DNA of 49,507 nt, taken from the NCBI GenBank assembly GCA_937859535.1, contig CALLYL010000458.1, positions 1 through 49,507 of the forward strand, in the 5' to 3' direction. Below, one piece after another: positions 1 to 49,507 of this stretch; within the stretch, counting starts at the first letter, position 1, and each line of letters opens with the position of its first letter. Made by a program: the position numbers and the translations under genes. The notes under the pieces were generated by a model. The model was not told the DNA's origin and searched no databases. It was given only the letters and a program-made list of their open reading frames with translations. This DNA comes from an uncultured Myxococcales bacterium. GTDB taxonomy: Bacteria > Myxococcota_A > Polyangia > Palsa-1104 > JAEUJZ01.

Positions 1-1
1 C

Positions 2-298
2 ATCGTCATCGAAGCCTGGGAGGGCACCCACAACGTGCTGTGTGCACAGATCCTCCGTGATCTACAGAAGTTCAAGCTGCACGACGCCTTCTTTGCGTTC
101 CTGGCCGAGCGCGCTCGGAGTCCGCAGTCGCAGTCCTTGATCACCGATTACCGTCGAGAAGTTGCGGTCCTACTGAGCCTTCCCGCAGACGAAGCGGCGC
201 TGCGTATTCGCGATGTGGTCGATCAGCTCATGCCGCTGTGGCAGAGAGTCTGTGTGGAACAATCGCTGGACCACACTGTGAACCCCGCACATACGTAG
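2..298 (+). CDS. acyl-CoA dehydrogenase family protein (AidB-like), C-terminal fragment; 5' end lies outside the window
   Basis: Frame 2 is open from nt 2. The translation IVIEAWEGTHNVLCAQILRDL resembles the xWEG(S/T)xNxxxLDVLR motif near the C-terminus of AidB-type acyl-CoA dehydrogenases. Stop TAG at 296-298. Confidence 0.5.
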   Translation: MVIEAWEGTHNVLCAQILRDLQKFKLHDAFFAFLAERARSPQSQSLITDYRREVAVLLSLPADEAALRIRDVVDQLMPLWQRVCVEQSLDHTVNPAHT

Positions 299-379
299 GA
301 GGACTCACACGTTCGTCTGCCCAAGCCGTTCGCACTACAGGGGTCCGATGGGCAACTCGTCAAAATAGGCCGCGATAAC

Positions 380-1720
380 TTGTTCATGGCCCTATTTGAC
401 CTCCGTCGGATCGATTCGATCTTCCAGCCACGGCAGCCTGCTGCCCACGCCCCAGAAGTTCATACGCCCACCCCAGTGGCGCATGCCCCAACCACCGATC
501 ATCCGCCGATCCCCAGGGCGATTCCGGTCACAGAGCCGAGCGCCGCGCAGGCTCCGGTCACCGCAAAGACGCCAGCTCCGGCCTCCGTCCAGGTGCCAAA
601 GCCGGCTCCGGTCCAGGCTCCAGCGCCCGCCCCTGTACAAGCTCCGGCGACCAGTGGACCCGGAGCCACAGACACCGCACCGGGTCAGACCGAGGCCGAG
701 AAGCACGCCCAGGTTACCCACCAAGTCGAAGCGCTCAAAGAACACAAGACCATCCTCAAGCCCGGACAGAAGGGGGCAGAGGTCATTGTCCTACAGCAGC
801 AGCTCAAGCAGCTTGGCCTGCATGTGGAACAGACCGGCGTCATGGACAAGTCCACAGAGGGCTACATCATGGCGATCCAAACCGGCGGAGGGCTCGGCGC
901 GGACGGAGTCGTTGGACCCAAGACGCTGGATCAGCTACTCAAACTCGATCAGGCGCCGGTCAAGCCCGTCCCAGGAAACGAAAAGGACAGTGGCACAGAC
1001 GACAACGTCGACCACATGCCCGACGATCCCAAGCTCGCGGCGGTCTATCTGTACAATCGGCAGCGAATCAAAAATGCCACCGATACCCTAAACCCCGCTC
1101 AGCAGCGCGACATGGAACAGTTCATCAAGAACTGGGACAAGAACAAAGCGCGTTATGAAGAGGTGGCGGCCAAGAACGGGATTCCGGCCAAGATGGTCGC
1201 ATCGCTGCACTGGCGGGAGTCGACCGGTGACTTCGGAACCTATTTGCACCAGGGGGATCCGCTTGGGAAGAAGGCCGTCAACGAGCCAAACTTCGATCAA
1301 GGTGTTCCGATCTTTAAGGAATGGGAGCCCGCAGCAGAGCACGCGATCGGAATGAAAAAGGGTGTGCAGAGCGCCTACAAGATCGATCAGAACACCACCG
1401 ATGAGGCAGCGCTGGCCAGCTATGCGGAGCGCTACAATGGGCTCGGCTATCACAACTATCACGCACAGGCGAGTCCCTACGTGTTCGCCGGAACCAATCA
1501 GTACGAAAAGGGCAAGTACCGATCGGACGGAGCTGGTGGTTGGGATCCAAACTACAAGGACACCCAGCTTGGCGTGGTCCCAATGATGCGCCACATCGAT
1601 CAACATGAAAAAGAGCTGGCGGCCAAAGCGGCAGCAGCCAAAAAGCTCGCCGAAGGAACGGCCCCCGCTGAACATCACGACGACAAAGCCGCCCCTCCCA
1701 ACCTGCACTTCACGCAGTAA
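380..1720 (+). CDS. peptidoglycan-binding domain protein with lysozyme-like C-terminal domain
   Basis: 446-aa ORF. It has a Pro/Ala-rich N-terminal linker (PAPVQAPAPAPVQAP) and a PG_binding_1-like segment (GQKGAEVIVLQQQLKQLGL...DGVVGPKTLDQL). The C-terminal LHWRESTG...YAERYNGLGY resembles lysozyme-family proteins. The start is uncertain. Confidence 0.6.
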   Translation: MFMALFDLRRIDSIFQPRQPAAHAPEVHTPTPVAHAPTTDHPPIPRAIPVTEPSAAQAPVTAKTPAPASVQVPKPAPVQAPAPAPVQAPATSGPGATDTAPGQTEAEKHAQVTHQVEALKEHKTILKPGQKGAEVIVLQQQLKQLGLHVEQTGVMDKSTEGYIMAIQTGGGLGADGVVGPKTLDQLLKLDQAPVKPVPGNEKDSGTDDNVDHMPDDPKLAAVYLYNRQRIKNATDTLNPAQQRDMEQFIKNWDKNKARYEEVAAKNGIPAKMVASLHWRESTGDFGTYLHQGDPLGKKAVNEPNFDQGVPIFKEWEPAAEHAIGMKKGVQSAYKIDQNTTDEAALASYAERYNGLGYHNYHAQASPYVFAGTNQYEKGKYRSDGAGGWDPNYKDTQLGVVPMMRHIDQHEKELAAKAAAAKKLAEGTAPAEHHDDKAAPPNLHFTQ

Positions 1721-1819
1721 CTGCGACTCGGGCCAGTCTTGGCAAAAAGAGACTGGCGCAGACCCCCTGCCTCGCGTTTTACTTATGCAATGTCCTACTT
1801 TTCTGTTCGCGCTATCCCA

Positions 1820-2452
1820 ATGCGCTCCGCGTTTTTGTCACGCTGTTTGGGCGTGCTGGTGATGCTGGGTGGACTCACCGCGCAGATTCCCCATGCGACC
1901 GCTAAACATCCCTTCCTGTCCGCCATCAGCGATGACCGAGCGTTGGCAACGTTTTCAGGAACAGAGTGGAGTGATGAGATCGGACCCAAGGAGCTACCCT
2001 TCAGCGCTCGGGTCGTCACCACTCGGGTCGCCAAGTTCTCTTGGGGGGAAGCGTACCAAATCGCCTTCGAACAAGTCCGCTCTCAGACCGGAAAGACGCG
2101 GACTCTGTCTCCGCTGTATTTTCTGACGACAGACAAAGAGATCATCCGAATCACCGCCGACAAGCCGGAAGAGCTGATTGCAAAGCTCAAGACAGGAACT
2201 GCGCCCCCTCCGTTTGAACCAAGCGCACTGTATGGACTGAGTCAAGGCACAAAGACCTACAAGGAAACGGCACTGACCGTCGCCAAGATCGTGGTCAAGG
2301 GAGATCGCTGCCGCTACACCTGGAACCACAACAGCGGTCACTTCACGACGATCGAATGGCAACGTGGCGTCGGACTCATCGAGATCTCGCAAGGTCGTGG
2401 AGCCCGCGCCGATGGCTATCGACTCAGGCGCGGGGTTGCACCGCTCCGCTAG
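1820..2452 (+). CDS. hypothetical secreted protein
   Basis: ORF 1739..2452. An internal ATG at 1820 gives the signal-peptide-like MRSAFLSRCLGVLVMLGGLTAQIPHATA. No family recognised. Confidence 0.45.
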   Translation: MRSAFLSRCLGVLVMLGGLTAQIPHATAKHPFLSAISDDRALATFSGTEWSDEIGPKELPFSARVVTTRVAKFSWGEAYQIAFEQVRSQTGKTRTLSPLYFLTTDKEIIRITADKPEELIAKLKTGTAPPPFEPSALYGLSQGTKTYKETALTVAKIVVKGDRCRYTWNHNSGHFTTIEWQRGVGLIEISQGRGARADGYRLRRGVAPLR

Positions 2453-2469
2453 GGAACGTCGACATGCTC

Positions 2470-2826
2470 CTAGGAACGGCTCACCGGGAGTCCCGCCGCT
2501 TGATGCGCCAGCATGCCTCCAGCCAGATTGTAGAGCTTGCGAAATCCGAGTCCCGCCAGTAGCTGCGCCGCCCGGGCTGAACGTCCCCCAGAGCGACACA
2601 CCAGTAGAATAGGTTGTTCCCGATTCCAGCTTGCTGCGACCGCGCCGAGCGTGGCCAGCGGCACCAGCTCGGCACGCGGCATATGTCCCAGCTCACCGGT
2701 AAACTCCGCAGGCTCACGCACGTCGATGACGCGGTCGTGGTAACCCGCTCTCACCACATCGGTTGGCGATACATCCCGATAGCCTCCGGGCTGCGCCACT
2801 GAGAGCGTTTCGATCGAATGGCTCAT
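2470..2826 (-). CDS. rhodanese-like sulfurtransferase domain protein
   Basis: Active-site loop CRSGGRS. I moved the start to ATG 2826, which is preceded by GGAG. The longer ORF start at 2868 is less likely. Confidence 0.75.
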   Translation of the reverse strand: MSHSIETLSVAQPGGYRDVSPTDVVRAGYHDRVIDVREPAEFTGELGHMPRAELVPLATLGAVAASWNREQPILLVCRSGGRSARAAQLLAGLGFRKLYNLAGGMLAHQAAGLPVSRS

Positions 2827-2887
2827 CTTCTCCACTCCTATACCTTGTGCGACTCCTGACTTGACCAAGCGGTTCCTTGTGAAGCCC

Positions 2888-3790
2888 CTACTTCGCGGGT
2901 TGCTCGGGCGGACCCCCGCTATCTGCCGTTGGCTGTTTCAGATTGATGGGAATCTGAAGATAGCGGATTCCGTTCTTTTGCGGAGCTGGCAACCGCCCAG
3001 CATCAACATTCACTTGCACGCTGGGATACAGCAGACGGGGTGGTGCAAGCGTCTTGTCACGACTCTGTCGAAACGAGACAAACTGCTCTTTGGTGGTATC
3101 TGCTTTGATGTGAATGTTGGCTTGTTTGCTCACGCCAATCGTCGTCTCGTAGCGAAGCGGACGGCCTCCTGGTTGATAGTCGTGGCCGACGAAGACTCTG
3201 CTGGAATCGGGCTGAGCATAGAGCTTGTCAGAAATGGAGTGATACAGTTCCTCGGCACTGCCGGCCGGAAAGTCACAGCGGCCCGTTCCGTAGTCTTCAA
3301 TAAACAGCGCATCGCCGGTAAACAGCGCATCGCCGATCTTAAAGGTTAGACACGCGGGAGTATGTCCCGGTGTTCCGATCGACTCCACAAGCAGAGTTCC
3401 GGAATGTAACCCTTCCCCATCGGCTAGGAGCCGATCAAACTGACTCCCATCGGTGGCAAAGCCATCTGGGAGTCCGAAGATGTGCTTAAAGACCGCTTGC
3501 ACTTCGGTAATTCGCTGACCAATCGCCACCTGAGCGCCAAAGCGATGCCGCAGAGACTGCGCTCCGGTCAAGTGATCGGCGTGGGCATGGGTCTCTAGGA
3601 TGTGACGCAGCGTCAGTCCTTCGGACTTGAGAAACGCGCTGACTTTTTCAACGGAGTCGAGCGAGGTCTGCGACCACTGCGGATCATAGTCAAGGACTGG
3701 ATCAATCACGACCGCATCATGACTGTCCGCGTCATAGACAACGTAGGTGAGTGTGAAGGTCGGCGGATCGAAAAAGGTCTGGATGCGCAT
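2888..3790 (-). CDS. MBL-fold metallo-hydrolase (ETHE1/persulfide dioxygenase-like)
   Basis: [11 protein letters not shown] metal-binding motif and later GHTPAC/GD motifs typical of the glyoxalase II/ETHE1 fold. It is adjacent to a rhodanese. ATG 3790 (MRIQTFFDP) is preceded by GGAG. Confidence 0.75.
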
Positions 3791-3916
3791 GTGAGAGTTC
3801 TCCAAAGGAAGCACCGGCGAACGCCGGATGACTGATTTGATTCGATGTATGAGCAACGCTCATGCCATCAACTACTTTCGACCGGCTCACTCGACGAAGC
3901 CCACCGCGCCAGGCCA

Positions 3917-6900
3917 CTATGTTTCAGGATGTTTCACATGCGAAACACCCGCCGTCCCAAGCAGCGTAAACAGGGCTGGAACCAAAAACAGAGACAAAAG
4001 GGTTGCCGTACAGAGTCCGCCCACCACCGCCAGTGCCAGCGGCTGGTTCGACTCTGCTCCTCGTTCTAGCCCGAGTGCGGTCGGAAACAGACCAATGATG
4101 GTCGCCAAGCTGGTCATCGCGATCGGAATGAAGCGAACCCGTGCGGCACCGAGCACTGCATCGTGCGAGCTGTCTCCGCTCAGCACTCGCTGGTTTGCCG
4201 CATCGACCAGGAGAATACCATTTGAAACCGCGATTCCTACCACCATCAGGACTCCCATCAGCGCAGTAATCGAAAACCCCTGCCGGGCAATCAGCAGCGC
4301 CATCACGATTCCTACCAGCGCCCCCGGAATGGAGAGCAGCATGATCAGCGGCAGCCGCAGCGACTTAAACTGCGAGGCCATGATCATGAACACCACCATG
4401 ATCGCAAGTCCGATCGCTACCCCAAGTCCACTGAAGGTAGTGCGCATCAGCTCGACTTGTCCCACGAAACGGAACTTGATTCCAGCGGTGCTCGGCGAGT
4501 TGCGAAGCTTCTCCTCTAGCTCGCCAGATGCACTACCGATGTCACGCCCTTCCGTCTGCATATAGATTGTGGCGGCGCGTGCCAACTGGTTCCGTTCGAT
4601 CGCAATCGGCCCAACAGAGCGACGGATCCTTCCGTACGTTCCCAGTGCCACTGCGAGTCCCGATTCGGATACTCGCGCTGGCACCTGGGCAAGAAAATTG
4701 GGATCACGTACCGCACTGCTGTCATACGATGTGACCACGTAGTAGGATTGTCCGTTCTTGCCATCGACCCAGATTCCTGGAGCGTTGATGTTACCAAGCG
4801 TCGCCTCTAGCGTCGTCTGAGCGGCACTACGCAGATGCACCCCCATCACCCCCGCTTGGGTACGATCGAGTTCCATGCGCACCTCTGGATAATCGATCTG
4901 GAGCTGCGGAACGATGTCACGGATCGCAGGCACGGTACGTGCGACCTCGGCAATCGCCAGCAACTGCTGATGCAGTTCCTCCAGAGAATCCCCTCGGACT
5001 TCAACGACAATGGGAGCCCGATAGCCGTTCGAGAAAACGCTGGCAACTAGACCCCCTGGCCACTGCAAAAAGCTCACTCCCGGATAGGAACGGCTCAGGA
5101 TCGCTCGGGCCTGATCGGCAAGCTCGCGCTGGGAGTGCTTGCGACGCTCCGCTGGTGCCAGCTCCAGTCCCAGAAATCCCATGTGGGGACCAGCATTGGG
5201 ACTATTCATGGCCGCACGAGCATTCTGCGGTGACCCAACATTGGCCAACACCAAGGCGACTTCTCCCTGGGGTAGTTCTCGACGCAGCAGCTCTCCCATT
5301 TCCACAAACAGCCGTCGAGACTCCACCAGCGACATTCCTGGAGAGACTCGCACATAGATCCGTTCCATTCCTTCATCGATCTCTGGAAAGAACGTATTCG
5401 GAAGCAGAGTCGCAACGTATCCGCTCGCGGCGATGAGCGCGGCCCCACCCAGCAGCAGCACCGCACGGAACGGCAGCACTCGGCGTAGAATCGAAACATA
5501 GAACTCTGCCAGTCTGTTGATTCTCGTCTCAACCGACTTCGCCAACCGGCCCGGCTCCGCATGCCCGAGCAGATATCGACACGCGACCGGCGTGACCGTC
5601 ATGCTGATTGCATAACCCGCCGCCATCGCGGTTGCGACCGTCAGTGCGAGGGGAGAAAACAGCTTCTTCGCCAAACCCGAAAGCAGGAGCACCGGCAACA
5701 GCACCGCGATCGTGGTCAGTGTTGCCGCAAGCGCAGGCACAGCGACCGCATTGGTTCCATGCAAAACGGCCTCTTTGGTGCTGCGACTCCCATGACGATG
5801 CCTGTGCACAGACTCCAGCACCACCACCGAGATGTCCACCAGCGGTCCCATCGCCAATGTGAGTCCTCCCAGAGTGAATGCATTCAGGGTATTTCCGGTT
5901 GCATACAGGACCAGCAGAATCGTCGCAAACGCAATCGGAATCGCTATGATTGCGATCAGAACGGCACGTAGGTTTTGCAAAAACACCAAGATGACGATTG
6001 CGATCAAAAACAGTGACTGCACGACCTCTTTGCGGAGTCCGTGATAGCTGGTCCGCACAAACGTCGACTGATCAAAGATCGCACGAACAGATATTCCCTG
6101 CGGCAGATTCTGTTGCAGTTCAGCAACGGTCTGTTTGACCGAATCGACAATGGCCAGCGTGTTGCCTCCCGGTACACGCAGGACGTTTAAGTACACCGCC
6201 TCCTGCCGGTCCACCACGACAGCCTGGGTCTCAGGCCCACCACCATCTTCGATCCGAGCGACATCCCGAAGCAGCACCGCCTTGCCGTTGCGCTGCTTGA
6301 CCACCGCATCCCCGATGAGCTTCACCTGATCAGGAATCGCATTGGTGTAAACGTTTGCATCAAAGCGTGGAGAAATAAACTTTCCTGAGGGCAGTAGCGC
6401 AGTAGTCTGACCGACCACGCTGGCGACATCGGCTGAAGTAATTCCTCGCGATTGAGCCCGCACGGGATCGACGATGATGTTGATCTGACGCTGTCTTCCT
6501 CCGTTTGGCGAGGCGCTCGCAACCCCGGGAATTCCTTCGATCCGAGGCTCGATCACATTCTGGGCGTAGTCATACAGTTGCGGGCCCGTAATCCCTTCAC
6601 CCGCTATCGCAATCTGGATCACCGGCGCGTTCGACGGGTCGTACTGAAGCACAAAGGGAGGAAGGACTCCGAGCGACTTAGGAACGGCTGCCATCGCAAA
6701 CGCAACCTGCTGCTGCACGAGTGTCTGGGCAGAGTTCAGGTCGGTTCCCCACTTCAGCCACACATACACCACCGATAGATCGTTACGGGACATACTCTGT
6801 ACGTGATCGACTCCAGGGGTTGCACTGACGTACTTTTCGATGCGCCAGGTAATCGTCTTTTCTACATCCTTCGGACCCAACCCCGGAGCCAGCGTACCAA

Positions 6901-7033
6901 CGACCAACACCGGCGGAGTGAGCTCTGGAAAAGTATCAATTGGGAGACGAGGAACAACGACCGCAGAAAAGACAATCAGCGCGATTGCAATCATCAACAC
7001 CGCGATCGGATTCTTGAGGGATAAGTTCGTCAT
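3917..7033 (-). CDS. efflux RND transporter permease subunit (AcrB/CzcA superfamily)
   Basis: 1038 aa with RND-type hydrophobic blocks and large loops. The N-terminus MTNLSLKNPIAVLMIAIALIVFS is typical. The start overlaps the upstream adaptor stop as ATGA (7030-7033). Confidence 0.9.
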   Translation of the reverse strand: MTNLSLKNPIAVLMIAIALIVFSAVVVPRLPIDTFPELTPPVLVVGTLAPGLGPKDVEKTITWRIEKYVSATPGVDHVQSMSRNDLSVVYVWLKWGTDLNSAQTLVQQQVAFAMAAVPKSLGVLPPFVLQYDPSNAPVIQIAIAGEGITGPQLYDYAQNVIEPRIEGIPGVASASPNGGRQRQINIIVDPVRAQSRGITSADVASVVGQTTALLPSGKFISPRFDANVYTNAIPDQVKLIGDAVVKQRNGKAVLLRDVARIEDGGGPETQAVVVDRQEAVYLNVLRVPGGNTLAIVDSVKQTVAELQQNLPQGISVRAIFDQSTFVRTSYHGLRKEVVQSLFLIAIVILVFLQNLRAVLIAIIAIPIAFATILLVLYATGNTLNAFTLGGLTLAMGPLVDISVVVLESVHRHRHGSRSTKEAVLHGTNAVAVPALAATLTTIAVLLPVLLLSGLAKKLFSPLALTVATAMAAGYAISMTVTPVACRYLLGHAEPGRLAKSVETRINRLAEFYVSILRRVLPFRAVLLLGGAALIAASGYVATLLPNTFFPEIDEGMERIYVRVSPGMSLVESRRLFVEMGELLRRELPQGEVALVLANVGSPQNARAAMNSPNAGPHMGFLGLELAPAERRKHSQRELADQARAILSRSYPGVSFLQWPGGLVASVFSNGYRAPIVVEVRGDSLEELHQQLLAIAEVARTVPAIRDIVPQLQIDYPEVRMELDRTQAGVMGVHLRSAAQTTLEATLGNINAPGIWVDGKNGQSYYVVTSYDSSAVRDPNFLAQVPARVSESGLAVALGTYGRIRRSVGPIAIERNQLARAATIYMQTEGRDIGSASGELEEKLRNSPSTAGIKFRFVGQVELMRTTFSGLGVAIGLAIMVVFMIMASQFKSLRLPLIMLLSIPGALVGIVMALLIARQGFSITALMGVLMVVGIAVSNGILLVDAANQRVLSGDSSHDAVLGAARVRFIPIAMTSLATIIGLFPTALGLERGAESNQPLALAVVGGLCTATLLSLFLVPALFTLLGTAGVSHVKHPET

Positions 7034-8181
7034 TGCCGATCCTCCGAAGACCTGGCGATGTGGTTGAGGATGCGCTCACCATCTTGCAGCAGCGCACGAC
7101 CTTCAGTTACCACCGCAGAACCAGGCCGCAGTGCAGAGCGGATTACGAGCAGACGGCCCTCAGACTCACCGAGGATCGGAACCCGTCGCTTACGAGCCAC
7201 CTCACCATCCACGACAAAGATCGTTGCCAATTCACCACGCGTGGACGCGGCCAGTAGCGGAATTTCCGACGCTGCAAGCGGCTCACCCACGTTCAGGATC
7301 ACCTCTGCGGTCGTGCTCACCGGAATAGACCGCTTGGCATCCGGAAGGTCGATCTCGGCATGAATGGTTCGGGTCCCCGGTTCCGCAGCCGGGTTACGAC
7401 GCGCAATGCGACCCGTGAGCACTCCGCCAGTCGACAGCAGGCGGATCTGGGCCTTTCCGCCTACCGCAACTACGTTGAAATCGGTCTCTGGAACATCCAG
7501 CAAAATGCGTACCTGCTCGCGATCGATGATCGACAGAACCGATGCAGAAGGACGAGCAAAAGCTCCCGGATCTAACAAGCGATCTGCGACCTCACCATCA
7601 AACGGAGCCCGCAGCACACAATCATCGACCTCTAGAGAGGCTCTCGCCAGGCGTGACTTGGCGGCCAAAATCTCTGCCTGCTTGCTGGAGCTTTCGGCGA
7701 CGCGGCGGTCCATCTCATTGGGTGATACAAAGCCCAGCGAAAGGAGCCCTGACACCCGACTGGTTTCCTTCGCCAGTGCCTCCTGAGTAGCCGACAGCGC
7801 TCGTGCCTGCATCGACAGAGCCTTACTCTGTTCGGAGGCATTGCGACAGTCGAGAGTTGCCAGGACTTGACCGCGCTTTACTACATCTCCAGGTCGCACC
7901 AGCACCGTATCAACGTAGGAAGAGGTAAACTGCGGTCCCACGCGGGCCTCCAGCCATGGAGCGACGTATCCCACATATCTCCTCGATGGATGAAACAGCG
8001 ACTCCTTGGCGGTGACCGAAGTGACCCCCTTTGGCATGCTACTCAGCGCGACTTGATTCACCGATGAACGGGCTCGAACCACCAGCAAGAGCAAGGCGCA
8101 AAGGACCACCGCGCAAAACCCCAAAATGGCGAAAGGAACCCTCAATCGTAACGTAGGATGAGCGATGCTCGGTTCAGACAT
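7030..8181 (-). CDS. efflux RND transporter periplasmic adaptor subunit (MFP/HlyD family)
   Basis: 383 aa with an N-terminal TM anchor and coiled-coil/lipoyl-like segments (VRPGDVVKRGQVLATLD). It sits between OMF and RND genes. Confidence 0.8.
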   Translation of the reverse strand: MSEPSIAHPTLRLRVPFAILGFCAVVLCALLLLVVRARSSVNQVALSSMPKGVTSVTAKESLFHPSRRYVGYVAPWLEARVGPQFTSSYVDTVLVRPGDVVKRGQVLATLDCRNASEQSKALSMQARALSATQEALAKETSRVSGLLSLGFVSPNEMDRRVAESSSKQAEILAAKSRLARASLEVDDCVLRAPFDGEVADRLLDPGAFARPSASVLSIIDREQVRILLDVPETDFNVVAVGGKAQIRLLSTGGVLTGRIARRNPAAEPGTRTIHAEIDLPDAKRSIPVSTTAEVILNVGEPLAASEIPLLAASTRGELATIFVVDGEVARKRRVPILGESEGRLLVIRSALRPGSAVVTEGRALLQDGERILNHIARSSEDRQ

Positions 8182-8208
8182 GGCAACCTCAGGAAAGGAA
8201 GAGCGGCG

Positions 8209-9627
8209 TTACAGTCCACTAGCGATCGAACGGTTGAGCTGAGCGCGCGCTCTGGCGACCTCAAAGCGACCCATTACCATCTGCATCTCGGCCTCCGTTC
8301 GCAGCGCTTCTGCATCGGCCAGTTCGATGCTGGTGCTCAGCCCAACGCGAAACCTGGCACTGGCTTGATCATAGTTTTGTCGGGCAGCTTCTGCGGCAGC
8401 TCCCAGTGCCTCCAGAGATTCCTTCGCCATCGAAAAGGCGGTATAGGAGCGCTGCACATTCGCGAGAACCTGGCGACGCTGTGCATCCAGTTCGTAACGC
8501 AGCACGACCTCCTGAGCCTGGCTGTGCGCACGCCGCGCCAGAATCTGACCATCAAATACCGGTACTGACAGAATCACCCCAACATCCCAGTTGGGAACAG
8601 AGGGCATAAGCCCCGAGACTCCCGAGGGCCCTGCATTCGTTGGGGCCCCCCCTGCTCTTCCACTCAGCGATGCGGTTAGCTGAAGGGTTGGCAGCCACTG
8701 CATCGTGGTGGCTCGGATCGCCGCCTGTTGTTGCAACAGTCGTTGCAGAGCCACCTGTACCGCCGGGTCTTGCTCCATCGCTGTTCGGACCGCGTCTCCC
8801 AGAGGCAGCAGCAGTGGGTCGTGCATCTGCGGATCGGACTCCCTATCCACGGCATCCAGCAGCCGCTCGGGAACTCCTACCGCTGCCGCAAAGGTAGCCT
8901 GGGTCAGCTCGACATTGCCGTGCGCACGCAGCCGAGCGACCTCAAAGCGCGTTCGATCTGCTTCCGCTCGCGTCACATCAATAGCTGGGCGCAGTCCTCT
9001 CTGTACCCCAGCCTTTACCATATCTCGCCGGAGCGTAGCCCGCGCCTCGGCATCTGCCGCCACCGACTCAACCGCCTTCGCTGCCAGCACCGCATAGTAC
9101 GAAGTCTCGATTTGCAGACCCAATGCCAAGCGTTCCTCAATGACTCGATGTCCGGTGATCTGCACCTCCCTATCCACCACTTCGGCCTGCGTGGTCATGC
9201 GACCAAAGTCAAACAGGGTCTGCCGCAGACCGACGGCCACCAGGGTCGACGGATAGACATCGCCAAGGCCTATATCGGCACCACTCTTACTGGCACCAAT
9301 CCGTGGCAGATCAACCGATTTTGCGCCCAAGAACATGGCGGTGGTGTTGTTCATGGTGCCACCAAACATCTGCGCAGTAGCCCCTAGCTGTGGGAGCCAC
9401 TCTGCTCGCAACAAGCTCGCACTCCGCTTGGCTACTTCTACTCTGGCCTGCATCGCTTGAAGCGTTGGCTGATGGGCCCAGGCATAGAGCACGGCCTCAT
9501 GAGCAGACATCGCCACAAGACCGACAGGATTCTTGGATTCGGTAGGGGTCGCGCCTTCGGCAAGATCAGCAAACGCTACCGTCCAGATGCTGAAGAAAAG
9601 GAGCCTGAGAAGAGAAGATCGCATCAT
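8209..9627 (-). CDS. TolC-family outer membrane efflux protein
   Basis: TolC-like two-repeat helical/beta architecture. The signal peptide begins at MMRSSLLRLLFFSIWTVAFA (ATG 9627). It is the first gene of the OMF-MFP-RND operon. Confidence 0.75.
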   Translation of the reverse strand: MMRSSLLRLLFFSIWTVAFADLAEGATPTESKNPVGLVAMSAHEAVLYAWAHQPTLQAMQARVEVAKRSASLLRAEWLPQLGATAQMFGGTMNNTTAMFLGAKSVDLPRIGASKSGADIGLGDVYPSTLVAVGLRQTLFDFGRMTTQAEVVDREVQITGHRVIEERLALGLQIETSYYAVLAAKAVESVAADAEARATLRRDMVKAGVQRGLRPAIDVTRAEADRTRFEVARLRAHGNVELTQATFAAAVGVPERLLDAVDRESDPQMHDPLLLPLGDAVRTAMEQDPAVQVALQRLLQQQAAIRATTMQWLPTLQLTASLSGRAGGAPTNAGPSGVSGLMPSVPNWDVGVILSVPVFDGQILARRAHSQAQEVVLRYELDAQRRQVLANVQRSYTAFSMAKESLEALGAAAEAARQNYDQASARFRVGLSTSIELADAEALRTEAEMQMVMGRFEVARARAQLNRSIASGL

Positions 9628-9788
9628 ATCCGTACACCCACCCTGTCTGTTTGCACGGCGCATACCAGGAGAAGGAGGCAGCGCCATTGCGAACTCATCG
9701 TCACCAATCGTGCCCAAGAGCCGCACTTAAGACTACCGGTCGGAAAATTTTCCACAGACTCCTTGGAATATTTCCCGAACTCCCTAGG

Positions 9789-11219
9789 ATGCGCGGGGTG
9801 ACCCCAACCCGCACCGATCCAACGCGTAGCAGACCTCGCACCGGAATCTTGGTGCTGCTGATGTCCGTATCAATCGTGACGGTGGCACTCCTGACGTATC
9901 AGGATGTGAAGCATCGCTATGCTGAATCAATAGAGGACTACGCACAAGCGCAACAGACCTTGGCGCGCAGCGTTGCGAACAATTTGGCGGCTCGACTAGA
10001 TGCTGTGAATTCCAAATCTCCAAGTGATGGATCGCGTTTAGGTTCGTCGACCCTGCCACTGCGAATGCCGACCGATGGAATGAGAGCCATCGAACAGCCT
10101 GGTTCACTGGTGATCTTGCTGTTCCGACCAGGCGCGAGTGCATTTGAATCCTTGGACGGACGGCTGGTCCACTCTACGCTGCTTCAGCAAGCGGTGACCG
10201 CTAGGCAATCCACGTTGCGACTGCCACGTCAGGAGGCCGAGCTGCTCGGTCTACCGCGTCGAGCAGCAGTGGCGGGAATCGCTCAAGTTAGTTCGCTTCA
10301 TCACGGTGAACTCTGGGTTACGGCAGTGGCCAGTGCGTATCGAGCTCGTGAACGAGAAGATGCCGCTGGTTGGAGGATGGTAATCGCGGTGCTGGTCGCA
10401 TCGGGGGCGGTGTTACTCCTGGGAGGGATAGCACTATATTGGCAACGCCGAGAGCTTCACGCAGAGCACGCGCTTGCGGTGGAAGACCTTCGCCGCCGTC
10501 GAGAAGCAGAGCTGGAACGTACAAGTCGGGTGGCCACCATCGGAACCCTTGCGATGGGAATCACCCATGAATTGGCAACGCCTTTGGGAATCATTTCCGC
10601 TCGCGCCGAGCAGTTGGTTTCGAAAGTATTGGGCGATCCGCGCAGCGAGCGCAGCGTGCGGGTGATCCAAGAGCAAGCAGAACACATGGACCAGATCATC
10701 CGGGGGATGTTGGGGCTCGCACGGGGACATAGTATGGGAGCCAAAACGCTGACTCCCAGCGACGTATCGAATGCCGCAGTAGCACTGGTTGAGCATCGAT
10801 TTACAGAGGCTGGCGTCAAGCTCCAAGTCGAGGAAGCCGAGATTCCGTACCAGCTACGAGGTGATCATCGACTCCTGGAACACGCACTGGTGAATCTACT
10901 CCTAAATGCCTGCGATGCGTGCATGCTGAGCCCACAAGGCAATCCGTGCGTCAACTTGTCTGTTCGCGCTACAGAGAGTATGGCGCTGTTCCGGGTGATT
11001 GATAATGGATCGGGAATCTCTGCGGAGGCAGCGGCGCGGGCCATGGAGCCGTTCTTTACGACCAAGCCGCTCGGACAAGGTGCAGGCCTGGGACTTGCAA
11101 TCGCCCATGAGATCGTGAAAAGCCACCATGGCACCTTATGTATCTCACCACGCGCTGAGGGCGGTACCTGCGCGGAAATCACCTTGCCACTACTCCCAGA
11201 GGACATCCATGTCTCTTGA
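9789..11219 (+). CDS. sensor histidine kinase
   Basis: H-box ITHELATPLGII, N-box LLLNACDA, G1 VIDNGSGI, G2 GQGAGLGLAIAHEIV, and TM segments. ATG 9789 was chosen over the ORF start at 9651. Confidence 0.85.
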   Translation: MRGVTPTRTDPTRSRPRTGILVLLMSVSIVTVALLTYQDVKHRYAESIEDYAQAQQTLARSVANNLAARLDAVNSKSPSDGSRLGSSTLPLRMPTDGMRAIEQPGSLVILLFRPGASAFESLDGRLVHSTLLQQAVTARQSTLRLPRQEAELLGLPRRAAVAGIAQVSSLHHGELWVTAVASAYRAREREDAAGWRMVIAVLVASGAVLLLGGIALYWQRRELHAEHALAVEDLRRRREAELERTSRVATIGTLAMGITHELATPLGIISARAEQLVSKVLGDPRSERSVRVIQEQAEHMDQIIRGMLGLARGHSMGAKTLTPSDVSNAAVALVEHRFTEAGVKLQVEEAEIPYQLRGDHRLLEHALVNLLLNACDACMLSPQGNPCVNLSVRATESMALFRVIDNGSGISAEAAARAMEPFFTTKPLGQGAGLGLAIAHEIVKSHHGTLCISPRAEGGTCAEITLPLLPEDIHVS

Positions 11220-12651
11220 ACGCAAGCCGCAGATTCTGGTGGTCGATGATCAGTTGGCGATGGCCGAGACGCTCTGTGAAGGGCTCCACGACCACGGCTT
11301 CGATGCGATTCCGATCGGTTCAGGAAGGAAGGCGGCCTCGCTGTTAGAATCCGATTCCTTTGATGCGGTGGTCACCGATCTGCGAATGCCGGAGGTCGAT
11401 GGCATGACTCTCCTCAAGCTATCGCGTCGCTTGGCCCCGGAGCGCCCGGTGCTGATGATGACAGCGCATGGTGCCATCGACAGCGCCATCGAGTCGATTC
11501 GTCAAGGAGCCGCGCACTATCTGACCAAACCGTTCAAGCTAGAGGAACTGGTGATCTTCCTTCACCGTGCGCTGGAGGAGTCAAGAAGCAAGCGGGAAGC
11601 TTCGACCTTGCTCGCCACCTTGCGCGCACGCAGCGGACGGAGTGCTCTGATTGGTCAGAGTCCGGCCATGCTCGGTTTGTTTGAATTTCTCGATCGAATC
11701 GCGGTGACTGACGTACCGCTACTTATTGGTGGAGAGACCGGAACCGGGAAGAGTCTGTTCGCCCGCGTTGTGCATGCAGAGAGTCGTCGCGCCAAAGGGC
11801 CGCTGATCTCACTCAACTGCGGAGCGCTCCCAGAACAACTGCTCGAAAGTGAGCTATTTGGACATGAAAAAGGAGCGTTTACCGGAGCGGCACAAGCGCG
11901 AAAGGGACTCCTTGCAGAAGCCGATGGAGGAACTCTGTTTCTCGACGAAATTGGGGATCTTCCGGCCATGCTACAAGTCAAGTTGCTGCACGTTCTGGAG
12001 GAAGGGTTGGTGCGACCGATCGGTGCCAACCGTCCGCTCCGGATCAGCGTCCGTATACTCGCCGCCACCCACTGTGACTTGCGCGAAGCGGTCAAGCTCG
12101 GCAAGTTCCGCGAGGATCTGTACTTTCGACTGGATGTAATCTCCGTCTCGCTTCCTGCTCTGCGTCATCGCCGGGAGGATCTGCCCCTACTGATCGCGCA
12201 CTTTCTGCATGAACACCGCGCCCGTCATCCGCACTCTCCGGTTCTGCGGATCAGCGCCGATGCCATGAGGCGACTGCTTACGTACGACTGGCCCGGCAAC
12301 GTCCGCGAGCTGAGCCATGTTCTGGAACGAATCGTAGTGCTAGGAAGCACTCAAGAAGTCGGATCAACGGATTTACCGTCGAGCATTGTAGGTTCTGAAC
12401 CAGTGGTTCCTTTTGCGATGATAGGTGAGATCCTACCGATTCGATTGATTCAGCGCCGCTACGCGGCATGGGTTCTTGCACAGGTCGGGGGTCACAAAGG
12501 CCAAGCAGCAGACAAGCTTGGGGTCGATGTAAAGACTCTGTACAATTGGATCTCAGAGGACAAGCTCACCGAACCTCCACCCAGCGTAGCCAGTGACACA
12601 GGAAGTAAGGGCCCACTGCTTCACGAGGTTTCAAAAGTGAAACATCTCTGA
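11209..12651 (+). CDS. sigma54-dependent response regulator (NtrC family)
   Basis: Receiver domain (ILVVDDQ...VVTDLRMPEVDG), AAA+ Walker A GETGTGKS, the sigma54-contact motif ESELFGHEKGAFTGA, and a Fis-type HTH at the C-terminus. The start overlaps the kinase 3' end by 11 nt. Confidence 0.9.
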   Translation: MSLERKPQILVVDDQLAMAETLCEGLHDHGFDAIPIGSGRKAASLLESDSFDAVVTDLRMPEVDGMTLLKLSRRLAPERPVLMMTAHGAIDSAIESIRQGAAHYLTKPFKLEELVIFLHRALEESRSKREASTLLATLRARSGRSALIGQSPAMLGLFEFLDRIAVTDVPLLIGGETGTGKSLFARVVHAESRRAKGPLISLNCGALPEQLLESELFGHEKGAFTGAAQARKGLLAEADGGTLFLDEIGDLPAMLQVKLLHVLEEGLVRPIGANRPLRISVRILAATHCDLREAVKLGKFREDLYFRLDVISVSLPALRHRREDLPLLIAHFLHEHRARHPHSPVLRISADAMRRLLTYDWPGNVRELSHVLERIVVLGSTQEVGSTDLPSSIVGSEPVVPFAMIGEILPIRLIQRRYAAWVLAQVGGHKGQAADKLGVDVKTLYNWISEDKLTEPPPSVASDTGSKGPLLHEVSKVKHL

Positions 12652-12696
12652 CCCAGCAGGTGTAATGGATGACGCCCCTGGGACGAGGCAGCACTG

Positions 12697-12712
12697 CGGC
12701 ACTTGAGTTGCT
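12697..12712 (+). promoter_or_regulatory. sigma54 (-24/-12) promoter candidate upstream of the porin gene
   Basis: cGGCAC-ttgag-TTGCT matches TGGCAC-N5-TTGCW, with GG at 12698-99 and GC at 12710-11. It lies about 50 nt upstream of ATG 12762 and directly downstream of an NtrC-type activator gene. Confidence 0.55.
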
Positions 12713-12761
12713 GTTGTGATTCGAAGAGCGGACCCCAAAGGCCGCATGGAGCGTCGCAGCA

Positions 12762-13886
12762 ATGTCCCAGGTTCGGTTCGGAATCACTGTTCAATTGGGT
12801 GCCCTTGGTCGCATCTTCTCGGTTGTCGGACTCGTTCTTCTGGTCGGAGTATTCGGCACACCAGCAGCCAAGGCGCAGTCCGCACGCTGTAGCCACGGAG
12901 AAGACAGCATTCTGTCTATGTCCGGCGCACGATTCTCTCTGCAAGGAAGCGCCTTTGCCCAGATTCACTACTCCGCCGCACTCAAGGGCACAGAGCTCGT
13001 TCGCAGCGACTTTACAGTACCGCGTGCTCGCATCTGTGGGTCAGGACATGCCTTCACATCCCGACTCCGCTACCGCTTGATGATTGGTCGTAGCGTTCAG
13101 CGTGAGATCGAGATCAACGACGCTTTTGTAGAGTGGGAGCCGATCGATGGGCTGGCGTTTCGGATCGGGCGATTCAAGCTACCGATCATCAGAGAGTGGA
13201 TCGAATCAGCGCAGGCGCTGGCCACTGTAGATCGTGCGCTGGCGTCGCGACTTCTGCTGCCTGGACGCGATTACGGAGTGCGGGTCGGGGGTCGTCTGTG
13301 GAGCCAGCGTTTGGAATATCTAGTCGGAGTCTGGAACGGCGACGGAGAGACCCTCACTCATGCGGTCGACACAAGCCCGGCCGTGGTCGCCCGACTTTCC
13401 CTGCATCTGACCGCGAATCCCTATTCGGGTGCCGTTGATTTTGATGGCAGCTTGCCCCATGTCACCGTGGAAACAGGACTCCTGTGGAATCGCTGGAAAC
13501 CACCCTCATCCGCAACTCCTGCTCCACAGGTGGAAGACACTTTGTGGAACGCCAGTGCGCTGTTTCGCTGGGCCCACTTCGACGGTGCCTGTGAGTACAT
13601 CGGCCAAAAGAGGACCGACTCCCAAAAGACGATCTGGACGCACGGTGGATACCTACGCTTGACCTATCTTGTGCCGCTATTGCGCTCCTCTTTCACCGGG
13701 CGGGCGTCGGTGGTTGCCGTACGGGGAGACAAACCCAGCCAACAAGTGGAAGCGGAGGCCAACTGGGGAGTGTATCTCGATCGACACCGCGCAAAGCTCA
13801 TCGCTCGCTACGGAGTCCTCCACGACCAGGTGCCAGCCACCGTGGAACATCAGCTTGGAATCCTCACGCAGATTTCGGTGTACTAA
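12762..13886 (+). CDS. outer-membrane porin, phosphate-selective porin O/P-like
   Basis: Signal peptide ending AKAQS. FRIGRFKLPIIREWIESAQALATVDRAL resembles the Porin_O_P signature (GRFK.P...E......ERA). The C-terminal residue is aromatic (..ISVY). Confidence 0.6.
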   Translation: MSQVRFGITVQLGALGRIFSVVGLVLLVGVFGTPAAKAQSARCSHGEDSILSMSGARFSLQGSAFAQIHYSAALKGTELVRSDFTVPRARICGSGHAFTSRLRYRLMIGRSVQREIEINDAFVEWEPIDGLAFRIGRFKLPIIREWIESAQALATVDRALASRLLLPGRDYGVRVGGRLWSQRLEYLVGVWNGDGETLTHAVDTSPAVVARLSLHLTANPYSGAVDFDGSLPHVTVETGLLWNRWKPPSSATPAPQVEDTLWNASALFRWAHFDGACEYIGQKRTDSQKTIWTHGGYLRLTYLVPLLRSSFTGRASVVAVRGDKPSQQVEAEANWGVYLDRHRAKLIARYGVLHDQVPATVEHQLGILTQISVY

Positions 13887-13978
13887 CGGACTCCTTCGCT
13901 CCGCCTGATCTCTGGGGCAGGTCTTCCTACACAGACTGACCTTTCCCGATGTTGCAAGAGCTCGCTGGTGCCCACGTC

Positions 13979-14011
13979 TAGCGCGATCTTCAGGCTGTTT
14001 CCATCGCGCTA
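13979..14011. repeat. perfect 9-bp inverted repeat (TAGCGCGAT-N15-ATCGCGCTA)
   Basis: The arms at 13979-13987 and 14003-14011 are exact reverse complements. It lies in the intergenic region between the porin stop and the pirin start. It could be an operator or a terminator-like hairpin. Confidence 0.5.
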
Positions 14012-14119
14012 CGCATTCCTGCGTACCTCGCTATCGATTTGTCTGGCATGATGGCCGCTCCACCGCCGCTTGCAGCGTCACAAACCTCAGGCGTTCGGAA
14101 CGAAATGAAGGAGCCGAGC

Positions 14120-14938
14120 ATGCGAGCCCGGAGCATTGACAAGCGCCACGTAGGAATCGAGCACGGTTTCATCCGTAGAATCGTTAGTCCTGAAGACCTG
14201 GGAGAGCGCCTCAAGCCTTTTGTCTTTCTGGACTTTACCCACGGCAAAATTCCAGAAAATGGCGGCTTCGGCTTCCATCCCCACTCAGGCATCGCCACGA
14301 TCACTTATCAGCAAGCAGTGGAACTCACCTACGAAGACACCACTGGGCAGAACGGGATCGTCCAGGCACGTGGCCTGGAATGGGTCAACACCGGCGGCTG
14401 TATTTGGCATCGAGCTGGGATGAAGCAGGTCGGTGACAACGCGATCGGATTTCAGCTCTGGATTGCGCTACCTCCCGATCAAGAACAGGGGACTGCCTCC
14501 GCAATGTACATCCCGCCATCGGAGGTGACGTCTACCGAAGGAGTGCAGGTGCTACTCGGGGAGTATTCCGGTGTACAGAGTCAGATCAAGACTCCTTATC
14601 CGGTCAACTACTTCGATGTCTCGCTACGCGCCGGAATTCCGTGGTCCTATGTTCCGCCGGAAGGACACGATGTGGTGTGGGCCTTTGTCTATTCCGGCGT
14701 CGTCCGCATCGGTGATGTCGCGTGCTGTGAAGAACTTGTCATTTTCGACCGAGAGCCCGGAGCGCTTCATTTGGTATCAGACTGCCCGGCGGGTTTGATG
14801 CTCGGAACCGCGCCTCGCCATCCCTATCCGCTCGTGGTGGGCAGAAACTCTGTTCATACCAGCGCCGAAGCCCTGCATGCGTCCGAACAACGCATCGCCG
14901 CCTTGGGCGCAGAGCTACGCAAACAAGGGCGCATGTAA
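14120..14938 (+). CDS. pirin family protein
   Basis: FGFHPHSGIATITY matches the pirin HPHRGFETVTY metal motif within a bicupin layout. ATG 14120 is preceded by AAGGAG. The ORF extends to 14039. Confidence 0.8.
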   Translation: MRARSIDKRHVGIEHGFIRRIVSPEDLGERLKPFVFLDFTHGKIPENGGFGFHPHSGIATITYQQAVELTYEDTTGQNGIVQARGLEWVNTGGCIWHRAGMKQVGDNAIGFQLWIALPPDQEQGTASAMYIPPSEVTSTEGVQVLLGEYSGVQSQIKTPYPVNYFDVSLRAGIPWSYVPPEGHDVVWAFVYSGVVRIGDVACCEELVIFDREPGALHLVSDCPAGLMLGTAPRHPYPLVVGRNSVHTSAEALHASEQRIAALGAELRKQGRM

Positions 14939-14982
14939 CAGGCCGGTGCTGCTCGCTCCGCTTGGGCTCACCATCCAGCGGG

Positions 14983-15297
14983 TTACGAGGTCGGCTTTCC
15001 CTTGAGCGAACCCACCGTCCACTGTGCGATCGGAAGCGTCCGCGCTGGAGTTGCCTTTTCAACGAGGGAACTCGGCGCGACACCGTGGTTCGACTGCGGA
15101 GCCTGCTGCTGCTGCGCAGTCGCCTTCGGCGGGGGTGCGTCAAGCTCGTAAAAGTCGCTCTTTTTGGCCCCACAGATCGGACAACGCCAGGAGTCAGGAA
15201 TCCGCGCAAAGGGAGTCCCCGCTGGAATTCCACCATCGGGATCACCAACGGCGGGATCGTAAACGTAGCTACACTTGCGGCACTTCCAGGTCGTCAC
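14983..15297 (-). CDS. rubredoxin with a roughly 50-aa C-terminal extension
   Basis: WKCRKCSYVYDP...WRCPICGAKKSDF carries the two CxxC knuckles of rubredoxin. Confidence 0.85.
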   Translation of the reverse strand: MTTWKCRKCSYVYDPAVGDPDGGIPAGTPFARIPDSWRCPICGAKKSDFYELDAPPPKATAQQQQAPQSNHGVAPSSLVEKATPARTLPIAQWTVGSLKGKPTS

Positions 15298-15348
15298 GAT
15301 GCCGACTACATATCACAAAAATCTGCGCGCTCGAACGACTTGATCGGA

Positions 15349-15774
15349 TTAGGGGCTCGAACGGGCGACGCCCCGGATGTGAGCAATCAAGCCGTCCAGC
15401 TCCTCGCGACTTTTGCCAAGCTGAGGAAACGCGGGCATCGCGGCACTCTTCCTGACGCCCGGCCCACCGCGCAGGATCGCGGCACGCAGTCGGTCGTTCG
15501 AGACATTGGACTGCCACACCGGATCACCGAGGTCTTGCACGCGGACCTTGCGATTGGCGAGCGCTTCCGGGCCATCGCCCCAACCGGATACGCCGTGACA
15601 GCGAACACAGTGCTCCGCATACAGCTTGGCCCCAGTCGCCCGCGCTTCCGCAGAGACGGTCGGAGCGGCCTCAATCGCAGGCAGCGCAGTGGTCCGCTGA
15701 CACGCCACAAGGAGTACGCATCCAGACCACAACCACCCAATGCGCTGCGCAGTCTTCGCTGACATCTGGTTCAC
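15349..15774 (-). CDS. c-type cytochrome (class I), probable lipoprotein
   Basis: CVRCHG haem-binding motif, a distal Met (SAAMPAF) and a lipobox LVAC in the signal peptide. Confidence 0.7.
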   Translation of the reverse strand: MNQMSAKTAQRIGWLWSGCVLLVACQRTTALPAIEAAPTVSAEARATGAKLYAEHCVRCHGVSGWGDGPEALANRKVRVQDLGDPVWQSNVSNDRLRAAILRGGPGVRKSAAMPAFPQLGKSREELDGLIAHIRGVARSSP

Positions 15775-16800
15775 TTACCCTTCGACCGGAAGCCGCACGC
15801 AGGTGCTGATGGCTCCCAATAGTCCGATCTCTTCACACTGCACAACATGGATCGGAATCGACTGTAGGAGCGCAGAAAAGCGACCCTTACGTGCAAAATG
15901 CGAAACGAAGCGTCCGTCCGTAAACAGCGACAGGTTCTTGGCGGCAATGCCACCGGCCAGATACACACCGCCCCGGGCCAGCGACTTCAGCGCAAGATTG
16001 CCAGCCTCTGCTCCGTAGAGCATCACAAAGCGCTCCAGGACTCGCTCACAGAGTCGGTCGGTCTGCAAAAGCGCGTGATGAGAGATCACCTGCGCGGCAT
16101 CAGCGGAACGTGCGATCTCTGCGGCAACCTGCGGGCTCTCCAGATCAGGAAACTCTTCCTTGAAGAACTCATAGAGCGTCACGATTCCGGAACCGCAGAC
16201 CAGCCGTTCTTGGCTGATGTGATCGGGAAAGCGGCGCGCCAGAAACCGCCACAGCGACAGCTCGGTTTCATCGTGGGGCGCAAAGTCAGTGTGGCCTCCT
16301 TCAGTCGGCAAGATGATCGGTACCTCGCCATGAAACGCAATCAGCGCTTCCCCAAGTCCGGTTCCCGCCCCAAGCACCGCAATCGGCGCACCTTGGACCG
16401 CCACCGCACCCGGTTGTAAGGAGTGCAACACCAGACCAGCAAAGGAGTGCCCTTGTGCGACCTGTGCAATCGCAACCGCGACGGCATAGAAGTCGTTCAG
16501 GAGTCGCACCGCCGAAAATCCAAAGCGCTCGGCGAGACGCTGGCCACTTAACCGATAGTGCAGGTTGGTGATGTCGCTTTCCTGATGGGTTCCTACTTCG
16601 ACCACCGGACCGGCCACTCCGATCGCAGCACGTCGCGGCATCGGGAGCGAGCTGTGCGATGCCAAAAACTCCGCAATCATCGACTCCAAGTCTGGATAGC
16701 CCATACTTGCGAACCGCTGTTTGTGGAGCACTGTGCCCGAGTCATCACACAGCGCGAGCAGGGTCTTGGTCCCCCCCAGGTCTCCGGCCAAGATGGTCAT
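15775..16800 (-). CDS. glk: glucokinase
   Basis: The N-terminus MTILAGDLGGTKTLLAL and the later GAGTGLGEA match the bacterial glucokinase family. Confidence 0.8.
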   Translation of the reverse strand: MTILAGDLGGTKTLLALCDDSGTVLHKQRFASMGYPDLESMIAEFLASHSSLPMPRRAAIGVAGPVVEVGTHQESDITNLHYRLSGQRLAERFGFSAVRLLNDFYAVAVAIAQVAQGHSFAGLVLHSLQPGAVAVQGAPIAVLGAGTGLGEALIAFHGEVPIILPTEGGHTDFAPHDETELSLWRFLARRFPDHISQERLVCGSGIVTLYEFFKEEFPDLESPQVAAEIARSADAAQVISHHALLQTDRLCERVLERFVMLYGAEAGNLALKSLARGGVYLAGGIAAKNLSLFTDGRFVSHFARKGRFSALLQSIPIHVVQCEEIGLLGAISTCVRLPVEG

Positions 16801-16806
16801 CGGTGG

Positions 16807-18069
16807 CTAACCCTCCGTCGAGGAACCGTTGATTCCCAAGCTCTCTGTCGCCCGCACGCTAAAGCCCTCGCGGAACAGTCCCTGCCACATCGCCGGACGG
16901 TAGACATCGCCGGCCAGCGCGCTCGTGATCGCCGCACAGGTGGCCGGACTGGCCGCCGAACGAACCAGCAGCAGACGCAGGTTGCGCTCATAAAACTCGT
17001 GGACCAAACCCTTGAACAGATCGGCCCCGTGGAGTGCCTGCTGCTGATAGATCGCGAAGCGCTCTGCCGAATAGTTTCCGTCGGAAAGTGCCTCGTGGAT
17101 GACATTCGCTGCGTATTTGCCACAGGTCACCGCCATCAGCACGCCGGTCGAAAACAGCGGATCGATAAACGCCGCCGAGTCGCCGACCAGGAGGAAGCGA
17201 TCCCCGTAGAACTGCTTGCAGCGATAGGACCAGTTGCCAGTGGTATCGATCGGTCGAACCCGCGTCGCCCCCTTCAGGAGGTCTTGCATCACCGGTGTGG
17301 CCTCAAGCGCCGCCATGAACATCTGCTCGGCACTATAGCCGCGCCGCGAGACGGTGAACTCCTTCTGGAGCGTGCAACCAATCGAGGTCACGGTGCCCTT
17401 AAACGGGATAAACCACCACCAGCCACCGTCAAACAGCACGATGGTGATGTTGCCCTCGTCCTGGCCGCTCTCCCGATTGCAGTGTTCGTAGTGGGTAAAG
17501 CACGCCAGGTTGGTGGTGACCAGATCGTCCGAGACTTTCAGGCCAAAGCGGGTGCCCAAGAACGTGTCCCGACCGGTCGCATCCACGAACACCTGACAGC
17601 GCAGGATCTCGCTGTGACCATCCGCAGAACGCGCCGTCACATCGACCCCACCGTCGTCGAACTTGACGTCGCGCACGGTGGTCTCTTCCCGCACCACCGC
17701 TCCGAGAGACTCACTGCGTCGCAGCAGCAGGTTGTCGAAGTCGGCCCGGGGAACCTCGTACGCAAACGGATGGTCGGGCCGAATCGCCTCGGAAAAGTAA
17801 TAGGTCTGGGTCAGACCCGACTCATTGTGGATAAAGCGAGCACCGTGCTTGATGATGTAGCGCTGCTTCATCTCGTCGAAAATGCCCAGCTCATCCCAGA
17901 TCTCGCCACCGCAGGGCAGAAGCGACTCACCCAGGTGGAAGCGCGGAAAGCGCTCCTTTTCCAGCACCAACACCGAGCGACCAAGCTTGCGCAGAAAGCT
18001 AGCCGTCGTCGATCCGCCGGGTCCACCACCGGCCACGATTACATCGTACGAGTTCTGCTGAGTCGTCAT
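16807..18069 (-). CDS. FAD-dependent oxidoreductase, flavin-dependent halogenase-like
   Basis: YDVIVAGGGPGGS dinucleotide fold plus GGWWWFIP, which fits the WxWxIP motif of flavin-dependent halogenases. AAGGAG lies upstream of the ATG. Confidence 0.7.
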   Translation of the reverse strand: MTTQQNSYDVIVAGGGPGGSTTASFLRKLGRSVLVLEKERFPRFHLGESLLPCGGEIWDELGIFDEMKQRYIIKHGARFIHNESGLTQTYYFSEAIRPDHPFAYEVPRADFDNLLLRRSESLGAVVREETTVRDVKFDDGGVDVTARSADGHSEILRCQVFVDATGRDTFLGTRFGLKVSDDLVTTNLACFTHYEHCNRESGQDEGNITIVLFDGGWWWFIPFKGTVTSIGCTLQKEFTVSRRGYSAEQMFMAALEATPVMQDLLKGATRVRPIDTTGNWSYRCKQFYGDRFLLVGDSAAFIDPLFSTGVLMAVTCGKYAANVIHEALSDGNYSAERFAIYQQQALHGADLFKGLVHEFYERNLRLLLVRSAASPATCAAITSALAGDVYRPAMWQGLFREGFSVRATESLGINGSSTEG

Positions 18070-18204
18070 CAGTGGTTCTCCTTATTAGGAATTCGATACG
18101 CCTCTTATATTCGCCTGAGCCAACGAGTCTTTGCCTAGCAAGCGACAGCCAGCGTTGTTCATGGCATCTATCAGAAAGCGGGCCGATAGGAAAGGCTCGG
18201 CAAC

Positions 18205-20391
18205 CTACGAGGTGCTCCCATCGGGACTAAGCGCAGACTGCGCGGACGCCTGCTGCTTCGGACCATGCACGGTGGGATCGTAGCCCCGCAAAATGAGTAG
18301 CGAGGTAGGGCATTCGCGGATCAGGAACTCTTGTTGGATGCCAAACTGCCGCGCTTCGAGTCCCCAATCACGACCGACGCCGATGATGACGAGATCATAG
18401 GGATTGTCGCTCTGACTGCGAATCTCGGTGAGTGCGGCCTCGGCGGGTTCCCCTTGCGCGGCCTGCTTGATGGTGACCTGCTCGGTTTCGCTGCCAAACA
18501 CCTCGCGAAGCTGCGGCTGGATATCAGATGAATCACCAGGCTTCTGGCTGCGCCGCTCGACGACACTTAGGACCGTCACCATCGCCCCGGACTGCTCCAT
18601 CAAGCGGTGGGCCAGCTTGAGCGCGGCGCGGTCGTGCGAGGTGCCATGAAAAGGAACCAGCACCCGCTGAATCGAACCCAGCCCGCGATCGACCAGCACC
18701 CCGACGTCGGCACGAGCTTCCTCTAACACTTCCCCAACGGTACCGGACAGCGCGGCCCGATTGAACAGCGGACGATGCCAGCCGAGCAGCACCAGATCGG
18801 CCCCTTTGACCTCGCTCACGTTGGCGATATCGCGGGCCAGATGCGACGACACAAACGCAATCGGACGCACCTGGATCTGGGACTCTTCGGCGAGCTGAAG
18901 CACCGGACGGAGGACATGAGTGCCGGACTGTTGCTCCTTCGCATCCGCCAGGTAGAACGACGAGCGCTCGTTGACCCGCTGGAGCTTGAGCGCGTAGATC
19001 CGACTGCGATCACGGCTCTTGCCGAGCAGCGCCGCCGACAGCTTCAGCATGCCCGGTACCGTGGCTGGATACGACACACAGAGCAGCAGACAAAACGTAT
19101 CGGACGCTCGCGGCGGCTCGGCAGCGGCAAGCTCAGCAGCGATAAGGCGATCCGGATAAATCAGTCGTAGCAGCGGTGCCGTTGACACCGTCGACACCAA
19201 CGCCACCAGCACCATGATCGTAAACATCGTTGGAGAGATCACCCCCAGGTCGAGCCCGATGTTCAGTACGACCAGTTCCATCAGCCCTTGGGTGTTCATC
19301 ATCACCCCGACTGCTGCCGACTCTCGCCACGACATCCCCGAGACCCGCGCCGCCACCAAGCAAGCCCCGAACTTGCCAATCACCGCCAGCGACAGCAGCA
19401 CTCCAAACAGTCCCCACAGGTTGGCTTGGTTTAGCAGACCGACCTGGGTACGCAGACCCGAGTACGCGAAAAACAGCGGCAGCAGGAACACCACCGCAAA
19501 GTCCTCCAGTCGATCGGCCAGCGTCGCTGCAAACCCATTTTCCTTGGGCATCAGGACGCCAAACATAAAGGCCCCAAACAGCGCATGGATGCCAATCAGC
19601 TCGGTGGTAAAGCTCGACAGGAACAGCAGCAGAAACACCGCCGCGACCAGGTTCTGGGACAAACCTTCGCGACTCGCACCGCGCTGACCGAGCCGTCGCA
19701 AAAGGGGCCTGACCACAAACCACATCCCAGCGATGTACACCACCGTCAGCAGCGTCGGACGAATCGACTCCGTAAAGCCGTGCGACTTGGTCGACGCCAC
19801 CACAAACGCCAGCAGACACCACGCCAGCACATCGTTTATCGCCGCGCAGGTCAGCGCCACCGTCCCCACCTTCGAGTGCAGCATGCGCGCCGCCGACAAG
19901 ATGCGCGCCAGCACTGGGAACGCCGTGATCGACAGCGCCGTGCCCAAAAACAGCGCAAACGACAGCGGCTTCACCTCCGGCGTCGACAGCGTCTGATACA
20001 GCAGCGTGGCCGTACCGCCGCCAATCGCAAACGGCACCGCAATCCCGGCCAAGCTGATAAGCAAGGAGGCCCGACCGTGCTTGCGCACCATGCTCGGGTC
20101 CAGCTCCAGCCCGACCAGGAACATGAACAGGATCAGACCCACCTGCGCAAAGATTTGGAGCAGCCCGAGTCCGGTTTTGGGAAACAGCGTGACCGTAAGC
20201 TCCGGCCACAGCCAGCCCAAAAGCGATGGTCCCAGCACGATGCCGGTCAGGATCTCGGCGATCACCATCGGCAGACCGATGTACCGAACCAGCAGGCCCA
20301 GTCCTCGCGCCAGCGCAATGATCACGACCGCTTGGGCCATAAACAGCGCCAGCGGACTGTGCCCGAGACTCTGTACGAGTATGGAAATCAT
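18205..20391 (-). CDS. cation:proton antiporter (CPA2/Kef-type) with C-terminal USP-like domains
   Basis: 728 aa. The N-terminal roughly 420 aa are polytopic (AEILTGIVLGPSLLG is typical of Na_H_Exchanger). The C-terminal soluble half resembles tandem universal-stress-protein folds. Confidence 0.85.
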   Translation of the reverse strand: MISILVQSLGHSPLALFMAQAVVIIALARGLGLLVRYIGLPMVIAEILTGIVLGPSLLGWLWPELTVTLFPKTGLGLLQIFAQVGLILFMFLVGLELDPSMVRKHGRASLLISLAGIAVPFAIGGGTATLLYQTLSTPEVKPLSFALFLGTALSITAFPVLARILSAARMLHSKVGTVALTCAAINDVLAWCLLAFVVASTKSHGFTESIRPTLLTVVYIAGMWFVVRPLLRRLGQRGASREGLSQNLVAAVFLLLFLSSFTTELIGIHALFGAFMFGVLMPKENGFAATLADRLEDFAVVFLLPLFFAYSGLRTQVGLLNQANLWGLFGVLLSLAVIGKFGACLVAARVSGMSWRESAAVGVMMNTQGLMELVVLNIGLDLGVISPTMFTIMVLVALVSTVSTAPLLRLIYPDRLIAAELAAAEPPRASDTFCLLLCVSYPATVPGMLKLSAALLGKSRDRSRIYALKLQRVNERSSFYLADAKEQQSGTHVLRPVLQLAEESQIQVRPIAFVSSHLARDIANVSEVKGADLVLLGWHRPLFNRAALSGTVGEVLEEARADVGVLVDRGLGSIQRVLVPFHGTSHDRAALKLAHRLMEQSGAMVTVLSVVERRSQKPGDSSDIQPQLREVFGSETEQVTIKQAAQGEPAEAALTEIRSQSDNPYDLVIIGVGRDWGLEARQFGIQQEFLIRECPTSLLILRGYDPTVHGPKQQASAQSALSPDGSTS

Positions 20392-20496
20392 AGGCCTTCA
20401 CCTTGATACACGCCTTCGCCGAGGGGGTCAACGACGACGGACTTGCCGGTTTGTGACTTGACAACAGCGGGCCTGTCACGAAAAGGTTGGCCCCAC

Positions 20497-21549
20497 ATGC
20501 TGCGCCCTTTCTGTCGGCCATTCCGTCGCTGCACCCCTCTTTCTGCCCTGCTTGGTCCTCTGCTCGCGGTGGGCTGTCTGCCGGACCCGGACATCAAGGT
20601 GCCGGACTTCAAGCCCTCGGGCGTGGTGGACCTGGCGACCTCACGCTTGGATGCCGGTCCGCCGCCTGATTCCGGTCGCGTAAGCTGGCTGCCGGACCAG
20701 AGCGTTCGCAATGGCCAGACCTTGCGCGCCATCCTCAGCGACCCGAGTGGTCAGGTCTTTGCGGTCGGTCACGTCGGGACCATCCTCCGCCGCGGTGGCA
20801 GCAGTTGGATCAGCGAGCCCGCTGTCGATGCGGCCAAGGTTCTCACCAGCAATCTGTACGGGGCAGGTAGTAGTGGCAGCGACCTGTACGCCGTCGGAGA
20901 AGCGGGTGTCATCGTCAAGCGCGCCACCGACAAGTGGCAGCAGGAAGCCAAAGAGCTGGGCCTGACCACTTCACTGTTTGCGATCACCGCGACGACCAGC
21001 GGCGATCTGTATGCGGTCGGCGACGCGGGCACCATCCTTCGCAAGCCGATGGGCGGCGTCTGGTCCCGTGATTCAGTCGACGCCGGCCTTGCCAATGCCG
21101 ACTTTCGCGCCGTCGTGGTCAGCCGGCCCGATGAGCTGTTCGCGGTCGGACTCGGCGGCGTCATCGCCCGACGCAGCGCTGGGAAGTGGAGCCCAGACAG
21201 CGTCCCCGTCGATGCTGGCGATCGTGGAAACTACTATGGCGTCGTCGTCACCAGCGAGAGCGTGTTTGTCGCAGGTGAGTACGGCCGCGTGCTCCGTCGC
21301 GATGCCGACAAATGGCGGCGCGAGTCGACCGTGCCCCAAAGCGGCCAGACCATCCATTTCTTGGCACTCGGGGCCTCGGGCTCGGATCTAACGGTAGTCG
21401 GCACACTCGGCACCATCCAGCGACGCGACGGCAGCACCAAAACCTGGACCCTCGAAGACAGCAGCACCCTCCTCACCCTGAGCGGCCTTTCGACGGCCCA
21501 GCCCCTTCGCGCCGTTGGTGCTCAAGGCACCGTGGTGGTGCGCAAGTGA
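20497..21549 (+). CDS. secreted beta-propeller-like repeat protein
   Basis: Signal peptide with Cys (LLAVGC). It has seven spaced copies of the h-(Y/F)AVG-xxG-xIhRR motif (VFAVGHVGTILRR, LYAVGEAGVIVKR, LYAVGDAGTILRK, LFAVGLGGVIARR, VFVAGEYGRVLRR, LTVVGTLGTIQRR, LRAVGAQGTVVVRK). Confidence 0.65.
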   Translation: MLRPFCRPFRRCTPLSALLGPLLAVGCLPDPDIKVPDFKPSGVVDLATSRLDAGPPPDSGRVSWLPDQSVRNGQTLRAILSDPSGQVFAVGHVGTILRRGGSSWISEPAVDAAKVLTSNLYGAGSSGSDLYAVGEAGVIVKRATDKWQQEAKELGLTTSLFAITATTSGDLYAVGDAGTILRKPMGGVWSRDSVDAGLANADFRAVVVSRPDELFAVGLGGVIARRSAGKWSPDSVPVDAGDRGNYYGVVVTSESVFVAGEYGRVLRRDADKWRRESTVPQSGQTIHFLALGASGSDLTVVGTLGTIQRRDGSTKTWTLEDSSTLLTLSGLSTAQPLRAVGAQGTVVVRK

Positions 21550-21593
21550 GCGTCAGCGCCTCTCAGTCCCCGGCGTCCAACGAAAGTCGACCC

Positions 21594-22271
21594 ATGATTC
21601 AGCATCCTGTGATTGCCATTGATGGGCCCGCCGGGGCCGGAAAGTCTACCGTCGCCCGAGCGCTCGCCCGTCGGCTGGGGTTTTTCCTCCTCGACACGGG
21701 TGCTATCTATCGCAGCCTGGCCCTCTTCGCGCAGCAGCAAGGCGTGTCCTGGGCGGACGGTCCGCGACTTGGGGCGCTCGCAGAAACCCTCCCGATTCGT
21801 TTTGGTCGCGGGGAGGAGGACGGCGCGGTCTTTTTGGCCGACCAAACGGTGACCACGGCCATTCGCACGCCCGAAGTCTCGCTCGGTGCCTCTCAGGTCT
21901 CGGCCCATCCCGAGGTACGTGCGATGCTGCTCGGCCTACAGCGTCACCTGTCCCGCAGCGGCCCCTGTGTCGTGGAGGGTCGTGACATCGGCACAGTGGT
22001 GCTGCCTGACGCGCCACTCAAAATCTTTCTGACCGCTTCGCCCGAAGTCCGCGCCGAGCGGCGGCAAAAAGAACTGGAAGCCCGAGGCGTCAAGGCCGAT
22101 GCCACCGCCACCCGTCGCGAACAAGAGGAACGCGACCGCCGGGATCTGACCCGCGCCACCGCTCCACTCAAGTGTGCGGAGGACGCCGTGCTCTTCGACA
22201 CCAGCGAGCACTCGATCGAACAAGTCATCGACGAACTGGTGGCCACCGCCAAGCAGCGACTCAGCCTCTAG
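21594..22271 (+). CDS. cmk: cytidylate kinase
   Basis: MIQHPVIAIDGPAGAGKSTVARALARRLGFFLLDTGAIYR is the canonical Cmk N-terminus. The part of the ORF upstream of 21594 overlaps the preceding gene. Confidence 0.9.
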   Translation: MIQHPVIAIDGPAGAGKSTVARALARRLGFFLLDTGAIYRSLALFAQQQGVSWADGPRLGALAETLPIRFGRGEEDGAVFLADQTVTTAIRTPEVSLGASQVSAHPEVRAMLLGLQRHLSRSGPCVVEGRDIGTVVLPDAPLKIFLTASPEVRAERRQKELEARGVKADATATRREQEERDRRDLTRATAPLKCAEDAVLFDTSEHSIEQVIDELVATAKQRLSL

Positions 22272-22282
22272 ACCCTCGCCCC

Positions 22283-22555
22283 CTAAGACGAGGGGTAGCG
22301 GAAGATGGTGAGTCCACTGCGACCACTCGCAGCCAGTCGCTGACAGAGCTGGTCAATCTCAGTATCGAAGTCGACCAGCACCGGGCCTTGGCCCCTGCCT
22401 CTTTCAACCTGTGCGACGGCTACCCACTGACCCGCCAATTGAAACTGCGGGCCTTCACTCGTGTCGGTCTGCGGCATGTCGATATTGGCCTCGGTGGAAG
22501 ACGCCACCGTAGGATCCTTTGCTACATCCATAAGGCCCGGCGCGTCAAGCCGCAA
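22283..22555 (-). CDS. hypothetical small protein (possibly not coding)
   Basis: 90-aa ORF directly downstream of the M16 peptidase on the same strand. No family recognised. Confidence 0.3.
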   Translation of the reverse strand: MRLDAPGLMDVAKDPTVASSTEANIDMPQTDTSEGPQFQLAGQWVAVAQVERGRGQGPVLVDFDTEIDQLCQRLAASGRSGLTIFRYPSS

Positions 22556-22578
22556 CCCTGCGAAAATACAGCTTTTCT

Positions 22579-25479
22579 CTACTTTGCAGGTTTGGTGGGC
22601 AGCGGGTTGCCCTCGGCATCGCGGAACTGGACGTCGGTGACCCCGAGCGCTTGTGGCAACTTCGGCAAAAGCTTCTGCACATCACCCACAATCACGATGG
22701 TCGCTTCCTCTGGATGCAGGCGGCTTTTGCTGACCTCTTGGAGCCGTGCCGGCGTGGCCGTCTGCGCCCCGGCGAGCAGCCGTGCAAACTCGTCCGCCGG
22801 CAAGCGATTGCGCGCAAAGCCCGCATACAGTTGCGAAAGTCCGGCGGTTCGCTCGCTCTGCATCACCAGCCGCTGAATCGCACCGTTTTTGGCACTTGCC
22901 AGCTCCTCGGCAGAGCACATCTCGTCGCGCAGTCTTCGCTCCTCGGACCGTAGCTCGACCACCGATTCAGTGGTCACGTCGCTGCGCACCGCAGCTTGCG
23001 CCACCCAAAAGCCCAGCCCATCCATCCGCATCACCTGCGAGCGTGCTCCGTAGGTGTAGCCGTGCTTTTCACGCAGGTTTTGGTTGAGCCGACTCGTGAA
23101 CATCCCCCCAAGCAGCACGTTGGCCATGTCCATCACCGGTCGCTCCGGATCGAGCGCGCCCGGTACCAAGTTGGCGAAACGAACCTCGGCCTGCGGCGCG
23201 CCCGGCCTATCGACCAGCACCAACCCTCGCTGAGGCCGAGGCGGCGTACGCACCGGTCGAGCCAGCGGAGTCGACGGCGGCGCCAGCGGCAACCGCCCGA
23301 GCACGCCCAGTAGCTTGTCGGCCTGCGCCTGGCTCAACTCGAAGTCACCGGCAATCACGATTTTCCACGAGCGCGGCGGATAGAAGCTCTGGTGAAACGC
23401 CCGCAGATCCGATCCTGACAGCTTTTGCAGCGTCGCCGCCGTGCCCTGCGGCCATCGTCCATACGGATCGCTTGCACCATAGAGGCTACTGCGCAGCACC
23501 CGATCGGCCACCGAGGCGGGTTCATCCTTCTTTTGCTCTAGGCTCGCCAGCCGCTCACCACGCACCCGCGACCACTCGGCTTCCTCGAAGCGAGGCCGCA
23601 GCAGTGCTTCGTAAAACAGCGAGGATGCCTCGGCGTAGGTCTGCCCGAGCACTCCCATTGTTAAAAGCGTGGTATCCGACGTCACCTGCGCCTTCCAGGT
23701 TGCGCCCGCCGCTTGCATCGCTTGTGCCCAGTCGAGGCCGCTCCGCTTGTCGCTGCCTTCGCTGAGCATCGTCGCCACTGCATCGGCCAGACCGGACTTT
23801 GCCGCCACCGCATCGGCTTCACCAACCGGAATCGATACCGCCGTCTCGATGAGTGGGGTGCCGGTTCGCTTCACCAGCGTCACATCCACCCCATGAACCC
23901 GGAAATGCGCGCTCGGTGGTGGGGTCGGTGGCTTGAGAGCGAGCGGCTTCGGTGCCTTCGATAGATCAATGGGGGCCCGCATCGGCTGACCAACCGGCGC
24001 AGCTTTACCCGGCGGTTTTGCCGCCTGTTTGGGGGGTGACTCGCTCGGCTTTGCCGGCTCCGCTTGCGTCACCGCCCCCGTCCTTGGCACCACCGAGATT
24101 TGCAGCCGTCGCCAGCGCTCACCGATCCCCAAATCCTGCGCTCGCGAAAGGATGCTCGCGGGCGTCGCCGACTGAAGCTTCCCAACGAGCTGCGGCAGCG
24201 CATTCGGATCCCCCAGCCACGCATTGAGCTGCTGAATCCACAGCGACTGTCCGAGCGGCGTCTCAATGTCCCGTGCCAGCTCCAAAAGCCGCAGGTTCCG
24301 CGCCCGCAGGATCTCATCGGCACTCGGCGGCGCACTCGCAAACGCCGCAAGCTCGCGCTCCACCGCTTGCGAGAGCTGCTCCGCCGTCACGCCCTGTTGC
24401 GCCGTCACCGTCACCCCCAGCACCGAGCCAAGCTGCTGCGGATCGACCTCGACCTCGACCGTCTGCGCCAGCTTTTGCTCGATGACCAGCTTGCGATGCA
24501 GTCGACTGGCGCGCCCTTTCCCCAGCACATCGCCAAGGAGCACCGTCTCGGCATAGTCCGGGCTACCGACCGCTGGCGCATGCCACAGCAGGTAGACTCG
24601 CGGCAGGGCCACTTGGTCTTGCACGACAATCTTCTGCTCGACCGGCACCACCATCGACGGAACCCCACCCCCTAGCGAGGGCGACACCGGCTTCGGTCGC
24701 TTGGGCATCCACCCGAAGTAGGTCTGGACGAGCCGCTTCGCTTCCTCGGGATTGAAGTCGCCGACAATCGCCAGCGTCGCATTCGACGGCGTGTAGAACT
24801 TGTAAAAGAACTGCTTGACGTCGCTGGTACTGGCCGCGATCAAGTCCTCGTGCGAGCCGATGATTGGCCACGAATAGGGATGCCCCGCTGGATACATCGC
24901 CGAGGAAACCCGCAGCTCGGCCATTCCGTACGGTCGATTTTCGTACGACTGCCGCCGCTCGTTGCGCACCACCTCGCGCTGGAGACTGACCTTTTCGTCG
25001 GTCATCGTCTCCGGCAGGTTGGTAAGGCGCTCGGCTTCCAGCCAGAGCAGCGTCGGGAGCAGATGGCTCGGCCCGAAGTCAAAGTAGAACGTCCGATCGG
25101 TGCTGGTCGTCGCGTTGTTGCCGCCGCCCTCCGACTCCATGATCGCGTCGAAGCGGTTGTTCGGCACGTGGCGCGTTCCCATGAACATCAGGTGTTCATA
25201 CAGGTGCGCAAAGCCGGTACGACCGGGCGCTTCATCGCGTGAACCGACCGAAAACCACAGCGACACCACCACCCGAGGCACGGACGGATCGCGACGGAGC
25301 AGCACGGTCATGCCACTCGGCAGCGTGTAGCGTTCCGCCGTGAGCGCAAACGGATCACGCCCCGCTGGCGCTGGGGTCGCTGCCGCTTTGGGAACAGGTG
25401 CGGATACAGGTGGCGCGGCAGACGGCGCAGAGGACACAAGGCCGACGGTGAGCAGCAGGGCGACGGTCAGCTTGCGCAT
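22579..25479 (-). CDS. M16 family (pitrilysin/insulinase-like) zinc peptidase, double-unit
   Basis: HxxEH zinc motif in GFAHLYEHLMFMGT and two M16 active/inactive halves. ATG 25479 gives the signal peptide MRKLTVALLLTVGLVSSAPSAA. Confidence 0.85.
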   Translation of the reverse strand: MRKLTVALLLTVGLVSSAPSAAPPVSAPVPKAAATPAPAGRDPFALTAERYTLPSGMTVLLRRDPSVPRVVVSLWFSVGSRDEAPGRTGFAHLYEHLMFMGTRHVPNNRFDAIMESEGGGNNATTSTDRTFYFDFGPSHLLPTLLWLEAERLTNLPETMTDEKVSLQREVVRNERRQSYENRPYGMAELRVSSAMYPAGHPYSWPIIGSHEDLIAASTSDVKQFFYKFYTPSNATLAIVGDFNPEEAKRLVQTYFGWMPKRPKPVSPSLGGGVPSMVVPVEQKIVVQDQVALPRVYLLWHAPAVGSPDYAETVLLGDVLGKGRASRLHRKLVIEQKLAQTVEVEVDPQQLGSVLGVTVTAQQGVTAEQLSQAVERELAAFASAPPSADEILRARNLRLLELARDIETPLGQSLWIQQLNAWLGDPNALPQLVGKLQSATPASILSRAQDLGIGERWRRLQISVVPRTGAVTQAEPAKPSESPPKQAAKPPGKAAPVGQPMRAPIDLSKAPKPLALKPPTPPPSAHFRVHGVDVTLVKRTGTPLIETAVSIPVGEADAVAAKSGLADAVATMLSEGSDKRSGLDWAQAMQAAGATWKAQVTSDTTLLTMGVLGQTYAEASSLFYEALLRPRFEEAEWSRVRGERLASLEQKKDEPASVADRVLRSSLYGASDPYGRWPQGTAATLQKLSGSDLRAFHQSFYPPRSWKIVIAGDFELSQAQADKLLGVLGRLPLAPPSTPLARPVRTPPRPQRGLVLVDRPGAPQAEVRFANLVPGALDPERPVMDMANVLLGGMFTSRLNQNLREKHGYTYGARSQVMRMDGLGFWVAQAAVRSDVTTESVVELRSEERRLRDEMCSAEELASAKNGAIQRLVMQSERTAGLSQLYAGFARNRLPADEFARLLAGAQTATPARLQEVSKSRLHPEEATIVIVGDVQKLLPKLPQALGVTDVQFRDAEGNPLPTKPAK

Positions 25480-25481
25480 GG

Positions 25482-25898
25482 CTACAGCTCCATTTCCAGG
25501 CTCGGACGCGGATCGGTAAGCGGCCTGGGCCGAAACAGCAGCACGTTGCGACCGATCACCTGCACCAGCGCGGCGCGGCACTGCTTGGCCAGCTCCGTCG
25601 CCAGCTCGTGACGATCCCCCGGCACCGTTTCGAGCAGCTTCAGCTTCACCAGCTCGTGCTGCTCCAGCACCGTCGCAATCGCAGACAAAAGCCCTTCGCT
25701 GATGCCGTCTTTGCCAATCTGAACCACCGGTTGCAGGTGATGGCCCAGGCCGCGCAAGATCGTGCGCTGGCGATTGTCGAGCACCGGCGCTCCTCCGGCA
25801 GCGGACATCGTCTTGGACTTGCGACGCTTGGGCGCTTCGGTGGTGCGGCTCGGCTTAGAACGGGTACCCGACCGGCGGTCGGAGCTTGGCTTTGACAT
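25482..25898 (-). CDS. YhbY-like CRM-domain RNA-binding protein
   Basis: LRGLGHHLQPVVQIGKDGISEGLLSAIATVLEQHELVKLKL...VQVIGRNVLLFRP parallels E. coli YhbY. There is a basic N-terminal extension, and an alternative start at 25808. Its stop lies 2 nt from the peptidase start. Confidence 0.7.
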   Translation of the reverse strand: MSKPSSDRRSGTRSKPSRTTEAPKRRKSKTMSAAGGAPVLDNRQRTILRGLGHHLQPVVQIGKDGISEGLLSAIATVLEQHELVKLKLLETVPGDRHELATELAKQCRAALVQVIGRNVLLFRPRPLTDPRPSLEMEL

Positions 25899-26034
25899 GC
25901 CGCAGAAGCTAGCAAATTGCCTGCGCACAGGGGGAACAACTTCGCGGGACGCCGAACGCGACGCACACGAGACGGCGACAGACTCAGGATGGCGGCCACT
26001 GTACAATGGATGGTGACACGCTGCGGGGGTCTCC

Positions 26035-26637
26035 ATGTCGAGGTCATTCTTTGAAGCCTTGCGTCATCCGAGTGAGGCCCCGTTTCTGTACACCTGCATG
26101 CAGCGTCCACAGGATCGGGCGGCTCGACAGCGCTATCTCCAGTTTCTCGCCGCCGAGGGTGATGTTCGCGGTGAAGCGCTGCGCCTGCACGGGCTCCTCA
26201 CCGAGCCCGAATACGCCAACGCCTTGCCCTCCGCAGAGTCTGCTCATCACCGCGCCTCGCTGCGCAAGCTGCTGCCACTCATCGATGGGGTGTGGTGGGC
26301 CACTGTCACCGGTGCCCCCCAGGTCTATCAATGCGGCAGCGCGCCCAACGCACAGACTCCCCAGGTCCGCTTCCGCTTCGAGTGTCCAAACAACTGGAAC
26401 ACGCTCGAACCAACAGACCAGGCCGACCGTCGTTTCTGCCCAAGCTGCGGCGAACACGTCTACTTTGCGGACTCGGTCAGCCGCGCCGAACAGCTCGCCA
26501 GACAGGGTGCCTGTATCGCCGTCCCTGCCCAGCTCACCGACAAGCTCGCCAAGAACCTCACCGAACACTGCGTCGGTCGACCGGACTGGCGCAAGATGTG
26601 GGCCGAGCGAATCTTTGGCGAGGACCGCGAAGGGTAG
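26035..26637 (+). CDS. hypothetical protein, TIGR02996-like N-terminus plus zinc-ribbon-like segment
   Basis: The N-terminal FEALRHPSEAP...RQRYLQFLAAEGDVRGEALRL resembles the TIGR02996 repeat-companion domain. FECPNNW...RRFCPSCGEHVYF looks like a Cys4 ribbon. Confidence 0.45.
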   Translation: MSRSFFEALRHPSEAPFLYTCMQRPQDRAARQRYLQFLAAEGDVRGEALRLHGLLTEPEYANALPSAESAHHRASLRKLLPLIDGVWWATVTGAPQVYQCGSAPNAQTPQVRFRFECPNNWNTLEPTDQADRRFCPSCGEHVYFADSVSRAEQLARQGACIAVPAQLTDKLAKNLTEHCVGRPDWRKMWAERIFGEDREG

Positions 26638-26646
26638 GACCGAACC

Positions 26647-27345
26647 CTAGGGCTTTACGACTGCGGCGGTCTGGCCAAACAGGATCTTCTTCGCGGCGTC
26701 GCTGACCGTAGGCGCGGTGTTGATCTCCTTGGCACGAGCGTAGGCGCGGATGGTGCCCGGTCGCGCTTTGATCGCTTCCATCCAGCGCGCAAGGTGGGGG
26801 AAGTCTTGCAGGTTCTGTCCCTGCCGCTCGTACAGCACCGTCCACGGATAGCAGGCCATGTCCGCGATCGAATACTCCCCAGCGACAAACTCACGATCGG
26901 CGAGCCGCTTGTTGAGCACTCCGTACAGGCGGTTGGTCTCGTTTACGTAGCGCGTGATCGCGTAGGGAATCTTTTCCGGTGCGTACTGGCCAAAGTGGTG
27001 ATTCTGCCCAGCCATCGGCCCGAGACCCGCCATCTGCCAAAACAACCACTGGAGCACATCGGCCCGACCGCGCAGATCCCCAGGAATGAACTGTCCGACC
27101 TTGTCTGCCAGGTAGAGCAGAATCGCCCCCGACTCGAACACAGAGACCGGCGCACCCCCATCCGAAGGGGCGTTGTCGACAATCGCTGGAATGCGATTGT
27201 TCGGTGAGATCGCCAGAAACTCCGGCTTGAACTGTTCGCCGGTTCCGATGCTCACCGGAATGATGCGGTAGGGCAACCCCGCCTCTTCCAAAAACATCGT
27301 GATCTTGTGCCCATTTGGAGTCGTCCAGTAATACAGGTCAATCAT
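26647..27345 (-). CDS. glutathione S-transferase (Nu-class, YfcG/YghU-like)
   Basis: MIDLYYWTTPNGHKITMFLEEAGLPYRIIPVSIGTGEQFKPEFLAISPNNRIPAIVD closely parallels YfcG-type GSTs. GAGGA lies upstream of ATG 27345. Confidence 0.85.
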   Translation of the reverse strand: MIDLYYWTTPNGHKITMFLEEAGLPYRIIPVSIGTGEQFKPEFLAISPNNRIPAIVDNAPSDGGAPVSVFESGAILLYLADKVGQFIPGDLRGRADVLQWLFWQMAGLGPMAGQNHHFGQYAPEKIPYAITRYVNETNRLYGVLNKRLADREFVAGEYSIADMACYPWTVLYERQGQNLQDFPHLARWMEAIKARPGTIRAYARAKEINTAPTVSDAAKKILFGQTAAVVKP

Positions 27346-27446
27346 GTGGTCCTCGTGCGGTTCGGAAGGAAAAGCCACCTAGAGCCTGCCGTAGATGGCA
27401 TACGGACGCCAGCCCCTTCACAAAACCCTTGTGCTACGGTGCGGCG

Positions 27447-29651
27447 ATGTTGGCGCTCACGGGCAAACGAAGGATGGTGCACAGAGCGTCGGTTGGGTCG
27501 GGACTCCTGCTCGGGACCGCTCTTGTGGCCATCGGCACCGGCTGTGGGCCCGACCGGGCCGAAGAGGATGATACGGAACAGACCCGCGATGCAGGTGTGA
27601 AGCCTCCTCTGCGCGAGATCGAAAACGCCGATGGCTGCCGAGGTCTTCCGTGCAAAGAAGAGGTCGGCTGTGCAGGCAATGCCCTGTGTCTGCATGGCGT
27701 CTGTCTCCCAAACCTCGGTAACTGCCAGAGCGGCGACGATTGCTCAAACGATCAGCGCTGCTACGACGGCGGCTGCGTGCCGTTTGATTCCTGCTCACGC
27801 ATCGCCCCGATCGATCCCCGCTGCTTAGGGGGTTCCTTTTCTCCCGAGCAGTTCCGCGCCCCGATCGTGTCCTGTCACCTCCGCGACCTGCAAGTGATGT
27901 CGACGCCGATCGTTGCCGACCTTGATCAAGACGGCCAGCCCGAGGTCATCGCCACCGCTTTCCCCGACATCCTCGTCGCGCTGCGGCCCAGCGACTGTTC
28001 GGTGCGATTTCAGCGCAAAGGACTCTCTCTTTTGTCCGATGGCCAAGCGCAAGTGGCGGCGGCAGACCTCGATGGCGATGGCTTCGCAGAGATCGTCACC
28101 CTCGATGCCGAGCGACGGATTCTGGTCTTCGATCATCGAGGCCAGCTACTCGCCCGGGCGGATGTTCCGGTTCGCGAGCGCAATCCCGCAGGCCCCGATC
28201 TGTGGAGCGCCCCAACCATCGCGGACATCGATGGGACACCTCCCGCAGAGATCATTGTCGGAAGCCAAGTGGCGCGATTCTGGAGTGGACCCCCAGCGCG
28301 GGTGCAAGTCCTGTGGACGCAGCCCAATCTGTCGGCCTCCTGGGGATCGGTTCCGGTGGTGGCCGATCTCGATGGCGATGGTGTGGCCGAGGTCATCAGC
28401 AGCGACCGCATCTACGATGGCAAGACCGGCGCCGACAAGACCCCCAGCGCCCTTTCGGACGACCCCTTTTACGCGCAAGTGGCCGACTTTACCGGCGACA
28501 AAAAGCCGGATCTGTTGCTGGTGGAATCGACGCAGGCATCCCAGACCCTCCGCGTCTACGACTACGCACAGAAGCGCACCGTGTTTGGTCCCTATACCCT
28601 CATCGACAGCGATGGCATCTGGGGCGGTCCGGCGGTGATCACCGATCTGGATCGCGATGGCATTCCCGACTTTGCGGTGGCATCGGCCAAGCGATTGACC
28701 GCCTATGCCCTGCGCTGTGCCAAGACTCCCAAGCCGCTCGGCTGCTCCGGCATAAAACCCGGTGTCCTGTGGTCACGTCCAGTCGATGATTACTCGTCGG
28801 GAAGCGCGGGCATTGCGGCCCTGGATCTGAACAGTGATGGCGTGCCCGAGCTGGTGCATCGCGATGAGTGCTGGCTGCGGATCTTTTCGGGCCTCGATGG
28901 TCGCGCCTTGGCTGCTCGCTCGGTGATGAGCAGCACCGGCATCGAGCTTCCCGTCCTGGCCGATGCCGACGGCGATGGCCGCGCCGATCTCGTGGTCACG
29001 AGCGATGTCCCAAACGACAACCTCGGGGCCTGCATGCGAGTCGGACAGCCCGAAGCCGACACCCGCACGCCCTGGGGAGGAGTCGGCGGCGGCATCTTGG
29101 TCTTGCGAGATCCCCAAAACCGCTGGACCAAGACCCGCCCGGTGTGGAACCAGCACGCCTACCATCAGAGCCACATCAGCGACGCGCTGACCGTCCCGAT
29201 TCCGACCCCGGACTCTTGGCTATCCCACAACTCCTTTCGCCAAAACACCGCCGAGGTCTCACCGCCCGGCCAGATTCCCGCCAAGTACGATCTGACCGCC
29301 CGCTTTCAGCTCAACAGTCCGAGCCGTGACTGCCGCAGCGAGTGGCACCTGTCCGCACTCCTATGCAACCGAGGTGGAGCCCGCACGCCCGTCCCGGTAT
29401 TTGGCACCTTCTACGATGGCGATCCCCGCAGCGGAGCCCAAGTGGCCTGCACCGCGAAGCTCACCACCCCGCTCGAGTCCGGGGAGTGTACCGACCTCGC
29501 CTGCGAATGGCCGAGCGCCCGCCCCGGACCCCGGACTCTGTTTCTGCGAGTAGGCGATGACGGCCAGGGAACTCTCGACACCGCGCAGTGCAGCACCGGC
29601 AACGACCTGGCGATCTGGCATCAGGCAAGTTGCACCGAGCCGCCCCGCTAA
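27447..29651 (+). CDS. secreted FG-GAP/VCBS repeat protein with Cys-rich N-terminal module
   Basis: Repeated DLDGDG/DLDQDG/DADGDG calcium-binding FG-GAP motifs and an N-terminal Cys-rich stretch (CRGLPCKEEVGCAGNALCLHGVCLP). The start is uncertain (27447 or 27474). Confidence 0.75.
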   Translation: MLALTGKRRMVHRASVGSGLLLGTALVAIGTGCGPDRAEEDDTEQTRDAGVKPPLREIENADGCRGLPCKEEVGCAGNALCLHGVCLPNLGNCQSGDDCSNDQRCYDGGCVPFDSCSRIAPIDPRCLGGSFSPEQFRAPIVSCHLRDLQVMSTPIVADLDQDGQPEVIATAFPDILVALRPSDCSVRFQRKGLSLLSDGQAQVAAADLDGDGFAEIVTLDAERRILVFDHRGQLLARADVPVRERNPAGPDLWSAPTIADIDGTPPAEIIVGSQVARFWSGPPARVQVLWTQPNLSASWGSVPVVADLDGDGVAEVISSDRIYDGKTGADKTPSALSDDPFYAQVADFTGDKKPDLLLVESTQASQTLRVYDYAQKRTVFGPYTLIDSDGIWGGPAVITDLDRDGIPDFAVASAKRLTAYALRCAKTPKPLGCSGIKPGVLWSRPVDDYSSGSAGIAALDLNSDGVPELVHRDECWLRIFSGLDGRALAARSVMSSTGIELPVLADADGDGRADLVVTSDVPNDNLGACMRVGQPEADTRTPWGGVGGGILVLRDPQNRWTKTRPVWNQHAYHQSHISDALTVPIPTPDSWLSHNSFRQNTAEVSPPGQIPAKYDLTARFQLNSPSRDCRSEWHLSALLCNRGGARTPVPVFGTFYDGDPRSGAQVACTAKLTTPLESGECTDLACEWPSARPGPRTLFLRVGDDGQGTLDTAQCSTGNDLAIWHQASCTEPPR

Positions 29652-29735
29652 GCACTGTGTAGTCTCAGTCCCCGCACACCACACCGCTACATGACCGCTA
29701 CAAGCCCATCCCGCAACCGCACACGCCTGCTTCGC

Positions 29736-31208
29736 TCAGCGCTTTCGGAGTAAGGCGAGGGTGATGTCGCAGCGATCGCTGGCCCCATAGGGCACTCGTT
29801 CCAGCGTCTGCCAACCACAGCGGCTTAAGCACTCGATCAGTGGCTCGCATTCGTACCGTCGATTCCGAAAGACCGCAAAGCGTCGCTTCTGGGGCGAGCC
29901 TTGGGTAGAGACATGCGCCACGTACGCCAGCTCATAACAACCTCGGATCAACCCATCGGTGTTGATCTCCAACGACAGCTCCACATCGGTGACGCCCTTC
30001 ACATATCGATAGAGCGGACCGGCTAGTAAGGTCCGTGAACCCGCATGTATGCCCGCTCGGAGATTTGGATCTTGTTCCCGAATCAACTCGGGGCTATCCG
30101 CCGGAGCGTAGGCATTGGTGAAGTCCAACACGAAGAAGTCGCCAGCGGCGGCAGATGCCATCGTGTCCCGGAAGAACCGCACTTCATTGTCCAGGTTCGC
30201 AAGCGTACAGCCGAGCATGGTGAATACCCGCGTGCGGGTACGGACATCTCGCTCCGAATACAGCGGGTACTTTGGCAGATCGTGAAAGTTACCGTGCAGC
30301 GCCACGATGCTCGTCACCGACTTGCCGAGGATATCGCGGGCGTTGTTATGACCCACGGTCAGCAGCAGATGGCTGATGTCGAGCAGAAACAGCCGCACGT
30401 CCGTGATTCCATGTCGCCGCCCGTGCTGAATCAGCGACTCCACCAGCTTGGACTCTCGCTTGGCGTCGCCGCAGCCGAGTGCAATCACATCCAAACCCCC
30501 TGCCCCTGCGGACGATGCAATCCGCTGCGCCAGGTGCTCTAAGGGAATGGTGTTGCTAAATGCCTTGGCGTAGCTCGGCGATTCACAGATATCGAGAAAG
30601 TCCTTCGCGCTCTGATAGTCCAAGTATGCGGTGGTCTGCTCCAAGGCCCCGCCCGAGCTATTGAGCTGCTCTACCATCGATGTGATGAGCTGCGCCGGAT
30701 CATAGTGCGGGGCCAGCCATGACGTCGGAATGATGCTGTCCCCGGTCGGATCGGCGGTGATGTCTTCCAGCCGTAACCCGAGCGGCGGCGAAGCGAGCAG
30801 GCGCAGTAGCACTTCCCGACTCGGCCTCCGCTGTCCGCTTTCGATCGCTCGAACCATCGCCTCGCTGATGTCGATCAGCTCCGCCAGTTCCTTCTGTCCC
30901 AGGTTCGCCTGCATCCGCTTGCGCTTGAGCTGCTTGGCCAGGCGCGCCCAGTCGACCTTCACGCTGCCATCGACCCACGGCTCCTCTTCATCATCGCCAC
31001 CGCGCAGACAGAGCTGCGCTTTTTGCAGATGCATCACGCTTTCTCGCAGCGCATGGTGCTTCGGATTCAGCGCCAGCAGCCGCTGTCCGTGGTTCAAGAC
31101 CTCTGCCACCTGTCGCCGCAGCTCGCGCAGCGCCGCCGTCACTTCACTGCTCGGGGCATCCGTCCCGCCCGTCGCCACCCGCGCCACACTCTCCGCACTT
31201 GCATCCAT
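29736..31208 (-). CDS. XRE-family HTH domain fused to an EgtD-like (Methyltransf_33-like) SAM-methyltransferase domain
   Basis: HTH: LGQKELAELIDISEAMVRAIESGQRRPS. The C-terminal half shows, in order, VIALGCGDAKRESKL, LFLLDISHLLL, ALHGNFHDL, FTMLGCTLANLD and GDFFVLDF. These parallel EgtD motifs ELGSGxxxK, Y.P.DIS, GDF, FLGSTIGN and GDxLLxGxD. Confidence 0.6.
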   Translation of the reverse strand: MDASAESVARVATGGTDAPSSEVTAALRELRRQVAEVLNHGQRLLALNPKHHALRESVMHLQKAQLCLRGGDDEEEPWVDGSVKVDWARLAKQLKRKRMQANLGQKELAELIDISEAMVRAIESGQRRPSREVLLRLLASPPLGLRLEDITADPTGDSIIPTSWLAPHYDPAQLITSMVEQLNSSGGALEQTTAYLDYQSAKDFLDICESPSYAKAFSNTIPLEHLAQRIASSAGAGGLDVIALGCGDAKRESKLVESLIQHGRRHGITDVRLFLLDISHLLLTVGHNNARDILGKSVTSIVALHGNFHDLPKYPLYSERDVRTRTRVFTMLGCTLANLDNEVRFFRDTMASAAAGDFFVLDFTNAYAPADSPELIREQDPNLRAGIHAGSRTLLAGPLYRYVKGVTDVELSLEINTDGLIRGCYELAYVAHVSTQGSPQKRRFAVFRNRRYECEPLIECLSRCGWQTLERVPYGASDRCDITLALLRKR

Positions 31209-31358
31209 CGGCTGGACTTACCACGCGCCTTCCGGGTGCCGCAAGGAACGCCCGTGTCGTAGCGGTCCCATGGAGGCCGCTGTAGCGGTCATTTCGCTGC
31301 CCGTACCCAGCGGCCGATCCGATTGTGGCCTGGCTTTTTCACCCAAGGAGCCGTACCC

Positions 31359-31745
31359 ATGGAAACCGCCGAAGCAAAGAGTCTGTCCCCCTCTGGTTCG
31401 CCCGTCTCGCCCGCCACCTCCGGCCCGTCCGACCCCACCACCGATCACGCCGAGCCCGCCGAGCCCGCCGCGCAGAGTCCGCCCAAGCCCAAAGCCCACC
31501 GAGGCTTTGCGGCCATGAATCGCGAAGCCCATCGCCTGCTCGCCAGCGCCGGTGGCAAGAGCGCCCACGCCTACGGACTCGCGCACCGCTTCACCCCCGA
31601 ACAGGCCCGCGAGGCTGGAAAAAAAGGAGGTGCCAAGACCGCCGAAGATCGCGCCCACATGGCCGAAATCGGTCGCAAGGGCGGCATCGCCAAAGGAGAA
31701 AGTTATTTATTTTCCACCGTCGGAAAAACCGCAAAGAAATCCTAG
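31359..31745 (+). CDS. KGG-repeat general stress protein
   Basis: GFAAMNREAHRLLASAGGKS, EQAREAGKKGG and IGRKGGIA are KGG stress-induced repeat motifs. AAGGAG lies 8 nt upstream of ATG 31359. Confidence 0.7.
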   Translation: METAEAKSLSPSGSPVSPATSGPSDPTTDHAEPAEPAAQSPPKPKAHRGFAAMNREAHRLLASAGGKSAHAYGLAHRFTPEQAREAGKKGGAKTAEDRAHMAEIGRKGGIAKGESYLFSTVGKTAKKS

Positions 31746-31831
31746 GCTTCGGTTGCAGCACAGAGCGCCTCCGCTAGTTTTTTCGGGGCCCGCTTCCTTC
31801 CACTTCACAAGGGCAATGAAAGGAACCTGTT

Positions 31832-32536
31832 ATGGGAGTTCTCATCAATAAAAAGGCCGCGATCGATGACATCGTCAGTGACTGTCGCAGCACCCTGACT
31901 GCCGCCGAGGCACGCGGCGGAACCATTGCGACCCTGGCCCAGCAGTATCTGAAGGGTCCGCTGGGAGTCTTCGATCTGGTCGATCAGCGCGTACGCAGCG
32001 CCCAGTCTGTGCTGACCCCACTGCTTGCCCAGCTTGATGTCAAAGACGAGGAATCGGACGGCCTGCTCGGGCGAGTCTCGGATGACATCTGGAACGACAT
32101 CGGTCGTCCCGCTTCCGACCCGACGTTTTCGCTGCTGTTTCCCGATGGGATTGGCTTTTATACCGATGGCCCCGATGACGAGCAGCCGATCAAAATGGAG
32201 CTACTCGCCGAGCTACTCGAAGCCAACCTGCACCCCAAGCTCGATGGCAAGAAAGCCAAATCGCTCGGCAAGCAGATTCGCGACTCCGCCAAGGCCCTGC
32301 GTACGGCGGTCGAGCAGGTCCAGACTCCGCGTGCGCAAGTGGCGATGCTCAGCCGAGCGCGCTCCGCAATTGCCCGCAGCCTGCAAATCTCGCTGGTGAA
32401 CCTCAAGCGCCACTACAAGGCGACCGGCATCAGCGATGCCCAGATCCACAGCATCATGCCCGACCGCAGCCGCCCGGCGGCCAAACCCGCAGCCGCCCCG
32501 CAGCCGCCCGCCCCGCCCGCGCCTCCGCACACCTAA
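31832..32536 (+). CDS. hypothetical protein with Pro/Ala-rich C-terminus
   Basis: 234-aa ORF with AAAGGAA upstream. No family recognised. The TAA stop at 32534-36 lies 16 nt before the repeat array. Confidence 0.5.
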   Translation: MGVLINKKAAIDDIVSDCRSTLTAAEARGGTIATLAQQYLKGPLGVFDLVDQRVRSAQSVLTPLLAQLDVKDEESDGLLGRVSDDIWNDIGRPASDPTFSLLFPDGIGFYTDGPDDEQPIKMELLAELLEANLHPKLDGKKAKSLGKQIRDSAKALRTAVEQVQTPRAQVAMLSRARSAIARSLQISLVNLKRHYKATGISDAQIHSIMPDRSRPAAKPAAAPQPPAPPAPPHT

Positions 32537-32551
32537 CCCCCCCGCTTTCCG

Positions 32552-32822
32552 GCTTCCATTTGGAATGGAAGCCCATTCCCTGTCCGCTTTCCCGCTTCCA
32601 TCCACGATGGAACCCGTTTTCCAAGCAGAAAGGTCGTTCCATTCGCAATGGAAGCCGAGATCCTGTCCAGGATCGGGCTTCCATTCCCAATGGATCTCGA
32701 TTTCCGGTCTGGTTCCAGCCTTCCATCTGAAATGGAACCCGAATTCCGAGCGAAGCGCCCACTTCCATTCCCAATGGAACCCAGTTTCCGCCCTCCCCCT
32801 CCGATCCATTCACAATGGAAGC
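32552..32822. repeat. array of seven phased 42-bp (41-42 bp) units, each with a TTCCAT(T)-N3-(A)ATGGAA palindrome
   Basis: Palindromes lie at 32552-72, 32594-614, 32635-55, 32677-96, 32719-39, 32761-81 and 32803-22. The arms are conserved, while the central 3 nt and the roughly 21-nt inter-palindrome segments vary. Confidence 0.85.
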
Positions 32823-32837
32823 GGCTTTTTGCGCGGA

Positions 32838-32869
32838 CGCAGCCAGTTTGCGCGCTGGATTCGCGGTTT
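32838..32869. repeat. left copy of a perfect 32-bp direct repeat (CGCAGCCAGTTTGCGCGCTGGATTCGCGGTTT)
   Basis: Identical to 35064-35095. It ends 1 nt before the stop codon of the DUF4276-like gene. Confidence 0.9.
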
Positions 32870-33502
32870 CTAACCGATCTTTGGAAATCCATCCATGGAT
32901 GAAAGTGTGCTCAACGCGGCTTTCAGATCGGCCCAGAACGCCCTAAATGCCTCCAGCTCATGAAGTGCACTGAAGTCACGAATGCACTCGGCCACACGAT
33001 GCACCATGAATGCTTGTTCCTGCTTGAAACGTTTGCGGCGGCGTTGACCCAGTGTTCCGGCCGCATCCATGAGCAGCCGCTCCAGGTCCTTCTTCGGGTC
33101 GGGCAATCTCTCGATATCTCTGGTTCGTGGCAGTTCGATGGCAGTCCGACCATTGGGGTTGCCACTTGCAATCCGCAGGGCTTCCGCGTCGATCAAAAGC
33201 CACGCTTCTGTCATCCGTACCGGGATAACCGGCACAACATAGTCAACTCTTGGGACTTCCGTGCGTCTCGCTGCTAGTGGTAGCCGTTCGGCATCTCGAT
33301 GCACGAAGATCAACGCCGGTTTGTACTTGTTTCGTACATCTTCTACCGTGGCATCTACAGCGCAGCTCCCGCGATGCACAAACGGTTGGGGAGCAAAGTC
33401 TATCTGTGGAGCCAACCGTCGCAGTGACCACGATAAGATGGGCAACAGCGCACGGTCAGACGTACCGTCACCAATCAGGGCATAGTCGATAACTTGCATC
33501 AC
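32870..33502 (-). CDS. DUF4276-like protein (possible Toprim-like partner of the upstream ATPase)
   Basis: About 210 aa. YALIGDGTSDRALL, LIFVHRDAER and VIPVRMTEAWLLIDAEAL resemble my recollection of the DUF4276 consensus (..vEG.sE.., ..D.D.., ..EAWlLaD). The start overlaps the ATPase stop (GTGATG). Confidence 0.6.
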   Translation of the reverse strand: MMQVIDYALIGDGTSDRALLPILSWSLRRLAPQIDFAPQPFVHRGSCAVDATVEDVRNKYKPALIFVHRDAERLPLAARRTEVPRVDYVVPVIPVRMTEAWLLIDAEALRIASGNPNGRTAIELPRTRDIERLPDPKKDLERLLMDAAGTLGQRRRKRFKQEQAFMVHRVAECIRDFSALHELEAFRAFWADLKAALSTLSSMDGFPKIG

Positions 33503-34878
33503 TCGGCAGTTCCGATTTGGAGCGCAAGTTGTTGCCCTTTTAGGCCTTCTCCGAGCGGGGCTCCACCGAGGAAATCATAGAGGCGCTTTGGAGAGATAGC
33601 ACCATGGTCTCCACGCCACGTCCCGCTCACCGGACGAACACGAGCATGGCGTCCATCTGGTCCATCAACCGGCTCGACAAAGAGAATTTGATCCTCATCG
33701 AGCTGACGAGCGACATCGGGAGAGTGGGTATTTAGTATCACCTGGCGCAGCGGGTTATCGATGGCCACAGGCATTGATGGATCGACCGCGAAGTCACGCA
33801 GGAGCATAACCATGTCTCGTACGCGGCTTGGATGCATGCCATTTTCTGGCTCTTCCATGCACAGGACCGTACTTGACACCGGATCAAGTTGCATGGTGAC
33901 TAGCGCGAGAAACCGAAGTGTACCGTCGGATAGCGACCTTGCGCTAAGCTCTTGTGCACAACCGCCCATGCGGGCAAGCAGGACGAGCTGCTGACGTGCT
34001 TCATCTCGATCGACACGTAGAGACTTAATGTCAGGTACCAATGCAGAGAGTCGATTGGCTGCATCCTGCAGAGTCTGCCCCGGGGTTTGGTCTTCAGCCG
34101 CCAAACGCAGTAGCGTTGCGGCAATGTGCCCGCCTAGCTCATCTACACTCGAGGCCCCTCCGATCGGATCAGGAGCACGCATTGCAGAAGGTTCCAAATG
34201 AACTGCATGCCACGAAGCCATCTCGCGTCTGGCAGCAAGAACCGTTGGATACTCGGCAGCATTTGTTCCACCAACAACGGTTCTTGGTGATCGTCCGGCA
34301 GGAATGGCTCGGCCTCTGCTCCCGCCATCTTGATGAAGAGATACTACGATGGAGCCGTCAGGACGGGTCTCGGGGGAAACAAGAGGCCCAGCACGACGAG
34401 CTTTCCCCAGGACCGCTTTGCGAAACTCTGCTTCGTGTGCGAATCCAATGACTGATTTGCCATCGCTGAGCTTCAGGTTGGTGAGCTTCTCGTGTGTGAG
34501 TTCCAGGCGAGGAACGGGTACTTCGGAATAACGGAAGGCGACTTCATATCGAAGAAATCTAGCGGTCGGGTTCGCTGGTCGGCCAAAATCGTCCACGACG
34601 CTGCTCGGAACAATCATATCGGCGACAAACGACATCTCCCCCGCTGGGCCGGCTCCCCAAAAAAGATCGCGAGGACCGAAGGTTCCAAATGAGGGACTAC
34701 GCACCGCCGCAGCGGCTCTGGGTATCTCATTATCTGCCAGCAGACGGAGAAACTGTATTGCGTCGAAAACATTCGACTTCCCCACTCCGTTATGGCCCAC
34801 AAAGCACGTTAGAGGACCGAATTGCACATCGACGTCGAGCAGATTCTTGAAGCCCTTGATATGAAGCCGTAGCAGCAT
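33499..34878 (-). CDS. ABC/SMC-like AAA ATPase (AAA_15/AAA_21-like, OLD/PARIS-AriA-type N-terminus)
   Basis: MLLRLHIKGFKNLLDVDVQFGPLTCFVGHNGVGKSNVFDAIQFL is the RecF/OLD-type N-terminus, with Walker A at 34774-34797. Walker B/D-loop region LCMEEPENGMHP and H-loop VILNTHSPDV are present. Confidence 0.8.
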   Translation of the reverse strand: MLLRLHIKGFKNLLDVDVQFGPLTCFVGHNGVGKSNVFDAIQFLRLLADNEIPRAAAAVRSPSFGTFGPRDLFWGAGPAGEMSFVADMIVPSSVVDDFGRPANPTARFLRYEVAFRYSEVPVPRLELTHEKLTNLKLSDGKSVIGFAHEAEFRKAVLGKARRAGPLVSPETRPDGSIVVSLHQDGGSRGRAIPAGRSPRTVVGGTNAAEYPTVLAARREMASWHAVHLEPSAMRAPDPIGGASSVDELGGHIAATLLRLAAEDQTPGQTLQDAANRLSALVPDIKSLRVDRDEARQQLVLLARMGGCAQELSARSLSDGTLRFLALVTMQLDPVSSTVLCMEEPENGMHPSRVRDMVMLLRDFAVDPSMPVAIDNPLRQVILNTHSPDVARQLDEDQILFVEPVDGPDGRHARVRPVSGTWRGDHGAISPKRLYDFLGGAPLGEGLKGQQLALQIGTAE

Positions 34879-35063
34879 AGATTCTGACCTTACCTCGGGT
34901 TGAGGTCTTAGTAGCGGGTACCTGTATCACGAACCGAAAACAAGCTCTATCAAGTCGACGACCAACTGAGCGGCTCTGGAAGTTACTACCAGTCCGCTCA
35001 TCTGAACCTCTTTGCTGCGTCGGTTTGCCCATCCCCCGTGCAGAATCGAGCCCTGTGCGCTCC

Positions 35064-35095
35064 CGCAGCCAGTTTGCGCGCTGGATTCGCGGTTT
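35064..35095. repeat. right copy of the perfect 32-bp direct repeat
   Basis: Identical to 32838-32869. It lies 27 nt upstream of the phnW start codon. Confidence 0.9.
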
Positions 35096-35121
35096 GGGGG
35101 TGGCTATTCTCCGCTTCCAAC

Positions 35122-36291
35122 ATGGCTTCCCAACCTGATTGTGATTCTTTGGGGCGAAGTCCTCGGTTGTTTACGCCGGGGCCGCTGTCGACGACGGCTT
35201 CGGTCAAGGCGGCGATGCAGATTGACCTGGGCTCTCGCGATCCGGCGTTCCTGTCTGCGGTGGCCGAGATCTGTAGCGAGCTGCTCGCCTTGGCCCAGGT
35301 GCACGAGCCCCACTATGCCGCCATCCCGATGCAGGGGAGCGGGACGTTTGCGGTCGAAGCGACGCTGGGCTCGGTCGTGGGACAGGTCGGTTCGCTGCTG
35401 ATCTTGTCGAACGGGGCCTATGGCGACCGGCTGGCCGAGCTGGCCCGCACCCTCCAGATCCGACACATCGTGCGCCGCTTTGCCGAGACCCAGCCGCTCG
35501 ATGCCGCCGTCCTCGCCGAGGTGAAGCAAAAGGAGCCGCAGCTTACCCACCTGGCCCTGGTCCACTGCGAGACGTCGACCGGCCAGGTGAACCCCCTGCC
35601 CGCGCTGTGTGCCGCCGCCCAGCAGGCCGGGCTGTCGGTGATCGTCGATGCGATGAGCAGCTTTGGCGCGATCCCGATTCCGCTCGGCGAGCTGGGAATC
35701 GACTTCCTGGTCACGTCCCCGAACAAGTGTCTGCAAGGTGTGCCGGGCTGCGGACTGGTCCTCGCCAGACGAGCCGCCCTGCCGAGCGGACGCGCCCACA
35801 GCCTGAGTCTGGACCTCTCCGCGCAGCTTGCCGGGCTGGACAAGACCGGGCAGTTTCGCTTCACGCCGCCGACCCATGTGCTGCTGGCGCTGCGGCAGGC
35901 CCTGCGCGAGCTTTCCGCAGAGGGTGGAGTGGCCGGACGGCGCGCCCGCTATCAAGGCAACTCCGACCGGCTACACCAGGGAATGGCGGCGCTCGGATTC
36001 CGCACCTTGTTACCGCCGAGCCAGCAGAGCCCCATCATCAGCGCCTTCTACTATCCCGATGACCCGCGCTTTGACTTCCCCGCGTTCTATCAGGCGCTGA
36101 GCGCACGCCGCCTGGTCATCTATCCCGGCAAGGTCAGCAGCGCCGCCTGCTTCCGAATTGGCACGATCGGCGACCTTCACCCGCCCGACTTCACCGCGCT
36201 GCTCACCGCCATCGCCGAAGTGCTGGCCGCCCAAGGGATCGCCGTGCCGCTCGCTCTCCCCACCGCAGCCACCCCCGAGAACCGCCCATGA
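35122..36291 (+). CDS. phnW: 2-aminoethylphosphonate--pyruvate transaminase
   Basis: LFTPGPLSTTASVKAAM...MQGSGTFAVEA...SNGAYG...VHCETSTG...VDAMSSFGAIP...SPNKCLQGVPG...FRFTPPTH...YPGKVSSAACFRIG is collinear with enterobacterial PhnW as I recall it. Confidence 0.88.
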   Translation: MASQPDCDSLGRSPRLFTPGPLSTTASVKAAMQIDLGSRDPAFLSAVAEICSELLALAQVHEPHYAAIPMQGSGTFAVEATLGSVVGQVGSLLILSNGAYGDRLAELARTLQIRHIVRRFAETQPLDAAVLAEVKQKEPQLTHLALVHCETSTGQVNPLPALCAAAQQAGLSVIVDAMSSFGAIPIPLGELGIDFLVTSPNKCLQGVPGCGLVLARRAALPSGRAHSLSLDLSAQLAGLDKTGQFRFTPPTHVLLALRQALRELSAEGGVAGRRARYQGNSDRLHQGMAALGFRTLLPPSQQSPIISAFYYPDDPRFDFPAFYQALSARRLVIYPGKVSSAACFRIGTIGDLHPPDFTALLTAIAEVLAAQGIAVPLALPTAATPENRP

Positions 36292-37127
36292 CCCACAGCC
36301 CTATACGCTCCGAGTCTTCGTCGTTTGTGCCGTTACAGGCCGTGATCTTCGACTGGGCCGGGACGGTCTGCGACTTCGGCAGCCTGGCCCCGGTCCTCGC
36401 CCTACACAAGCTGTTTGCGGCACAGGGCGTCCCGATTACCGCAGCCCAGGCCCGTGGACCGATGGGGCGGGCCAAGCGGGATCACATCGCCGACATCCTC
36501 GGTCTGGCGGACGTAGCGACACGCTGGCAGCAGATCCACGGGTCGCGTCCCGGCGAGGCCGAGATCGACCGCCTGTTTGCGCAGTTTCTACCGATGCAGC
36601 TTGCCGAGCTGCGCGAGCGGACGGAGCTGATTCCCGGCGTACTGCCGATGATGGCCGAGCTGCGCAGGCGTGGGCTCAAGGTGGGTTCGACGACCGGCTA
36701 CACCGCCGAGATGATGGCCGAGCTGCGCCCCCTGGCCGCCGAGCGCGGCTATGTGCCCGACGCGGTGTGGACCGTATCCGATGTGAAAAAAGGACGCCCC
36801 GCGCCGTGGATGGCGGTGCGCTGTGCCGAGCAGCTCGGCGTGTGGCCGCTGTCCGCAATCGTCAAGGTCGGGGACACCGTGGCCGATGTCGCCGAGGGAC
36901 TCAACGCCGGAATGTGGACGGTCGCCTTCGCCCGCTGCGGCAACGAAATCGGACTCGATGAGGCCCAGCTCGCCGCCCTGCCCGCTGCCGAGCAGGAGCA
37001 GCTTGTCACCGAAGCCAGAGCCAGGCTCCGCCAAGCCGGTGCCCACTTCGTAGTCGACGGCCCCAGCGACCTAGTCGCCACCCTAGACACCCTAGAGCTA
37101 CGCCGAAGACGCGGGGATCGGCCGTAG
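36288..37127 (+). CDS. phnX: phosphonoacetaldehyde hydrolase (phosphonatase)
   Basis: AVIFDWAGTVCDFGS (HAD motif I), GSTTGY, KKGRPAPWM and GDTVADVAEGLNAGMWTV. The ATGA overlaps the phnW stop. The C-terminus ..GDRP resembles the ..GERP end I recall for PhnX. Confidence 0.88.
   Translation: MTHSPIRSESSSFVPLQAVIFDWAGTVCDFGSLAPVLALHKLFAAQGVPITAAQARGPMGRAKRDHIADILGLADVATRWQQIHGSRPGEAEIDRLFAQFLPMQLAELRERTELIPGVLPMMAELRRRGLKVGSTTGYTAEMMAELRPLAAERGYVPDAVWTVSDVKKGRPAPWMAVRCAEQLGVWPLSAIVKVGDTVADVAEGLNAGMWTVAFARCGNEIGLDEAQLAALPAAEQEQLVTEARARLRQAGAHFVVDGPSDLVATLDTLELRRRRGDRP
37105..37125. repeat. left copy of a 21-bp perfect direct repeat (GAAGACGCGGGGATCGGCCGT); native 3' end of phnX
   Basis: Identical to 40422-40442. 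It extends to 29 bp with 2 mismatches (37097-37125 vs 40414-40442). The last T is the first base of the phnX TAG stop. Confidence 0.9.
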
Positions 37128-37186
37128 CTCATGGATGACCCTTGCCGTCATCAGACGGGTATGTAAGGGTGTCGCCGAGGTGACGC

Positions 37187-37615
37187 ATGACTCGCCACTG
37201 TTGGGAACAGGCCGCACGTAGGCATGCACGGGACGCGCAGACGTTGCTCGGCGCTACGCCACCAGCCTACGAAAATGCGGACCAGCTCTACGGATACTGT
37301 GCGGACAGCGTTGTGAACATTGTTGCCGATGTCGTGAGCGAAGCCCGGGGACTGCGCTTTGCACCGACCGACAAGGTTCACATCAACGCACGATGGGCTG
37401 AGCTGGCCTCTTTCCGGCAGACTCCAAAGCTGACCGAGCATCTAAAGAACCTCCCACGAAGCAACCCGTTTTCCGACTGGCATGTCAACCAGCGCTACGC
37501 TTGTGACAACAAGATCAGCAAAGATGTCGTCGAGAAGCATAAACAGGCGGCGTCCAAGCTGCTGTCCGTGCTCGAATCGCTCCAAGTAGCTGGCATCTTG
37601 AAAAAGAGTCTGTGA
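37187..37615 (+). CDS. small alpha-helical protein, HEPN-like (tentative)
   Basis: 142 aa with GAGG upstream. WEQAARRHARDAQTLL near the N-terminus, and HVNQRYACDNKISKDVVEKHKQAASKLLSVLESL near the C-terminus, fit the classic HEPN (PF05168-type) layout (A..dL..A..LL ... RYp......a......a..i). No clear Rx4-6H motif. Confidence 0.45.
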   Translation: MTRHCWEQAARRHARDAQTLLGATPPAYENADQLYGYCADSVVNIVADVVSEARGLRFAPTDKVHINARWAELASFRQTPKLTEHLKNLPRSNPFSDWHVNQRYACDNKISKDVVEKHKQAASKLLSVLESLQVAGILKKSL

Positions 37616-37618
37616 TCT

Positions 37619-38995
37619 ATGCCCACTGCGCTTCCCACGCCCGATCCATCGCCCGTGTTGTTCGACAAGGTGCTGCCGTTAGCAGCGGCCTTCGTCTTGG
37701 AACACACGGCGGTGCTGGGTGGCCAGCCCCTGTTGGTGCGAGATGTGTATGGCTGCGTGCGGATCGCAGTGGACGACCGGGAGCAGCCGCTCTTCACGGA
37801 GTCTCTGCAAGCTACAGCGTCCCAGTTCGATCAGCTTCTGGGACGCTACAGTCCGGGCCCGGACGAAAGTGACGTGTTCCTACTGGGCTCACGACTGTTT
37901 GACCCAGAGGCGGTCTTTTCCTCCCCTGACATCTTGTCCCTTCCCGAGCAGCCAGGCGTCAGGCTCCTAGAGCGGCAGATCACCGGACAAGACTGGCTCC
38001 GCCCCCCGCTATCCGCTCCACCGCAGTCGGGGAGTCCACAGCCACGTCGAGCAACCCTGTACGGAGTGAAGGGCGGTGTGGGACGGTCGACCGCGCTGGC
38101 CATCTGGGCAAAGCATCTGGCCGAAGTGCGAGGCAAACGCGTGCTGGTGGTCGATTTGGATCTGGAATCGCCCGGGATCAGCTCGATCCTGCTGCCGCCC
38201 GGACGGAGTCCTGATTTTGGCTTGGTCGACTACCTGATTGAAGAAGGCGTCGGACAGGGTGCCGTGATTCTTCCTCATATCTGCGCATCCAGCCCGTTTG
38301 CCGAGGGTTCACGCGGAGAAATCGTGGTGGTGCCGACTCATGGGGAAGCGCCCGGCGACTACCTGGCGAAGCTCAGCCGCATCTATCAGGGCATCCCGGA
38401 TGGCCCGCCAGACTTCGCGTCGCGAATCTTCCTGGCCCTTATGAAGCTCGAAGAGCAGGTGAGGCCAGATGTGGTGCTCCTCGATAGTCGAGCAGGGCTG
38501 CACGACATCGCGGCCATGGCCATCACCCGACTGGATGCGCTGGCACTGCTGTTCGCGGTCAATACACCGCAGACCATGACGGGCTATCAGCTTCTGTTTG
38601 ACAGCTTCCGCCGTCATCCCGAGCGCCTGCTGAGCTACCGCAACAATCTACAAGCCGTCGCTGCGCTCGTTCCAGATACCAATCGTCCCGAATATATGCG
38701 CTCGCTTCAGACGCGCCTGTACGATCTGTTTTCCAGGTCTGTGTACGAGTCCGAGCCTGAGCCAGACAAAGACTCACCGACCGATGATTGGACCGCCGAG
38801 TGTCACGAGGTCTGGAACTACTCGCTTGATGACTCCGACGCTCCGCATCAGCCGATCCCGATTCGCTGGTATCGGTGGTTCCTCGACTTCGATCCCGTGA
38901 ATCAGCCGGAGGCCTTTGCGAAGGCTGAGGTTGAGGCCGCGTACGGCGACTTCACCAAAAGAGCCACGGAACTCCTGCTGGACAGAGCCGGTTAA
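37619..38995 (+). CDS. ParA/MinD-like P-loop ATPase with KGGVGR Walker A variant and unknown ~145-aa N-terminal domain
   Basis: Deviant Walker A LYGVKGGVGRSTAL (38069-38092), in which the signature Lys is kept and the P-loop Lys is Arg. Switch I-like VLVVDLDLESPG and Walker B VVLLDSRAGLHD are present. The start lies 3 nt after the upstream stop. Confidence 0.75.
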   Translation: MPTALPTPDPSPVLFDKVLPLAAAFVLEHTAVLGGQPLLVRDVYGCVRIAVDDREQPLFTESLQATASQFDQLLGRYSPGPDESDVFLLGSRLFDPEAVFSSPDILSLPEQPGVRLLERQITGQDWLRPPLSAPPQSGSPQPRRATLYGVKGGVGRSTALAIWAKHLAEVRGKRVLVVDLDLESPGISSILLPPGRSPDFGLVDYLIEEGVGQGAVILPHICASSPFAEGSRGEIVVVPTHGEAPGDYLAKLSRIYQGIPDGPPDFASRIFLALMKLEEQVRPDVVLLDSRAGLHDIAAMAITRLDALALLFAVNTPQTMTGYQLLFDSFRRHPERLLSYRNNLQAVAALVPDTNRPEYMRSLQTRLYDLFSRSVYESEPEPDKDSPTDDWTAECHEVWNYSLDDSDAPHQPIPIRWYRWFLDFDPVNQPEAFAKAEVEAAYGDFTKRATELLLDRAG

Positions 38996-38998
38996 ACC

Positions 38999-40423
38999 AT
39001 GGACTCCCGAACGTTTCGCTCGGCCTTCTTGAGCGCGATCCCCGCCCAAAACATCGGAGTGCCAGAGGCCAAGTACCTCTACATTCCGAAGACCCACCTG
39101 CGTGCGCTCCACCCGGACCATGCCCTGGTGCGGGGGATTCGCGGCGCGGGCAAGAGCGTCTGGTGGTCGGTCTTGCAGTTCGAGGACCTAAGCTGGCTCC
39201 TCAAGCAGATCTTCCCCTCCGCGATGATGCCGACGAGCATCGAGGTGAAGCCCGGCTTCGGCGAACAATTAAATCCGCAAGCATATCCGGGCCGCGACAC
39301 CTTGGAGCTGCTGCTAACGTCACATCAGCCTCGGCTGATCTGGCGAACGGTTGTGCTGTGGGGAGTTCGAGCCATTCCGGAACATCTCGAAACCTGGACG
39401 GACCGGGTAGGCTGGGTGGCGCAGAATCCAGAGCTAGCGGAACGAAACCTCAGTACGGCGCATCAGCAGATGGCCCAGAAGCAGACGCTGGGGCTGTTTG
39501 TCTTCGATGCACTCGACCGCACTGCCACAACGTGGGACAGCAGGGCCAGGCTGCTCGATGGTCTGCTGGAAAACCTGCTCGAGTTTCGGTCTTTCCGGTT
39601 CATTCGCCTCAAGGCGTTTGTTCGGCCCGACATGCTGGTGGGACCAGAGATCGGACGCTTTCCCGATGCCTCGAAAGTGCTGACGGGTGCGATTGACTTG
39701 TCTTGGCCGCGAGCACAGCTCTTTGGACTCCTGTGGCAGTACCTGCTCAATGCGCCCACTGCCGAGGGGCAGCCGGGATTTCGCGAGCTGTGCAAGCAGG
39801 TATTCCACCAACGCCTGGGGCTGCACGAGGGCGTCTGGCACGGCTCGGACGAGATGAACACGGACGAAGAGACCCAGCGGTCGATCTTCGAGGTGCTCGC
39901 CGGGGAGTTTATGGGGAGCAATCGGCTTCGTGGCTATCCCTACACCTGGTTGCCGAACCACCTGGCCGATGCCTATGGTCAGGTGAGTCCGCGCTCGTTT
40001 CTGGCCGCGCTGCGAGAAGCCGCCGAAGACACGGACCGCTGCTACCCGCAGCACCCGCAGGCCCTTCACTATGAAGCGCTCAAGCGTGGTGTCCAAAAGG
40101 CCTCGCAGATCCGCGTGGAAGAGTTCGAGGAAGACTTCCCATGGATTCGCGAGGTCATGAAGCCGCTCAAGGAATTAACGGTTCCCTGCTCGCTGACTCA
40201 GATCGACGAGCGATGGGTCAAGGCCAAGCTCAAGCAGAAACTCGGTGAGCAGCGTCAAGGCGTACTACCAGGCCGCTCCAATGATTTTTCAGCAGGTCTT
40301 ATCGAACAGCTTACGTCGGTAGGCATTTTCTCGCGCATGCCAGACCAGCGAATCAACCTGCCGGATGTCTATCGAGTGGGATTTGGCTTAAAGCGGCTCG
40401 GTGGCGTGAAGCCGCTGCGCTGA
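38999..40423 (+). CDS. uncharacterised P-loop NTPase
   Basis: Walker A GIRGAGKS (39134-39157) near the N-terminus and a Walker B-like LGLFVFDALDR. The long C-terminal region matches no family I recognise. The start lies 3 nt after the upstream stop. Confidence 0.7.
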   Translation: MDSRTFRSAFLSAIPAQNIGVPEAKYLYIPKTHLRALHPDHALVRGIRGAGKSVWWSVLQFEDLSWLLKQIFPSAMMPTSIEVKPGFGEQLNPQAYPGRDTLELLLTSHQPRLIWRTVVLWGVRAIPEHLETWTDRVGWVAQNPELAERNLSTAHQQMAQKQTLGLFVFDALDRTATTWDSRARLLDGLLENLLEFRSFRFIRLKAFVRPDMLVGPEIGRFPDASKVLTGAIDLSWPRAQLFGLLWQYLLNAPTAEGQPGFRELCKQVFHQRLGLHEGVWHGSDEMNTDEETQRSIFEVLAGEFMGSNRLRGYPYTWLPNHLADAYGQVSPRSFLAALREAAEDTDRCYPQHPQALHYEALKRGVQKASQIRVEEFEEDFPWIREVMKPLKELTVPCSLTQIDERWVKAKLKQKLGEQRQGVLPGRSNDFSAGLIEQLTSVGIFSRMPDQRINLPDVYRVGFGLKRLGGVKPLR

Positions 40424-40442
40424 AGACGCGGGGATCGGCCGT
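40422..40442. repeat. right copy of the 21-bp direct repeat (duplicated phnX 3' end)
   Basis: Identical to 37105-37125. It begins inside the TGA stop (40421-23) of the third cassette gene. Confidence 0.9.
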
Positions 40443-40469
40443 CGTCACCGCTGGTCTCCGCACCAAGAC

Positions 40470-42179
40470 TTACTGTTGAATCGGTCTCCCAAAGAAGTAC
40501 AGCTGGCCAGGTCGGTAGGCTACCGATTCACGACTCTCCAGAAACTTCTGCGCACTGGCAGCCGCCATCTGGGGGTCGAAGCCTTCCGACGTTTCCCAGT
40601 CGGAGCAGTTGATACCCGTGGAAGCCTCAAACCTCTGGCGCAAGTCGACGGTAAGCTCGGGCCCATATTTGAGGTCGATGATCTCGCGGGCGAGCGCGAT
40701 CACACCAAACAGACCGCCGCGAAAGATAGGTACATCTTCCCGACCAAGCCGTTGAGACAACGCTTGATAGCAAATGGTGGTCTTCTCGCAACAGGCCTGA
40801 CACCCGATAGGTTGGTGGGGTCCATGCCGCACCGCCTGAAACGCGAACATCTGGTTTAGTCTACTTTCCAAATGAGCATACTTGGGGTTGTTGGCGTTTC
40901 GGCGGTAGGCCTCTAGTACGAGTGGGACATCGCAAAGCATGCTGCGGCGAAGGAGCCCCCAGCACAGCGAATAGGTCAGGTCGGGTGACGCCCCCCGACG
41001 GATTGTTTCTCGCCAGGGATCGAGGACGCAGTCATCTGCTGCGTCTGCGATCAGGTCAATGGCGGCACGTTGGAACATCGGCTCATTGTCCTTGCCGATC
41101 AAGGCAGACAAACCCTCTAGCGGAGTACGATTGCCCGACATCGCTGCACGAAGGCAGGTGTGCAGGGAAAGCCAGGGCCAGTCTCGATGAATCGTCAGCG
41201 CTGCTGAAGGTGGAGGCGTTGTCGACCGAACAAAGTACCCACCTCGGAACGGCTCGAAGCCGAGAGGTAGGGCGAAGTAGTCGTCCACATCGAAGATCGT
41301 GCGCACCTCAGGCACATCCATTCCTCGATTGGGTGGGTACGCCGCGAAAATCTGCGCAGCAGATCCGACATCTTCGATAAAGTGGCCCATAAAAATGTGC
41401 TGGCCGACTGGGTAGCCGTTGGCCTTCCCAGATTCATGGAAGAGCTCAAGATCCGCCCTGGCTTGGAGCAAGTTGACTTTGCCATGGGTGAACCACTTGC
41501 TGCATGACAGTCCCGTGGTCACCTCGAATTTGTGGCGATCGTCTGGATCCAACAAGCCCTTGCGAAGATCCTTCAGCATCGCCGTCACGAGGGATCCAAG
41601 CGCAAATGCGCGGCCACGGTAGACATGGATCAGATTGGTTCCGAGTTCGTTCCATAGACGGAAGTAGCGCTCCGCAACCGCCGTCCGATACTCTTCCCAT
41701 TGCTCCTCTGGAGGCGCGGATAAGGACTCCTCGGCAGGCTTGGTAAGAAGCCAGTCCAGCATCATAGGAATGCTGTCGGAGTCGGTGTGTCTCCGGTTCA
41801 TCTCATAGAACCGGAACAACACCGGAACATCCGCCAGTCGCCCTCTCGCAGCCAACGCGGTGACGATATCTAGACCGCGATCGAATGAGGTACTCTTCTG
41901 AAGAGTAAGAACCAGGGCTTCAAGATCGGCTGCGGTTCCGGCGTCTGCCACCACGCTACAAGCGACGCCGTGAAGTTCAGTATCGCGAGTTTGCCCGATG
42001 AGTTCCCTCACTACCTGGCTCACCAGCCCAAATGCTCCGTGGCGTGCTTGCGTGATGGTGGCCCTTAGTAGGCCCCATTCGTCACGGGGAGCAGGGTGGC
42101 GTGCAGCCTGTTGTAAGTCCTCGGCAGGGAATGCGTCGTAGCCTGCGCCGTACCAGTCAAACGAACGTTCATCATCCAT
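40470..42179 (-). CDS. internally duplicated hypothetical protein; candidate immunity protein for the adjacent DUF4150 toxin
   Basis: It lies 5 nt downstream of the toxin gene on the same strand. The two halves are homologous (YRGRAFALGSLVTAMLKDLRKGLLDPDDRHKFEVTTGLSCSKWFT vs FRGGLFGVIALAREIIDLKYGPELTVDLRQRFEASTGINCSDWET). Confidence 0.55.
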   Translation of the reverse strand: MDDERSFDWYGAGYDAFPAEDLQQAARHPAPRDEWGLLRATITQARHGAFGLVSQVVRELIGQTRDTELHGVACSVVADAGTAADLEALVLTLQKSTSFDRGLDIVTALAARGRLADVPVLFRFYEMNRRHTDSDSIPMMLDWLLTKPAEESLSAPPEEQWEEYRTAVAERYFRLWNELGTNLIHVYRGRAFALGSLVTAMLKDLRKGLLDPDDRHKFEVTTGLSCSKWFTHGKVNLLQARADLELFHESGKANGYPVGQHIFMGHFIEDVGSAAQIFAAYPPNRGMDVPEVRTIFDVDDYFALPLGFEPFRGGYFVRSTTPPPSAALTIHRDWPWLSLHTCLRAAMSGNRTPLEGLSALIGKDNEPMFQRAAIDLIADAADDCVLDPWRETIRRGASPDLTYSLCWGLLRRSMLCDVPLVLEAYRRNANNPKYAHLESRLNQMFAFQAVRHGPHQPIGCQACCEKTTICYQALSQRLGREDVPIFRGGLFGVIALAREIIDLKYGPELTVDLRQRFEASTGINCSDWETSEGFDPQMAAASAQKFLESRESVAYRPGQLYFFGRPIQQ

Positions 42180-42184
42180 CGGAC

Positions 42185-43270
42185 TTATCCCAACTTCTGG
42201 AAGTCAGTAAATTCGGCTTCCAGTTTCTTACAGGCTGGACACAATTTCTTGTCGAGGGTCAAGTTCCCCTGACCCGTAGGGCATCCACCGGCACTTTTGG
42301 GGGTGAGGTGGTTCACTTGATCATCCTCTTCCATCTCTCTCAGAGGCGGAATACGGTCTGCACTGGCTTTTTGTTGCTGCGCTTTCCTGTAGTTTCGCCA
42401 TTTGCTATCGATGCTTTTATGCTGCTTCTGACGCTCGTCACCCTTGGACGGTTGTTTATGGTAGACATCGCAAGGAGGACTAGGGGCAACCGGAGGGCAA
42501 CCACAGCTTTTGGCAGCTACTGCTTTGCGGCTTAACTCTTTGTACTCTCTCAGCTTTTTGTCACGCCAGGCGTTCTGTTCAGCGAGTTCGGCTTCTTTTT
42601 TAGCAAGCTTGAATCCGGCGGCAGTGATTGCATCAGCGTCCCCACCCTTCAGCGCGTTCGCCAGCGCCTGCTTGTTCGCGTCGATGCCCTTCTGAATGCC
42701 TTGGCTTCTGCGCGCAGACTCCTCTTGGATATTGTCCTCATACCACTCATCACGATGCATATCTGCGCCATCGGAATGCTGAGGGCCGTTGCAGCAGGCG
42801 CACTTCTTGTCTGCGATGGCTTGGGTGGCAGCAGCCTGCATTTCAGCATTGGGGAAAGGTGGCGTGCTGCCCGGATAGCTGGCGTGATTGCTGGTGGTGA
42901 GGTCGAGATGCCGGCAGACATTCTTGCCCTCGACCATCACGTCCATCGAGTGGGCCGCAAAGTAGGTCTTGCCCGAGATGGTATGGGTGATCACTGCGCC
43001 ACCAAAGTTGCGGGTCGCCGCTTCATTTCCCAAGGGAGAGGACTGATAAAAGCTCTGTCCCTTGAGAGCGAGCGGCTTGACGCCAATCTTCACGGTCGTG
43101 CTTCCGTCCTGTAGATCCTTGGCAAACGACGTGTTGGGATACGGCACTGGCACGGGCCCGGCGGGCGGCGGCGGTGGGCTCAGACACACATCGGGAAACG
43201 CGGCCAGCACTTTGCCATCGCCCGCCTTGTGGGCGATCTCCATGTTGTTAGCGAACACGTTTTTGCCCAT
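42185..43270 (-). CDS. DUF4150 (PAAR-like) T6SS effector with HNH/EndoVII-like C-terminal toxin motif
   Basis: The N-terminal MGKNVFANNMEIAHKAGDGKVLAAFPDVCLSPPPPPAGPVPVPYPN...MVEGKNVCRHLDLTTSNH is typical DUF4150. The C-terminal VNHLTPKSAGGCPTGQGNLTLDKKLCPACKK fits the HNH pattern (H...GG....NL..L C..C). AGGAG lies upstream. Confidence 0.7.
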   Translation of the reverse strand: MGKNVFANNMEIAHKAGDGKVLAAFPDVCLSPPPPPAGPVPVPYPNTSFAKDLQDGSTTVKIGVKPLALKGQSFYQSSPLGNEAATRNFGGAVITHTISGKTYFAAHSMDVMVEGKNVCRHLDLTTSNHASYPGSTPPFPNAEMQAAATQAIADKKCACCNGPQHSDGADMHRDEWYEDNIQEESARRSQGIQKGIDANKQALANALKGGDADAITAAGFKLAKKEAELAEQNAWRDKKLREYKELSRKAVAAKSCGCPPVAPSPPCDVYHKQPSKGDERQKQHKSIDSKWRNYRKAQQQKASADRIPPLREMEEDDQVNHLTPKSAGGCPTGQGNLTLDKKLCPACKKLEAEFTDFQKLG

Positions 43271-43284
43271 GTGGATGCGCTCCT

Positions 43285-44307
43285 CTACTGAACGCTGGTG
43301 AATACGACGGCGGCGCGAGCACCTTGTTCGTTACCAGCACAGGCCAACGCTCGCGGACCGGGTGCATACTGTCGTTGCCAGGCAGCCATGGCCCACAGCA
43401 GGCTGCATAGCCCTGCGGCGGCTCCGGTATCACCCAACGACTCTGCGGGGAGCCAGAGCGGGAAGTCGGGCTTCCGTTCAAGAAGCAGCCGAGACACGAG
43501 CAGCGCTTGCTCTTTGAAGTGGAAGCTCTCGCCTGCGGCATCGGACAGCCGGAAGTCGAGGTCGTGCAGCTGCAAGCTGGCCTCCGACAGCGCCGCACGG
43601 ACTGCGGCAATCAGTCCATCCGCACGCAACGGGATCTCGTTGCCAAGAAGCGACGGCTCCGTTGCAAACCCGACCCCACAGAGTTGAGCGAGCGCGTCGC
43701 GGCTGTCTTGGCTGAGCATCAGCGCGGCAGCGGCCTCGCCCGGAATCAGTCCGTCGGAGTTGCCTTCCACGATCAAGCGGTCCTGCTCCGCCAGTGGGAG
43801 CAGCCTCCACGCAGAGAGCAAGGAGTCGGCTGCCGCTACGACACACGGCACGCCAGCACGGACGCTCGCACGGCCCAGATCGAGCGCCAGGTAACCACCG
43901 CAGGCACCTCCTGTCAGGAGGTGGAGGTTGTCCGGCGAAAGCTGTAGGCCGAGCGTTCGGGACAACGCTTCACAAGCAAACGCAGCAGAGTAAGCTTGGC
44001 CACCGCGTGCCGGTGGAAGTGTCAGAAACAACGGCATCCGCTGGAGCACCACTGGTCCACCCCGGTGTCGTGTGACGTCTCGCAGCGCGTGGGTGAGCAG
44101 AAACAGCCACCGCTCCTCATACGAGGAATCCTCGGACAGCAAGTCGCGTAGAGAGGACGCGACGATCTCTCGACCTTGGTTGTCACGGTATGCAGAACTG
44201 CTCTTGCGCGTGATCCCGGCACGCATGGCCGCGCAGGCGCAAGCCCAAGTCATGCCAACCGGACAGGCCAGCCCTGCGGCACTCACGTAGACTGGTGCAG
44301 ACGTCAT
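43285..44307 (-). CDS. thiolase-fold / beta-ketoacyl-synthase-like protein (degenerate)
   Basis: PVYVSAAGLACPVG, a Cys-containing LTGGACGGYLALDLG and the C-terminal ACAGNEQGARAAVVF resemble KAS N-terminal, nucleophile and C-terminal Gly-rich segments. The ATGA overlaps the DUF2169 stop (44304-44307). Confidence 0.5.
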   Translation of the reverse strand: MTSAPVYVSAAGLACPVGMTWACACAAMRAGITRKSSSAYRDNQGREIVASSLRDLLSEDSSYEERWLFLLTHALRDVTRHRGGPVVLQRMPLFLTLPPARGGQAYSAAFACEALSRTLGLQLSPDNLHLLTGGACGGYLALDLGRASVRAGVPCVVAAADSLLSAWRLLPLAEQDRLIVEGNSDGLIPGEAAAALMLSQDSRDALAQLCGVGFATEPSLLGNEIPLRADGLIAAVRAALSEASLQLHDLDFRLSDAAGESFHFKEQALLVSRLLLERKPDFPLWLPAESLGDTGAAAGLCSLLWAMAAWQRQYAPGPRALACAGNEQGARAAVVFTSVQ

Positions 44308-45419
44308 GATCGTCCTTCGCGGCGCTGGCGGAGCCACCGGATGGCATCGGCCAGCCCTGCAAAGCGGGGCTTTCCGTTGCGGTAACCGACGGGTCGACGG
44401 CCCTCACAGAGGGGCAGATCGCCCACCAACACGTCCCGCAGCGCTGTCAGTTTCTTACGCAACGGGACGCTGGCGCGCCAGACCAGCGTGGCCCGGAACA
44501 GGTGTGGTTCCAGGATGACAGTGTCGAGCACGGCAGTACGCTCCGCTTCGGCATCACAGAAACGAAACCGCACAGGTACGGTCCACGAAGGAAGGACGTA
44601 CTCGACCAGCTCTTGCTCGGCCATGTGTATGCAGCAGATCCGCTCACCGCCTTGGAAGTGGGGAAATTGCTGGTCCAGCGGCGCGCACTGAAAGTAGTGC
44701 GTATCGAAGTCTGCGGGCAGGTACGGCGCTCGCTCGTCGCGCCAGCGCTTGTCGTAGGTACCCGCCAACGTCACACGCGGCTGCCAGGCTCGACCCACAC
44801 AGCCAAAACCCACCGGCTCGTGGTGATCACGCGGGGACGCAATGGCACGCCCGAGCTGCTCAATGTTGGGGACGGGCAGACCGGCCATGCGGGCGCGGCT
44901 ACGATGCGGATGGAAGCCGACGCCGACCGGATTGCGCGGCTCGACCACCACTTGGTCGGGCCCTCGGCTGTCGTCGAACCCACCCCAGGCGCGGTCGAAG
45001 GTGATGGGGATTTCCGCAAAAGGGACCGGGTCGCTGATCCCCACCATACCCAGCGTCGTGGTCCAGCACCGATCACCATAGACCGTCAGCTCTTTGCGTC
45101 GCCCCTGCACCTCCAACCGTACAGCCAGCTTCGTGACACACCGCCCTGGTGGCGCGACCGCCTTGCCGACCACGATCACATCGGTTTGCGGCTTCTCTAG
45201 CGCGAAATCACTTTCGTAGCGCACGCAGGTAAAGGCGGGATCGCCGTAGTGCTCGTCAGCGGTCACCAGTGGCTGCTGTGCTTCGACAAGCGTCATCGCG
45301 CCGCCTGCACTGGTTTGGAAGGTGCCCTTGATCACCACCACACAGTGGTCGCACGCGTCCTTGTCGGTGGCGACCGTCAGCCCGGCCAGCATGCCCGTCG
45401 TATTCGCAGTGATGTGCAT
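44304..45419 (-). CDS. DUF2169 domain protein (T6SS effector adaptor/chaperone family)
   Basis: VVVIKGTFQ...LVTADEHYGDP...VRYESDFALEKPQTDVIVVGKAVAP...LTVYGDRCW follows the DUF2169 N-terminal consensus as I recall it. Confidence 0.75.
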   Translation of the reverse strand: MHITANTTGMLAGLTVATDKDACDHCVVVIKGTFQTSAGGAMTLVEAQQPLVTADEHYGDPAFTCVRYESDFALEKPQTDVIVVGKAVAPPGRCVTKLAVRLEVQGRRKELTVYGDRCWTTTLGMVGISDPVPFAEIPITFDRAWGGFDDSRGPDQVVVEPRNPVGVGFHPHRSRARMAGLPVPNIEQLGRAIASPRDHHEPVGFGCVGRAWQPRVTLAGTYDKRWRDERAPYLPADFDTHYFQCAPLDQQFPHFQGGERICCIHMAEQELVEYVLPSWTVPVRFRFCDAEAERTAVLDTVILEPHLFRATLVWRASVPLRKKLTALRDVLVGDLPLCEGRRPVGYRNGKPRFAGLADAIRWLRQRREGRS

Positions 45420-45471
45420 AACTCGGTGGTCGGCTGCTAAGCGTCACCGCTTTCAGCACCGCACAAGCACA

Positions 45472-45501
45472 CGCATAGTGAATCACCTTGCGCCTTGTCA
45501 A
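45472..45501 (-). promoter_or_regulatory. sigma70-like promoter candidate for the DUF2169 operon
   Basis: The minus strand reads TTGACA (45501-45496)-N18-TATGCG (45477-45472), about 50 nt upstream of ATG 45419. The -10 is weak. Confidence 0.25.
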
Positions 45502-45504
45502 GGA

Positions 45505-45530
45505 GGTGCCCCCCGAACGGAGGGAGCACC
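45505..45530 (-). terminator. terminator-like hairpin downstream of the DEAD-box helicase
   Basis: The minus strand reads GGUGCUCCC-UCCGUUCG-GGGGGCACC, a 9-bp stem including one G-U pair. It lies 36 nt after the TAA stop (45566-68) and is followed only by a short UCCUU. Confidence 0.4.
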
Positions 45531-45565
45531 ACGAGACAAACGCCAGGGAAACGACGGAACCGTAG

Positions 45566-48118
45566 TTATTTGCGGGCGCGTTCGCAGACGACGGCGCGGG
45601 TGCCGAGCGGCTTGCCGGACAGGGCGACGATGGTGGGCTCTACTTGTTCCTCGGGGACGAACAGGTAGGCGTGCGAGCTGTGCAGCTCCATCGGGATCTC
45701 TGACACGCCTTGGGCGGCTACAAACTGCCGCAGGCCGGTATCATCGAGGTTGTCGCGACGACCGACGTTGAGGTACAGGCGAACCTCACCGGGGCTTGGC
45801 GGTCGACTGTCCCGCAGCGGGCGGCGCGGGCGACGATCGCCACCGTCATCGGTAGCGGGCACCTCGCCACCACGGGCGGCGGGTTCCGTCGAGGGCGCAT
45901 CGCTCGGCTTGGAGGTCTTGGCGCGGGCATCGGCCCAGGCTTCCCAGAACTCGCGGCCGTCATCGGTATGGATGATGTCGGTCGGCGTGCCCGCCGGCGT
46001 CCCGATTGGGGCTTGCACCTGAGCGGGCTCAGCGCTGCGCTCGCCCGGCTCATCACGACGAGGTCCACGGCCTCGGTCCCGATCCCCATCGCGACGACGG
46101 TCATCGCGACCCGGACGCCGGTCATCACGACCCCGCCGGTCCTCGTCACGAGCTGGTCGCCGATCATCGCGAGGACGACGATCCTCACCAACATTACGGC
46201 TGTCGCCCCCGCGACCCGGTCCTTCGGGGCGGAGAATAGCACCTTCCGAGCGCGGGGCTGGCGCTTCCGTTCGTGGGGCAGGAGCTTCGGGACGCAGTAC
46301 GGGTGCTTCGGCTCTCGGTGCGGGTGCTTCGGCTCGGGGCGCGGGTGCTTCGGCTCGGGGGGCTGGAACCTCTGGGCGCGGCGCGGGTGCTTCGGCTCTC
46401 GGCGCAGCAACTTCTGGACTGCGCACGGGCGCGGGCCGGGCCGGACGACCGGCGTCATCACGCGGACGGCGATCGTCTTCACGCGGGCGGCGATCGTCCT
46501 CACGCGGGGGCCGCCGTTCGGTCGGGCGAGACGGTCCCTCCCCACCGCCCTGTGGCGGATGAGTGGGACGCGAGGGACGGTGGTTTAGGTGCTGCTCCAG
46601 CAGCATCGCCAGCACCGATTCCCCCGATTCACTCGCCAGCAGCCGCCGGAGCAGCGAGCGGTACTCGGGCCCCGGATTCTTGCTGCCGAGATCCTTGTGC
46701 AGCCGGTCCATGAACTGACCCTCGCGCAGCGTCTGCACCTCGGCCTCGGTCGGCAGAGCGCGCTCCTCGGGGCGAATCTTGTAGGTCAGCTTGAGGTAGT
46801 AGAAGTTCCCCAGCTCTCGCGGGCTGATGAGCGACACCGCGATGCCGCGCTTGCCCGCCCGTCCGGTGCGACCCGTGCGGTGGACGTAGACCTCGGCGGA
46901 CTCGGGGAAGGTGTAGTTGATGACAAACGGCAGGTCGGAGATGTCGATTCCGCGAGCTGCGACATCGGTGGCGCACAGGAACTTGAGATCCTTGGCCTTC
47001 ATCCGCTTCATCACCCGCTCGCGCTCGGTCTGGTTCAGATCCGACGAGATGGGCTCGGCGTCATGGCCGTTGTTGCGCAGGAACTCGGCAACGGCGGACG
47101 TCTCTTCGCGGGTGTTGCAAAAGATGATCGCGCTCTCGGGACGCTCGATCTCGATGACGCGCAGCAGGTCGCGCATCCGGCCCATGCCGGTGACCATGTA
47201 GTAGGCATGGACGATCTCGGCAGCCGAGATGCCCTCGCCCGATAGATGGATGTTGAGCGGCGAGCGCAGGTAGCGGTGCTGCAGGCGCAGCACTTCATCG
47301 GGAATCGTCGCCGAAAACAGCAGCGTCTGTCGCTCGGGCGGGCAGCGCTTCAGGATCTCGGTGATGTCTTCGAGGAAGCCCATCGACAGCATCTCGTCGG
47401 CTTCATCGAGCACCAGCGCCTTGACCTTCGACAGGTTCAGGGTGCCGCGTCGGATGTGATCGAGCACGCGGCCCGGCGTACCGGACACCAGGTGGGCACC
47501 GGCCTTGAGCGCGTCGACCTGACGACCCATCGGCGCACCACCGTAAATGGCGGTGATCGACAACTGCCGTTTGGCGGCGATGCGACCAATCTCGTTCGAG
47601 ACTTGCAGCGCCAGCTCGCGGGTCGGTCCGAGCGCCAGCACCTGCGGGAAGCCGTTTCGGACATCCGCCTTCGGATCGAGAATCGACTGCACAAACGGAA
47701 TGCCAAAGGCCGCCGTCTTTCCCGAACCAGTACGGGACTGAACAATCAGGTCGCGCCCGGCAATCGCGGGTCGGTACACCCGCTGCTGGACCGGCATCGG
47801 CTCGGAAAAGCCCATGTCGCGCAGGGAGCTGGCCACGTCCTCGGACAGGCCCATCTCTTCGAAGGTGCGCGGACAGGGACCGTAGTCGGCTTCAGTCAGC
47901 TCGCTTTTGGCGATGGCAGGAGGAGCGGCAGAGGTGAGCGCGGCACCTGTGGGCGGCTGGGCATGCACAATGGCAGCCTGCACAGGGACAGCTTCGGACG
48001 CAGCGCTATCGGTCAGGGCCGAAGCAGTGATGGACGATGAAACGGGGGCGGAGGCTTGGGCCTCTGCTGCGCCAGCGAGCAGCGTCTTGCTGTCGCTCGG
48101 CGAACCAGTATCTTGCAT
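45566..48118 (-). CDS. DEAD-box ATP-dependent RNA helicase with repeat-rich linker and DbpA-like C-terminal RNA-binding domain
   Basis: Q-motif region, motif I SRTGSGKT, Ia PTRELA, II DEAD (VLDEADEM), III SAT and VI HRTGRTGRAG. The C-terminal VRLYLNVGRRDNL...GKPLGTRAV resembles the DbpA domain. AGAGG lies upstream of ATG 48118. Confidence 0.9.
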   Translation of the reverse strand: MQDTGSPSDSKTLLAGAAEAQASAPVSSSITASALTDSAASEAVPVQAAIVHAQPPTGAALTSAAPPAIAKSELTEADYGPCPRTFEEMGLSEDVASSLRDMGFSEPMPVQQRVYRPAIAGRDLIVQSRTGSGKTAAFGIPFVQSILDPKADVRNGFPQVLALGPTRELALQVSNEIGRIAAKRQLSITAIYGGAPMGRQVDALKAGAHLVSGTPGRVLDHIRRGTLNLSKVKALVLDEADEMLSMGFLEDITEILKRCPPERQTLLFSATIPDEVLRLQHRYLRSPLNIHLSGEGISAAEIVHAYYMVTGMGRMRDLLRVIEIERPESAIIFCNTREETSAVAEFLRNNGHDAEPISSDLNQTERERVMKRMKAKDLKFLCATDVAARGIDISDLPFVINYTFPESAEVYVHRTGRTGRAGKRGIAVSLISPRELGNFYYLKLTYKIRPEERALPTEAEVQTLREGQFMDRLHKDLGSKNPGPEYRSLLRRLLASESGESVLAMLLEQHLNHRPSRPTHPPQGGGEGPSRPTERRPPREDDRRPREDDRRPRDDAGRPARPAPVRSPEVAAPRAEAPAPRPEVPAPRAEAPAPRAEAPAPRAEAPVLRPEAPAPRTEAPAPRSEGAILRPEGPGRGGDSRNVGEDRRPRDDRRPARDEDRRGRDDRRPGRDDRRRDGDRDRGRGPRRDEPGERSAEPAQVQAPIGTPAGTPTDIIHTDDGREFWEAWADARAKTSKPSDAPSTEPAARGGEVPATDDGGDRRPRRPLRDSRPPSPGEVRLYLNVGRRDNLDDTGLRQFVAAQGVSEIPMELHSSHAYLFVPEEQVEPTIVALSGKPLGTRAVVCERARK
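46254..46405. repeat. seven tandem 21-bp coding repeats (7-aa APAPRAE-type units) inside the helicase gene
   Basis: The units GGGTGCTTCGGCTC(T/G)(C/G)GG(T/C/G)GC at 46301, 46322, 46343 and 46385 are nearly identical. The copies at 46254, 46275 and 46364 are degenerate. Confidence 0.8.
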
Positions 48119-48488
48119 AGAAACCTCTTGAACGTGTCGCCGTGATGCTCAACGTGGCTCCGCGAGCCAGTCAGGCTCGACGGAGAAGCGAGCCGTAGCA
48201 CCCTCGTCAGGTGGACGGTTCGCATGCGCCGAGCGCACGGGACACCCATGGATTGGGGGAGTCGACTGCGGACCGCTACCGACCTTCGGCACGGCCTAGA
48301 CTCCAGGTTAAAAGGCGGCAACCCACCGAGCCCTTTACACCAGCCTGCGACGGCGCCTGGTTGCGTCGCGAGCGGGTAGACAGAGAACCGCTGTCGGTGC
48401 CCGAATAAGGCGACCTGCGGTACATCGTGTCTATACAGAAGAGGAAGAAGTGGCAAAGGCGGGCTTCGAAAATTCGCTTGGTTTTTGA

Positions 48489-48517
48489 AAGCTATCTTTC
48501 ACAAGATCCGCTGTCAA
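48489..48517 (-). promoter_or_regulatory. sigma70-like promoter candidate for the helicase, implying a ~360-nt leader
   Basis: The minus strand reads TTGACA (48517-48512)-N17-TAGCTT (48494-48489). It lies just downstream of the bilin-reductase-like stop codon. Confidence 0.3.
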
Positions 48518-48545
48518 GAAGCGCCTTGTGGGCGGACGGGCGGAG

Positions 48546-49331
48546 CTACTCAAATAGCAAGCGGCTGTAGCGCTCGGCCCAGGCATCCCCGAACGGTCGG
48601 CGCATGCGAAGACGCGGACCATTTTGGTGGAACGCGGCAAACAGAGCCTCTTGATCGCTCTTCGAGCGGCCCGGTGGTGGATCGTTGAACACTTGCAAAT
48701 ACTGCGACAGCGCTTGGGTGAGCGCGGCAAAGCCTTCTTCGACCTGGCGGGGACGCAGCTTGGCGTGGAGACCATCGCCCGAGGCTTGCTTGGCACACCA
48801 CAGCGGCCCCGATTCGCTGCCCAGCCGCAAGAAAGCGGAGCGCAGCGGGGTCAGCACGTTCTGGGTCTGCCACTCGCGCCCGTAGATCTCGGCGTTGACC
48901 GACACCCACCACGGCAGCGCCATCAGGTCGCACAGGAAGCTCGGCACATCCCATTCGTATTCGGGGAAAATCGTCAGCGCCAGACCTTCCACGGCGGGGA
49001 GCAGCGAAGGACCAACGACCACCTGGCTGAGCACGATCTTGCGGACCTTCTTGCTGCGATAGGCCCAGGTGCTAACCGACGAAACGCCGAGCGGCAGCGA
49101 GTGATTGCGGAGATCGCCGTCGATGGGTAGCTCTTCCAGCTCTAGCTGCTCACCGAGCCGGGCACGGAGCCCGTTGACCATACCGGCGATGTCGACCTCG
49201 CGCCGGGCCTTGAGGTCTTCTTCAATGGTGCGGGCGCGGTGACTGGCTTCCTCAAAGGCCAACCGTCCATAGGTCAGCCCCTTTTCAAACAAGCTCATGG
49301 TCGGTGAGGCTAACGAGCTTTCGCTCGGCAT
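48546..49331 (-). CDS. ferredoxin-dependent bilin reductase (FDBR) family protein, PcyA-like
   Basis: VRKIVLS...LALTIFPEYEWDVPSFLCDLMALPWWVSVNAEIY parallels FRKMHLE...HCVMFPEP.YGLPLFGCDIVAGP. The C-terminal FGDAWAERYSRLLFE parallels FGEAWAERYMSQVLFD of PcyA as I recall it. The start is 49331 or 49298. Confidence 0.6.
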   Translation of the reverse strand: MPSESSLASPTMSLFEKGLTYGRLAFEEASHRARTIEEDLKARREVDIAGMVNGLRARLGEQLELEELPIDGDLRNHSLPLGVSSVSTWAYRSKKVRKIVLSQVVVGPSLLPAVEGLALTIFPEYEWDVPSFLCDLMALPWWVSVNAEIYGREWQTQNVLTPLRSAFLRLGSESGPLWCAKQASGDGLHAKLRPRQVEEGFAALTQALSQYLQVFNDPPPGRSKSDQEALFAAFHQNGPRLRMRRPFGDAWAERYSRLLFE

Positions 49332-49351
49332 TCAACACCAGAGCTTGCGAC

Positions 49352-49507
49352 TTACGCGGGTGATGGCTCGCCTTCCGTCGGTGAGGCCAGCAGCCGAAGT
49401 CCCGAAGGCAGCGAGTCTCCGAAGGCAAATCGCTCTTCGCGCTCTTCGCGGGGTACGACCTCTAGCACCATCTGCGCGAGCCGCTTCCCTTCTTCATCAG
49501 CGAGCTG
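49352..49507 (-). CDS. 3' end of an unidentified CDS (5' part outside the window)
   Basis: The minus-strand frame is open from the window edge to the TAA stop at 49352-54 (..QLADEEGKRLAQMVLEVVPREEREERFAFGDSLPSGLRLLASPTEGEPSPA). It ends 20 nt upstream of the FDBR-like ORF. Confidence 0.3.
   Translation of the reverse strand, partial: QLADEEGKRLAQMVLEVVPREEREERFAFGDSLPSGLRLLASPTEGEPSPA

What the first reader, a model, noticed from the sequence alone, without database searches (positions are those of the whole stretch)
32552..32822. Seven phased 42-bp repeats, each with a TTCCAT(T)-N3-(A)ATGGAA palindrome: a sopC-like or multi-hairpin array
The palindrome centres recur every 41-42 bp, which is about four helical turns, so all sites face the same side of the DNA. 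The 7-bp arms are conserved, while the central 3 nt and the roughly 21-nt spacers differ in every unit. Unit 2 carries a compensatory change (T..A to C..G at the innermost arm pair). This organisation resembles plasmid centromeres such as F sopC (tandem 43-bp units, each with an inverted repeat) or iteron/operator arrays. If transcribed, it would form a string of seven hairpins in the 3' region of the upstream gene. Before the neighbouring cassette was inserted, the array would have sat directly upstream of phnW, so it may be an unusual operator field for phnWX. I know of no regulator with this recognition sequence.
Basis: seen in the sequence. Interest (0 to 1): 0.7.

Follow-up and report, generated by a model that had tools for sequence, protein, structure and literature searches.

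The report
Gene-linked array of phased binding sites
Seven evenly spaced short palindromes sit right after an uncharacterised gene, and this gene-plus-array pairing recurs across a whole group of soil bacteria (Myxococcota) with a different palindrome in each lineage, which suggests an undescribed protein-DNA assembly rather than an RNA element or a phnWX operator.

Summary
TCCAT-N5-ATGGA occurs 7 times in the window (0.01 expected), all at 32555-32819, spaced 42,41,42,42,42,41 bp.

The array belongs to the upstream 234-aa gene (31832-32536), not to phnWX. That gene defines a family with no database annotation: at least 417 clusters at 50% identity, and every organism-labelled locus is a Myxococcota/Polyangia MAG. 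A ~42-bp periodic array follows the gene in 42 of 66 loci, against 3-8% of control regions. The site sequence is lineage-specific, and two paralogues in one genome use TCCAT and TCCAG.

Evidence favours double-stranded DNA sites over RNA hairpins:
- The period is 41-43 bp (four helical turns), with a third half-site at +21 bp.
- Non-Watson-Crick pairs show no G·U excess.
- Some units keep only a half-site or direct repeats.
- Strong terminators precede the array in several lineages.
- In one lineage the array lies upstream of the gene.

The best reading is a cognate protein-site module resembling sopB/sopC in architecture. It is not a family member: there is no ParA/ParB and no HTH domain match, and it is chromosomal. 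The binder and the function are inferred, not shown.

The array's edge is also an insertion hotspot (HEC-01, PARIS and an integrase element).

The parts
31832..32536 (+). 234-aa gene of an unannotated family, the conserved partner of the array. The predicted fold is a long three-helix hairpin with an acidic conserved tip (residues 60-138), a basic helix (139-197) and a Pro-rich tail.
   Evidence: No Pfam, NCBIfam, PADLOC or PHROG hit. Homologues (417 clusters at 50% identity). AF2 pLDDT 90.8. No structural neighbour with E<0.1. Charge profile.
32547..32830 (+). The whole array: seven 41-42-bp units starting 11-19 bp after the stop codon and ending in a T-run (32826-32830).
32552..32572 (.). 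Unit 1 palindrome GCTTCCATTtggAATGGAAGC
32594..32614 (.). Unit 2 palindrome GCTTCCATCcacGATGGAACC
32635..32655 (.). Unit 3 palindrome CGTTCCATTcgcAATGGAAGC
32677..32697 (.). Unit 4 palindrome GCTTCCATTcccAATGGATCT
32719..32739 (.). Unit 5 palindrome CCTTCCATCtgaAATGGAACC
32761..32781 (.). Unit 6 palindrome ACTTCCATTcccAATGGAACC
32802..32822 (.). Unit 7 palindrome CGATCCATTcacAATGGAAGC
32576..32789 (+). Third half-sites (a)TTCC in the spacers of units 1-6, starting at 32576, 32619, 32660 (ATCC), 32702, 32744 and 32786. They have the same orientation as the 5' arm and lie about 22-23 bp (two helical turns) from it. They are conserved in orthologous arrays whose spacers are otherwise diverged.
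32855..32859 (+). In-phase degenerate eighth unit that retains only the CTGGA half-site. It lies inside the left direct repeat of the cassette.
32838..32869 (+). Left copy of the exact 32-bp direct repeat bounding the inserted cassette (CGCAGCCAGTTTGCGCGCTGGATTCGCGGTTT)
32870..34878 (-). Inserted two-gene candidate defence cassette: HEC-01B (32870-33502) and HEC-01A (33499-34878). It is not part of the module but marks the insertion hotspot at the array's edge.
   Evidence: PADLOC 1e-25 and 1.8e-89. Absent in L013; replaced by PARIS AriA/AriB in L001.
35064..35095 (+). Right copy of the 32-bp direct repeat

Best explanation
The array is a double-stranded-DNA element: a field of sequence-specific protein-binding sites held in register on one face of the helix. 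Full palindromic sites recur every four turns, with extra half-sites at two-turn offsets. Several copies of a binding protein would assemble cooperatively on it into one ~290-bp nucleoprotein complex.

The binder is most likely the product of the adjacent 234-aa gene, acting next to its own gene. I infer that it is a coiled-coil dimer whose conserved basic helix (residues ~169-197, followed by a short helix after a G-phi-S turn) contacts the TCCA/TGGA half-sites. The conserved acidic tip would point away from the DNA and recruit a partner.

Protein and sites co-diversify, so each lineage, and each paralogue within a genome, has its own site sequence.

Shown here:
- The array exists and is under purifying selection on sequence.
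- It is linked to the gene family across Myxococcota.
- It has a helical-turn periodicity.
- The evidence argues against an RNA-stem function.

Inferred, not shown:
- That the adjacent protein is the binder.
- Its dimeric binding mode.
- The biological output. Candidates are a centromere-like or landmark complex, a roadblock or insulator, or a recombination hotspot organiser.
For: Linkage:
- A ~42-bp (or double) periodicity is the top autocorrelation lag in 42/66 regions downstream of family genes, against 4/50 upstream, 2/65 coding and 2/44 far-downstream controls.
- In 633 kb scanned, strong arrays of this kind occur only beside the family gene. The exceptions are two coding repeats.
- No other gene is conserved in the neighbourhood.

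Selection on sequence:
- Between the window and L014/L015 (70% and 67% protein identity), arms are 89-93% identical and spacers 37-45%.
- Units are orthologous one-to-one. The count of 7 and the spacing pattern are kept exactly in L013, L015 and L009, and L014 differs by 1 bp at one step.
- All arms within an array share one sequence while the spacers differ. This implies a sequence-specific trans factor, not recent duplication.

Co-diversification:
- TCCAT (window, L013-15), TCCAG (L016/17), TCCC[GC] (L011), TTCCAGGCCTGGAA (L019), CTCCACACGTGTGGAG (L023/28/29/88), TCCCACACGTGTGGGA (L026), GACTTC-N8-GAAGTC (L081) and others.
- L014+L016 and L015+L017 are paralogue pairs within one genome, with distinct arms.

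DNA rather than RNA:
- The period is 41.0-42.7 bp, about 4 x 10.25-10.7 bp, and tolerates +/-1 bp within an array.
- A third half-site lies at +21-24 bp.
- G.T versus A.C mismatches number 13 vs 19 and 118 vs 110, so there is no wobble excess.
- L016/17 units 3 and 6 conserve only one half-site.
- L057 and L073 units use direct repeats.
- Strong intrinsic terminators lie between the stop codon and the array in L058, L081, L049, L087 and L028.
- The array is upstream of the gene in L073, and moderately so in L069.
- Rfam gives nothing.

Protein plausibility:
- Helix 139-197 has net charge about +9, with conserved R175, R177, R182, K192, R193 and K196.
- The disordered N-terminal tail carries a conserved K7.
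Against: - The protein has no recognisable DNA-binding domain or structural neighbour. Its most conserved part is an acidic tip.
- C-terminal fragments give only sub-threshold hits to RWP-RK and a winged-helix model.
- Co-variation of protein and site cannot be separated from shared phylogeny. The paralogue contrast rests on one ancient duplication and a 1-bp difference per half-site.
- L009 and L034 arrays mix T/G/C at that position, so discrimination there may be loose.
- Arm-to-arm spacing varies from 8 to 12 bp between lineages, which is unusual for a rigid dimer.
- About one third of family loci show no detectable periodic array.
- In the window's clade the array directly follows the stop codon with no terminator, so it will be transcribed there.
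- No full palindrome lies in the gene's own promoter.
Confidence: 0.5

Rival explanations
1. The sites are double-stranded-DNA targets of an unlinked factor, such as a global regulator or nucleoid-associated protein of Myxococcota. The 234-aa gene is merely the regulated or neighbouring gene. For example, the array could control the gene's expression or termination from downstream.
For: All of the DNA-level evidence applies here too. The adjacent protein has no known DNA-binding fold. The half-site core TCCA/TGGA recurs across many lineages, as a conserved host factor would require.
Against: No second gene is conserved nearby. The sites do not occur elsewhere in the 49.5-kb window or in 10-20-kb flanks, which is odd for a global factor. 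Two arrays in one genome differ consistently, TCCAT against TCCAG. Site sequences differ radically between lineages while the gene-array linkage persists.
Confidence: 0.2
2. This is an RNA element. The units fold into a string of hairpins in the 3' UTR of the 234-aa gene, or in a separate small RNA. It would stabilise the mRNA, terminate transcription, or bind or sponge an RNA-binding protein, possibly the gene's own product.
For: In the window's clade the array starts 11-19 nt after the stop codon with no intervening terminator, and it ends in a T-run (32826-32830). Both strands fold well below shuffles, z about -6. Variable arm spacing with conserved stem bases would suit hairpins. In some lineages the first unit is itself a terminator hairpin.
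Against: - Non-Watson-Crick positions show no G.U enrichment on either strand.
- Only 5 bp pair reliably; outer positions pair 30-55% of the time.
- Half-site-only units and direct-repeat units are conserved.
- Predicted MFE folds use long-range inter-unit pairing, not local hairpins.
- Strong terminators precede the array in at least 5 lineages.
- The array is upstream of the gene in L073.
- The strict 41-43-nt period equals four DNA turns.
- No Rfam family matches.
Confidence: 0.12
3. The array is primarily a recombination or integration target (an att-like field) that attracts mobile cassettes, and its conservation reflects that role.
For: There are three independent insertions at or in the array within one species-level group:
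- The HEC-01 cassette, bounded by exact 32-bp direct repeats that include the in-phase eighth half-site.
- A PARIS cassette starting right after unit 7 in L001/L003.
- A tyrosine-integrase element inserted inside unit 2 in L033.

Defence-like genes also flank the module in L009 and L099.
Against: Most loci have no cassette or integrase nearby. Purifying selection on 7 phased units and their linkage to a non-recombinase gene are not explained by this role. Hotspot behaviour can be a by-product of a permissive intergenic site with palindromes.
Confidence: 0.08
4. The array is an operator field for phnWX, or a dispersed REP/BIME-type selfish repeat.
For: The array lies directly upstream of phnW in the empty-site relatives L013 and L011. 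The palindromes sit in an intergenic position after a stop codon, as REPs do.
Against: In other lineages the array is followed by unrelated, mostly convergent genes. The motif is not dispersed: 7 of 7 copies in the window are in the array, and it is absent from all flanks. No RAYT transposase is in the window.
Confidence: 0.04

Closest known systems
F-plasmid sopC centromere with SopB (type Ia partition), and related centromere arrays such as R1 parC/ParR
   Same: Both are tandem units of about four helical turns (43 bp in sopC, 41-43 bp here). Each unit carries a short inverted repeat, so all sites face one side of the DNA. The array lies immediately downstream of the gene for the (proposed) binding protein. 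In sopC the regular spacing is thought to organise a higher-order complex (PMC3177203).
   Different: - sopC repeats are well conserved over the whole 43 bp, and their number varies from 3 to 17. Here only the palindrome and one extra half-site are conserved, and the number is fixed at 7 in the window's clade (about 7-9 overall).
- SopB is an HTH ParB-family protein with a partner ParA ATPase (SopA), and the Sop-type centromere sequences recovered in PMC3177203 were all on plasmids of Enterobacteriaceae.
- Here there is no ParA/ParB in the window or the neighbourhoods examined. The protein matches no HTH or other DNA-binding domain in Pfam and has no significant structural neighbour.
- The loci are chromosomal Myxococcota, with no PLSDB or viral homologue.
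Iteron arrays flanking plasmid rep genes (from my own knowledge: P1 incA downstream of repA, F incC, R6K gamma-origin with seven 22-bp iterons)
   Same: An array of repeated binding sites sits next to the gene of the protein that binds them. In P1 and F it is downstream. The sites are phased with the helical repeat, the site sequence is lineage-specific, and the protein acts in cis.
   Different: Iterons are direct repeats of about 17-22 bp bound by winged-helix Rep monomers, and they are associated with an origin (AT-rich region, DnaA boxes) on plasmids. Here the units are 42 bp and mostly palindromic, there is no Rep-like protein or plasmid context, and the GC content is 55%.
REP/BIME extragenic palindromes
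   Same: These are short imperfect palindromes clustered after stop codons and between genes, with a species-specific sequence.
   Different: REPs are dispersed in tens to hundreds of copies and are linked to RAYT transposases. This motif is confined to a single array tied to one gene family.
CRISPR arrays and type III toxin-antitoxin RNA repeat arrays (ToxI-like)
   Same: Both are regular repeat-spacer or tandem-unit arrangements beside a protein gene.
   Different: Here the 21-nt 'spacers' are orthologous between genomes and carry a conserved half-site. The unit number is fixed. There are no cas genes or ToxN-like protein, no RNA signature, and the frame-breaking 41/42 spacing rules out coding.

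Membership tests
Type I (ParABS/SopABC) partition centromere | Adjacent parA (Walker-type ATPase) and parB/sopB (HTH centromere-binding protein) genes | tested here: not met
   Pfam, NCBIfam and PADLOC scans of window ORFs and the precomputed Pfam of nine neighbourhoods show no ParA/CbiA/ParBc domain. No neighbour gene is conserved.
Type I (ParABS/SopABC) partition centromere | Tandem, helically phased units each containing an inverted repeat bound by a dimer | tested here: met
   There are 7 units with 41-42-bp spacing and a 5-6-bp inverted repeat. Binding by a dimer was not tested.
Type I (ParABS/SopABC) partition centromere | Located on a plasmid or near a chromosomal origin, and confers segregational stability | not testable with these tools
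   The window is ordinary chromosome-like DNA, with no PLSDB homologue of the protein or the array. The distance to oriC is unknown, and stability is an experimental property.
Iteron-type replication/incompatibility array | Adjacent Rep initiator (winged-helix) gene and origin features | tested here: not met
   The adjacent protein is an all-helical hairpin with no Rep Pfam match. The array GC content is 54.6% with no AT-rich block.
REP/BIME | Many dispersed copies in the genome; RAYT transposase | tested here: not met
   All 7 exact copies in the 49.5-kb window are in the array. With 2 mismatches there is only one extra hit, the chance level. There are no arrays away from the family gene in 633 kb. 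Whole genomes could not be scanned.
CRISPR array | Identical repeats of 21-48 bp, unique spacers of 26-72 bp that vary between strains, and cas genes nearby | tested here: not met
   The spacers are 21 nt, orthologous between genomes, and contain a conserved TTCC box. No cas genes were found.
Structured RNA (multi-hairpin UTR / known Rfam family / Csr-Rsm sponge) | Base pairs maintained by compensatory and wobble changes; match to a covariance model | tested here: not met
   There is no G.U excess (13 vs 19; 118 vs 110), and the outer stem pairs 30-55% of the time. Rfam gives no meaningful hit at E<=10 in the window, and none at gathering score in 10 loci. Terminators lie before the array in 5 lineages.
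phnWX operator | Conserved position upstream of phnW/phnX wherever the array occurs | tested here: not met
   This holds only in the window's close relatives (L011, L013). Elsewhere the downstream genes are unrelated and mostly convergent.

The most novel reading that the evidence does not exclude
This is a previously unrecognised class of chromosomal protein-DNA module in Myxococcota. A coiled-coil protein with no match to any known DNA-binding domain assembles on a fixed-number, four-turn-phased array of its own lineage-specific sites beside its gene. The result is a self-identifying nucleoprotein landmark, with paralogous modules kept orthogonal by different site codes. It would serve chromosome organisation or segregation without a linked ParA, or it would organise a hotspot where defence cassettes and integrative elements are captured.
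Probability: 0.3. Interest if true: 0.85.

Novelty: new variant of a known kind. Interest (0 to 1): 0.72.

Why it matters
The work links a large, completely unannotated protein family (at least 417 clusters at 50% identity; no Pfam, NCBIfam or structural neighbour) to a concrete cis element that can be tested. That gives an immediate experimental handle: EMSA or ChIP of the protein on its own array.

If the protein is the binder, it defines a new DNA-recognition fold. It would also be a natural set of orthogonal protein/site pairs with a built-in cooperative, helically phased scaffold. Such a set is relevant to chromosome organisation in the very large genomes of Myxococcota and could be useful as synthetic-biology parts.

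The insertion of three different mobile or defence elements at the array's edge in one species group suggests that such arrays may mark or create integration hotspots.

Tried and rejected
- Rfam at E<=10 on the window region and at gathering score on 10 diverse loci: nothing meaningful.
- Foldseek of the confident AF2 model against PDB and BFVD: only generic helical bundles with E>0.1.
- PDB profile search: the hits to 4-6x concatenated RecA chains are a summation artefact, because no single stretch passes.
- Rosetta-stone idea, that family members with alternative C-termini carry canonical HTH domains: rejected. P0031 is identical to the L017-type protein to residue 131 and then switches into a sigma-54 activator C-terminus, so it is probably a chimeric assembly. 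The other truncated matches have frameshift-like Arg/Pro/Gly tails, and P0090 is fused to PKS fragments.
- Permissive Pfam scan of C-terminal fragments: only sub-threshold RWP-RK and winged-helix hits.
- Conserved-neighbour search for a partner gene: none. The apparent clusters were shadow ORFs.
- The HTH-methyltransferase fusion upstream (29736-31208) recurs in only one other locus (L019), so it is not a general partner.
- Coding-repeat reading of the array (42 = 14 codons): rejected, because the 41/42-bp alternation and the 41-bp arrays break the frame.
- Plasmid and phage searches with the protein and the array, and a viral-contig scan: no match.
- Single-sequence RNA folds of both strands are stable, but they use long-range inter-unit pairing and cannot discriminate the models.
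- Phmmer of the L033 integrase against all ORFs in the held loci: no other integrase next to an array.

Full report

Yes. The pattern TCCAT-N5-ATGGA has exactly seven matches in the 49,507-bp window, against 0.01 expected from dinucleotide-preserving shuffles. They start at 32555, 32597, 32638, 32680, 32722, 32764 and 32805, with spacing 42,41,42,42,42,41. The 21-nt repeat family spans 32552-32822. Relaxing to two mismatches of the 17-mer adds a single hit elsewhere, which is the chance level.

- The array is strand-asymmetric, with 16 TTCC against 7 GGAA on the + strand. The spacers of units 1-6 each carry a third half-site, (a)TTCC (ATCC in unit 3), 21-24 bp after the start of the palindrome and in the same orientation as the 5' arm. 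TTCC therefore recurs about every 21 bp, and every second copy has an inverted GGAA partner.
- Only 5-6 bp of each arm is solidly conserved.

**2. What does the array belong to?**

The array starts 11-19 bp after the stop codon of a 234-aa ORF (31832-32536, +). That ORF has no Pfam, NCBIfam, PADLOC or PHROG match.

*Same-species contigs.* Metagenome contigs encoding the identical protein all carry the same seven sites. They differ in what follows the array.
- The window has a two-gene cassette on the - strand. PADLOC calls it HEC-01B/HEC-01A (1e-25 and 1.8e-89).
- L001 and L003 have a PARIS AriA/AriB cassette on the + strand instead.
- The 98%-identical Polyangia MAG locus L013 has no cassette, and its array runs straight into phnW.

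So the array stays with the upstream gene, and the variable DNA begins at its edge.

*More distant homologues.* Homologues of the protein come from Polyangia, Myxococcales and 'Deltaproteobacteria' MAGs. A profile search of 1.84 billion cluster representatives finds 417 clusters at E<=1e-3, nearly all of 210-290 aa. Every homologue at 63% identity or more has a phased array right after its stop codon, but the arms change.
- L014 and L015: TCCAT...ATGGA.
- L016 and L017: TCCAG...CTGGA. These are second copies in the same two genomes as L014 and L015.
- L011: TCCC[GC]...CGGGA.
- L009 and L034: mixed arms.

Homologues at 40-50% identity have arrays of the same period built from unrelated motifs. 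Examples are TTCCAGGCCTGGAA (L019), CTCCACACGTGTGGAG plus ATTCGAAAAA (L023/L029/L088), TCCCACACGTGTGGGA (L026), CTTGCACGCGTGCAAG plus GGAGCGCGGGGAGG (L079/L082), GACTTC-N8-GAAGTC plus GAGCGCAGGATCGG (L081), and direct-repeat units in L057 and L073.

*How specific is the linkage?* A lag of 41-43 bp or its double is the strongest 4-mer autocorrelation peak in 42 of 66 downstream regions. The controls give 4/50 upstream, 2/65 coding and 2/44 regions 1 kb further on. The exceptions are two coding repeats.

No other gene is conserved in the neighbourhood. The contexts are ordinary chromosomal genes. Excluding the inserted cassettes, the next gene is convergent in five of the seven independent neighbourhoods examined and is phnW in the other two (window/L013, L011). 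The window itself has no ParA/ParB, Rep, integrase, RAYT or cas gene. The phnWX-operator idea and the REP idea therefore both fail.

**3. Selection**

Between the window and L014/L015 (70% and 67% protein identity), the arms are 89-93% identical, the central 5 nt are 57% identical, and the spacers are 37-45% identical.

Units are orthologous one-to-one. The number (seven), the 42/41 spacing pattern and some unit-specific centre sequences persist.

All arms of one array share a sequence while the spacers between them are unrelated. The homogeneity therefore cannot come from recent duplication or gene conversion. It implies recognition by a sequence-specific factor whose specificity shifts between lineages. 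L009, with mixed TCCAT/TCCAG/TCCAC arms, looks like a relaxed or transitional state.

**4. DNA or RNA?**

Several independent lines favour duplex DNA.
- **Period.** It is 41.0-42.7 bp in every lineage, equal to four turns at 10.25-10.7 bp per turn. It tolerates +/-1 bp within an array, and the extra half-site sits at two turns.
- **Pairing.** The core 5 bp is almost always complementary, but positions -1 to -3 pair in only 30-55% of units. Non-Watson-Crick positions show no wobble excess on either strand: 13 vs 19 in the curated set, and 118 vs 110 in the automated set, the same as a coding control.
- **Non-hairpin units.** Units 3 and 6 of L016/L017 conserve only the 3' half-site. L057 and L073 use direct repeats. 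Neither can form hairpins.
- **Terminators.** Strong intrinsic terminators (-20 to -30 kcal/mol) lie between the stop codon and the bulk of the array in L058, L081, L049, L087 and L028.
- **Position.** In L073 the array lies upstream of the gene, and the gene is followed by a terminator with no array. L069 shows a weaker upstream signal.
- **Rfam.** No meaningful match.

In favour of RNA, the window's clade has no terminator before the array and a T-run after unit 7, so the array is probably transcribed there. Both strands also fold more stably than shuffles, but through long-range inter-unit pairing rather than local hairpins. I put the DNA-level reading at about 0.7-0.75.

**5. Who binds?**

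This is inferred, not shown. The only gene that co-occurs with the array is the 234-aa gene, and paralogous copies in one genome have different arms.

The AlphaFold2 model, built from 29 homologues, is confident (pLDDT 90.8). It has an N-terminal helix and two ~60-residue antiparallel helices. A small globular tip (residues 90-138) is the most conserved part of the protein. A short helix follows a G-phi-S turn, and the protein ends in a disordered Pro-rich tail.

The protein is charge-polarised. Residues 60-138 carry about -10. Helix 139-197 carries about +9, with conserved R175, R177, R182, K192, R193 and K196. The flexible N-terminus has a conserved lysine. A basic helix at the base of a coiled coil is a plausible DNA-reading element, and the acidic tip is a plausible partner-binding surface.

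Against this, there is no structural neighbour and no significant domain match. Isolated C-terminal fragments reach only 12-17 bits on RWP-RK and winged-helix models. Putative domain-swap relatives turned out to be chimeric or frameshifted sequences. I give the cognate-pair model about 0.5, and an unlinked binder about 0.2.

**6. Comparison with known systems**

The closest architecture is the F-plasmid sopB-sopC arrangement. It has 12 direct 43-bp repeats, each with a 16-bp inverted repeat bound by SopB. The 43-bp spacing corresponds to four helical turns, so all dimers sit on one face, and the authors propose that this organises a superhelical partition complex (PMC3177203).

Membership fails on the defining features.
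- There is no ParA or ParB, the protein matches no HTH domain, and the module is chromosomal rather than plasmid-borne.
- Outside the sites the units are not conserved.
- The unit number is fixed rather than variable.

Iteron arrays downstream of rep genes are a second analogy and differ in the same ways. REP/BIME, CRISPR, type III TA repeats, known RNAs and the phnWX operator were each tested and not met (see the membership table).

**7. Side finding: an insertion hotspot**

In the window the HEC-01 cassette is bounded by exact 32-bp direct repeats at 32838-32869 and 35064-35095, 2,226 bp apart. The cassette GC content is 55.7%, against 61.6% and 65.4% in the flanks. The repeat occurs once in the empty site and contains an in-phase eighth half-site, CTGGA.

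In L001 a PARIS cassette starts 11 bp after unit 7. In L033 (97% identical protein) the array is broken inside unit 2, and a tyrosine integrase gene follows.

That makes three independent insertions within about 350 bp in one species-level group. Whether the array promotes this is open.

**8. Verdict**

The finding is real, non-random and evolutionarily conserved, and it is not explained by any annotated family. The RNA-hairpin and phnWX-operator suggestions are not supported.

Novelty: a new variant of the known kind 'DNA-binding protein gene plus adjacent phased site array'. There is a real chance (about 0.3) that it is a new class, given that the protein matches no known DNA-binding domain and no ATPase partner is linked.

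Interest: 0.72.

Noticed in passing
window 32838-32869 and 35064-35095 (cassette 32870-35063): The two-gene HEC-01A/B candidate defence cassette is bounded by exact 32-bp direct repeats 2,226 bp apart. Its GC content is lower than that of the flanks (55.7% against 61.6% and 65.4%). The empty site (L013) has one copy of the repeat. This looks like site-specific or repeat-mediated insertion without a resident recombinase.
   Followed up: partly
L001 4994-7366 and L003 (same species group as the window): At the same position between the array and phnW, these contigs carry a PARIS (AriA/AriB) system on the opposite strand instead of HEC-01. The left junction is 11 bp after array unit 7. This is a defence-gene hotspot with at least three allelic states.
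   Followed up: partly
L033 3766-4999 (contig Ga0209174_10000088), probably also L032: The array is interrupted inside unit 2, after ...GATGGA. A tyrosine integrase (PF00589, 2.6e-14) and an HTH_31 gene follow. An integrative element appears to use the array as its attachment site. Its far end lies outside the fetched DNA.
   Followed up: partly
window 31359-31745 (+): A 128-aa ORF just upstream of the family gene has a Pro/Ser-rich N-terminus and KGG-like repeats (…GKKGGAKT…IGRKGGIAKG…). It resembles small general-stress proteins. It has no Pfam hit at 1e-5 and a weak PHROG hit (phrog_30946, 2e-08). It is present only in the window's close relatives.
   Followed up: partly
window 29736-31208 (-): This is an unusual fusion of an XRE-type HTH (HTH_3/HTH_31) with an EgtD-like SAM methyltransferase domain (Methyltransf_33). 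A homologue lies 3.2 kb downstream of the module in L019, but not in other loci.
   Followed up: partly
window 46243-46508, within ORF 45566-48118 (-): There are 21/42-bp tandem repeats (TRF scores up to 144) inside the C-terminal part of a DEAD-box helicase ORF. This is a 7-aa coding repeat. The same 42-bp periodicity arises there for a different reason, and the region also showed up as a false positive in L013 8600-9150.
   Followed up: yes
L029 5001-5632 (genome CAWFUX01, which also holds L023): The second copy of the family gene in this genome is split into two overlapping ORFs, a probable frameshift or pseudogene. Its downstream array is still recognisable and uses the same motif as L023.
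   Followed up: no
L049 +72, L087 +53, L081 +108, L025 +105 after the stop codon: In several lineages the intrinsic terminator hairpin after the gene is itself built from the lineage's array palindrome, for example GGTCTGTGCATGCGCAGACC. The first array unit appears to double as the terminator.
   Followed up: partly
window 42185-43270 (-) and neighbours 40470-45419: A Tox-PAAR-like domain protein (4.7e-28) sits among several large ORFs without Pfam matches. This may be a toxin-delivery locus.
   Followed up: no

Follow-up and report, generated by a model that had tools for sequence, protein, structure and literature searches.

A complete candidate defence cassette of ~3.3 kb, PDC-M28 A/B/C (PADLOC; 37128-40421), sits between two copies of the 3′ end of phnX in a contig of an uncultured Myxococcales bacterium; the whole 49,507-nucleotide stretch analysed is called the window here. 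The insertion is real and well documented, and it is an ordinary type of event in a variable hotspot, not a new mobile element. The cassette was probably acquired by illegitimate insertion independent of a recombinase, with a target duplication of variable length, and subsequently spread and was lost through homologous recombination.

The duplicated phnX tail and the native junction

The features on which the argument rests, from phnW to the helicase gene, are as follows.

35122-36291, + strand: phnW, 2-aminoethylphosphonate--pyruvate transaminase (NCBIfam PRK13479, 449 bits against a cutoff of 296)
36288-37127, + strand: phnX, phosphonoacetaldehyde hydrolase, intact (NCBIfam TIGR01422, 330 bits against a cutoff of 220)
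37105-37127, + strand: left copy of the target duplication, native, spanning the final 7 phnX codons and TAG
37128-37186, + strand: cassette leader, 59 bp, with GAGG 7 nt ahead of the M28A ATG
37187-37615, + strand: PDC-M28A, 142 aa (PADLOC PDLC04558, E = 1.9e-26)
37619-38995, + strand: PDC-M28B, ParA/MinD-like ATPase of the KGGVGR-motif variant (PADLOC PDLC04559, E = 5.7e-127)
38999-40423, + strand: PDC-M28C, P-loop NTPase, Sll1717/KAP/NACHT-like (PADLOC PDLC04561, E = 2.2e-164)
40414-40442, + strand: right junction, the M28C 3′ end and then the duplicated phnX tail
40443-45559, - strand: T6SS effector module, a nested second insert (Pfam and NCBIfam matches)
40470-42179, - strand: gene in the T6SS module for a 569-aa protein, no function assigned
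42185-43270, - strand: Tox-PAAR-like effector, in the T6SS module
43285-44307, - strand: KAS-like protein, in the T6SS module
44304-45419, - strand: DUF2169 protein, in the T6SS module, then a 140-bp leader
45560-45575, no strand: original junction CCGTAG/TTATTTGCGG, the phnX stop remnant against the helicase stop
45566-48118, - strand: DEAD/Helicase_C helicase, 850 aa, convergent native neighbour of phnX (Pfam)

The 21-mer GAAGACGCGGGGATCGGCCGT is present, without mismatch, at exactly two sites in the window, 37105-37125 and 40422-40442, both on the + strand, and two matches were seen in 0 of 100 shuffled sequences (expectation 0.01). The duplicated phnX 3′ end described in the first-pass annotation is thus real, and the 21-mer has no further copy in the 49.5 kb. 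More than 10 independent assemblies, which come from several studies, show identical junctions, ruling out an assembly artefact, and empty alleles can be aligned with filled ones to the base. Together with the shuffles, these observations leave practically no probability that the repeat arose by chance, belongs to a dispersed family or stems from a chimeric assembly.

The left copy encodes the PhnX C-terminus ..LELRRRRGDRP, with TAG at 37125-37127. Relatives with 74-95% PhnX identity share the ending ..RRRRGDRP-TAG, which bears out the earlier view of this copy as the native gene end. Among GTDB representatives PhnX identity reached 74% at most, and a glucokinase search gave only a 'Pseudomonadota bacterium' (70%) and a 'Polyangia bacterium' (55%); MAG records of the uncultured lineage are GCA_009612975.1 and GCA_044228505.1. 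The right copy begins within the TGA of M28C, as had also been noted, and the codon phase is equal in both copies (CTA CGC CGA and CTG CGC TGA). Empty sites hold one copy only, as expected if the right copy is duplicated target; 40422-40442 is a duplicated phnX tail, a non-coding relic. A longer repeat of 29 bp with 2 mismatches (37097-37125 versus 40414-40442), also reported earlier, is present, but its 8-bp imperfect extension is the 3′ end of M28C and not duplicated phnX. Indeed, M28C ends in ..GGVKPLR-stop, and 15 of 15 aligned homologues end in ..KP(L/V/I)R-stop, so that 40414-40423 (GCTGCGCTGA) is cassette sequence; it matches phnX GCTACGCCGA at 8 of 10 positions in register (the chance of at least 8 of 10 matches in a fixed register is 6e-4). 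One haplotype (L102) carries a 5-bp deletion within the right copy. The phnX tail could form a hairpin (CTACGCCGA-N11-TCGGCCGTAG) that might have promoted breakage, but this is no more than an idea, as the fold in the native context is no better than that of shuffled sequences (z = 0.61).

One expectation of the first-pass annotation, that phnX in relatives would continue directly into the sequence from 40443 onward, was not borne out. Empty sites, which have a single repeat copy, continue at window position 45560: the phnX TAG directly meets the TTA of the helicase stop, with no spacer (TAG/TTA). The true native right flank of phnX is 45560, not 40443. In the sister lineage (L158, L160-L162) and in the more distant L011 the helicase gene directly adjoins phnX; in L110 and L111 it is a truncated remnant of the helicase tail that adjoins phnX in this way. 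One further contig (L165), with a PhnX-OmpA fusion, is probably a chimera.

What separates the cassette from the helicase gene in the window is the T6SS module, and exactly this segment, 40443-45559, is missing from L004 and L008. Where M28 is the only insert, as in some haplotypes, the right-hand sequence is ..CCGTAG/TTATTTGCGG, hence a repeat of 23 bp including TAG (L004) as against 21 bp in the window. Another haplotype (L009) has a T6SS module without M28, flanked by the 16-bp repeat CCGTAGTTATTTGCGG; the toxin C-terminus and the immunity gene differ from those of the window. The M28 and T6SS repeats overlap in CCGTAG only (AGACG..CCGTAG and CCGTAG..GCGG). No haplotype with the 569-aa-type T6SS module but without M28 was found, the 569-aa gene adjoining M28 in 10 of 10 contigs. 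The T6SS insertion in the window would fit one homologous anchor, the right junction common to L009, plus one illegitimate left joint (CCGT).

Candidate defence cargo at the phnWX edges and at other loci

Each of the three adjacent, co-oriented cassette genes matches its model in PADLOC-DB v2.0.0 (A, B or C) at near full length, and their order is A-B-C. No terminator-like site was found between phnX and the leader, and the 59-bp leader shares 93% identity with its counterpart in the sister lineage (L159). M28A has no recognisable domain, with no significant matches in Pfam or the PDB, where an Smr-like match was weak (E = 0.12). M28B matches NCBIfam NF047398 (176 bits against a cutoff of 90), and its PDB matches to ParA/MinD are weak. 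M28C reaches 47.7 bits with NCBIfam NF047389, under the cutoff, and gave no match in phage genomes. PDC-M28 is a candidate anti-phage system by association, given that a BREX-2 locus contains a homologous trio and that homologues on plasmids adjoin a gene for a TIR protein. Our literature search returned no publication on PDC-M28 or the KGGVGR ATPase, and nothing on defence islets with duplicated gene ends.

A second insertion lies on the other side of phnWX.

32830-32869, + strand: left copy of the 40-bp target duplication that encloses the HEC-01 cassette, with 32 bp perfect
32870-33502, - strand: HEC-01 B (PADLOC, E = 1e-25)
33499-34878, - strand: HEC-01 A (PADLOC, E = 1.8e-89)
35056-35095, + strand: right copy of this duplication, a short distance upstream of phnW (repeat comparison, relatives)

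HEC-01 A and B form a candidate defence pair, and their cassette extends to 35055, including a 177-bp upstream region. The start of phnW beyond it is likely ATG 35122 (gene callers give 35122 or 35215). The 3-nt variants of the 40-bp repeat, GGA and TCC, are both native alleles in relatives. HEC-01 is missing from L148 and L158, and the empty site of L148 has a single 40-bp copy; in L091 a PARIS-like pair occupies the upstream site and 29 bp of target are deleted. Upstream of phnW we thus found empty, HEC-01 and PARIS-like states, and downstream of phnX empty, M28, T6SS, M28 plus T6SS and other cargo, which upholds the earlier suggestion that both edges of phnWX are insertion hotspots.

The GC content of the M28 cassette is 0.58-0.63 and that of the T6SS and HEC-01 segments ~0.56, lower than that of phnWX and the helicase gene (0.65-0.69), pointing to a foreign origin of the three segments. 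The cassette of the sister lineage (L159) is 92-93% identical to that of the window, close to the identity of phnW, phnX and the helicase gene (93.4-94.4%), so that the insertion is old and its presence polymorphic. We found the identical M28 cassette at the phnX/helicase locus only, and observed no donor locus. Two other PDC-M28 loci are also bracketed by repeats, one (L132) by a perfect 33-bp target-derived repeat and one (L119) by a duplicated 3′ end of a DNA-methylase gene, ~230 bp long with 89% identity between the copies; the background for flanking repeats of this type is 8 of 260 control windows. That the L132 repeat covers the start codon of the neighbouring gene was considered and rejected, because the frame contains 12 stop codons, placing the repeat in intergenic sequence.

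Possible routes of insertion

We scanned open reading frames of at least 130 aa over the whole 49.5 kb and found no integrase, transposase or recombinase domain, in agreement with the earlier remark that no recombinase is carried. No tRNA or Rfam match was found in the 49.5 kb, no Cas1 in the window, and no inverted repeat pair at 37128/40421 or 32870/35055. The 23-mer and the 32-mer had no exact match in 2.9 million viral contigs.

The first-pass annotation took the repeat as the signature of site-specific insertion. An identical flanking core is present (21 bp in the window, 23 bp in L004), but the repeats measure 23, 16 and 40 bp in three events and a fourth event deletes 29 bp of target, so that this assignment is not supported. 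Independent insertions have no common core, either at the phnX junction (M28 23 bp, T6SS 16 bp) or upstream (a 40-bp duplication and a 29-bp deletion). The cassette could be a cis-mobilisable element, with the 23-bp repeat as attL/attR, the phnX 3′ end as attB and a tyrosine or serine recombinase encoded elsewhere in the genome. The direct repeat is att-like in length and rebuilds a gene 3′ end, different cargoes have accreted at one junction, and on an IncF plasmid of Enterobacter a homologue of M28 adjoins a tyrosine recombinase gene. We nevertheless regard this as unlikely, since no recombinase lies within 49.5 kb, the M28 and T6SS repeats at one junction differ and overlap just partly, and the upstream site gained 40 bp in one haplotype and lost 29 bp in another. 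There is, moreover, no space for attP arms (0 bp past the M28C stop and 59 bp ahead of M28A), the right joint falls within the conserved coding end of M28C, and the 23-mer and 32-mer are unmatched among the viral contigs.

As to transposition, transposase and terminal inverted repeats are both lacking, and in place of a target duplication of fixed length we found 16, 23, 33, 40 and about 230 bp across events. The inserts are exactly flanked by repeats, and three independent PDC-M28 loci are repeat-flanked, as would be the case if a trans-acting transposase-like enzyme making long staggered cuts (from a casposon-like or other element) had left true target-site duplications. The spread of repeat lengths, the missing terminal inverted repeats, the lack of a transposase or Cas1 in the window, and the removal of target sequence by one event at the same spot make such an enzyme highly improbable. 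An integron cassette is not indicated: the M28C stop overlaps the repeat, leaving no 3′ non-coding sequence, there is no integrase, and the M28 junction folded no better than shuffled sequence (z = 0.22).

The gain or loss of target differs from event to event: +23 bp for M28, +16 bp for T6SS (L009), +40 bp for HEC-01, -29 bp for the PARIS-like pair (L091) and -12 bp for a 1.6-kb extra segment in L158. Microhomology is clear at 1 of ~8 junctions, the right M28 joint (8 of 10), and possible at the T6SS left joint (CCGT); the other joints look blunt.

In the ancestral state phnX and the DEAD-box helicase gene converged with zero spacer (TAG/TTA). A 3.3-kb foreign segment, the 59-bp leader with the PDC-M28 trio, entered there, and it ends at the M28C stop. 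The last 23 bp of phnX were duplicated in the process, so that both flanking genes remained intact. The T6SS module is a separate insertion at the same junction, and the HEC-01 pair an insertion upstream of phnW with a 40-bp duplication. As the mechanism we favour illegitimate recombination independent of a recombinase, with at least the right M28 joint formed at the extended microhomology. The route may have been template switching or the joining of ends, and the foreign DNA may have come from a plasmid; SPDIR/DIR-like annealing, NHEJ capture at staggered nicks and template switching are the candidate pathways. Annealing at microhomology or at mismatched extended microhomology is a described route for the integration of heterologous DNA (bioRxiv 10.1101/2023.11.22.568220; Hulter & Wackernagel 2008, as cited in PMC12359135). 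The two target breakpoints would be independent, giving either an overlap (duplication, 16-40 bp here) or a gap (deletion, 12-29 bp). At the phnX/helicase junction both genes would survive overlapping events only, so selection would retain only those. Cassettes would later behave as alleles of the locus: they would be inherited vertically, homologous recombination within the flanking genes would exchange them, and precise loss could occur by recombination between the repeats.

Several observations speak against illegitimate insertion. Illegitimate events described in bacteria rarely leave duplications as long as the 16-40 bp seen here, let alone the roughly 230 bp of L119; that two cassettes stop exactly at a stop codon is poorly explained by chance alone; clear microhomology is confined to the single junction named above; and no donor locus was seen. 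A dedicated, undescribed pathway, cassette-intrinsic or acting in trans, might move compact defence cassettes such as PDC-M28 flush to gene boundaries and leave long target duplications whose length varies from 16 to about 230 bp. The three independent PDC-M28 loci with repeats, in unrelated metagenomic genomes, and the two cassettes ending at the stop are what suggest it, and we hold it to be quite improbable.

The repeats might also serve Campbell-type traffic, in which a circle excised between them re-enters naive chromosomes of the same species through one homologous crossover within the 23 bp of the phnX tail; this would make the repeat the vehicle of mobility and not a mere scar. Presence/absence is polymorphic in both lineages, empty sites are perfectly restored and the repeats are perfect despite the age of the insertion. 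Their lengths of 23-40 bp are also near the minimum for RecA-dependent exchange. We consider such traffic improbable, however: it leaves the first insertion unexplained, excision between the 21-bp copies of the window would delete the phnX stop (GGCCGT/CGTCACC), and the identical cassette is seen at one locus only. Exchange through kilobases of flanking homology is far more efficient and accounts for the same pattern.

Relation to known systems and significance

The layout of the phnX locus, and the exchange proposed for it, resemble the minimal mobile elements of Neisseria, whole-gene cassettes without mobility genes that lie between conserved genes and are exchanged by homologous recombination. 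To our knowledge those elements have not been described with target duplications, unlike the phnX locus. As with genomic islands and cis-mobilisable elements that tyrosine recombinases integrate at gene 3′ ends, a direct repeat rebuilds the 3′ end and cargo accretes in tandem; here, however, there is no recombinase, the repeats are event-specific, att arms are lacking and one joint lies in the conserved coding end of the cargo. SPDIR, double illegitimate and homology-facilitated recombination in Acinetobacter baylyi share microhomology joining with mismatches and a variable target outcome. The SPDIR events described produced microindels that measure between 3 and about 100 bp (bioRxiv 10.1101/2023.11.22.568220), whereas here segments of 2-5 kb were joined, mostly without microhomology and with long target duplications. 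The locus is also like integration hotspots and defence islands, in which a few intervals between core genes hold strain-variable accessory cargo, the 'spots' between persistent genes (Oliveira et al. 2017, according to the summary in PMC12359135). Its cargo, defence and interbacterial-competition genes, and the evidence of exchange by recombination in flanking genes belong to this likeness. It differs in that the insert boundaries are known at single-base resolution, together with target duplications, nested events and empty alleles, and in that the lineage is uncultured and known from metagenomes only.

The locus therefore offers a base-resolved natural example of mobility-gene-free defence genes entering a chromosome and persisting there, since a single population shows empty, single, double and alternative fillings. 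The 59-bp leader plus three genes make up the smallest transferable PDC-M28 unit, which is directly clonable. The zero-spacer convergent junction would act as a filter that passes only duplication-type insertions, and a duplicated gene tail could for this reason be a search signature for recombinase-less islets. Finally, the presence/absence polymorphism predates a split of about 6% nucleotide divergence, an age compatible with defence cargo that was either maintained over the long term or lost repeatedly.

A duplicated phnX end around the M28 cassette

The 21-mer GAAGACGCGGGGATCGGCCGT occurs twice in the window, at 37105-37125 and 40422-40442, and at no other site with up to three mismatches; none of 100 dinucleotide-preserving shuffles contained two matches, in agreement with the first-pass annotation, which had noted the pair. 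The repeat grows to 29 bp with 2 mismatches (37097-37125 versus 40414-40442). Its left copy is the 3' end of a 279-aa ORF that sits after PhnW and encodes the phosphonoacetaldehyde hydrolase PhnX (NCBIfam, 330 bits; cutoff 220). The right copy starts inside the TGA of the last gene of the M28 cassette (37128-40421, candidate defence system PDC-M28), and the codon phase is identical in both copies. L102, a contig of the window type, has a 5-bp deletion (ATCGG) in its right copy (10880-10960), as expected of a relic without function. The inserts at the two edges of phnWX are as follows.

32870-34878, minus strand: HEC-01 A/B candidate defence pair (PADLOC E = 1.8e-89 and 1e-25)
37187-37615: PDC-M28A, without recognisable domain (PADLOC E = 1.9e-26)
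37619-38995: PDC-M28B, ParA/MinD-like ATPase, 'KGGVGR-motif variant' (PADLOC E = 5.7e-127; NF047398, 176 bits)
38999-40423: PDC-M28C, P-loop NTPase with weak Sll1717 and NACHT similarity (PADLOC E = 2.2e-164)
40443-45559, minus strand: T6SS module with DUF2169, a KAS-like protein, a Tox-PAAR-like effector and a 569-aa protein without a match in Pfam, NCBIfam or PADLOC

Contigs with identical PhnX fall into three haplotypes, the majority having the arrangement of the window. In the second (L004 and L008), the gene for the 850-aa DEAD-box helicase comes straight after M28, which corresponds to the window minus 40443-45559; since the right junction reads GCTGCGCTGAAGACGCGGGGATCGGCCGTAG/TTATTTGCGGGCGCG (joints are marked by a slash), the repeat there is 23 bp long and includes the TAG. 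The third, L009, is without M28 and reads ..GGCCGTAG TTATTTGCGG/AGGGACGG, followed by a variant T6SS module ending ..GACGGAA/CCGTAGTTATTTGCGGGCGCG, with a direct repeat of 16 bp that covers both stop codons. In a sister lineage of about 94% nucleotide identity (L158, GCA_044228505.1, and L160-162) the phnX TAG is followed at once, with zero spacer, by TTATTTGCGGGCGCG and the helicase, and TAG/TTA is flush also in the less close relatives L011, L110 and L111 (74-78% PhnX identity). The ancestral state, thus, is two convergent genes without a spacer. Judged from these empty sites, the M28 insertion has its native right flank at window 45560 and beyond, and not from 40443 onward as proposed earlier; the accompanying proposal, that the left copy is native and the right one duplicated, stands.

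The T6SS module meets the right M28 repeat at CCGT/CGTCACC, where the AG of the relic TAG is gone, and its right junction is the same in the window and in L009. From window 42858 the two also share the genes upstream of the effector and its N-terminal PAAR portion; L009 (2063-3521) has another toxin C-terminus and, downstream, a 268-aa putative immunity gene. A swapped toxin C-terminus with a new downstream gene is the usual pattern of polymorphic toxins. Upstream of DUF2169, 45424-45470 resembles 40426-40469, with the T6SS operon between them, and holds a third, degenerate phnX tail together with about 27 bp of further similarity (CGTCACCGCT..CCGCAC.AAG). This likeness is suggestive only, and may reflect an older, decayed duplication.

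Other variation was seen at this locus. L106 (95% identical PhnX) carries different cargo at 1451-8023, after TAG/TTATCTGCGG: 220-aa and 215-aa proteins, a 512-aa protein kinase and an FG-GAP protein; its left joint is like that of L009, and its first ORF terminates at the duplicated helicase stop. In L165, phnX runs to window 36919 and then reads in frame into an OmpA-like C-terminus; the contig is likely a metagenomic chimera. Within the helicase gene, 46222-46431 consists of 7 tandem 21-bp units encoding a heptapeptide repeat; members of the helicase cluster are 843-878 aa long, and the copy number of this repeat may account for the spread.

The upstream edge of phnWX

HEC-01 is flanked by a 40-bp repeat, 32 bp of it perfect (32830-32869 and 35056-35095). 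L148 (GCA_009612975.1), whose identity to the window is 99.6% from phnW on and 97.7% upstream of it, is without the HEC-01 pair and has the 32-mer once; L158 is a further empty allele. The two copies in the window differ in 3 nt (GGA versus TCC), and both are target sequence, because each variant is a native allele in relatives. In other samples this spot is taken by PARIS-like AriA/AriB (AAA_21 and DUF4435), which run in the opposite orientation (L091, 5084-7305; also L093 and L098); these alleles lack a repeat and are missing 29 bp of the same target stretch. An extra 1.6-kb segment in L158, an indel between the lineages, replaced 12 bp, again without a repeat. Both sides of phnWX, therefore, are insertion hotspots, as the first-pass annotation had suggested.

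Compared with L110 (78% PhnX identity), in which phnW directly follows a 200-aa gene beside M16 peptidase and YhbY genes, window 26650-35100 holds about 8.5 kb extra (GST, FG-GAP, HTH-methyltransferase, two small ORFs and HEC-01), so the HEC-01 islet is far smaller than the variable stretch ahead of phnW. Just upstream of this hotspot, at 32554-32820, lie 7 palindromes TTCCAT-N5-ATGGAA spaced by 41-42 bp (shuffle expectation, 0.1). The array is the only such site in the window and is kept in the sister lineage; it could be operator or iteron-like, and possibly a replication obstacle.

Joints and the route of insertion

Among the ORFs of 130 aa or more scanned across the 49.5 kb, none had an integrase or transposase domain, confirming the reported lack of a recombinase; tRNA and Rfam searches of the stretch gave no hit, and the cassette ends carry no inverted repeats. 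The repeats differ in sequence and length from event to event (23, 16 and 40 bp), and two further events at or near the phnWX sites lost target bases. This argues against a fixed-stagger transposase and against a site-specific enzyme, the route favoured in the earlier annotation.

The 15 M28C homologues in the alignment, as little as 47% identical, all end in ..GGVKP[LVI]R and the stop, so GCTGCGCTGA is the cassette's own end. It matches GCTACGCCGA of phnX in 8 of 10 positions in register (P about 6e-4), best read as extended microhomology where the right M28 joint would have formed. Integration of heterologous DNA via such joints has been described (bioRxiv 10.1101/2023.11.22.568220; likewise Hulter & Wackernagel 2008, as cited in PMC12359135). 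Clear microhomology is absent at the remaining joints. At the zero-spacer phnX/helicase junction, non-overlapping breakpoints would truncate one of the genes, and selection would thus leave only duplications there; such selection would also accommodate both the duplication and the deletion found in the intergenic stretch before phnW. We infer that selection accounts for the duplication-only pattern at the phnX/helicase junction.

Age and recurrence of PDC-M28 insertions

L159, of the sister lineage, has the same cassette at the same junction (TAG/TTCATGG..). The cassette is 92-93% identical to that of the window and phnW, phnX and the helicase are 93.4-94.4% identical; being as diverged as its neighbours, the insertion predates the lineage split. 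Alleles with and without the cassette are present in both lineages, and a cassette identical to that of the window was seen at the phnX locus only.

M28C homologues are common in metagenomes (1864 matches at E <= 1e-20) and occur on 23 plasmids; none was found in the phage genomes searched. On a Sphaerotilus plasmid the trio lies inside a BREX-2 locus (L164, S. sulfidivorans NZ_CP035707.1, 3083-6362, a PDC-M28-like trio between pglX and DUF6079/pglZ), and on an Enterobacter IncF plasmid it adjoins a tyrosine recombinase and a TIR protein; these neighbourhoods support, by association, a candidate defence role.

Repeats derived from the target also flank the cassette at two further, independent PDC-M28 loci, out of about a dozen from metagenomes with sufficient flanking sequence; exact repeats of at least 16 bp occurred in 8 of 260 random control windows of the same geometry. 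One, L132, has a 33-bp perfect repeat. In the other (L119, 451-6002; also L118 and L120) a complete N6_N4 DNA methylase gene precedes PDC-M28, and behind the cassette come a RelE-like remnant and a second copy of the methylase 3' end (about 230 bp, 89% identity), so that the duplicated gene tail of the window recurs in an unrelated genome. These loci lend modest support to insertion with duplication as the usual arrival route of the PDC-M28 cassette, and a dedicated mechanism behind such insertions is improbable. The phnX insertion is a well-resolved case of something known, the candidate-defence islet that lies in a chromosomal hotspot and has no recombinase.

Follow-up and report, generated by a model that had tools for sequence, protein, structure and literature searches.

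The three genes at positions 37187–40423 of the window (the whole stretch of 49,507 nucleotides that was analysed) form a real and widely conserved operon, which has already been catalogued as the defence candidate PDC-M28 and hence is not an undescribed system. The locus is regarded here as a member of PDC-M28 and as a self-contained, horizontally mobile conflict cassette, which would work as a two-NTPase-gated HEPN abortive-infection module. We assign a probability of about 0.55 to this reading. The following features were located in the region:

32870–34878, neighbour of the trio: ABC-ATPase/DUF4276 pair (HEC-01A/B)
37097–37125, no strand assigned: left copy of a 29-nt direct repeat, overlapping the 3′ end of a phnX-like gene (repeat search and sequence reading)
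37177–37180, + strand: GAGG Shine-Dalgarno sequence of gene 1, 6 nt 5′ of its ATG (sequence reading)
37187–37615, + strand: gene 1 (PDC-M28A), 142 aa (open reading frame list)
37619–38995, + strand: gene 2 (PDC-M28B), 458 aa (open reading frame list)
38999–40423, + strand: gene 3 (PDC-M28C), 474 aa (open reading frame list)
40414–40442, no strand assigned: right copy of the 29-nt direct repeat, covering the stop codon of gene 3 and the codons just before it (repeat search and sequence reading)
42185–43270, neighbour of the trio: Tox-PAAR-like protein

The initial annotation of this DNA had described three same-strand genes separated by 3 nt each, and both the open reading frame list and the junction sequences bear this out. 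The gene 1/gene 2 junction reads TGA-tct-ATG, the gene 2/gene 3 junction reads TAA-acc-ATG, and the three genes share one reading frame. The genes had also been credited with their own ribosome binding sites. The GAGG sequence provides one for gene 1; only weak purine-rich stretches (AAGAG and ACAGAG) are found upstream of genes 2 and 3, and the statement is therefore only partly true. Coupling of genes 2 and 3 by termination and reinitiation is likelier than translation from sites of their own. Neither a sigma-70-like promoter on the + strand 5′ of gene 1 nor a terminator 3′ of gene 3 was found.

The cassette is bounded by repeats, as had been proposed. The two copies of the direct repeat are 93% identical with an exact core of 19 nt, and the left copy ends at the stop codon of the phnX-like gene (37125–37127). 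The lower G+C content ascribed to the cassette is evident against the adjacent phnW/phnX-like genes (0.60–0.61 vs 0.67–0.68), but not against the window as a whole, whose average is close to the cassette value. Within the approximately 7 kb examined, the neighbours of the trio are the phnW/X-like genes, HEC-01 and a PAAR toxin module, so that the ATPase pair and the toxin named in the initial annotation are indeed present. The HEC-01 pair lies 2.3 kb from the trio; it is itself a repeat-flanked insertion and is missing from a genome that is 99.6% identical. No BREX-type gene was found in the 7 kb examined on either side, and the trio does not lie inside a pglW-pglX-pglY-pglZ locus.

All three proteins match the PADLOC models of PDC-M28 over nearly their full length, which overturns the earlier statement that the trio matches no named defence system. 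Gene 1 is matched by PDC-M28A (PDLC04558) at residues 6–137 of 142 with an E-value of only 1.9e-26, gene 2 by PDC-M28B (PDLC04559) at residues 13–453 of 458 (E 5.7e-127), and gene 3 by PDC-M28C (PDLC04561) at residues 4–473 of 474 (E 2.2e-164). The genes adjoin one another on one strand and follow the A>>B>>C order that defines the system. PDC-M28 corresponds to the cassette CAS_00115, FAM_01482>>FAM_02546>>FAM_01036 (Payne et al. 2024, bioRxiv 10.1101/2024.01.29.577857, supplementary file 8), and is one of the 145 computational phage-defence candidates (PDCs) in PADLOC-DB v2. It carries no proposed mechanism there and has the status of a predicted candidate (Payne et al. 2024). A literature search found no mention of PDC-M28 in the text of papers. 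The window trio has the same gene order, strand and full-length matches, and no structural distinction separates it from PDC-M28. It is a somewhat divergent member, as is evident from the E-value of gene 1 and from the segment ADSVVN in this protein, where most members read AECxLK. Relatives of the trio are embedded in BREX loci, and such ‘guilt by embedding’ was how the candidate was first discovered.

The check for co-conservation suggested in the initial annotation was run, and the order of the three genes was found to be kept in 27 loci. These belong to Bacteroidota, Planctomycetota, Acidobacteriota, Desulfobacterota, Fibrobacterota, Magnetococcus and several proteobacterial orders. In 25 of the 27 loci gene 3 comes directly after gene 2, and an open reading frame of the gene 1 family lies upstream in all 27, at full length in about 20. 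Most junctions among the relatives are overlaps of 1–8 nt, and two natural fusions of the gene 2 and gene 3 products occur (P0266 and P0303). No conserved fourth gene was found across the related loci. The defence-type context is also real, with BREX-2, restriction–modification, ABC-ATPase and Fic neighbourhoods among the relatives. In L012, L014, L018 and L023 and in the RefSeq-annotated pTs417, the trio is flanked by PglX and PglY/BrxC of BREX type 2; in L015 a pglX-like 3′ end precedes it, and a BREX type 2 location is probable. Across the 27 loci BrxC was detected at 4 and PglX at 3 plus L014 and L015, with neither detected at most loci. One trio (L009) is located downstream of a type III restriction–modification pair, and others adjoin HEC-01A/MADS3-like ABC ATPases or SoFic. 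The trio is also present on 23 plasmids, including a conjugative IncF plasmid on which a recombinase adjoins it. Many instances lie outside defence islands, for example between housekeeping genes in the mnmA/purB interval of four Methylococcales genomes. The distribution is patchy, and the insertion sites differ between genomes.

Gene 1 is predicted from its structure model and family sequences to encode an AbiV/AF0298-type HEPN fold, in line with the HEPN-like layout noticed earlier. In the AF2 model (pLDDT 91.6) and the fold search, together with the Pfam matches of the family, a four-helix up-down HEPN fold is recognised. HEPN domains make up nine of the ten top Foldseek matches in the PDB, with 2hsb in first place and 4nqf, 7ae6, 1wol and 3o10 also among the top matches; the TM-scores are 0.44–0.65 and the probabilities 0.75–1.0, with modest E-values of 0.03–0.5 and none at or below 1e-3. 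HEPN_AbiV is the commonest Pfam model in the gene 1 family (9 of 20 members), followed by HEPN (6 of 20), while the window protein itself reached none of the Pfam HEPN models. Alignments of the family show R12, H13, D16, H65, W98, R103 and Y104 to be invariant. The acidic residue of helix 2 is D40 in the window and a nearly invariant glutamate among the relatives. The canonical Rx4-6H motif is absent: R103, located in a region that reads DWxVx(Q/H)RY, is not followed by a conserved histidine 5–7 residues downstream in the alignments. According to the AF2 model, H65 is at the start of a helix (66–76) that follows a loop (54–65). An alternative HEPN active site, composed of the motif arginine, a conserved histidine in the insert between helices 2 and 3 and the acidic residue of helix 2, has been proposed for AbiV/AF0298 (PMC3710099). 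The invariant R103 and H65 and the acidic residue of helix 2 fit such a site as far as the sequences can be compared. Because the Rx4-6H motif is missing, a role of gene 1 as HEPN effector is plausible only through this alternative-histidine arrangement. Gene 1 could also be non-catalytic, given the absence of Rx4-6H and the replacement of the near-invariant AECxLK by ADSVVN in the clade of the window. Apart from HEPN and the two NTPases, family-model searches matched the trio proteins to no enzyme family, and HEPN is therefore the sole candidate effector.

Three parts make up the gene 2 product: about 140 aa of uncharacterised N-terminal domain, an NTPase domain of the ParA/MinD class (SIMIBI) spanning residues 142–330, and a C-terminal extension that is conserved. 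The NTPase domain is recognised by the NCBIfam model NF047398 (KGGVGR-motif variant AAA ATPase) with 176 bits, above the cutoff of 90, and the motif reported initially is present and conserved:

38069–38089, + strand: deviant Walker A KGGVGRS, gene 2 residues 151–157 (alignment of homologues)

The signature lysine K151 is found in 119 of 119 homologues. The catalytic lysine of the P-loop (GK[ST]) is replaced by arginine (R156) in 117 of these and by cysteine in the other two, and the Mg/Walker B aspartates are retained. When the gene 2 profile was compared with the PDB, Soj, Mrp, ParA, ArsA, MinD and BcsQ were matched only around Walker A, where KGGvGrsT of the profile aligns with KGGVGKTT of Thermus Soj. 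The ParA, MinD and BcsQ-type models of Pfam and NCBIfam all scored below their curated cutoffs (CbiA 24.0 vs 25.4, ParA_partition 16.4 vs 180). As had been stated for the cassette, no ParB or centromere and no partner from a pilus, flagellar or cellulose operon was found in the window or the related loci; MinE was likewise not found there.

Gene 3 is predicted to encode an ORC/Cdc6-like (AAA_16/STAND-related) AAA+ ATPase. Both gene 3 motifs of the initial annotation are there and conserved, GIRGAGKS and hhhhDALDR, which reads VFDALDR at residues 168–174:

39134–39157, + strand: Walker A GIRGAGKS of gene 3, residues 46–53, with G49, G51 and K52 invariant (alignments)
39494–39520, + strand: Walker B region LFVFDALDR of gene 3, residues 166–174, with D170 invariant and F169, L172 and D173 nearly so

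The pattern GxxxxGK[ST] of Walker A and hhhhD of Walker B is present, with G49, G51, K52 and D170 invariant in 108 sequences. The AF2 model (pLDDT 94.8, pTM 0.93) matches Cdc6 (1fnn, E 3.3e-5) and ORC2 (1w5s/1w5t) in the PDB by Foldseek, with E-values from 3e-5 to 9e-5 over approximately 485–500 columns; BrxC (9zdx_C) is matched with an E-value of 4.3e-4. The TM-scores of these fold matches are only 0.31–0.46, which probably reflects differing domain orientations. An AAA+ base, a lid and a C-terminal winged helix are predicted from the whole-length fold alignment. The roughly 300 aa that had been set down as unknown sequence belong, in the full-length alignment of the model to archaeal Cdc6/ORC2, to the ORC/Cdc6-type protein, of which they would form the lid, helical and winged-helix part. 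The last residues of gene 3 form a tail that is conserved in the family, PDVYRVG(F/Y)GLxRxGGVKP. No significant match to solved structures was obtained with the gene 3 sequence. Pfam detects AAA_16 in 12 of 23 family members (best E 1.3e-5) and NACHT in 11 of 23; the window protein scores 19.2 bits against NACHT (cutoff 26.7). Membership in the Sll1717 family of P-loop ATPases (NF047389) was considered and rejected, as this model reaches 47.7 bits at residues 161–446 only, below its cutoff of 75, and describes a related family.

We propose that gene 3, with its predicted winged-helix region and basic C-terminal tail, acts as an ATP-dependent sensor or switch, whose target is probably invader DNA or a DNA–protein complex. 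Gene 2, which has kept the dimer-forming signature lysine and has exchanged the catalytic lysine for arginine, may form a nucleotide-bound dimeric latch that hydrolyses slowly or not at all. This latch would couple gene 3 to gene 1 and hold gene 1 inactive. The HEPN dimer of gene 1 would be the effector, which, once released or activated, may cleave rRNA or tRNA and abort the infection. We infer every functional step, including the RNase activity, the identity of the sensor and the trigger. The model is supported by the fold and family assignments, the strict gene order and coupling, the gene 2–gene 3 fusions, the embedding in BREX-2 and other defence loci and the insertion signature of the cassette. 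The ‘NTP-gated sensing/effector machine’ of the initial annotation is the best hypothesis for the trio, as judged from sequences and models. AbiV is a demonstrated rRNA-cleaving RNase (bioRxiv 10.1101/2024.05.05.592566). The PDC-M28 trio is a good target for experiments.

The tight coupling of the genes, the toxin-first order and the occurrence on plasmids, including the IncF plasmid beside a recombinase, would also suit a toxin–antitoxin or addiction module. Gene 1 would then be the HEPN toxin, the ParA/Soj-like gene 2 the antitoxin, acting by nucleotide-dependent conformational control or phosphorylation, and gene 3 a regulator, with stabilisation of mobile DNA or defence islands as the main role instead of phage sensing. 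A HEPN and ParA/Soj dyad with the ATPase as antitoxin was predicted by Anantharaman et al. 2013 (PMC3710099); by its description, however, this dyad uses another HEPN family (MAE_18760, with canonical Rx4-6H). The third, larger AAA+ gene is always there and at times fused to gene 2, which exceeds the needs of a toxin–antitoxin pair. We consider this explanation unlikely, although it and an abortive-infection role are not mutually exclusive. It is distinctly unlikely that the trio is a defence system with a non-catalytic HEPN adaptor or sensor and with the ATPases as executors, for example with gene 3, loaded or positioned by gene 2, binding invader DNA and blocking replication or recruiting host nucleases. 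In favour of this possibility are the usual role of ParA-class proteins in positioning partners on DNA, the similarity in fold of gene 3 to DNA-binding initiators and to BrxC, and the missing canonical motif of gene 1. Some HEPN families have been discussed as non-catalytic (PMC3710099). Catalysis is nevertheless the simplest account of the invariant R103, H65 and acidic residue, and the trio encodes no nuclease or other executor, nor is there a conserved fourth gene to supply one.

The loci between pglX and pglY/brxC, together with the pglX-like fragment upstream of L015, raise the question of whether the trio serves BREX type 2 (Pgl) as an accessory or regulatory module instead of acting autonomously. 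The ORC/Cdc6-like fold common to gene 3 and BrxC is in keeping with this, and backup effectors, including standalone HEPN proteins, are embedded in BREX loci (PMC12839542). This dependence is nonetheless highly unlikely, since most of the 27 loci, and the window within the 7 kb examined, have no detected BrxC or PglX neighbour. Furthermore, BREX-embedded cassettes are commonly independent, which is the premise and partially validated result of Payne et al. (bioRxiv 10.1101/2024.01.29.577857). Least probable is a housekeeping or DNA-partition function of a ParA-like ATPase and a DNA-binding partner. It could draw on the ParA/MinD class of gene 2, the probable DNA binding of the modelled gene 3 and the plasmid occurrence. 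Against it stand the exchange of the P-loop lysine for arginine, the lack of ParB, MinE or centromere-like repeats nearby, the patchy distribution, the varied insertion sites, the BREX-2 embedding and the HEPN partner. Vertical inheritance at a conserved syntenic position would speak for such a function, and the present data show the reverse.

The abortive-infection reading can be set beside several known systems. Gene 1 shares its small dimer-type HEPN fold with AbiV of Lactococcus (HEPN_AbiV, PF18728) and AF0298 (PDB 2hsb), and the pattern of a kept arginine, an absent motif histidine and an alternative upstream histidine is likewise found in the AbiV/AF0298 families (PMC3710099). In lactococcal AbiV, however, Rx4-6H is functional (R91/H97) and an antitoxin RNA exerts the control, whereas gene 1 is partnered by two NTPases (bioRxiv 10.1101/2024.05.05.592566). 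In the MAE_18760 dyad (Anantharaman et al. 2013, PMC3710099) a HEPN gene adjoins a ParA/Soj-class ATPase, as in the trio, and the control of the HEPN protein by an ATPase that the dyad suggests may apply to the trio as well. The dyad differs in having two genes, a canonical Rx4-6H, various fusions and no ORC/Cdc6-like ATPase, while the trio has three genes and no Rx4-6H. MinD/ParA-like domains that are predicted to be inactive are attached to STAND/AP-ATPases and to vWA-MoxR ternary conflict systems (Kaur et al. 2020, PMC7159879). Compared by description, these resemble the trio in that a degenerate domain of the ParA/MinD class accompanies a STAND/ORC-type NTPase, at times as a fusion, in a conflict context; unlike the trio, they are domains within large multidomain proteins of multicellular bacteria with other effectors. 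The predicted architecture of AAA+ base, lid and winged helix is common to gene 3, BrxC/PglY of BREX and archaeal Orc1/Cdc6. BrxC comprises about 1200 aa, whereas gene 3 has only 474 aa and carries a conserved C-terminal tail of its own.

The locus studied here is a new, somewhat divergent member of PDC-M28, a phage-defence candidate already catalogued in PADLOC-DB. It consists of three same-strand genes, the coordinates of which were reproduced exactly by the ORF list:

37187–37615, forward strand, gene 1, 142 aa
37619–38995, forward strand, gene 2, 458 aa
38999–40423, forward strand, gene 3, 474 aa

The products of genes 1, 2 and 3 match the PADLOC-DB models PDC-M28A (E = 1.9e-26), PDC-M28B (E = 5.7e-127) and PDC-M28C (E = 2.2e-164), respectively, essentially over their full length. 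The initial annotation had stated that no named defence system matches the trio and had regarded it as an undescribed system. Neither statement holds, although the trio is catalogued as a computational candidate only. PDC-M28 corresponds to cassette CAS_00115 of Payne et al. (bioRxiv 10.1101/2024.01.29.577857), who counted 121 instances in RefSeq v209, assigned it as a candidate on account of copies that lie within known defence systems, and described their 145 PDC candidates as untested. Text searches of the literature found no relevant paper on PDC-M28, KGGVGR or Sll1717. An apparent mention of ParA in a 2026 BREX paper was rejected, since the text matches were "parameters" and "parallel". 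Overall, the initial observation was confirmed and its interpretation is supported in part only.

The junction between genes 1 and 2 reads TGA-tct-ATG and that between genes 2 and 3 TAA-acc-ATG. All three genes are in frame with one another, each spacer being the stop plus one sense codon (TGA-TCT and TAA-ACC). Readthrough of the stop codons across the trio would yield a fused polyprotein. Unlike these spacers, most junctions in orthologous loci overlap by 1–8 nt, with 4-nt ATGA-type overlaps in the majority of loci. A GAGG Shine-Dalgarno sequence is located 6 nt upstream of the gene 1 ATG. Each gene had been credited with its own RBS; this is correct for gene 1, but genes 2 and 3 are preceded by weak purine-rich stretches only. 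Termination-reinitiation coupling of genes 2 and 3 is therefore likelier than the use of independent strong ribosome-binding sites. A search of the forward strand in the 59-nt gap between the phnX-like gene and gene 1 revealed no sigma-70-like promoter, and no intrinsic terminator was found downstream of gene 3.

The description of the trio as a repeat-bounded cassette of lower G+C content agrees with the following direct repeat and with the G+C content of the cassette, which is 0.60–0.61 versus 0.67–0.68 in the adjacent phnW/X-like genes:

37097–37125, left copy of a 29-nt direct repeat, located at the phnX-like stop codon
40414–40442, right copy of the 29-nt direct repeat, spanning the gene 3 stop

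The two copies are 93% identical and share an exact core of 19 nt. The same flanking signature is seen at a second cassette of the window:

32870–33502 and 33499–34878, both reverse strand, HEC-01A/B pair (ABC ATPase and DUF4276-like protein)
32830–32869 and 35056–35095, 40-nt direct repeat flanking the HEC-01 pair

WBZP01000292.1 (GCA_009612975.1), a 99.6%-identical sequence, precisely lacks the HEC-01 cassette and retains a single copy of the repeat. This demonstrates that defence cassettes with flanking direct repeats enter this neighbourhood. The HEC-01 case, in which the defence cassette has no recombinase gene, is a clean insertion/empty-site polymorphism. Immediately beside the HEC-01 insertion point, at 32548–32822, a 21-nt palindromic unit (TTCCATT-N3-AATGGAA core) occurs at least five times, at a spacing of about 42 or 83 nt; these units could form a REP-like element or serve for protein binding. 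For the trio, no empty site was found via the neighbouring 569-aa protein, as every contig with that protein also carries the trio. This protein (40470–42179, reverse strand) is encoded directly downstream of a Tox-PAAR-like gene (42185–43270), upstream of which a 340-aa ORF and a DUF2169 gene are located. The 569-aa protein has no Pfam, NCBIfam or PADLOC match, is found on about 20 metagenome contigs, adjoining the trio in all of them, and is probably the cognate immunity protein of a T6SS toxin.

A genome scan with gene 2 yielded 27 loci from Flavobacteriaceae, Planctomycetota, Acidobacteriota, Desulfobacterota, Fibrobacterota, Magnetococcus, Methylococcales, Chromatiales and Burkholderiales. 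A gene 3 homologue directly follows gene 2 in 25 of them; the two exceptions are L025, which is cut by a contig end, and L027, which has a 1.2-kb gap. Upstream gene 1 homologues were detected by tblastn in 21 of the 27 loci and by ORF inspection in the other six, and about seven of the 27 carry truncated or frameshifted gene 1 copies. The three genes are thus co-conserved in other genomes, and the lack of co-conservation that the initial annotation had named as a refuting result was not observed. Natural gene 2–gene 3 fusions were found in the homologous proteins P0266 (935 aa) and P0303 (929 aa). A conserved fourth gene was considered and rejected, the flanking genes in Methylococcales being NUDIX, mnmA and purB. 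In L027 (8001–11485, on the chromosome of Roseateles sp. MS654), the homologue of gene 2 seems to be cut short at about residue 270; together with the 1.2-kb gap, this suggests a disrupted or insertion-carrying copy of the system. In protein P0291 (1328 aa), a gene 3 homologue is joined at its C-terminus to a calcineurin-like metallophosphoesterase, recognised by visual inspection of motifs, and to a further P-loop NTPase, which is NACHT-like. Such a variant might point to other effectors.

No HEPN model was matched when the window gene 1 protein alone was searched against Pfam. The gene 1 family was seeded from orthologues located upstream of gene 2 homologues; a first word-indexed search gave four relatives, and a repeated search with the locus-derived orthologue alignment gave 661. 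When family members were scanned singly, HEPN_AbiV was matched in 9 of 20 (best E = 2.7e-5) and HEPN PF05168 in 6 of 20. The sequence profile gave chance-level matches only against PDB sequences. The AlphaFold2 model of gene 1 is a helical bundle (pLDDT 91.6, pTM 0.88), and HEPN domains account for nine of the ten best PDB fold matches, with TM up to 0.65 and modest E-values. The HEPN matches comprise AF0298 (2hsb), 4nqf, the HepT toxins 7ae6, 7ae8, 7bxo and 5yep, ST0689 (1wol) and sacsin (3o10). The HEPN-like character first read from the helical layout is in line with these family matches and the fold search, and a HEPN fold is supported by the predicted structure. The residues R12, H13, D16, G36, G55, H65, W98, R103 and Y104 are invariant in the alignment of 89 gene 1 sequences, and the segment around R103 reads DWxVx(Q/H)RY. 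The gene 1 clade of the window is divergent. At 37304–37318 (gene 1 residues 40–44), the window protein and its closest relatives (P0121–P0124) carry ADSVVN. Roughly 90% of the family instead have AECxLK, which contains the acidic residue of helix 2 as well as a Cys and a Lys. ADSVVN may mark a functionally shifted gene 1 subclade.

Gene 2 had been described as a ParA/MinD-like ATPase with a KGGVGR variant. The NCBIfam model "KGGVGR-motif variant AAA ATPase" indeed matches residues 142–330 with 176 bits (cutoff 90), while the classical ParA, MinD, BcsQ and NifH models all remain far under threshold. A profile of 61 gene 2 sequences matches the solved Soj, Mrp/NBP35, ParA, ArsA, MinD and BcsQ around the Walker A motif only. 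Among 119 homologues, the signature lysine K151 is invariant, and the catalytic P-loop position is occupied by Arg in 117 and by Cys in two, a conserved Lys-to-Arg exchange. The residues D179, D181, E183 and D289 (motif DSRAG) are also invariant. Judged from the general behaviour of P-loop NTPases, gene 2 should bind nucleotide and dimerise but hydrolyse poorly, and would therefore serve as a latch and not as a motor. For its N-terminal domain (about 140 aa), neither PDB nor Pfam gave a match. Some gene 2 homologues carry the JGI label "CheY-like", which is a lead only.

For gene 3, Pfam on the window protein alone was uninformative, the sequence profile gave chance-level matches only against PDB sequences, and a viral fold library returned generic AAA+ matches only. 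An exhaustive HMMER search yielded 968 cluster representatives at 50% identity, 107 of which formed the input alignment for AlphaFold2 (pLDDT 94.8, pTM 0.93). The best PDB fold matches, over the whole length, are archaeal Cdc6 (1fnn, E = 3.3e-5) and ORC2 (1w5s/1w5t), followed by BREX BrxC (9zdx_C, 4.3e-4) and then AAA+ proteins such as p97 and TnsC. The region of about 300 aa previously taken as unknown sequence thus belongs to an ORC/Cdc6-type ATPase, and we infer from the model that it forms the lid, helical and winged-helix part of such a switch. Gene 3 probably binds DNA. Scanned singly, 12 of 23 members match AAA_16 and 11 of 23 match NACHT. The NCBIfam Sll1717 model reaches 47.7 bits (cutoff 75), so that it is a distant relative only. 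Walker A residues G49, G51 and K52 and Walker B residue D170 are invariant, and the segment RxKxFxRPD and the C-terminal tail PDVYRVG(F/Y)GLxRxGGVKP are highly conserved.

We propose that the trio is a self-contained abortive-infection module, a general picture to which we give a probability of roughly 55%. Gene 1 is the only candidate effector. Genes 2 and 3 would be nucleotide switches, a hydrolysis-impaired ParA-class dimeriser and an ORC/Cdc6-like probable DNA binder, which are sometimes fused. Gene 3 would sense an invader-derived DNA or protein cue. Gene 2 would couple gene 3 to gene 1 and restrain the latter. Once released or activated, gene 1 would cleave RNA. This detailed assignment of roles among the three genes is tentative and less likely than not. 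With a similarly low probability, PDC-M28 may act autonomously against phages through a hitherto undescribed signalling logic. In that reading, a ParA/MinD-class dimer with bound nucleotide and hardly any hydrolysis, owing to the P-loop Arg in place of Lys, would be the latch between an ORC/Cdc6-like, DNA-sensing AAA+ switch and an AbiV-type HEPN RNase with a non-canonical active site (Arg plus upstream His).

The genomic settings of the relatives are as follows. The order in L018 is PglW-PglX-trio-BrxC/PglY, and L012 continues with PglZ. BrxC follows the trio in L012, L014, L018 and L023; in L014 and L015, a gene of the PglX type, or a fragment of one, is located ahead of the trio. RefSeq annotates the Thiodictyon plasmid pTs417 as pglW...pglX...trio...'phage resistance protein' (PglY)-pglZ-brxD, with the trio labelled hypothetical protein, AAA family ATPase and KAP family NTPase. 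A type III R-M pair lies immediately 5′ of the trio in L009. PADLOC matches at E ≤ 1e-10 among 98 flanking ORFs include BrxC (4), PglX (3), SoFic/PDC-S24 (3), MADS3-like (3), PglZ (2), PDC-M25A (2) and HEC-01A (2). Four "DolB/PDC-M37B" matches were discounted as defence, being most likely a ClpA/B-like chaperone of about 760 aa upstream in L003–L006, a reading based on Pfam of the L004 copy. Housekeeping settings also occur, with the trio between NUDIX-mnmA and purB in four Methylococcales and after fusA in L024. An accessory role in BREX-2 is a rival explanation. The trio was further found in 23 plasmid records. On the conjugative IncF plasmid NZ_CP063442.1 of Enterobacter asburiae (77019–82683), a PDC-M28-like trio is flanked by the genes for a tyrosine recombinase and a TIR-domain protein and is annotated only as hypothetical protein, P-loop NTPase and hypothetical protein.

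A toxin-antitoxin or addiction role is another rival, and has been predicted for HEPN and ParA/Soj dyads (PMC3710099). The HEPN protein might also be non-catalytic, with the ATPases executing on DNA. The 89 gene 1 sequences lack a conserved His 5–7 residues downstream of R103, so that the canonical Rx4-6H motif is not present. Catalysis by gene 1 is plausible. A partition function, which a ParA-class ATPase could bring to mind, is the least likely explanation because of the Lys-to-Arg P-loop of gene 2, the patchy and mobile distribution of the trio, and the lack of partners: as initially noted, no ParB and no centromere repeats were found.

PDC-M28 is widespread in many phyla and on plasmids. 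The present analysis adds its structural and functional anatomy, natural fusions, residues for mutation and tractable homologues, those of Enterobacter plasmids being convenient for experiments. If the trio is a defence system, ParA-class proteins would join the set of immune regulators. A thematic precedent for gene 2 is provided by conflict systems in which STAND ATPases carry MinD/ParA-like domains predicted to be inactive (Kaur et al. 2020, PMC7159879). A defence function would also allow the "alternative histidine" active site, put forward for HEPN domains in 2013, to be tested. According to Anantharaman et al. 2013 (PMC3710099), the AbiV and AF0298 families keep the Arg and lack the motif His, and their active site could instead be made up of a conserved His from the helix 2–3 insert and an acidic residue of helix 2. 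Experiments have shown that lactococcal AbiV is an RNase that cleaves rRNA independently of metal; its authors add that conservation of the motif does not extend to the whole AbiV family (bioRxiv 10.1101/2024.05.05.592566). Gene 1 resembles the AbiV/AF0298 HEPN proteins in keeping the Arg and lacking the motif His, and it carries R103, E/D40 within helix 2, and H65, which closes the 54–65 loop connecting helices 2 and 3.
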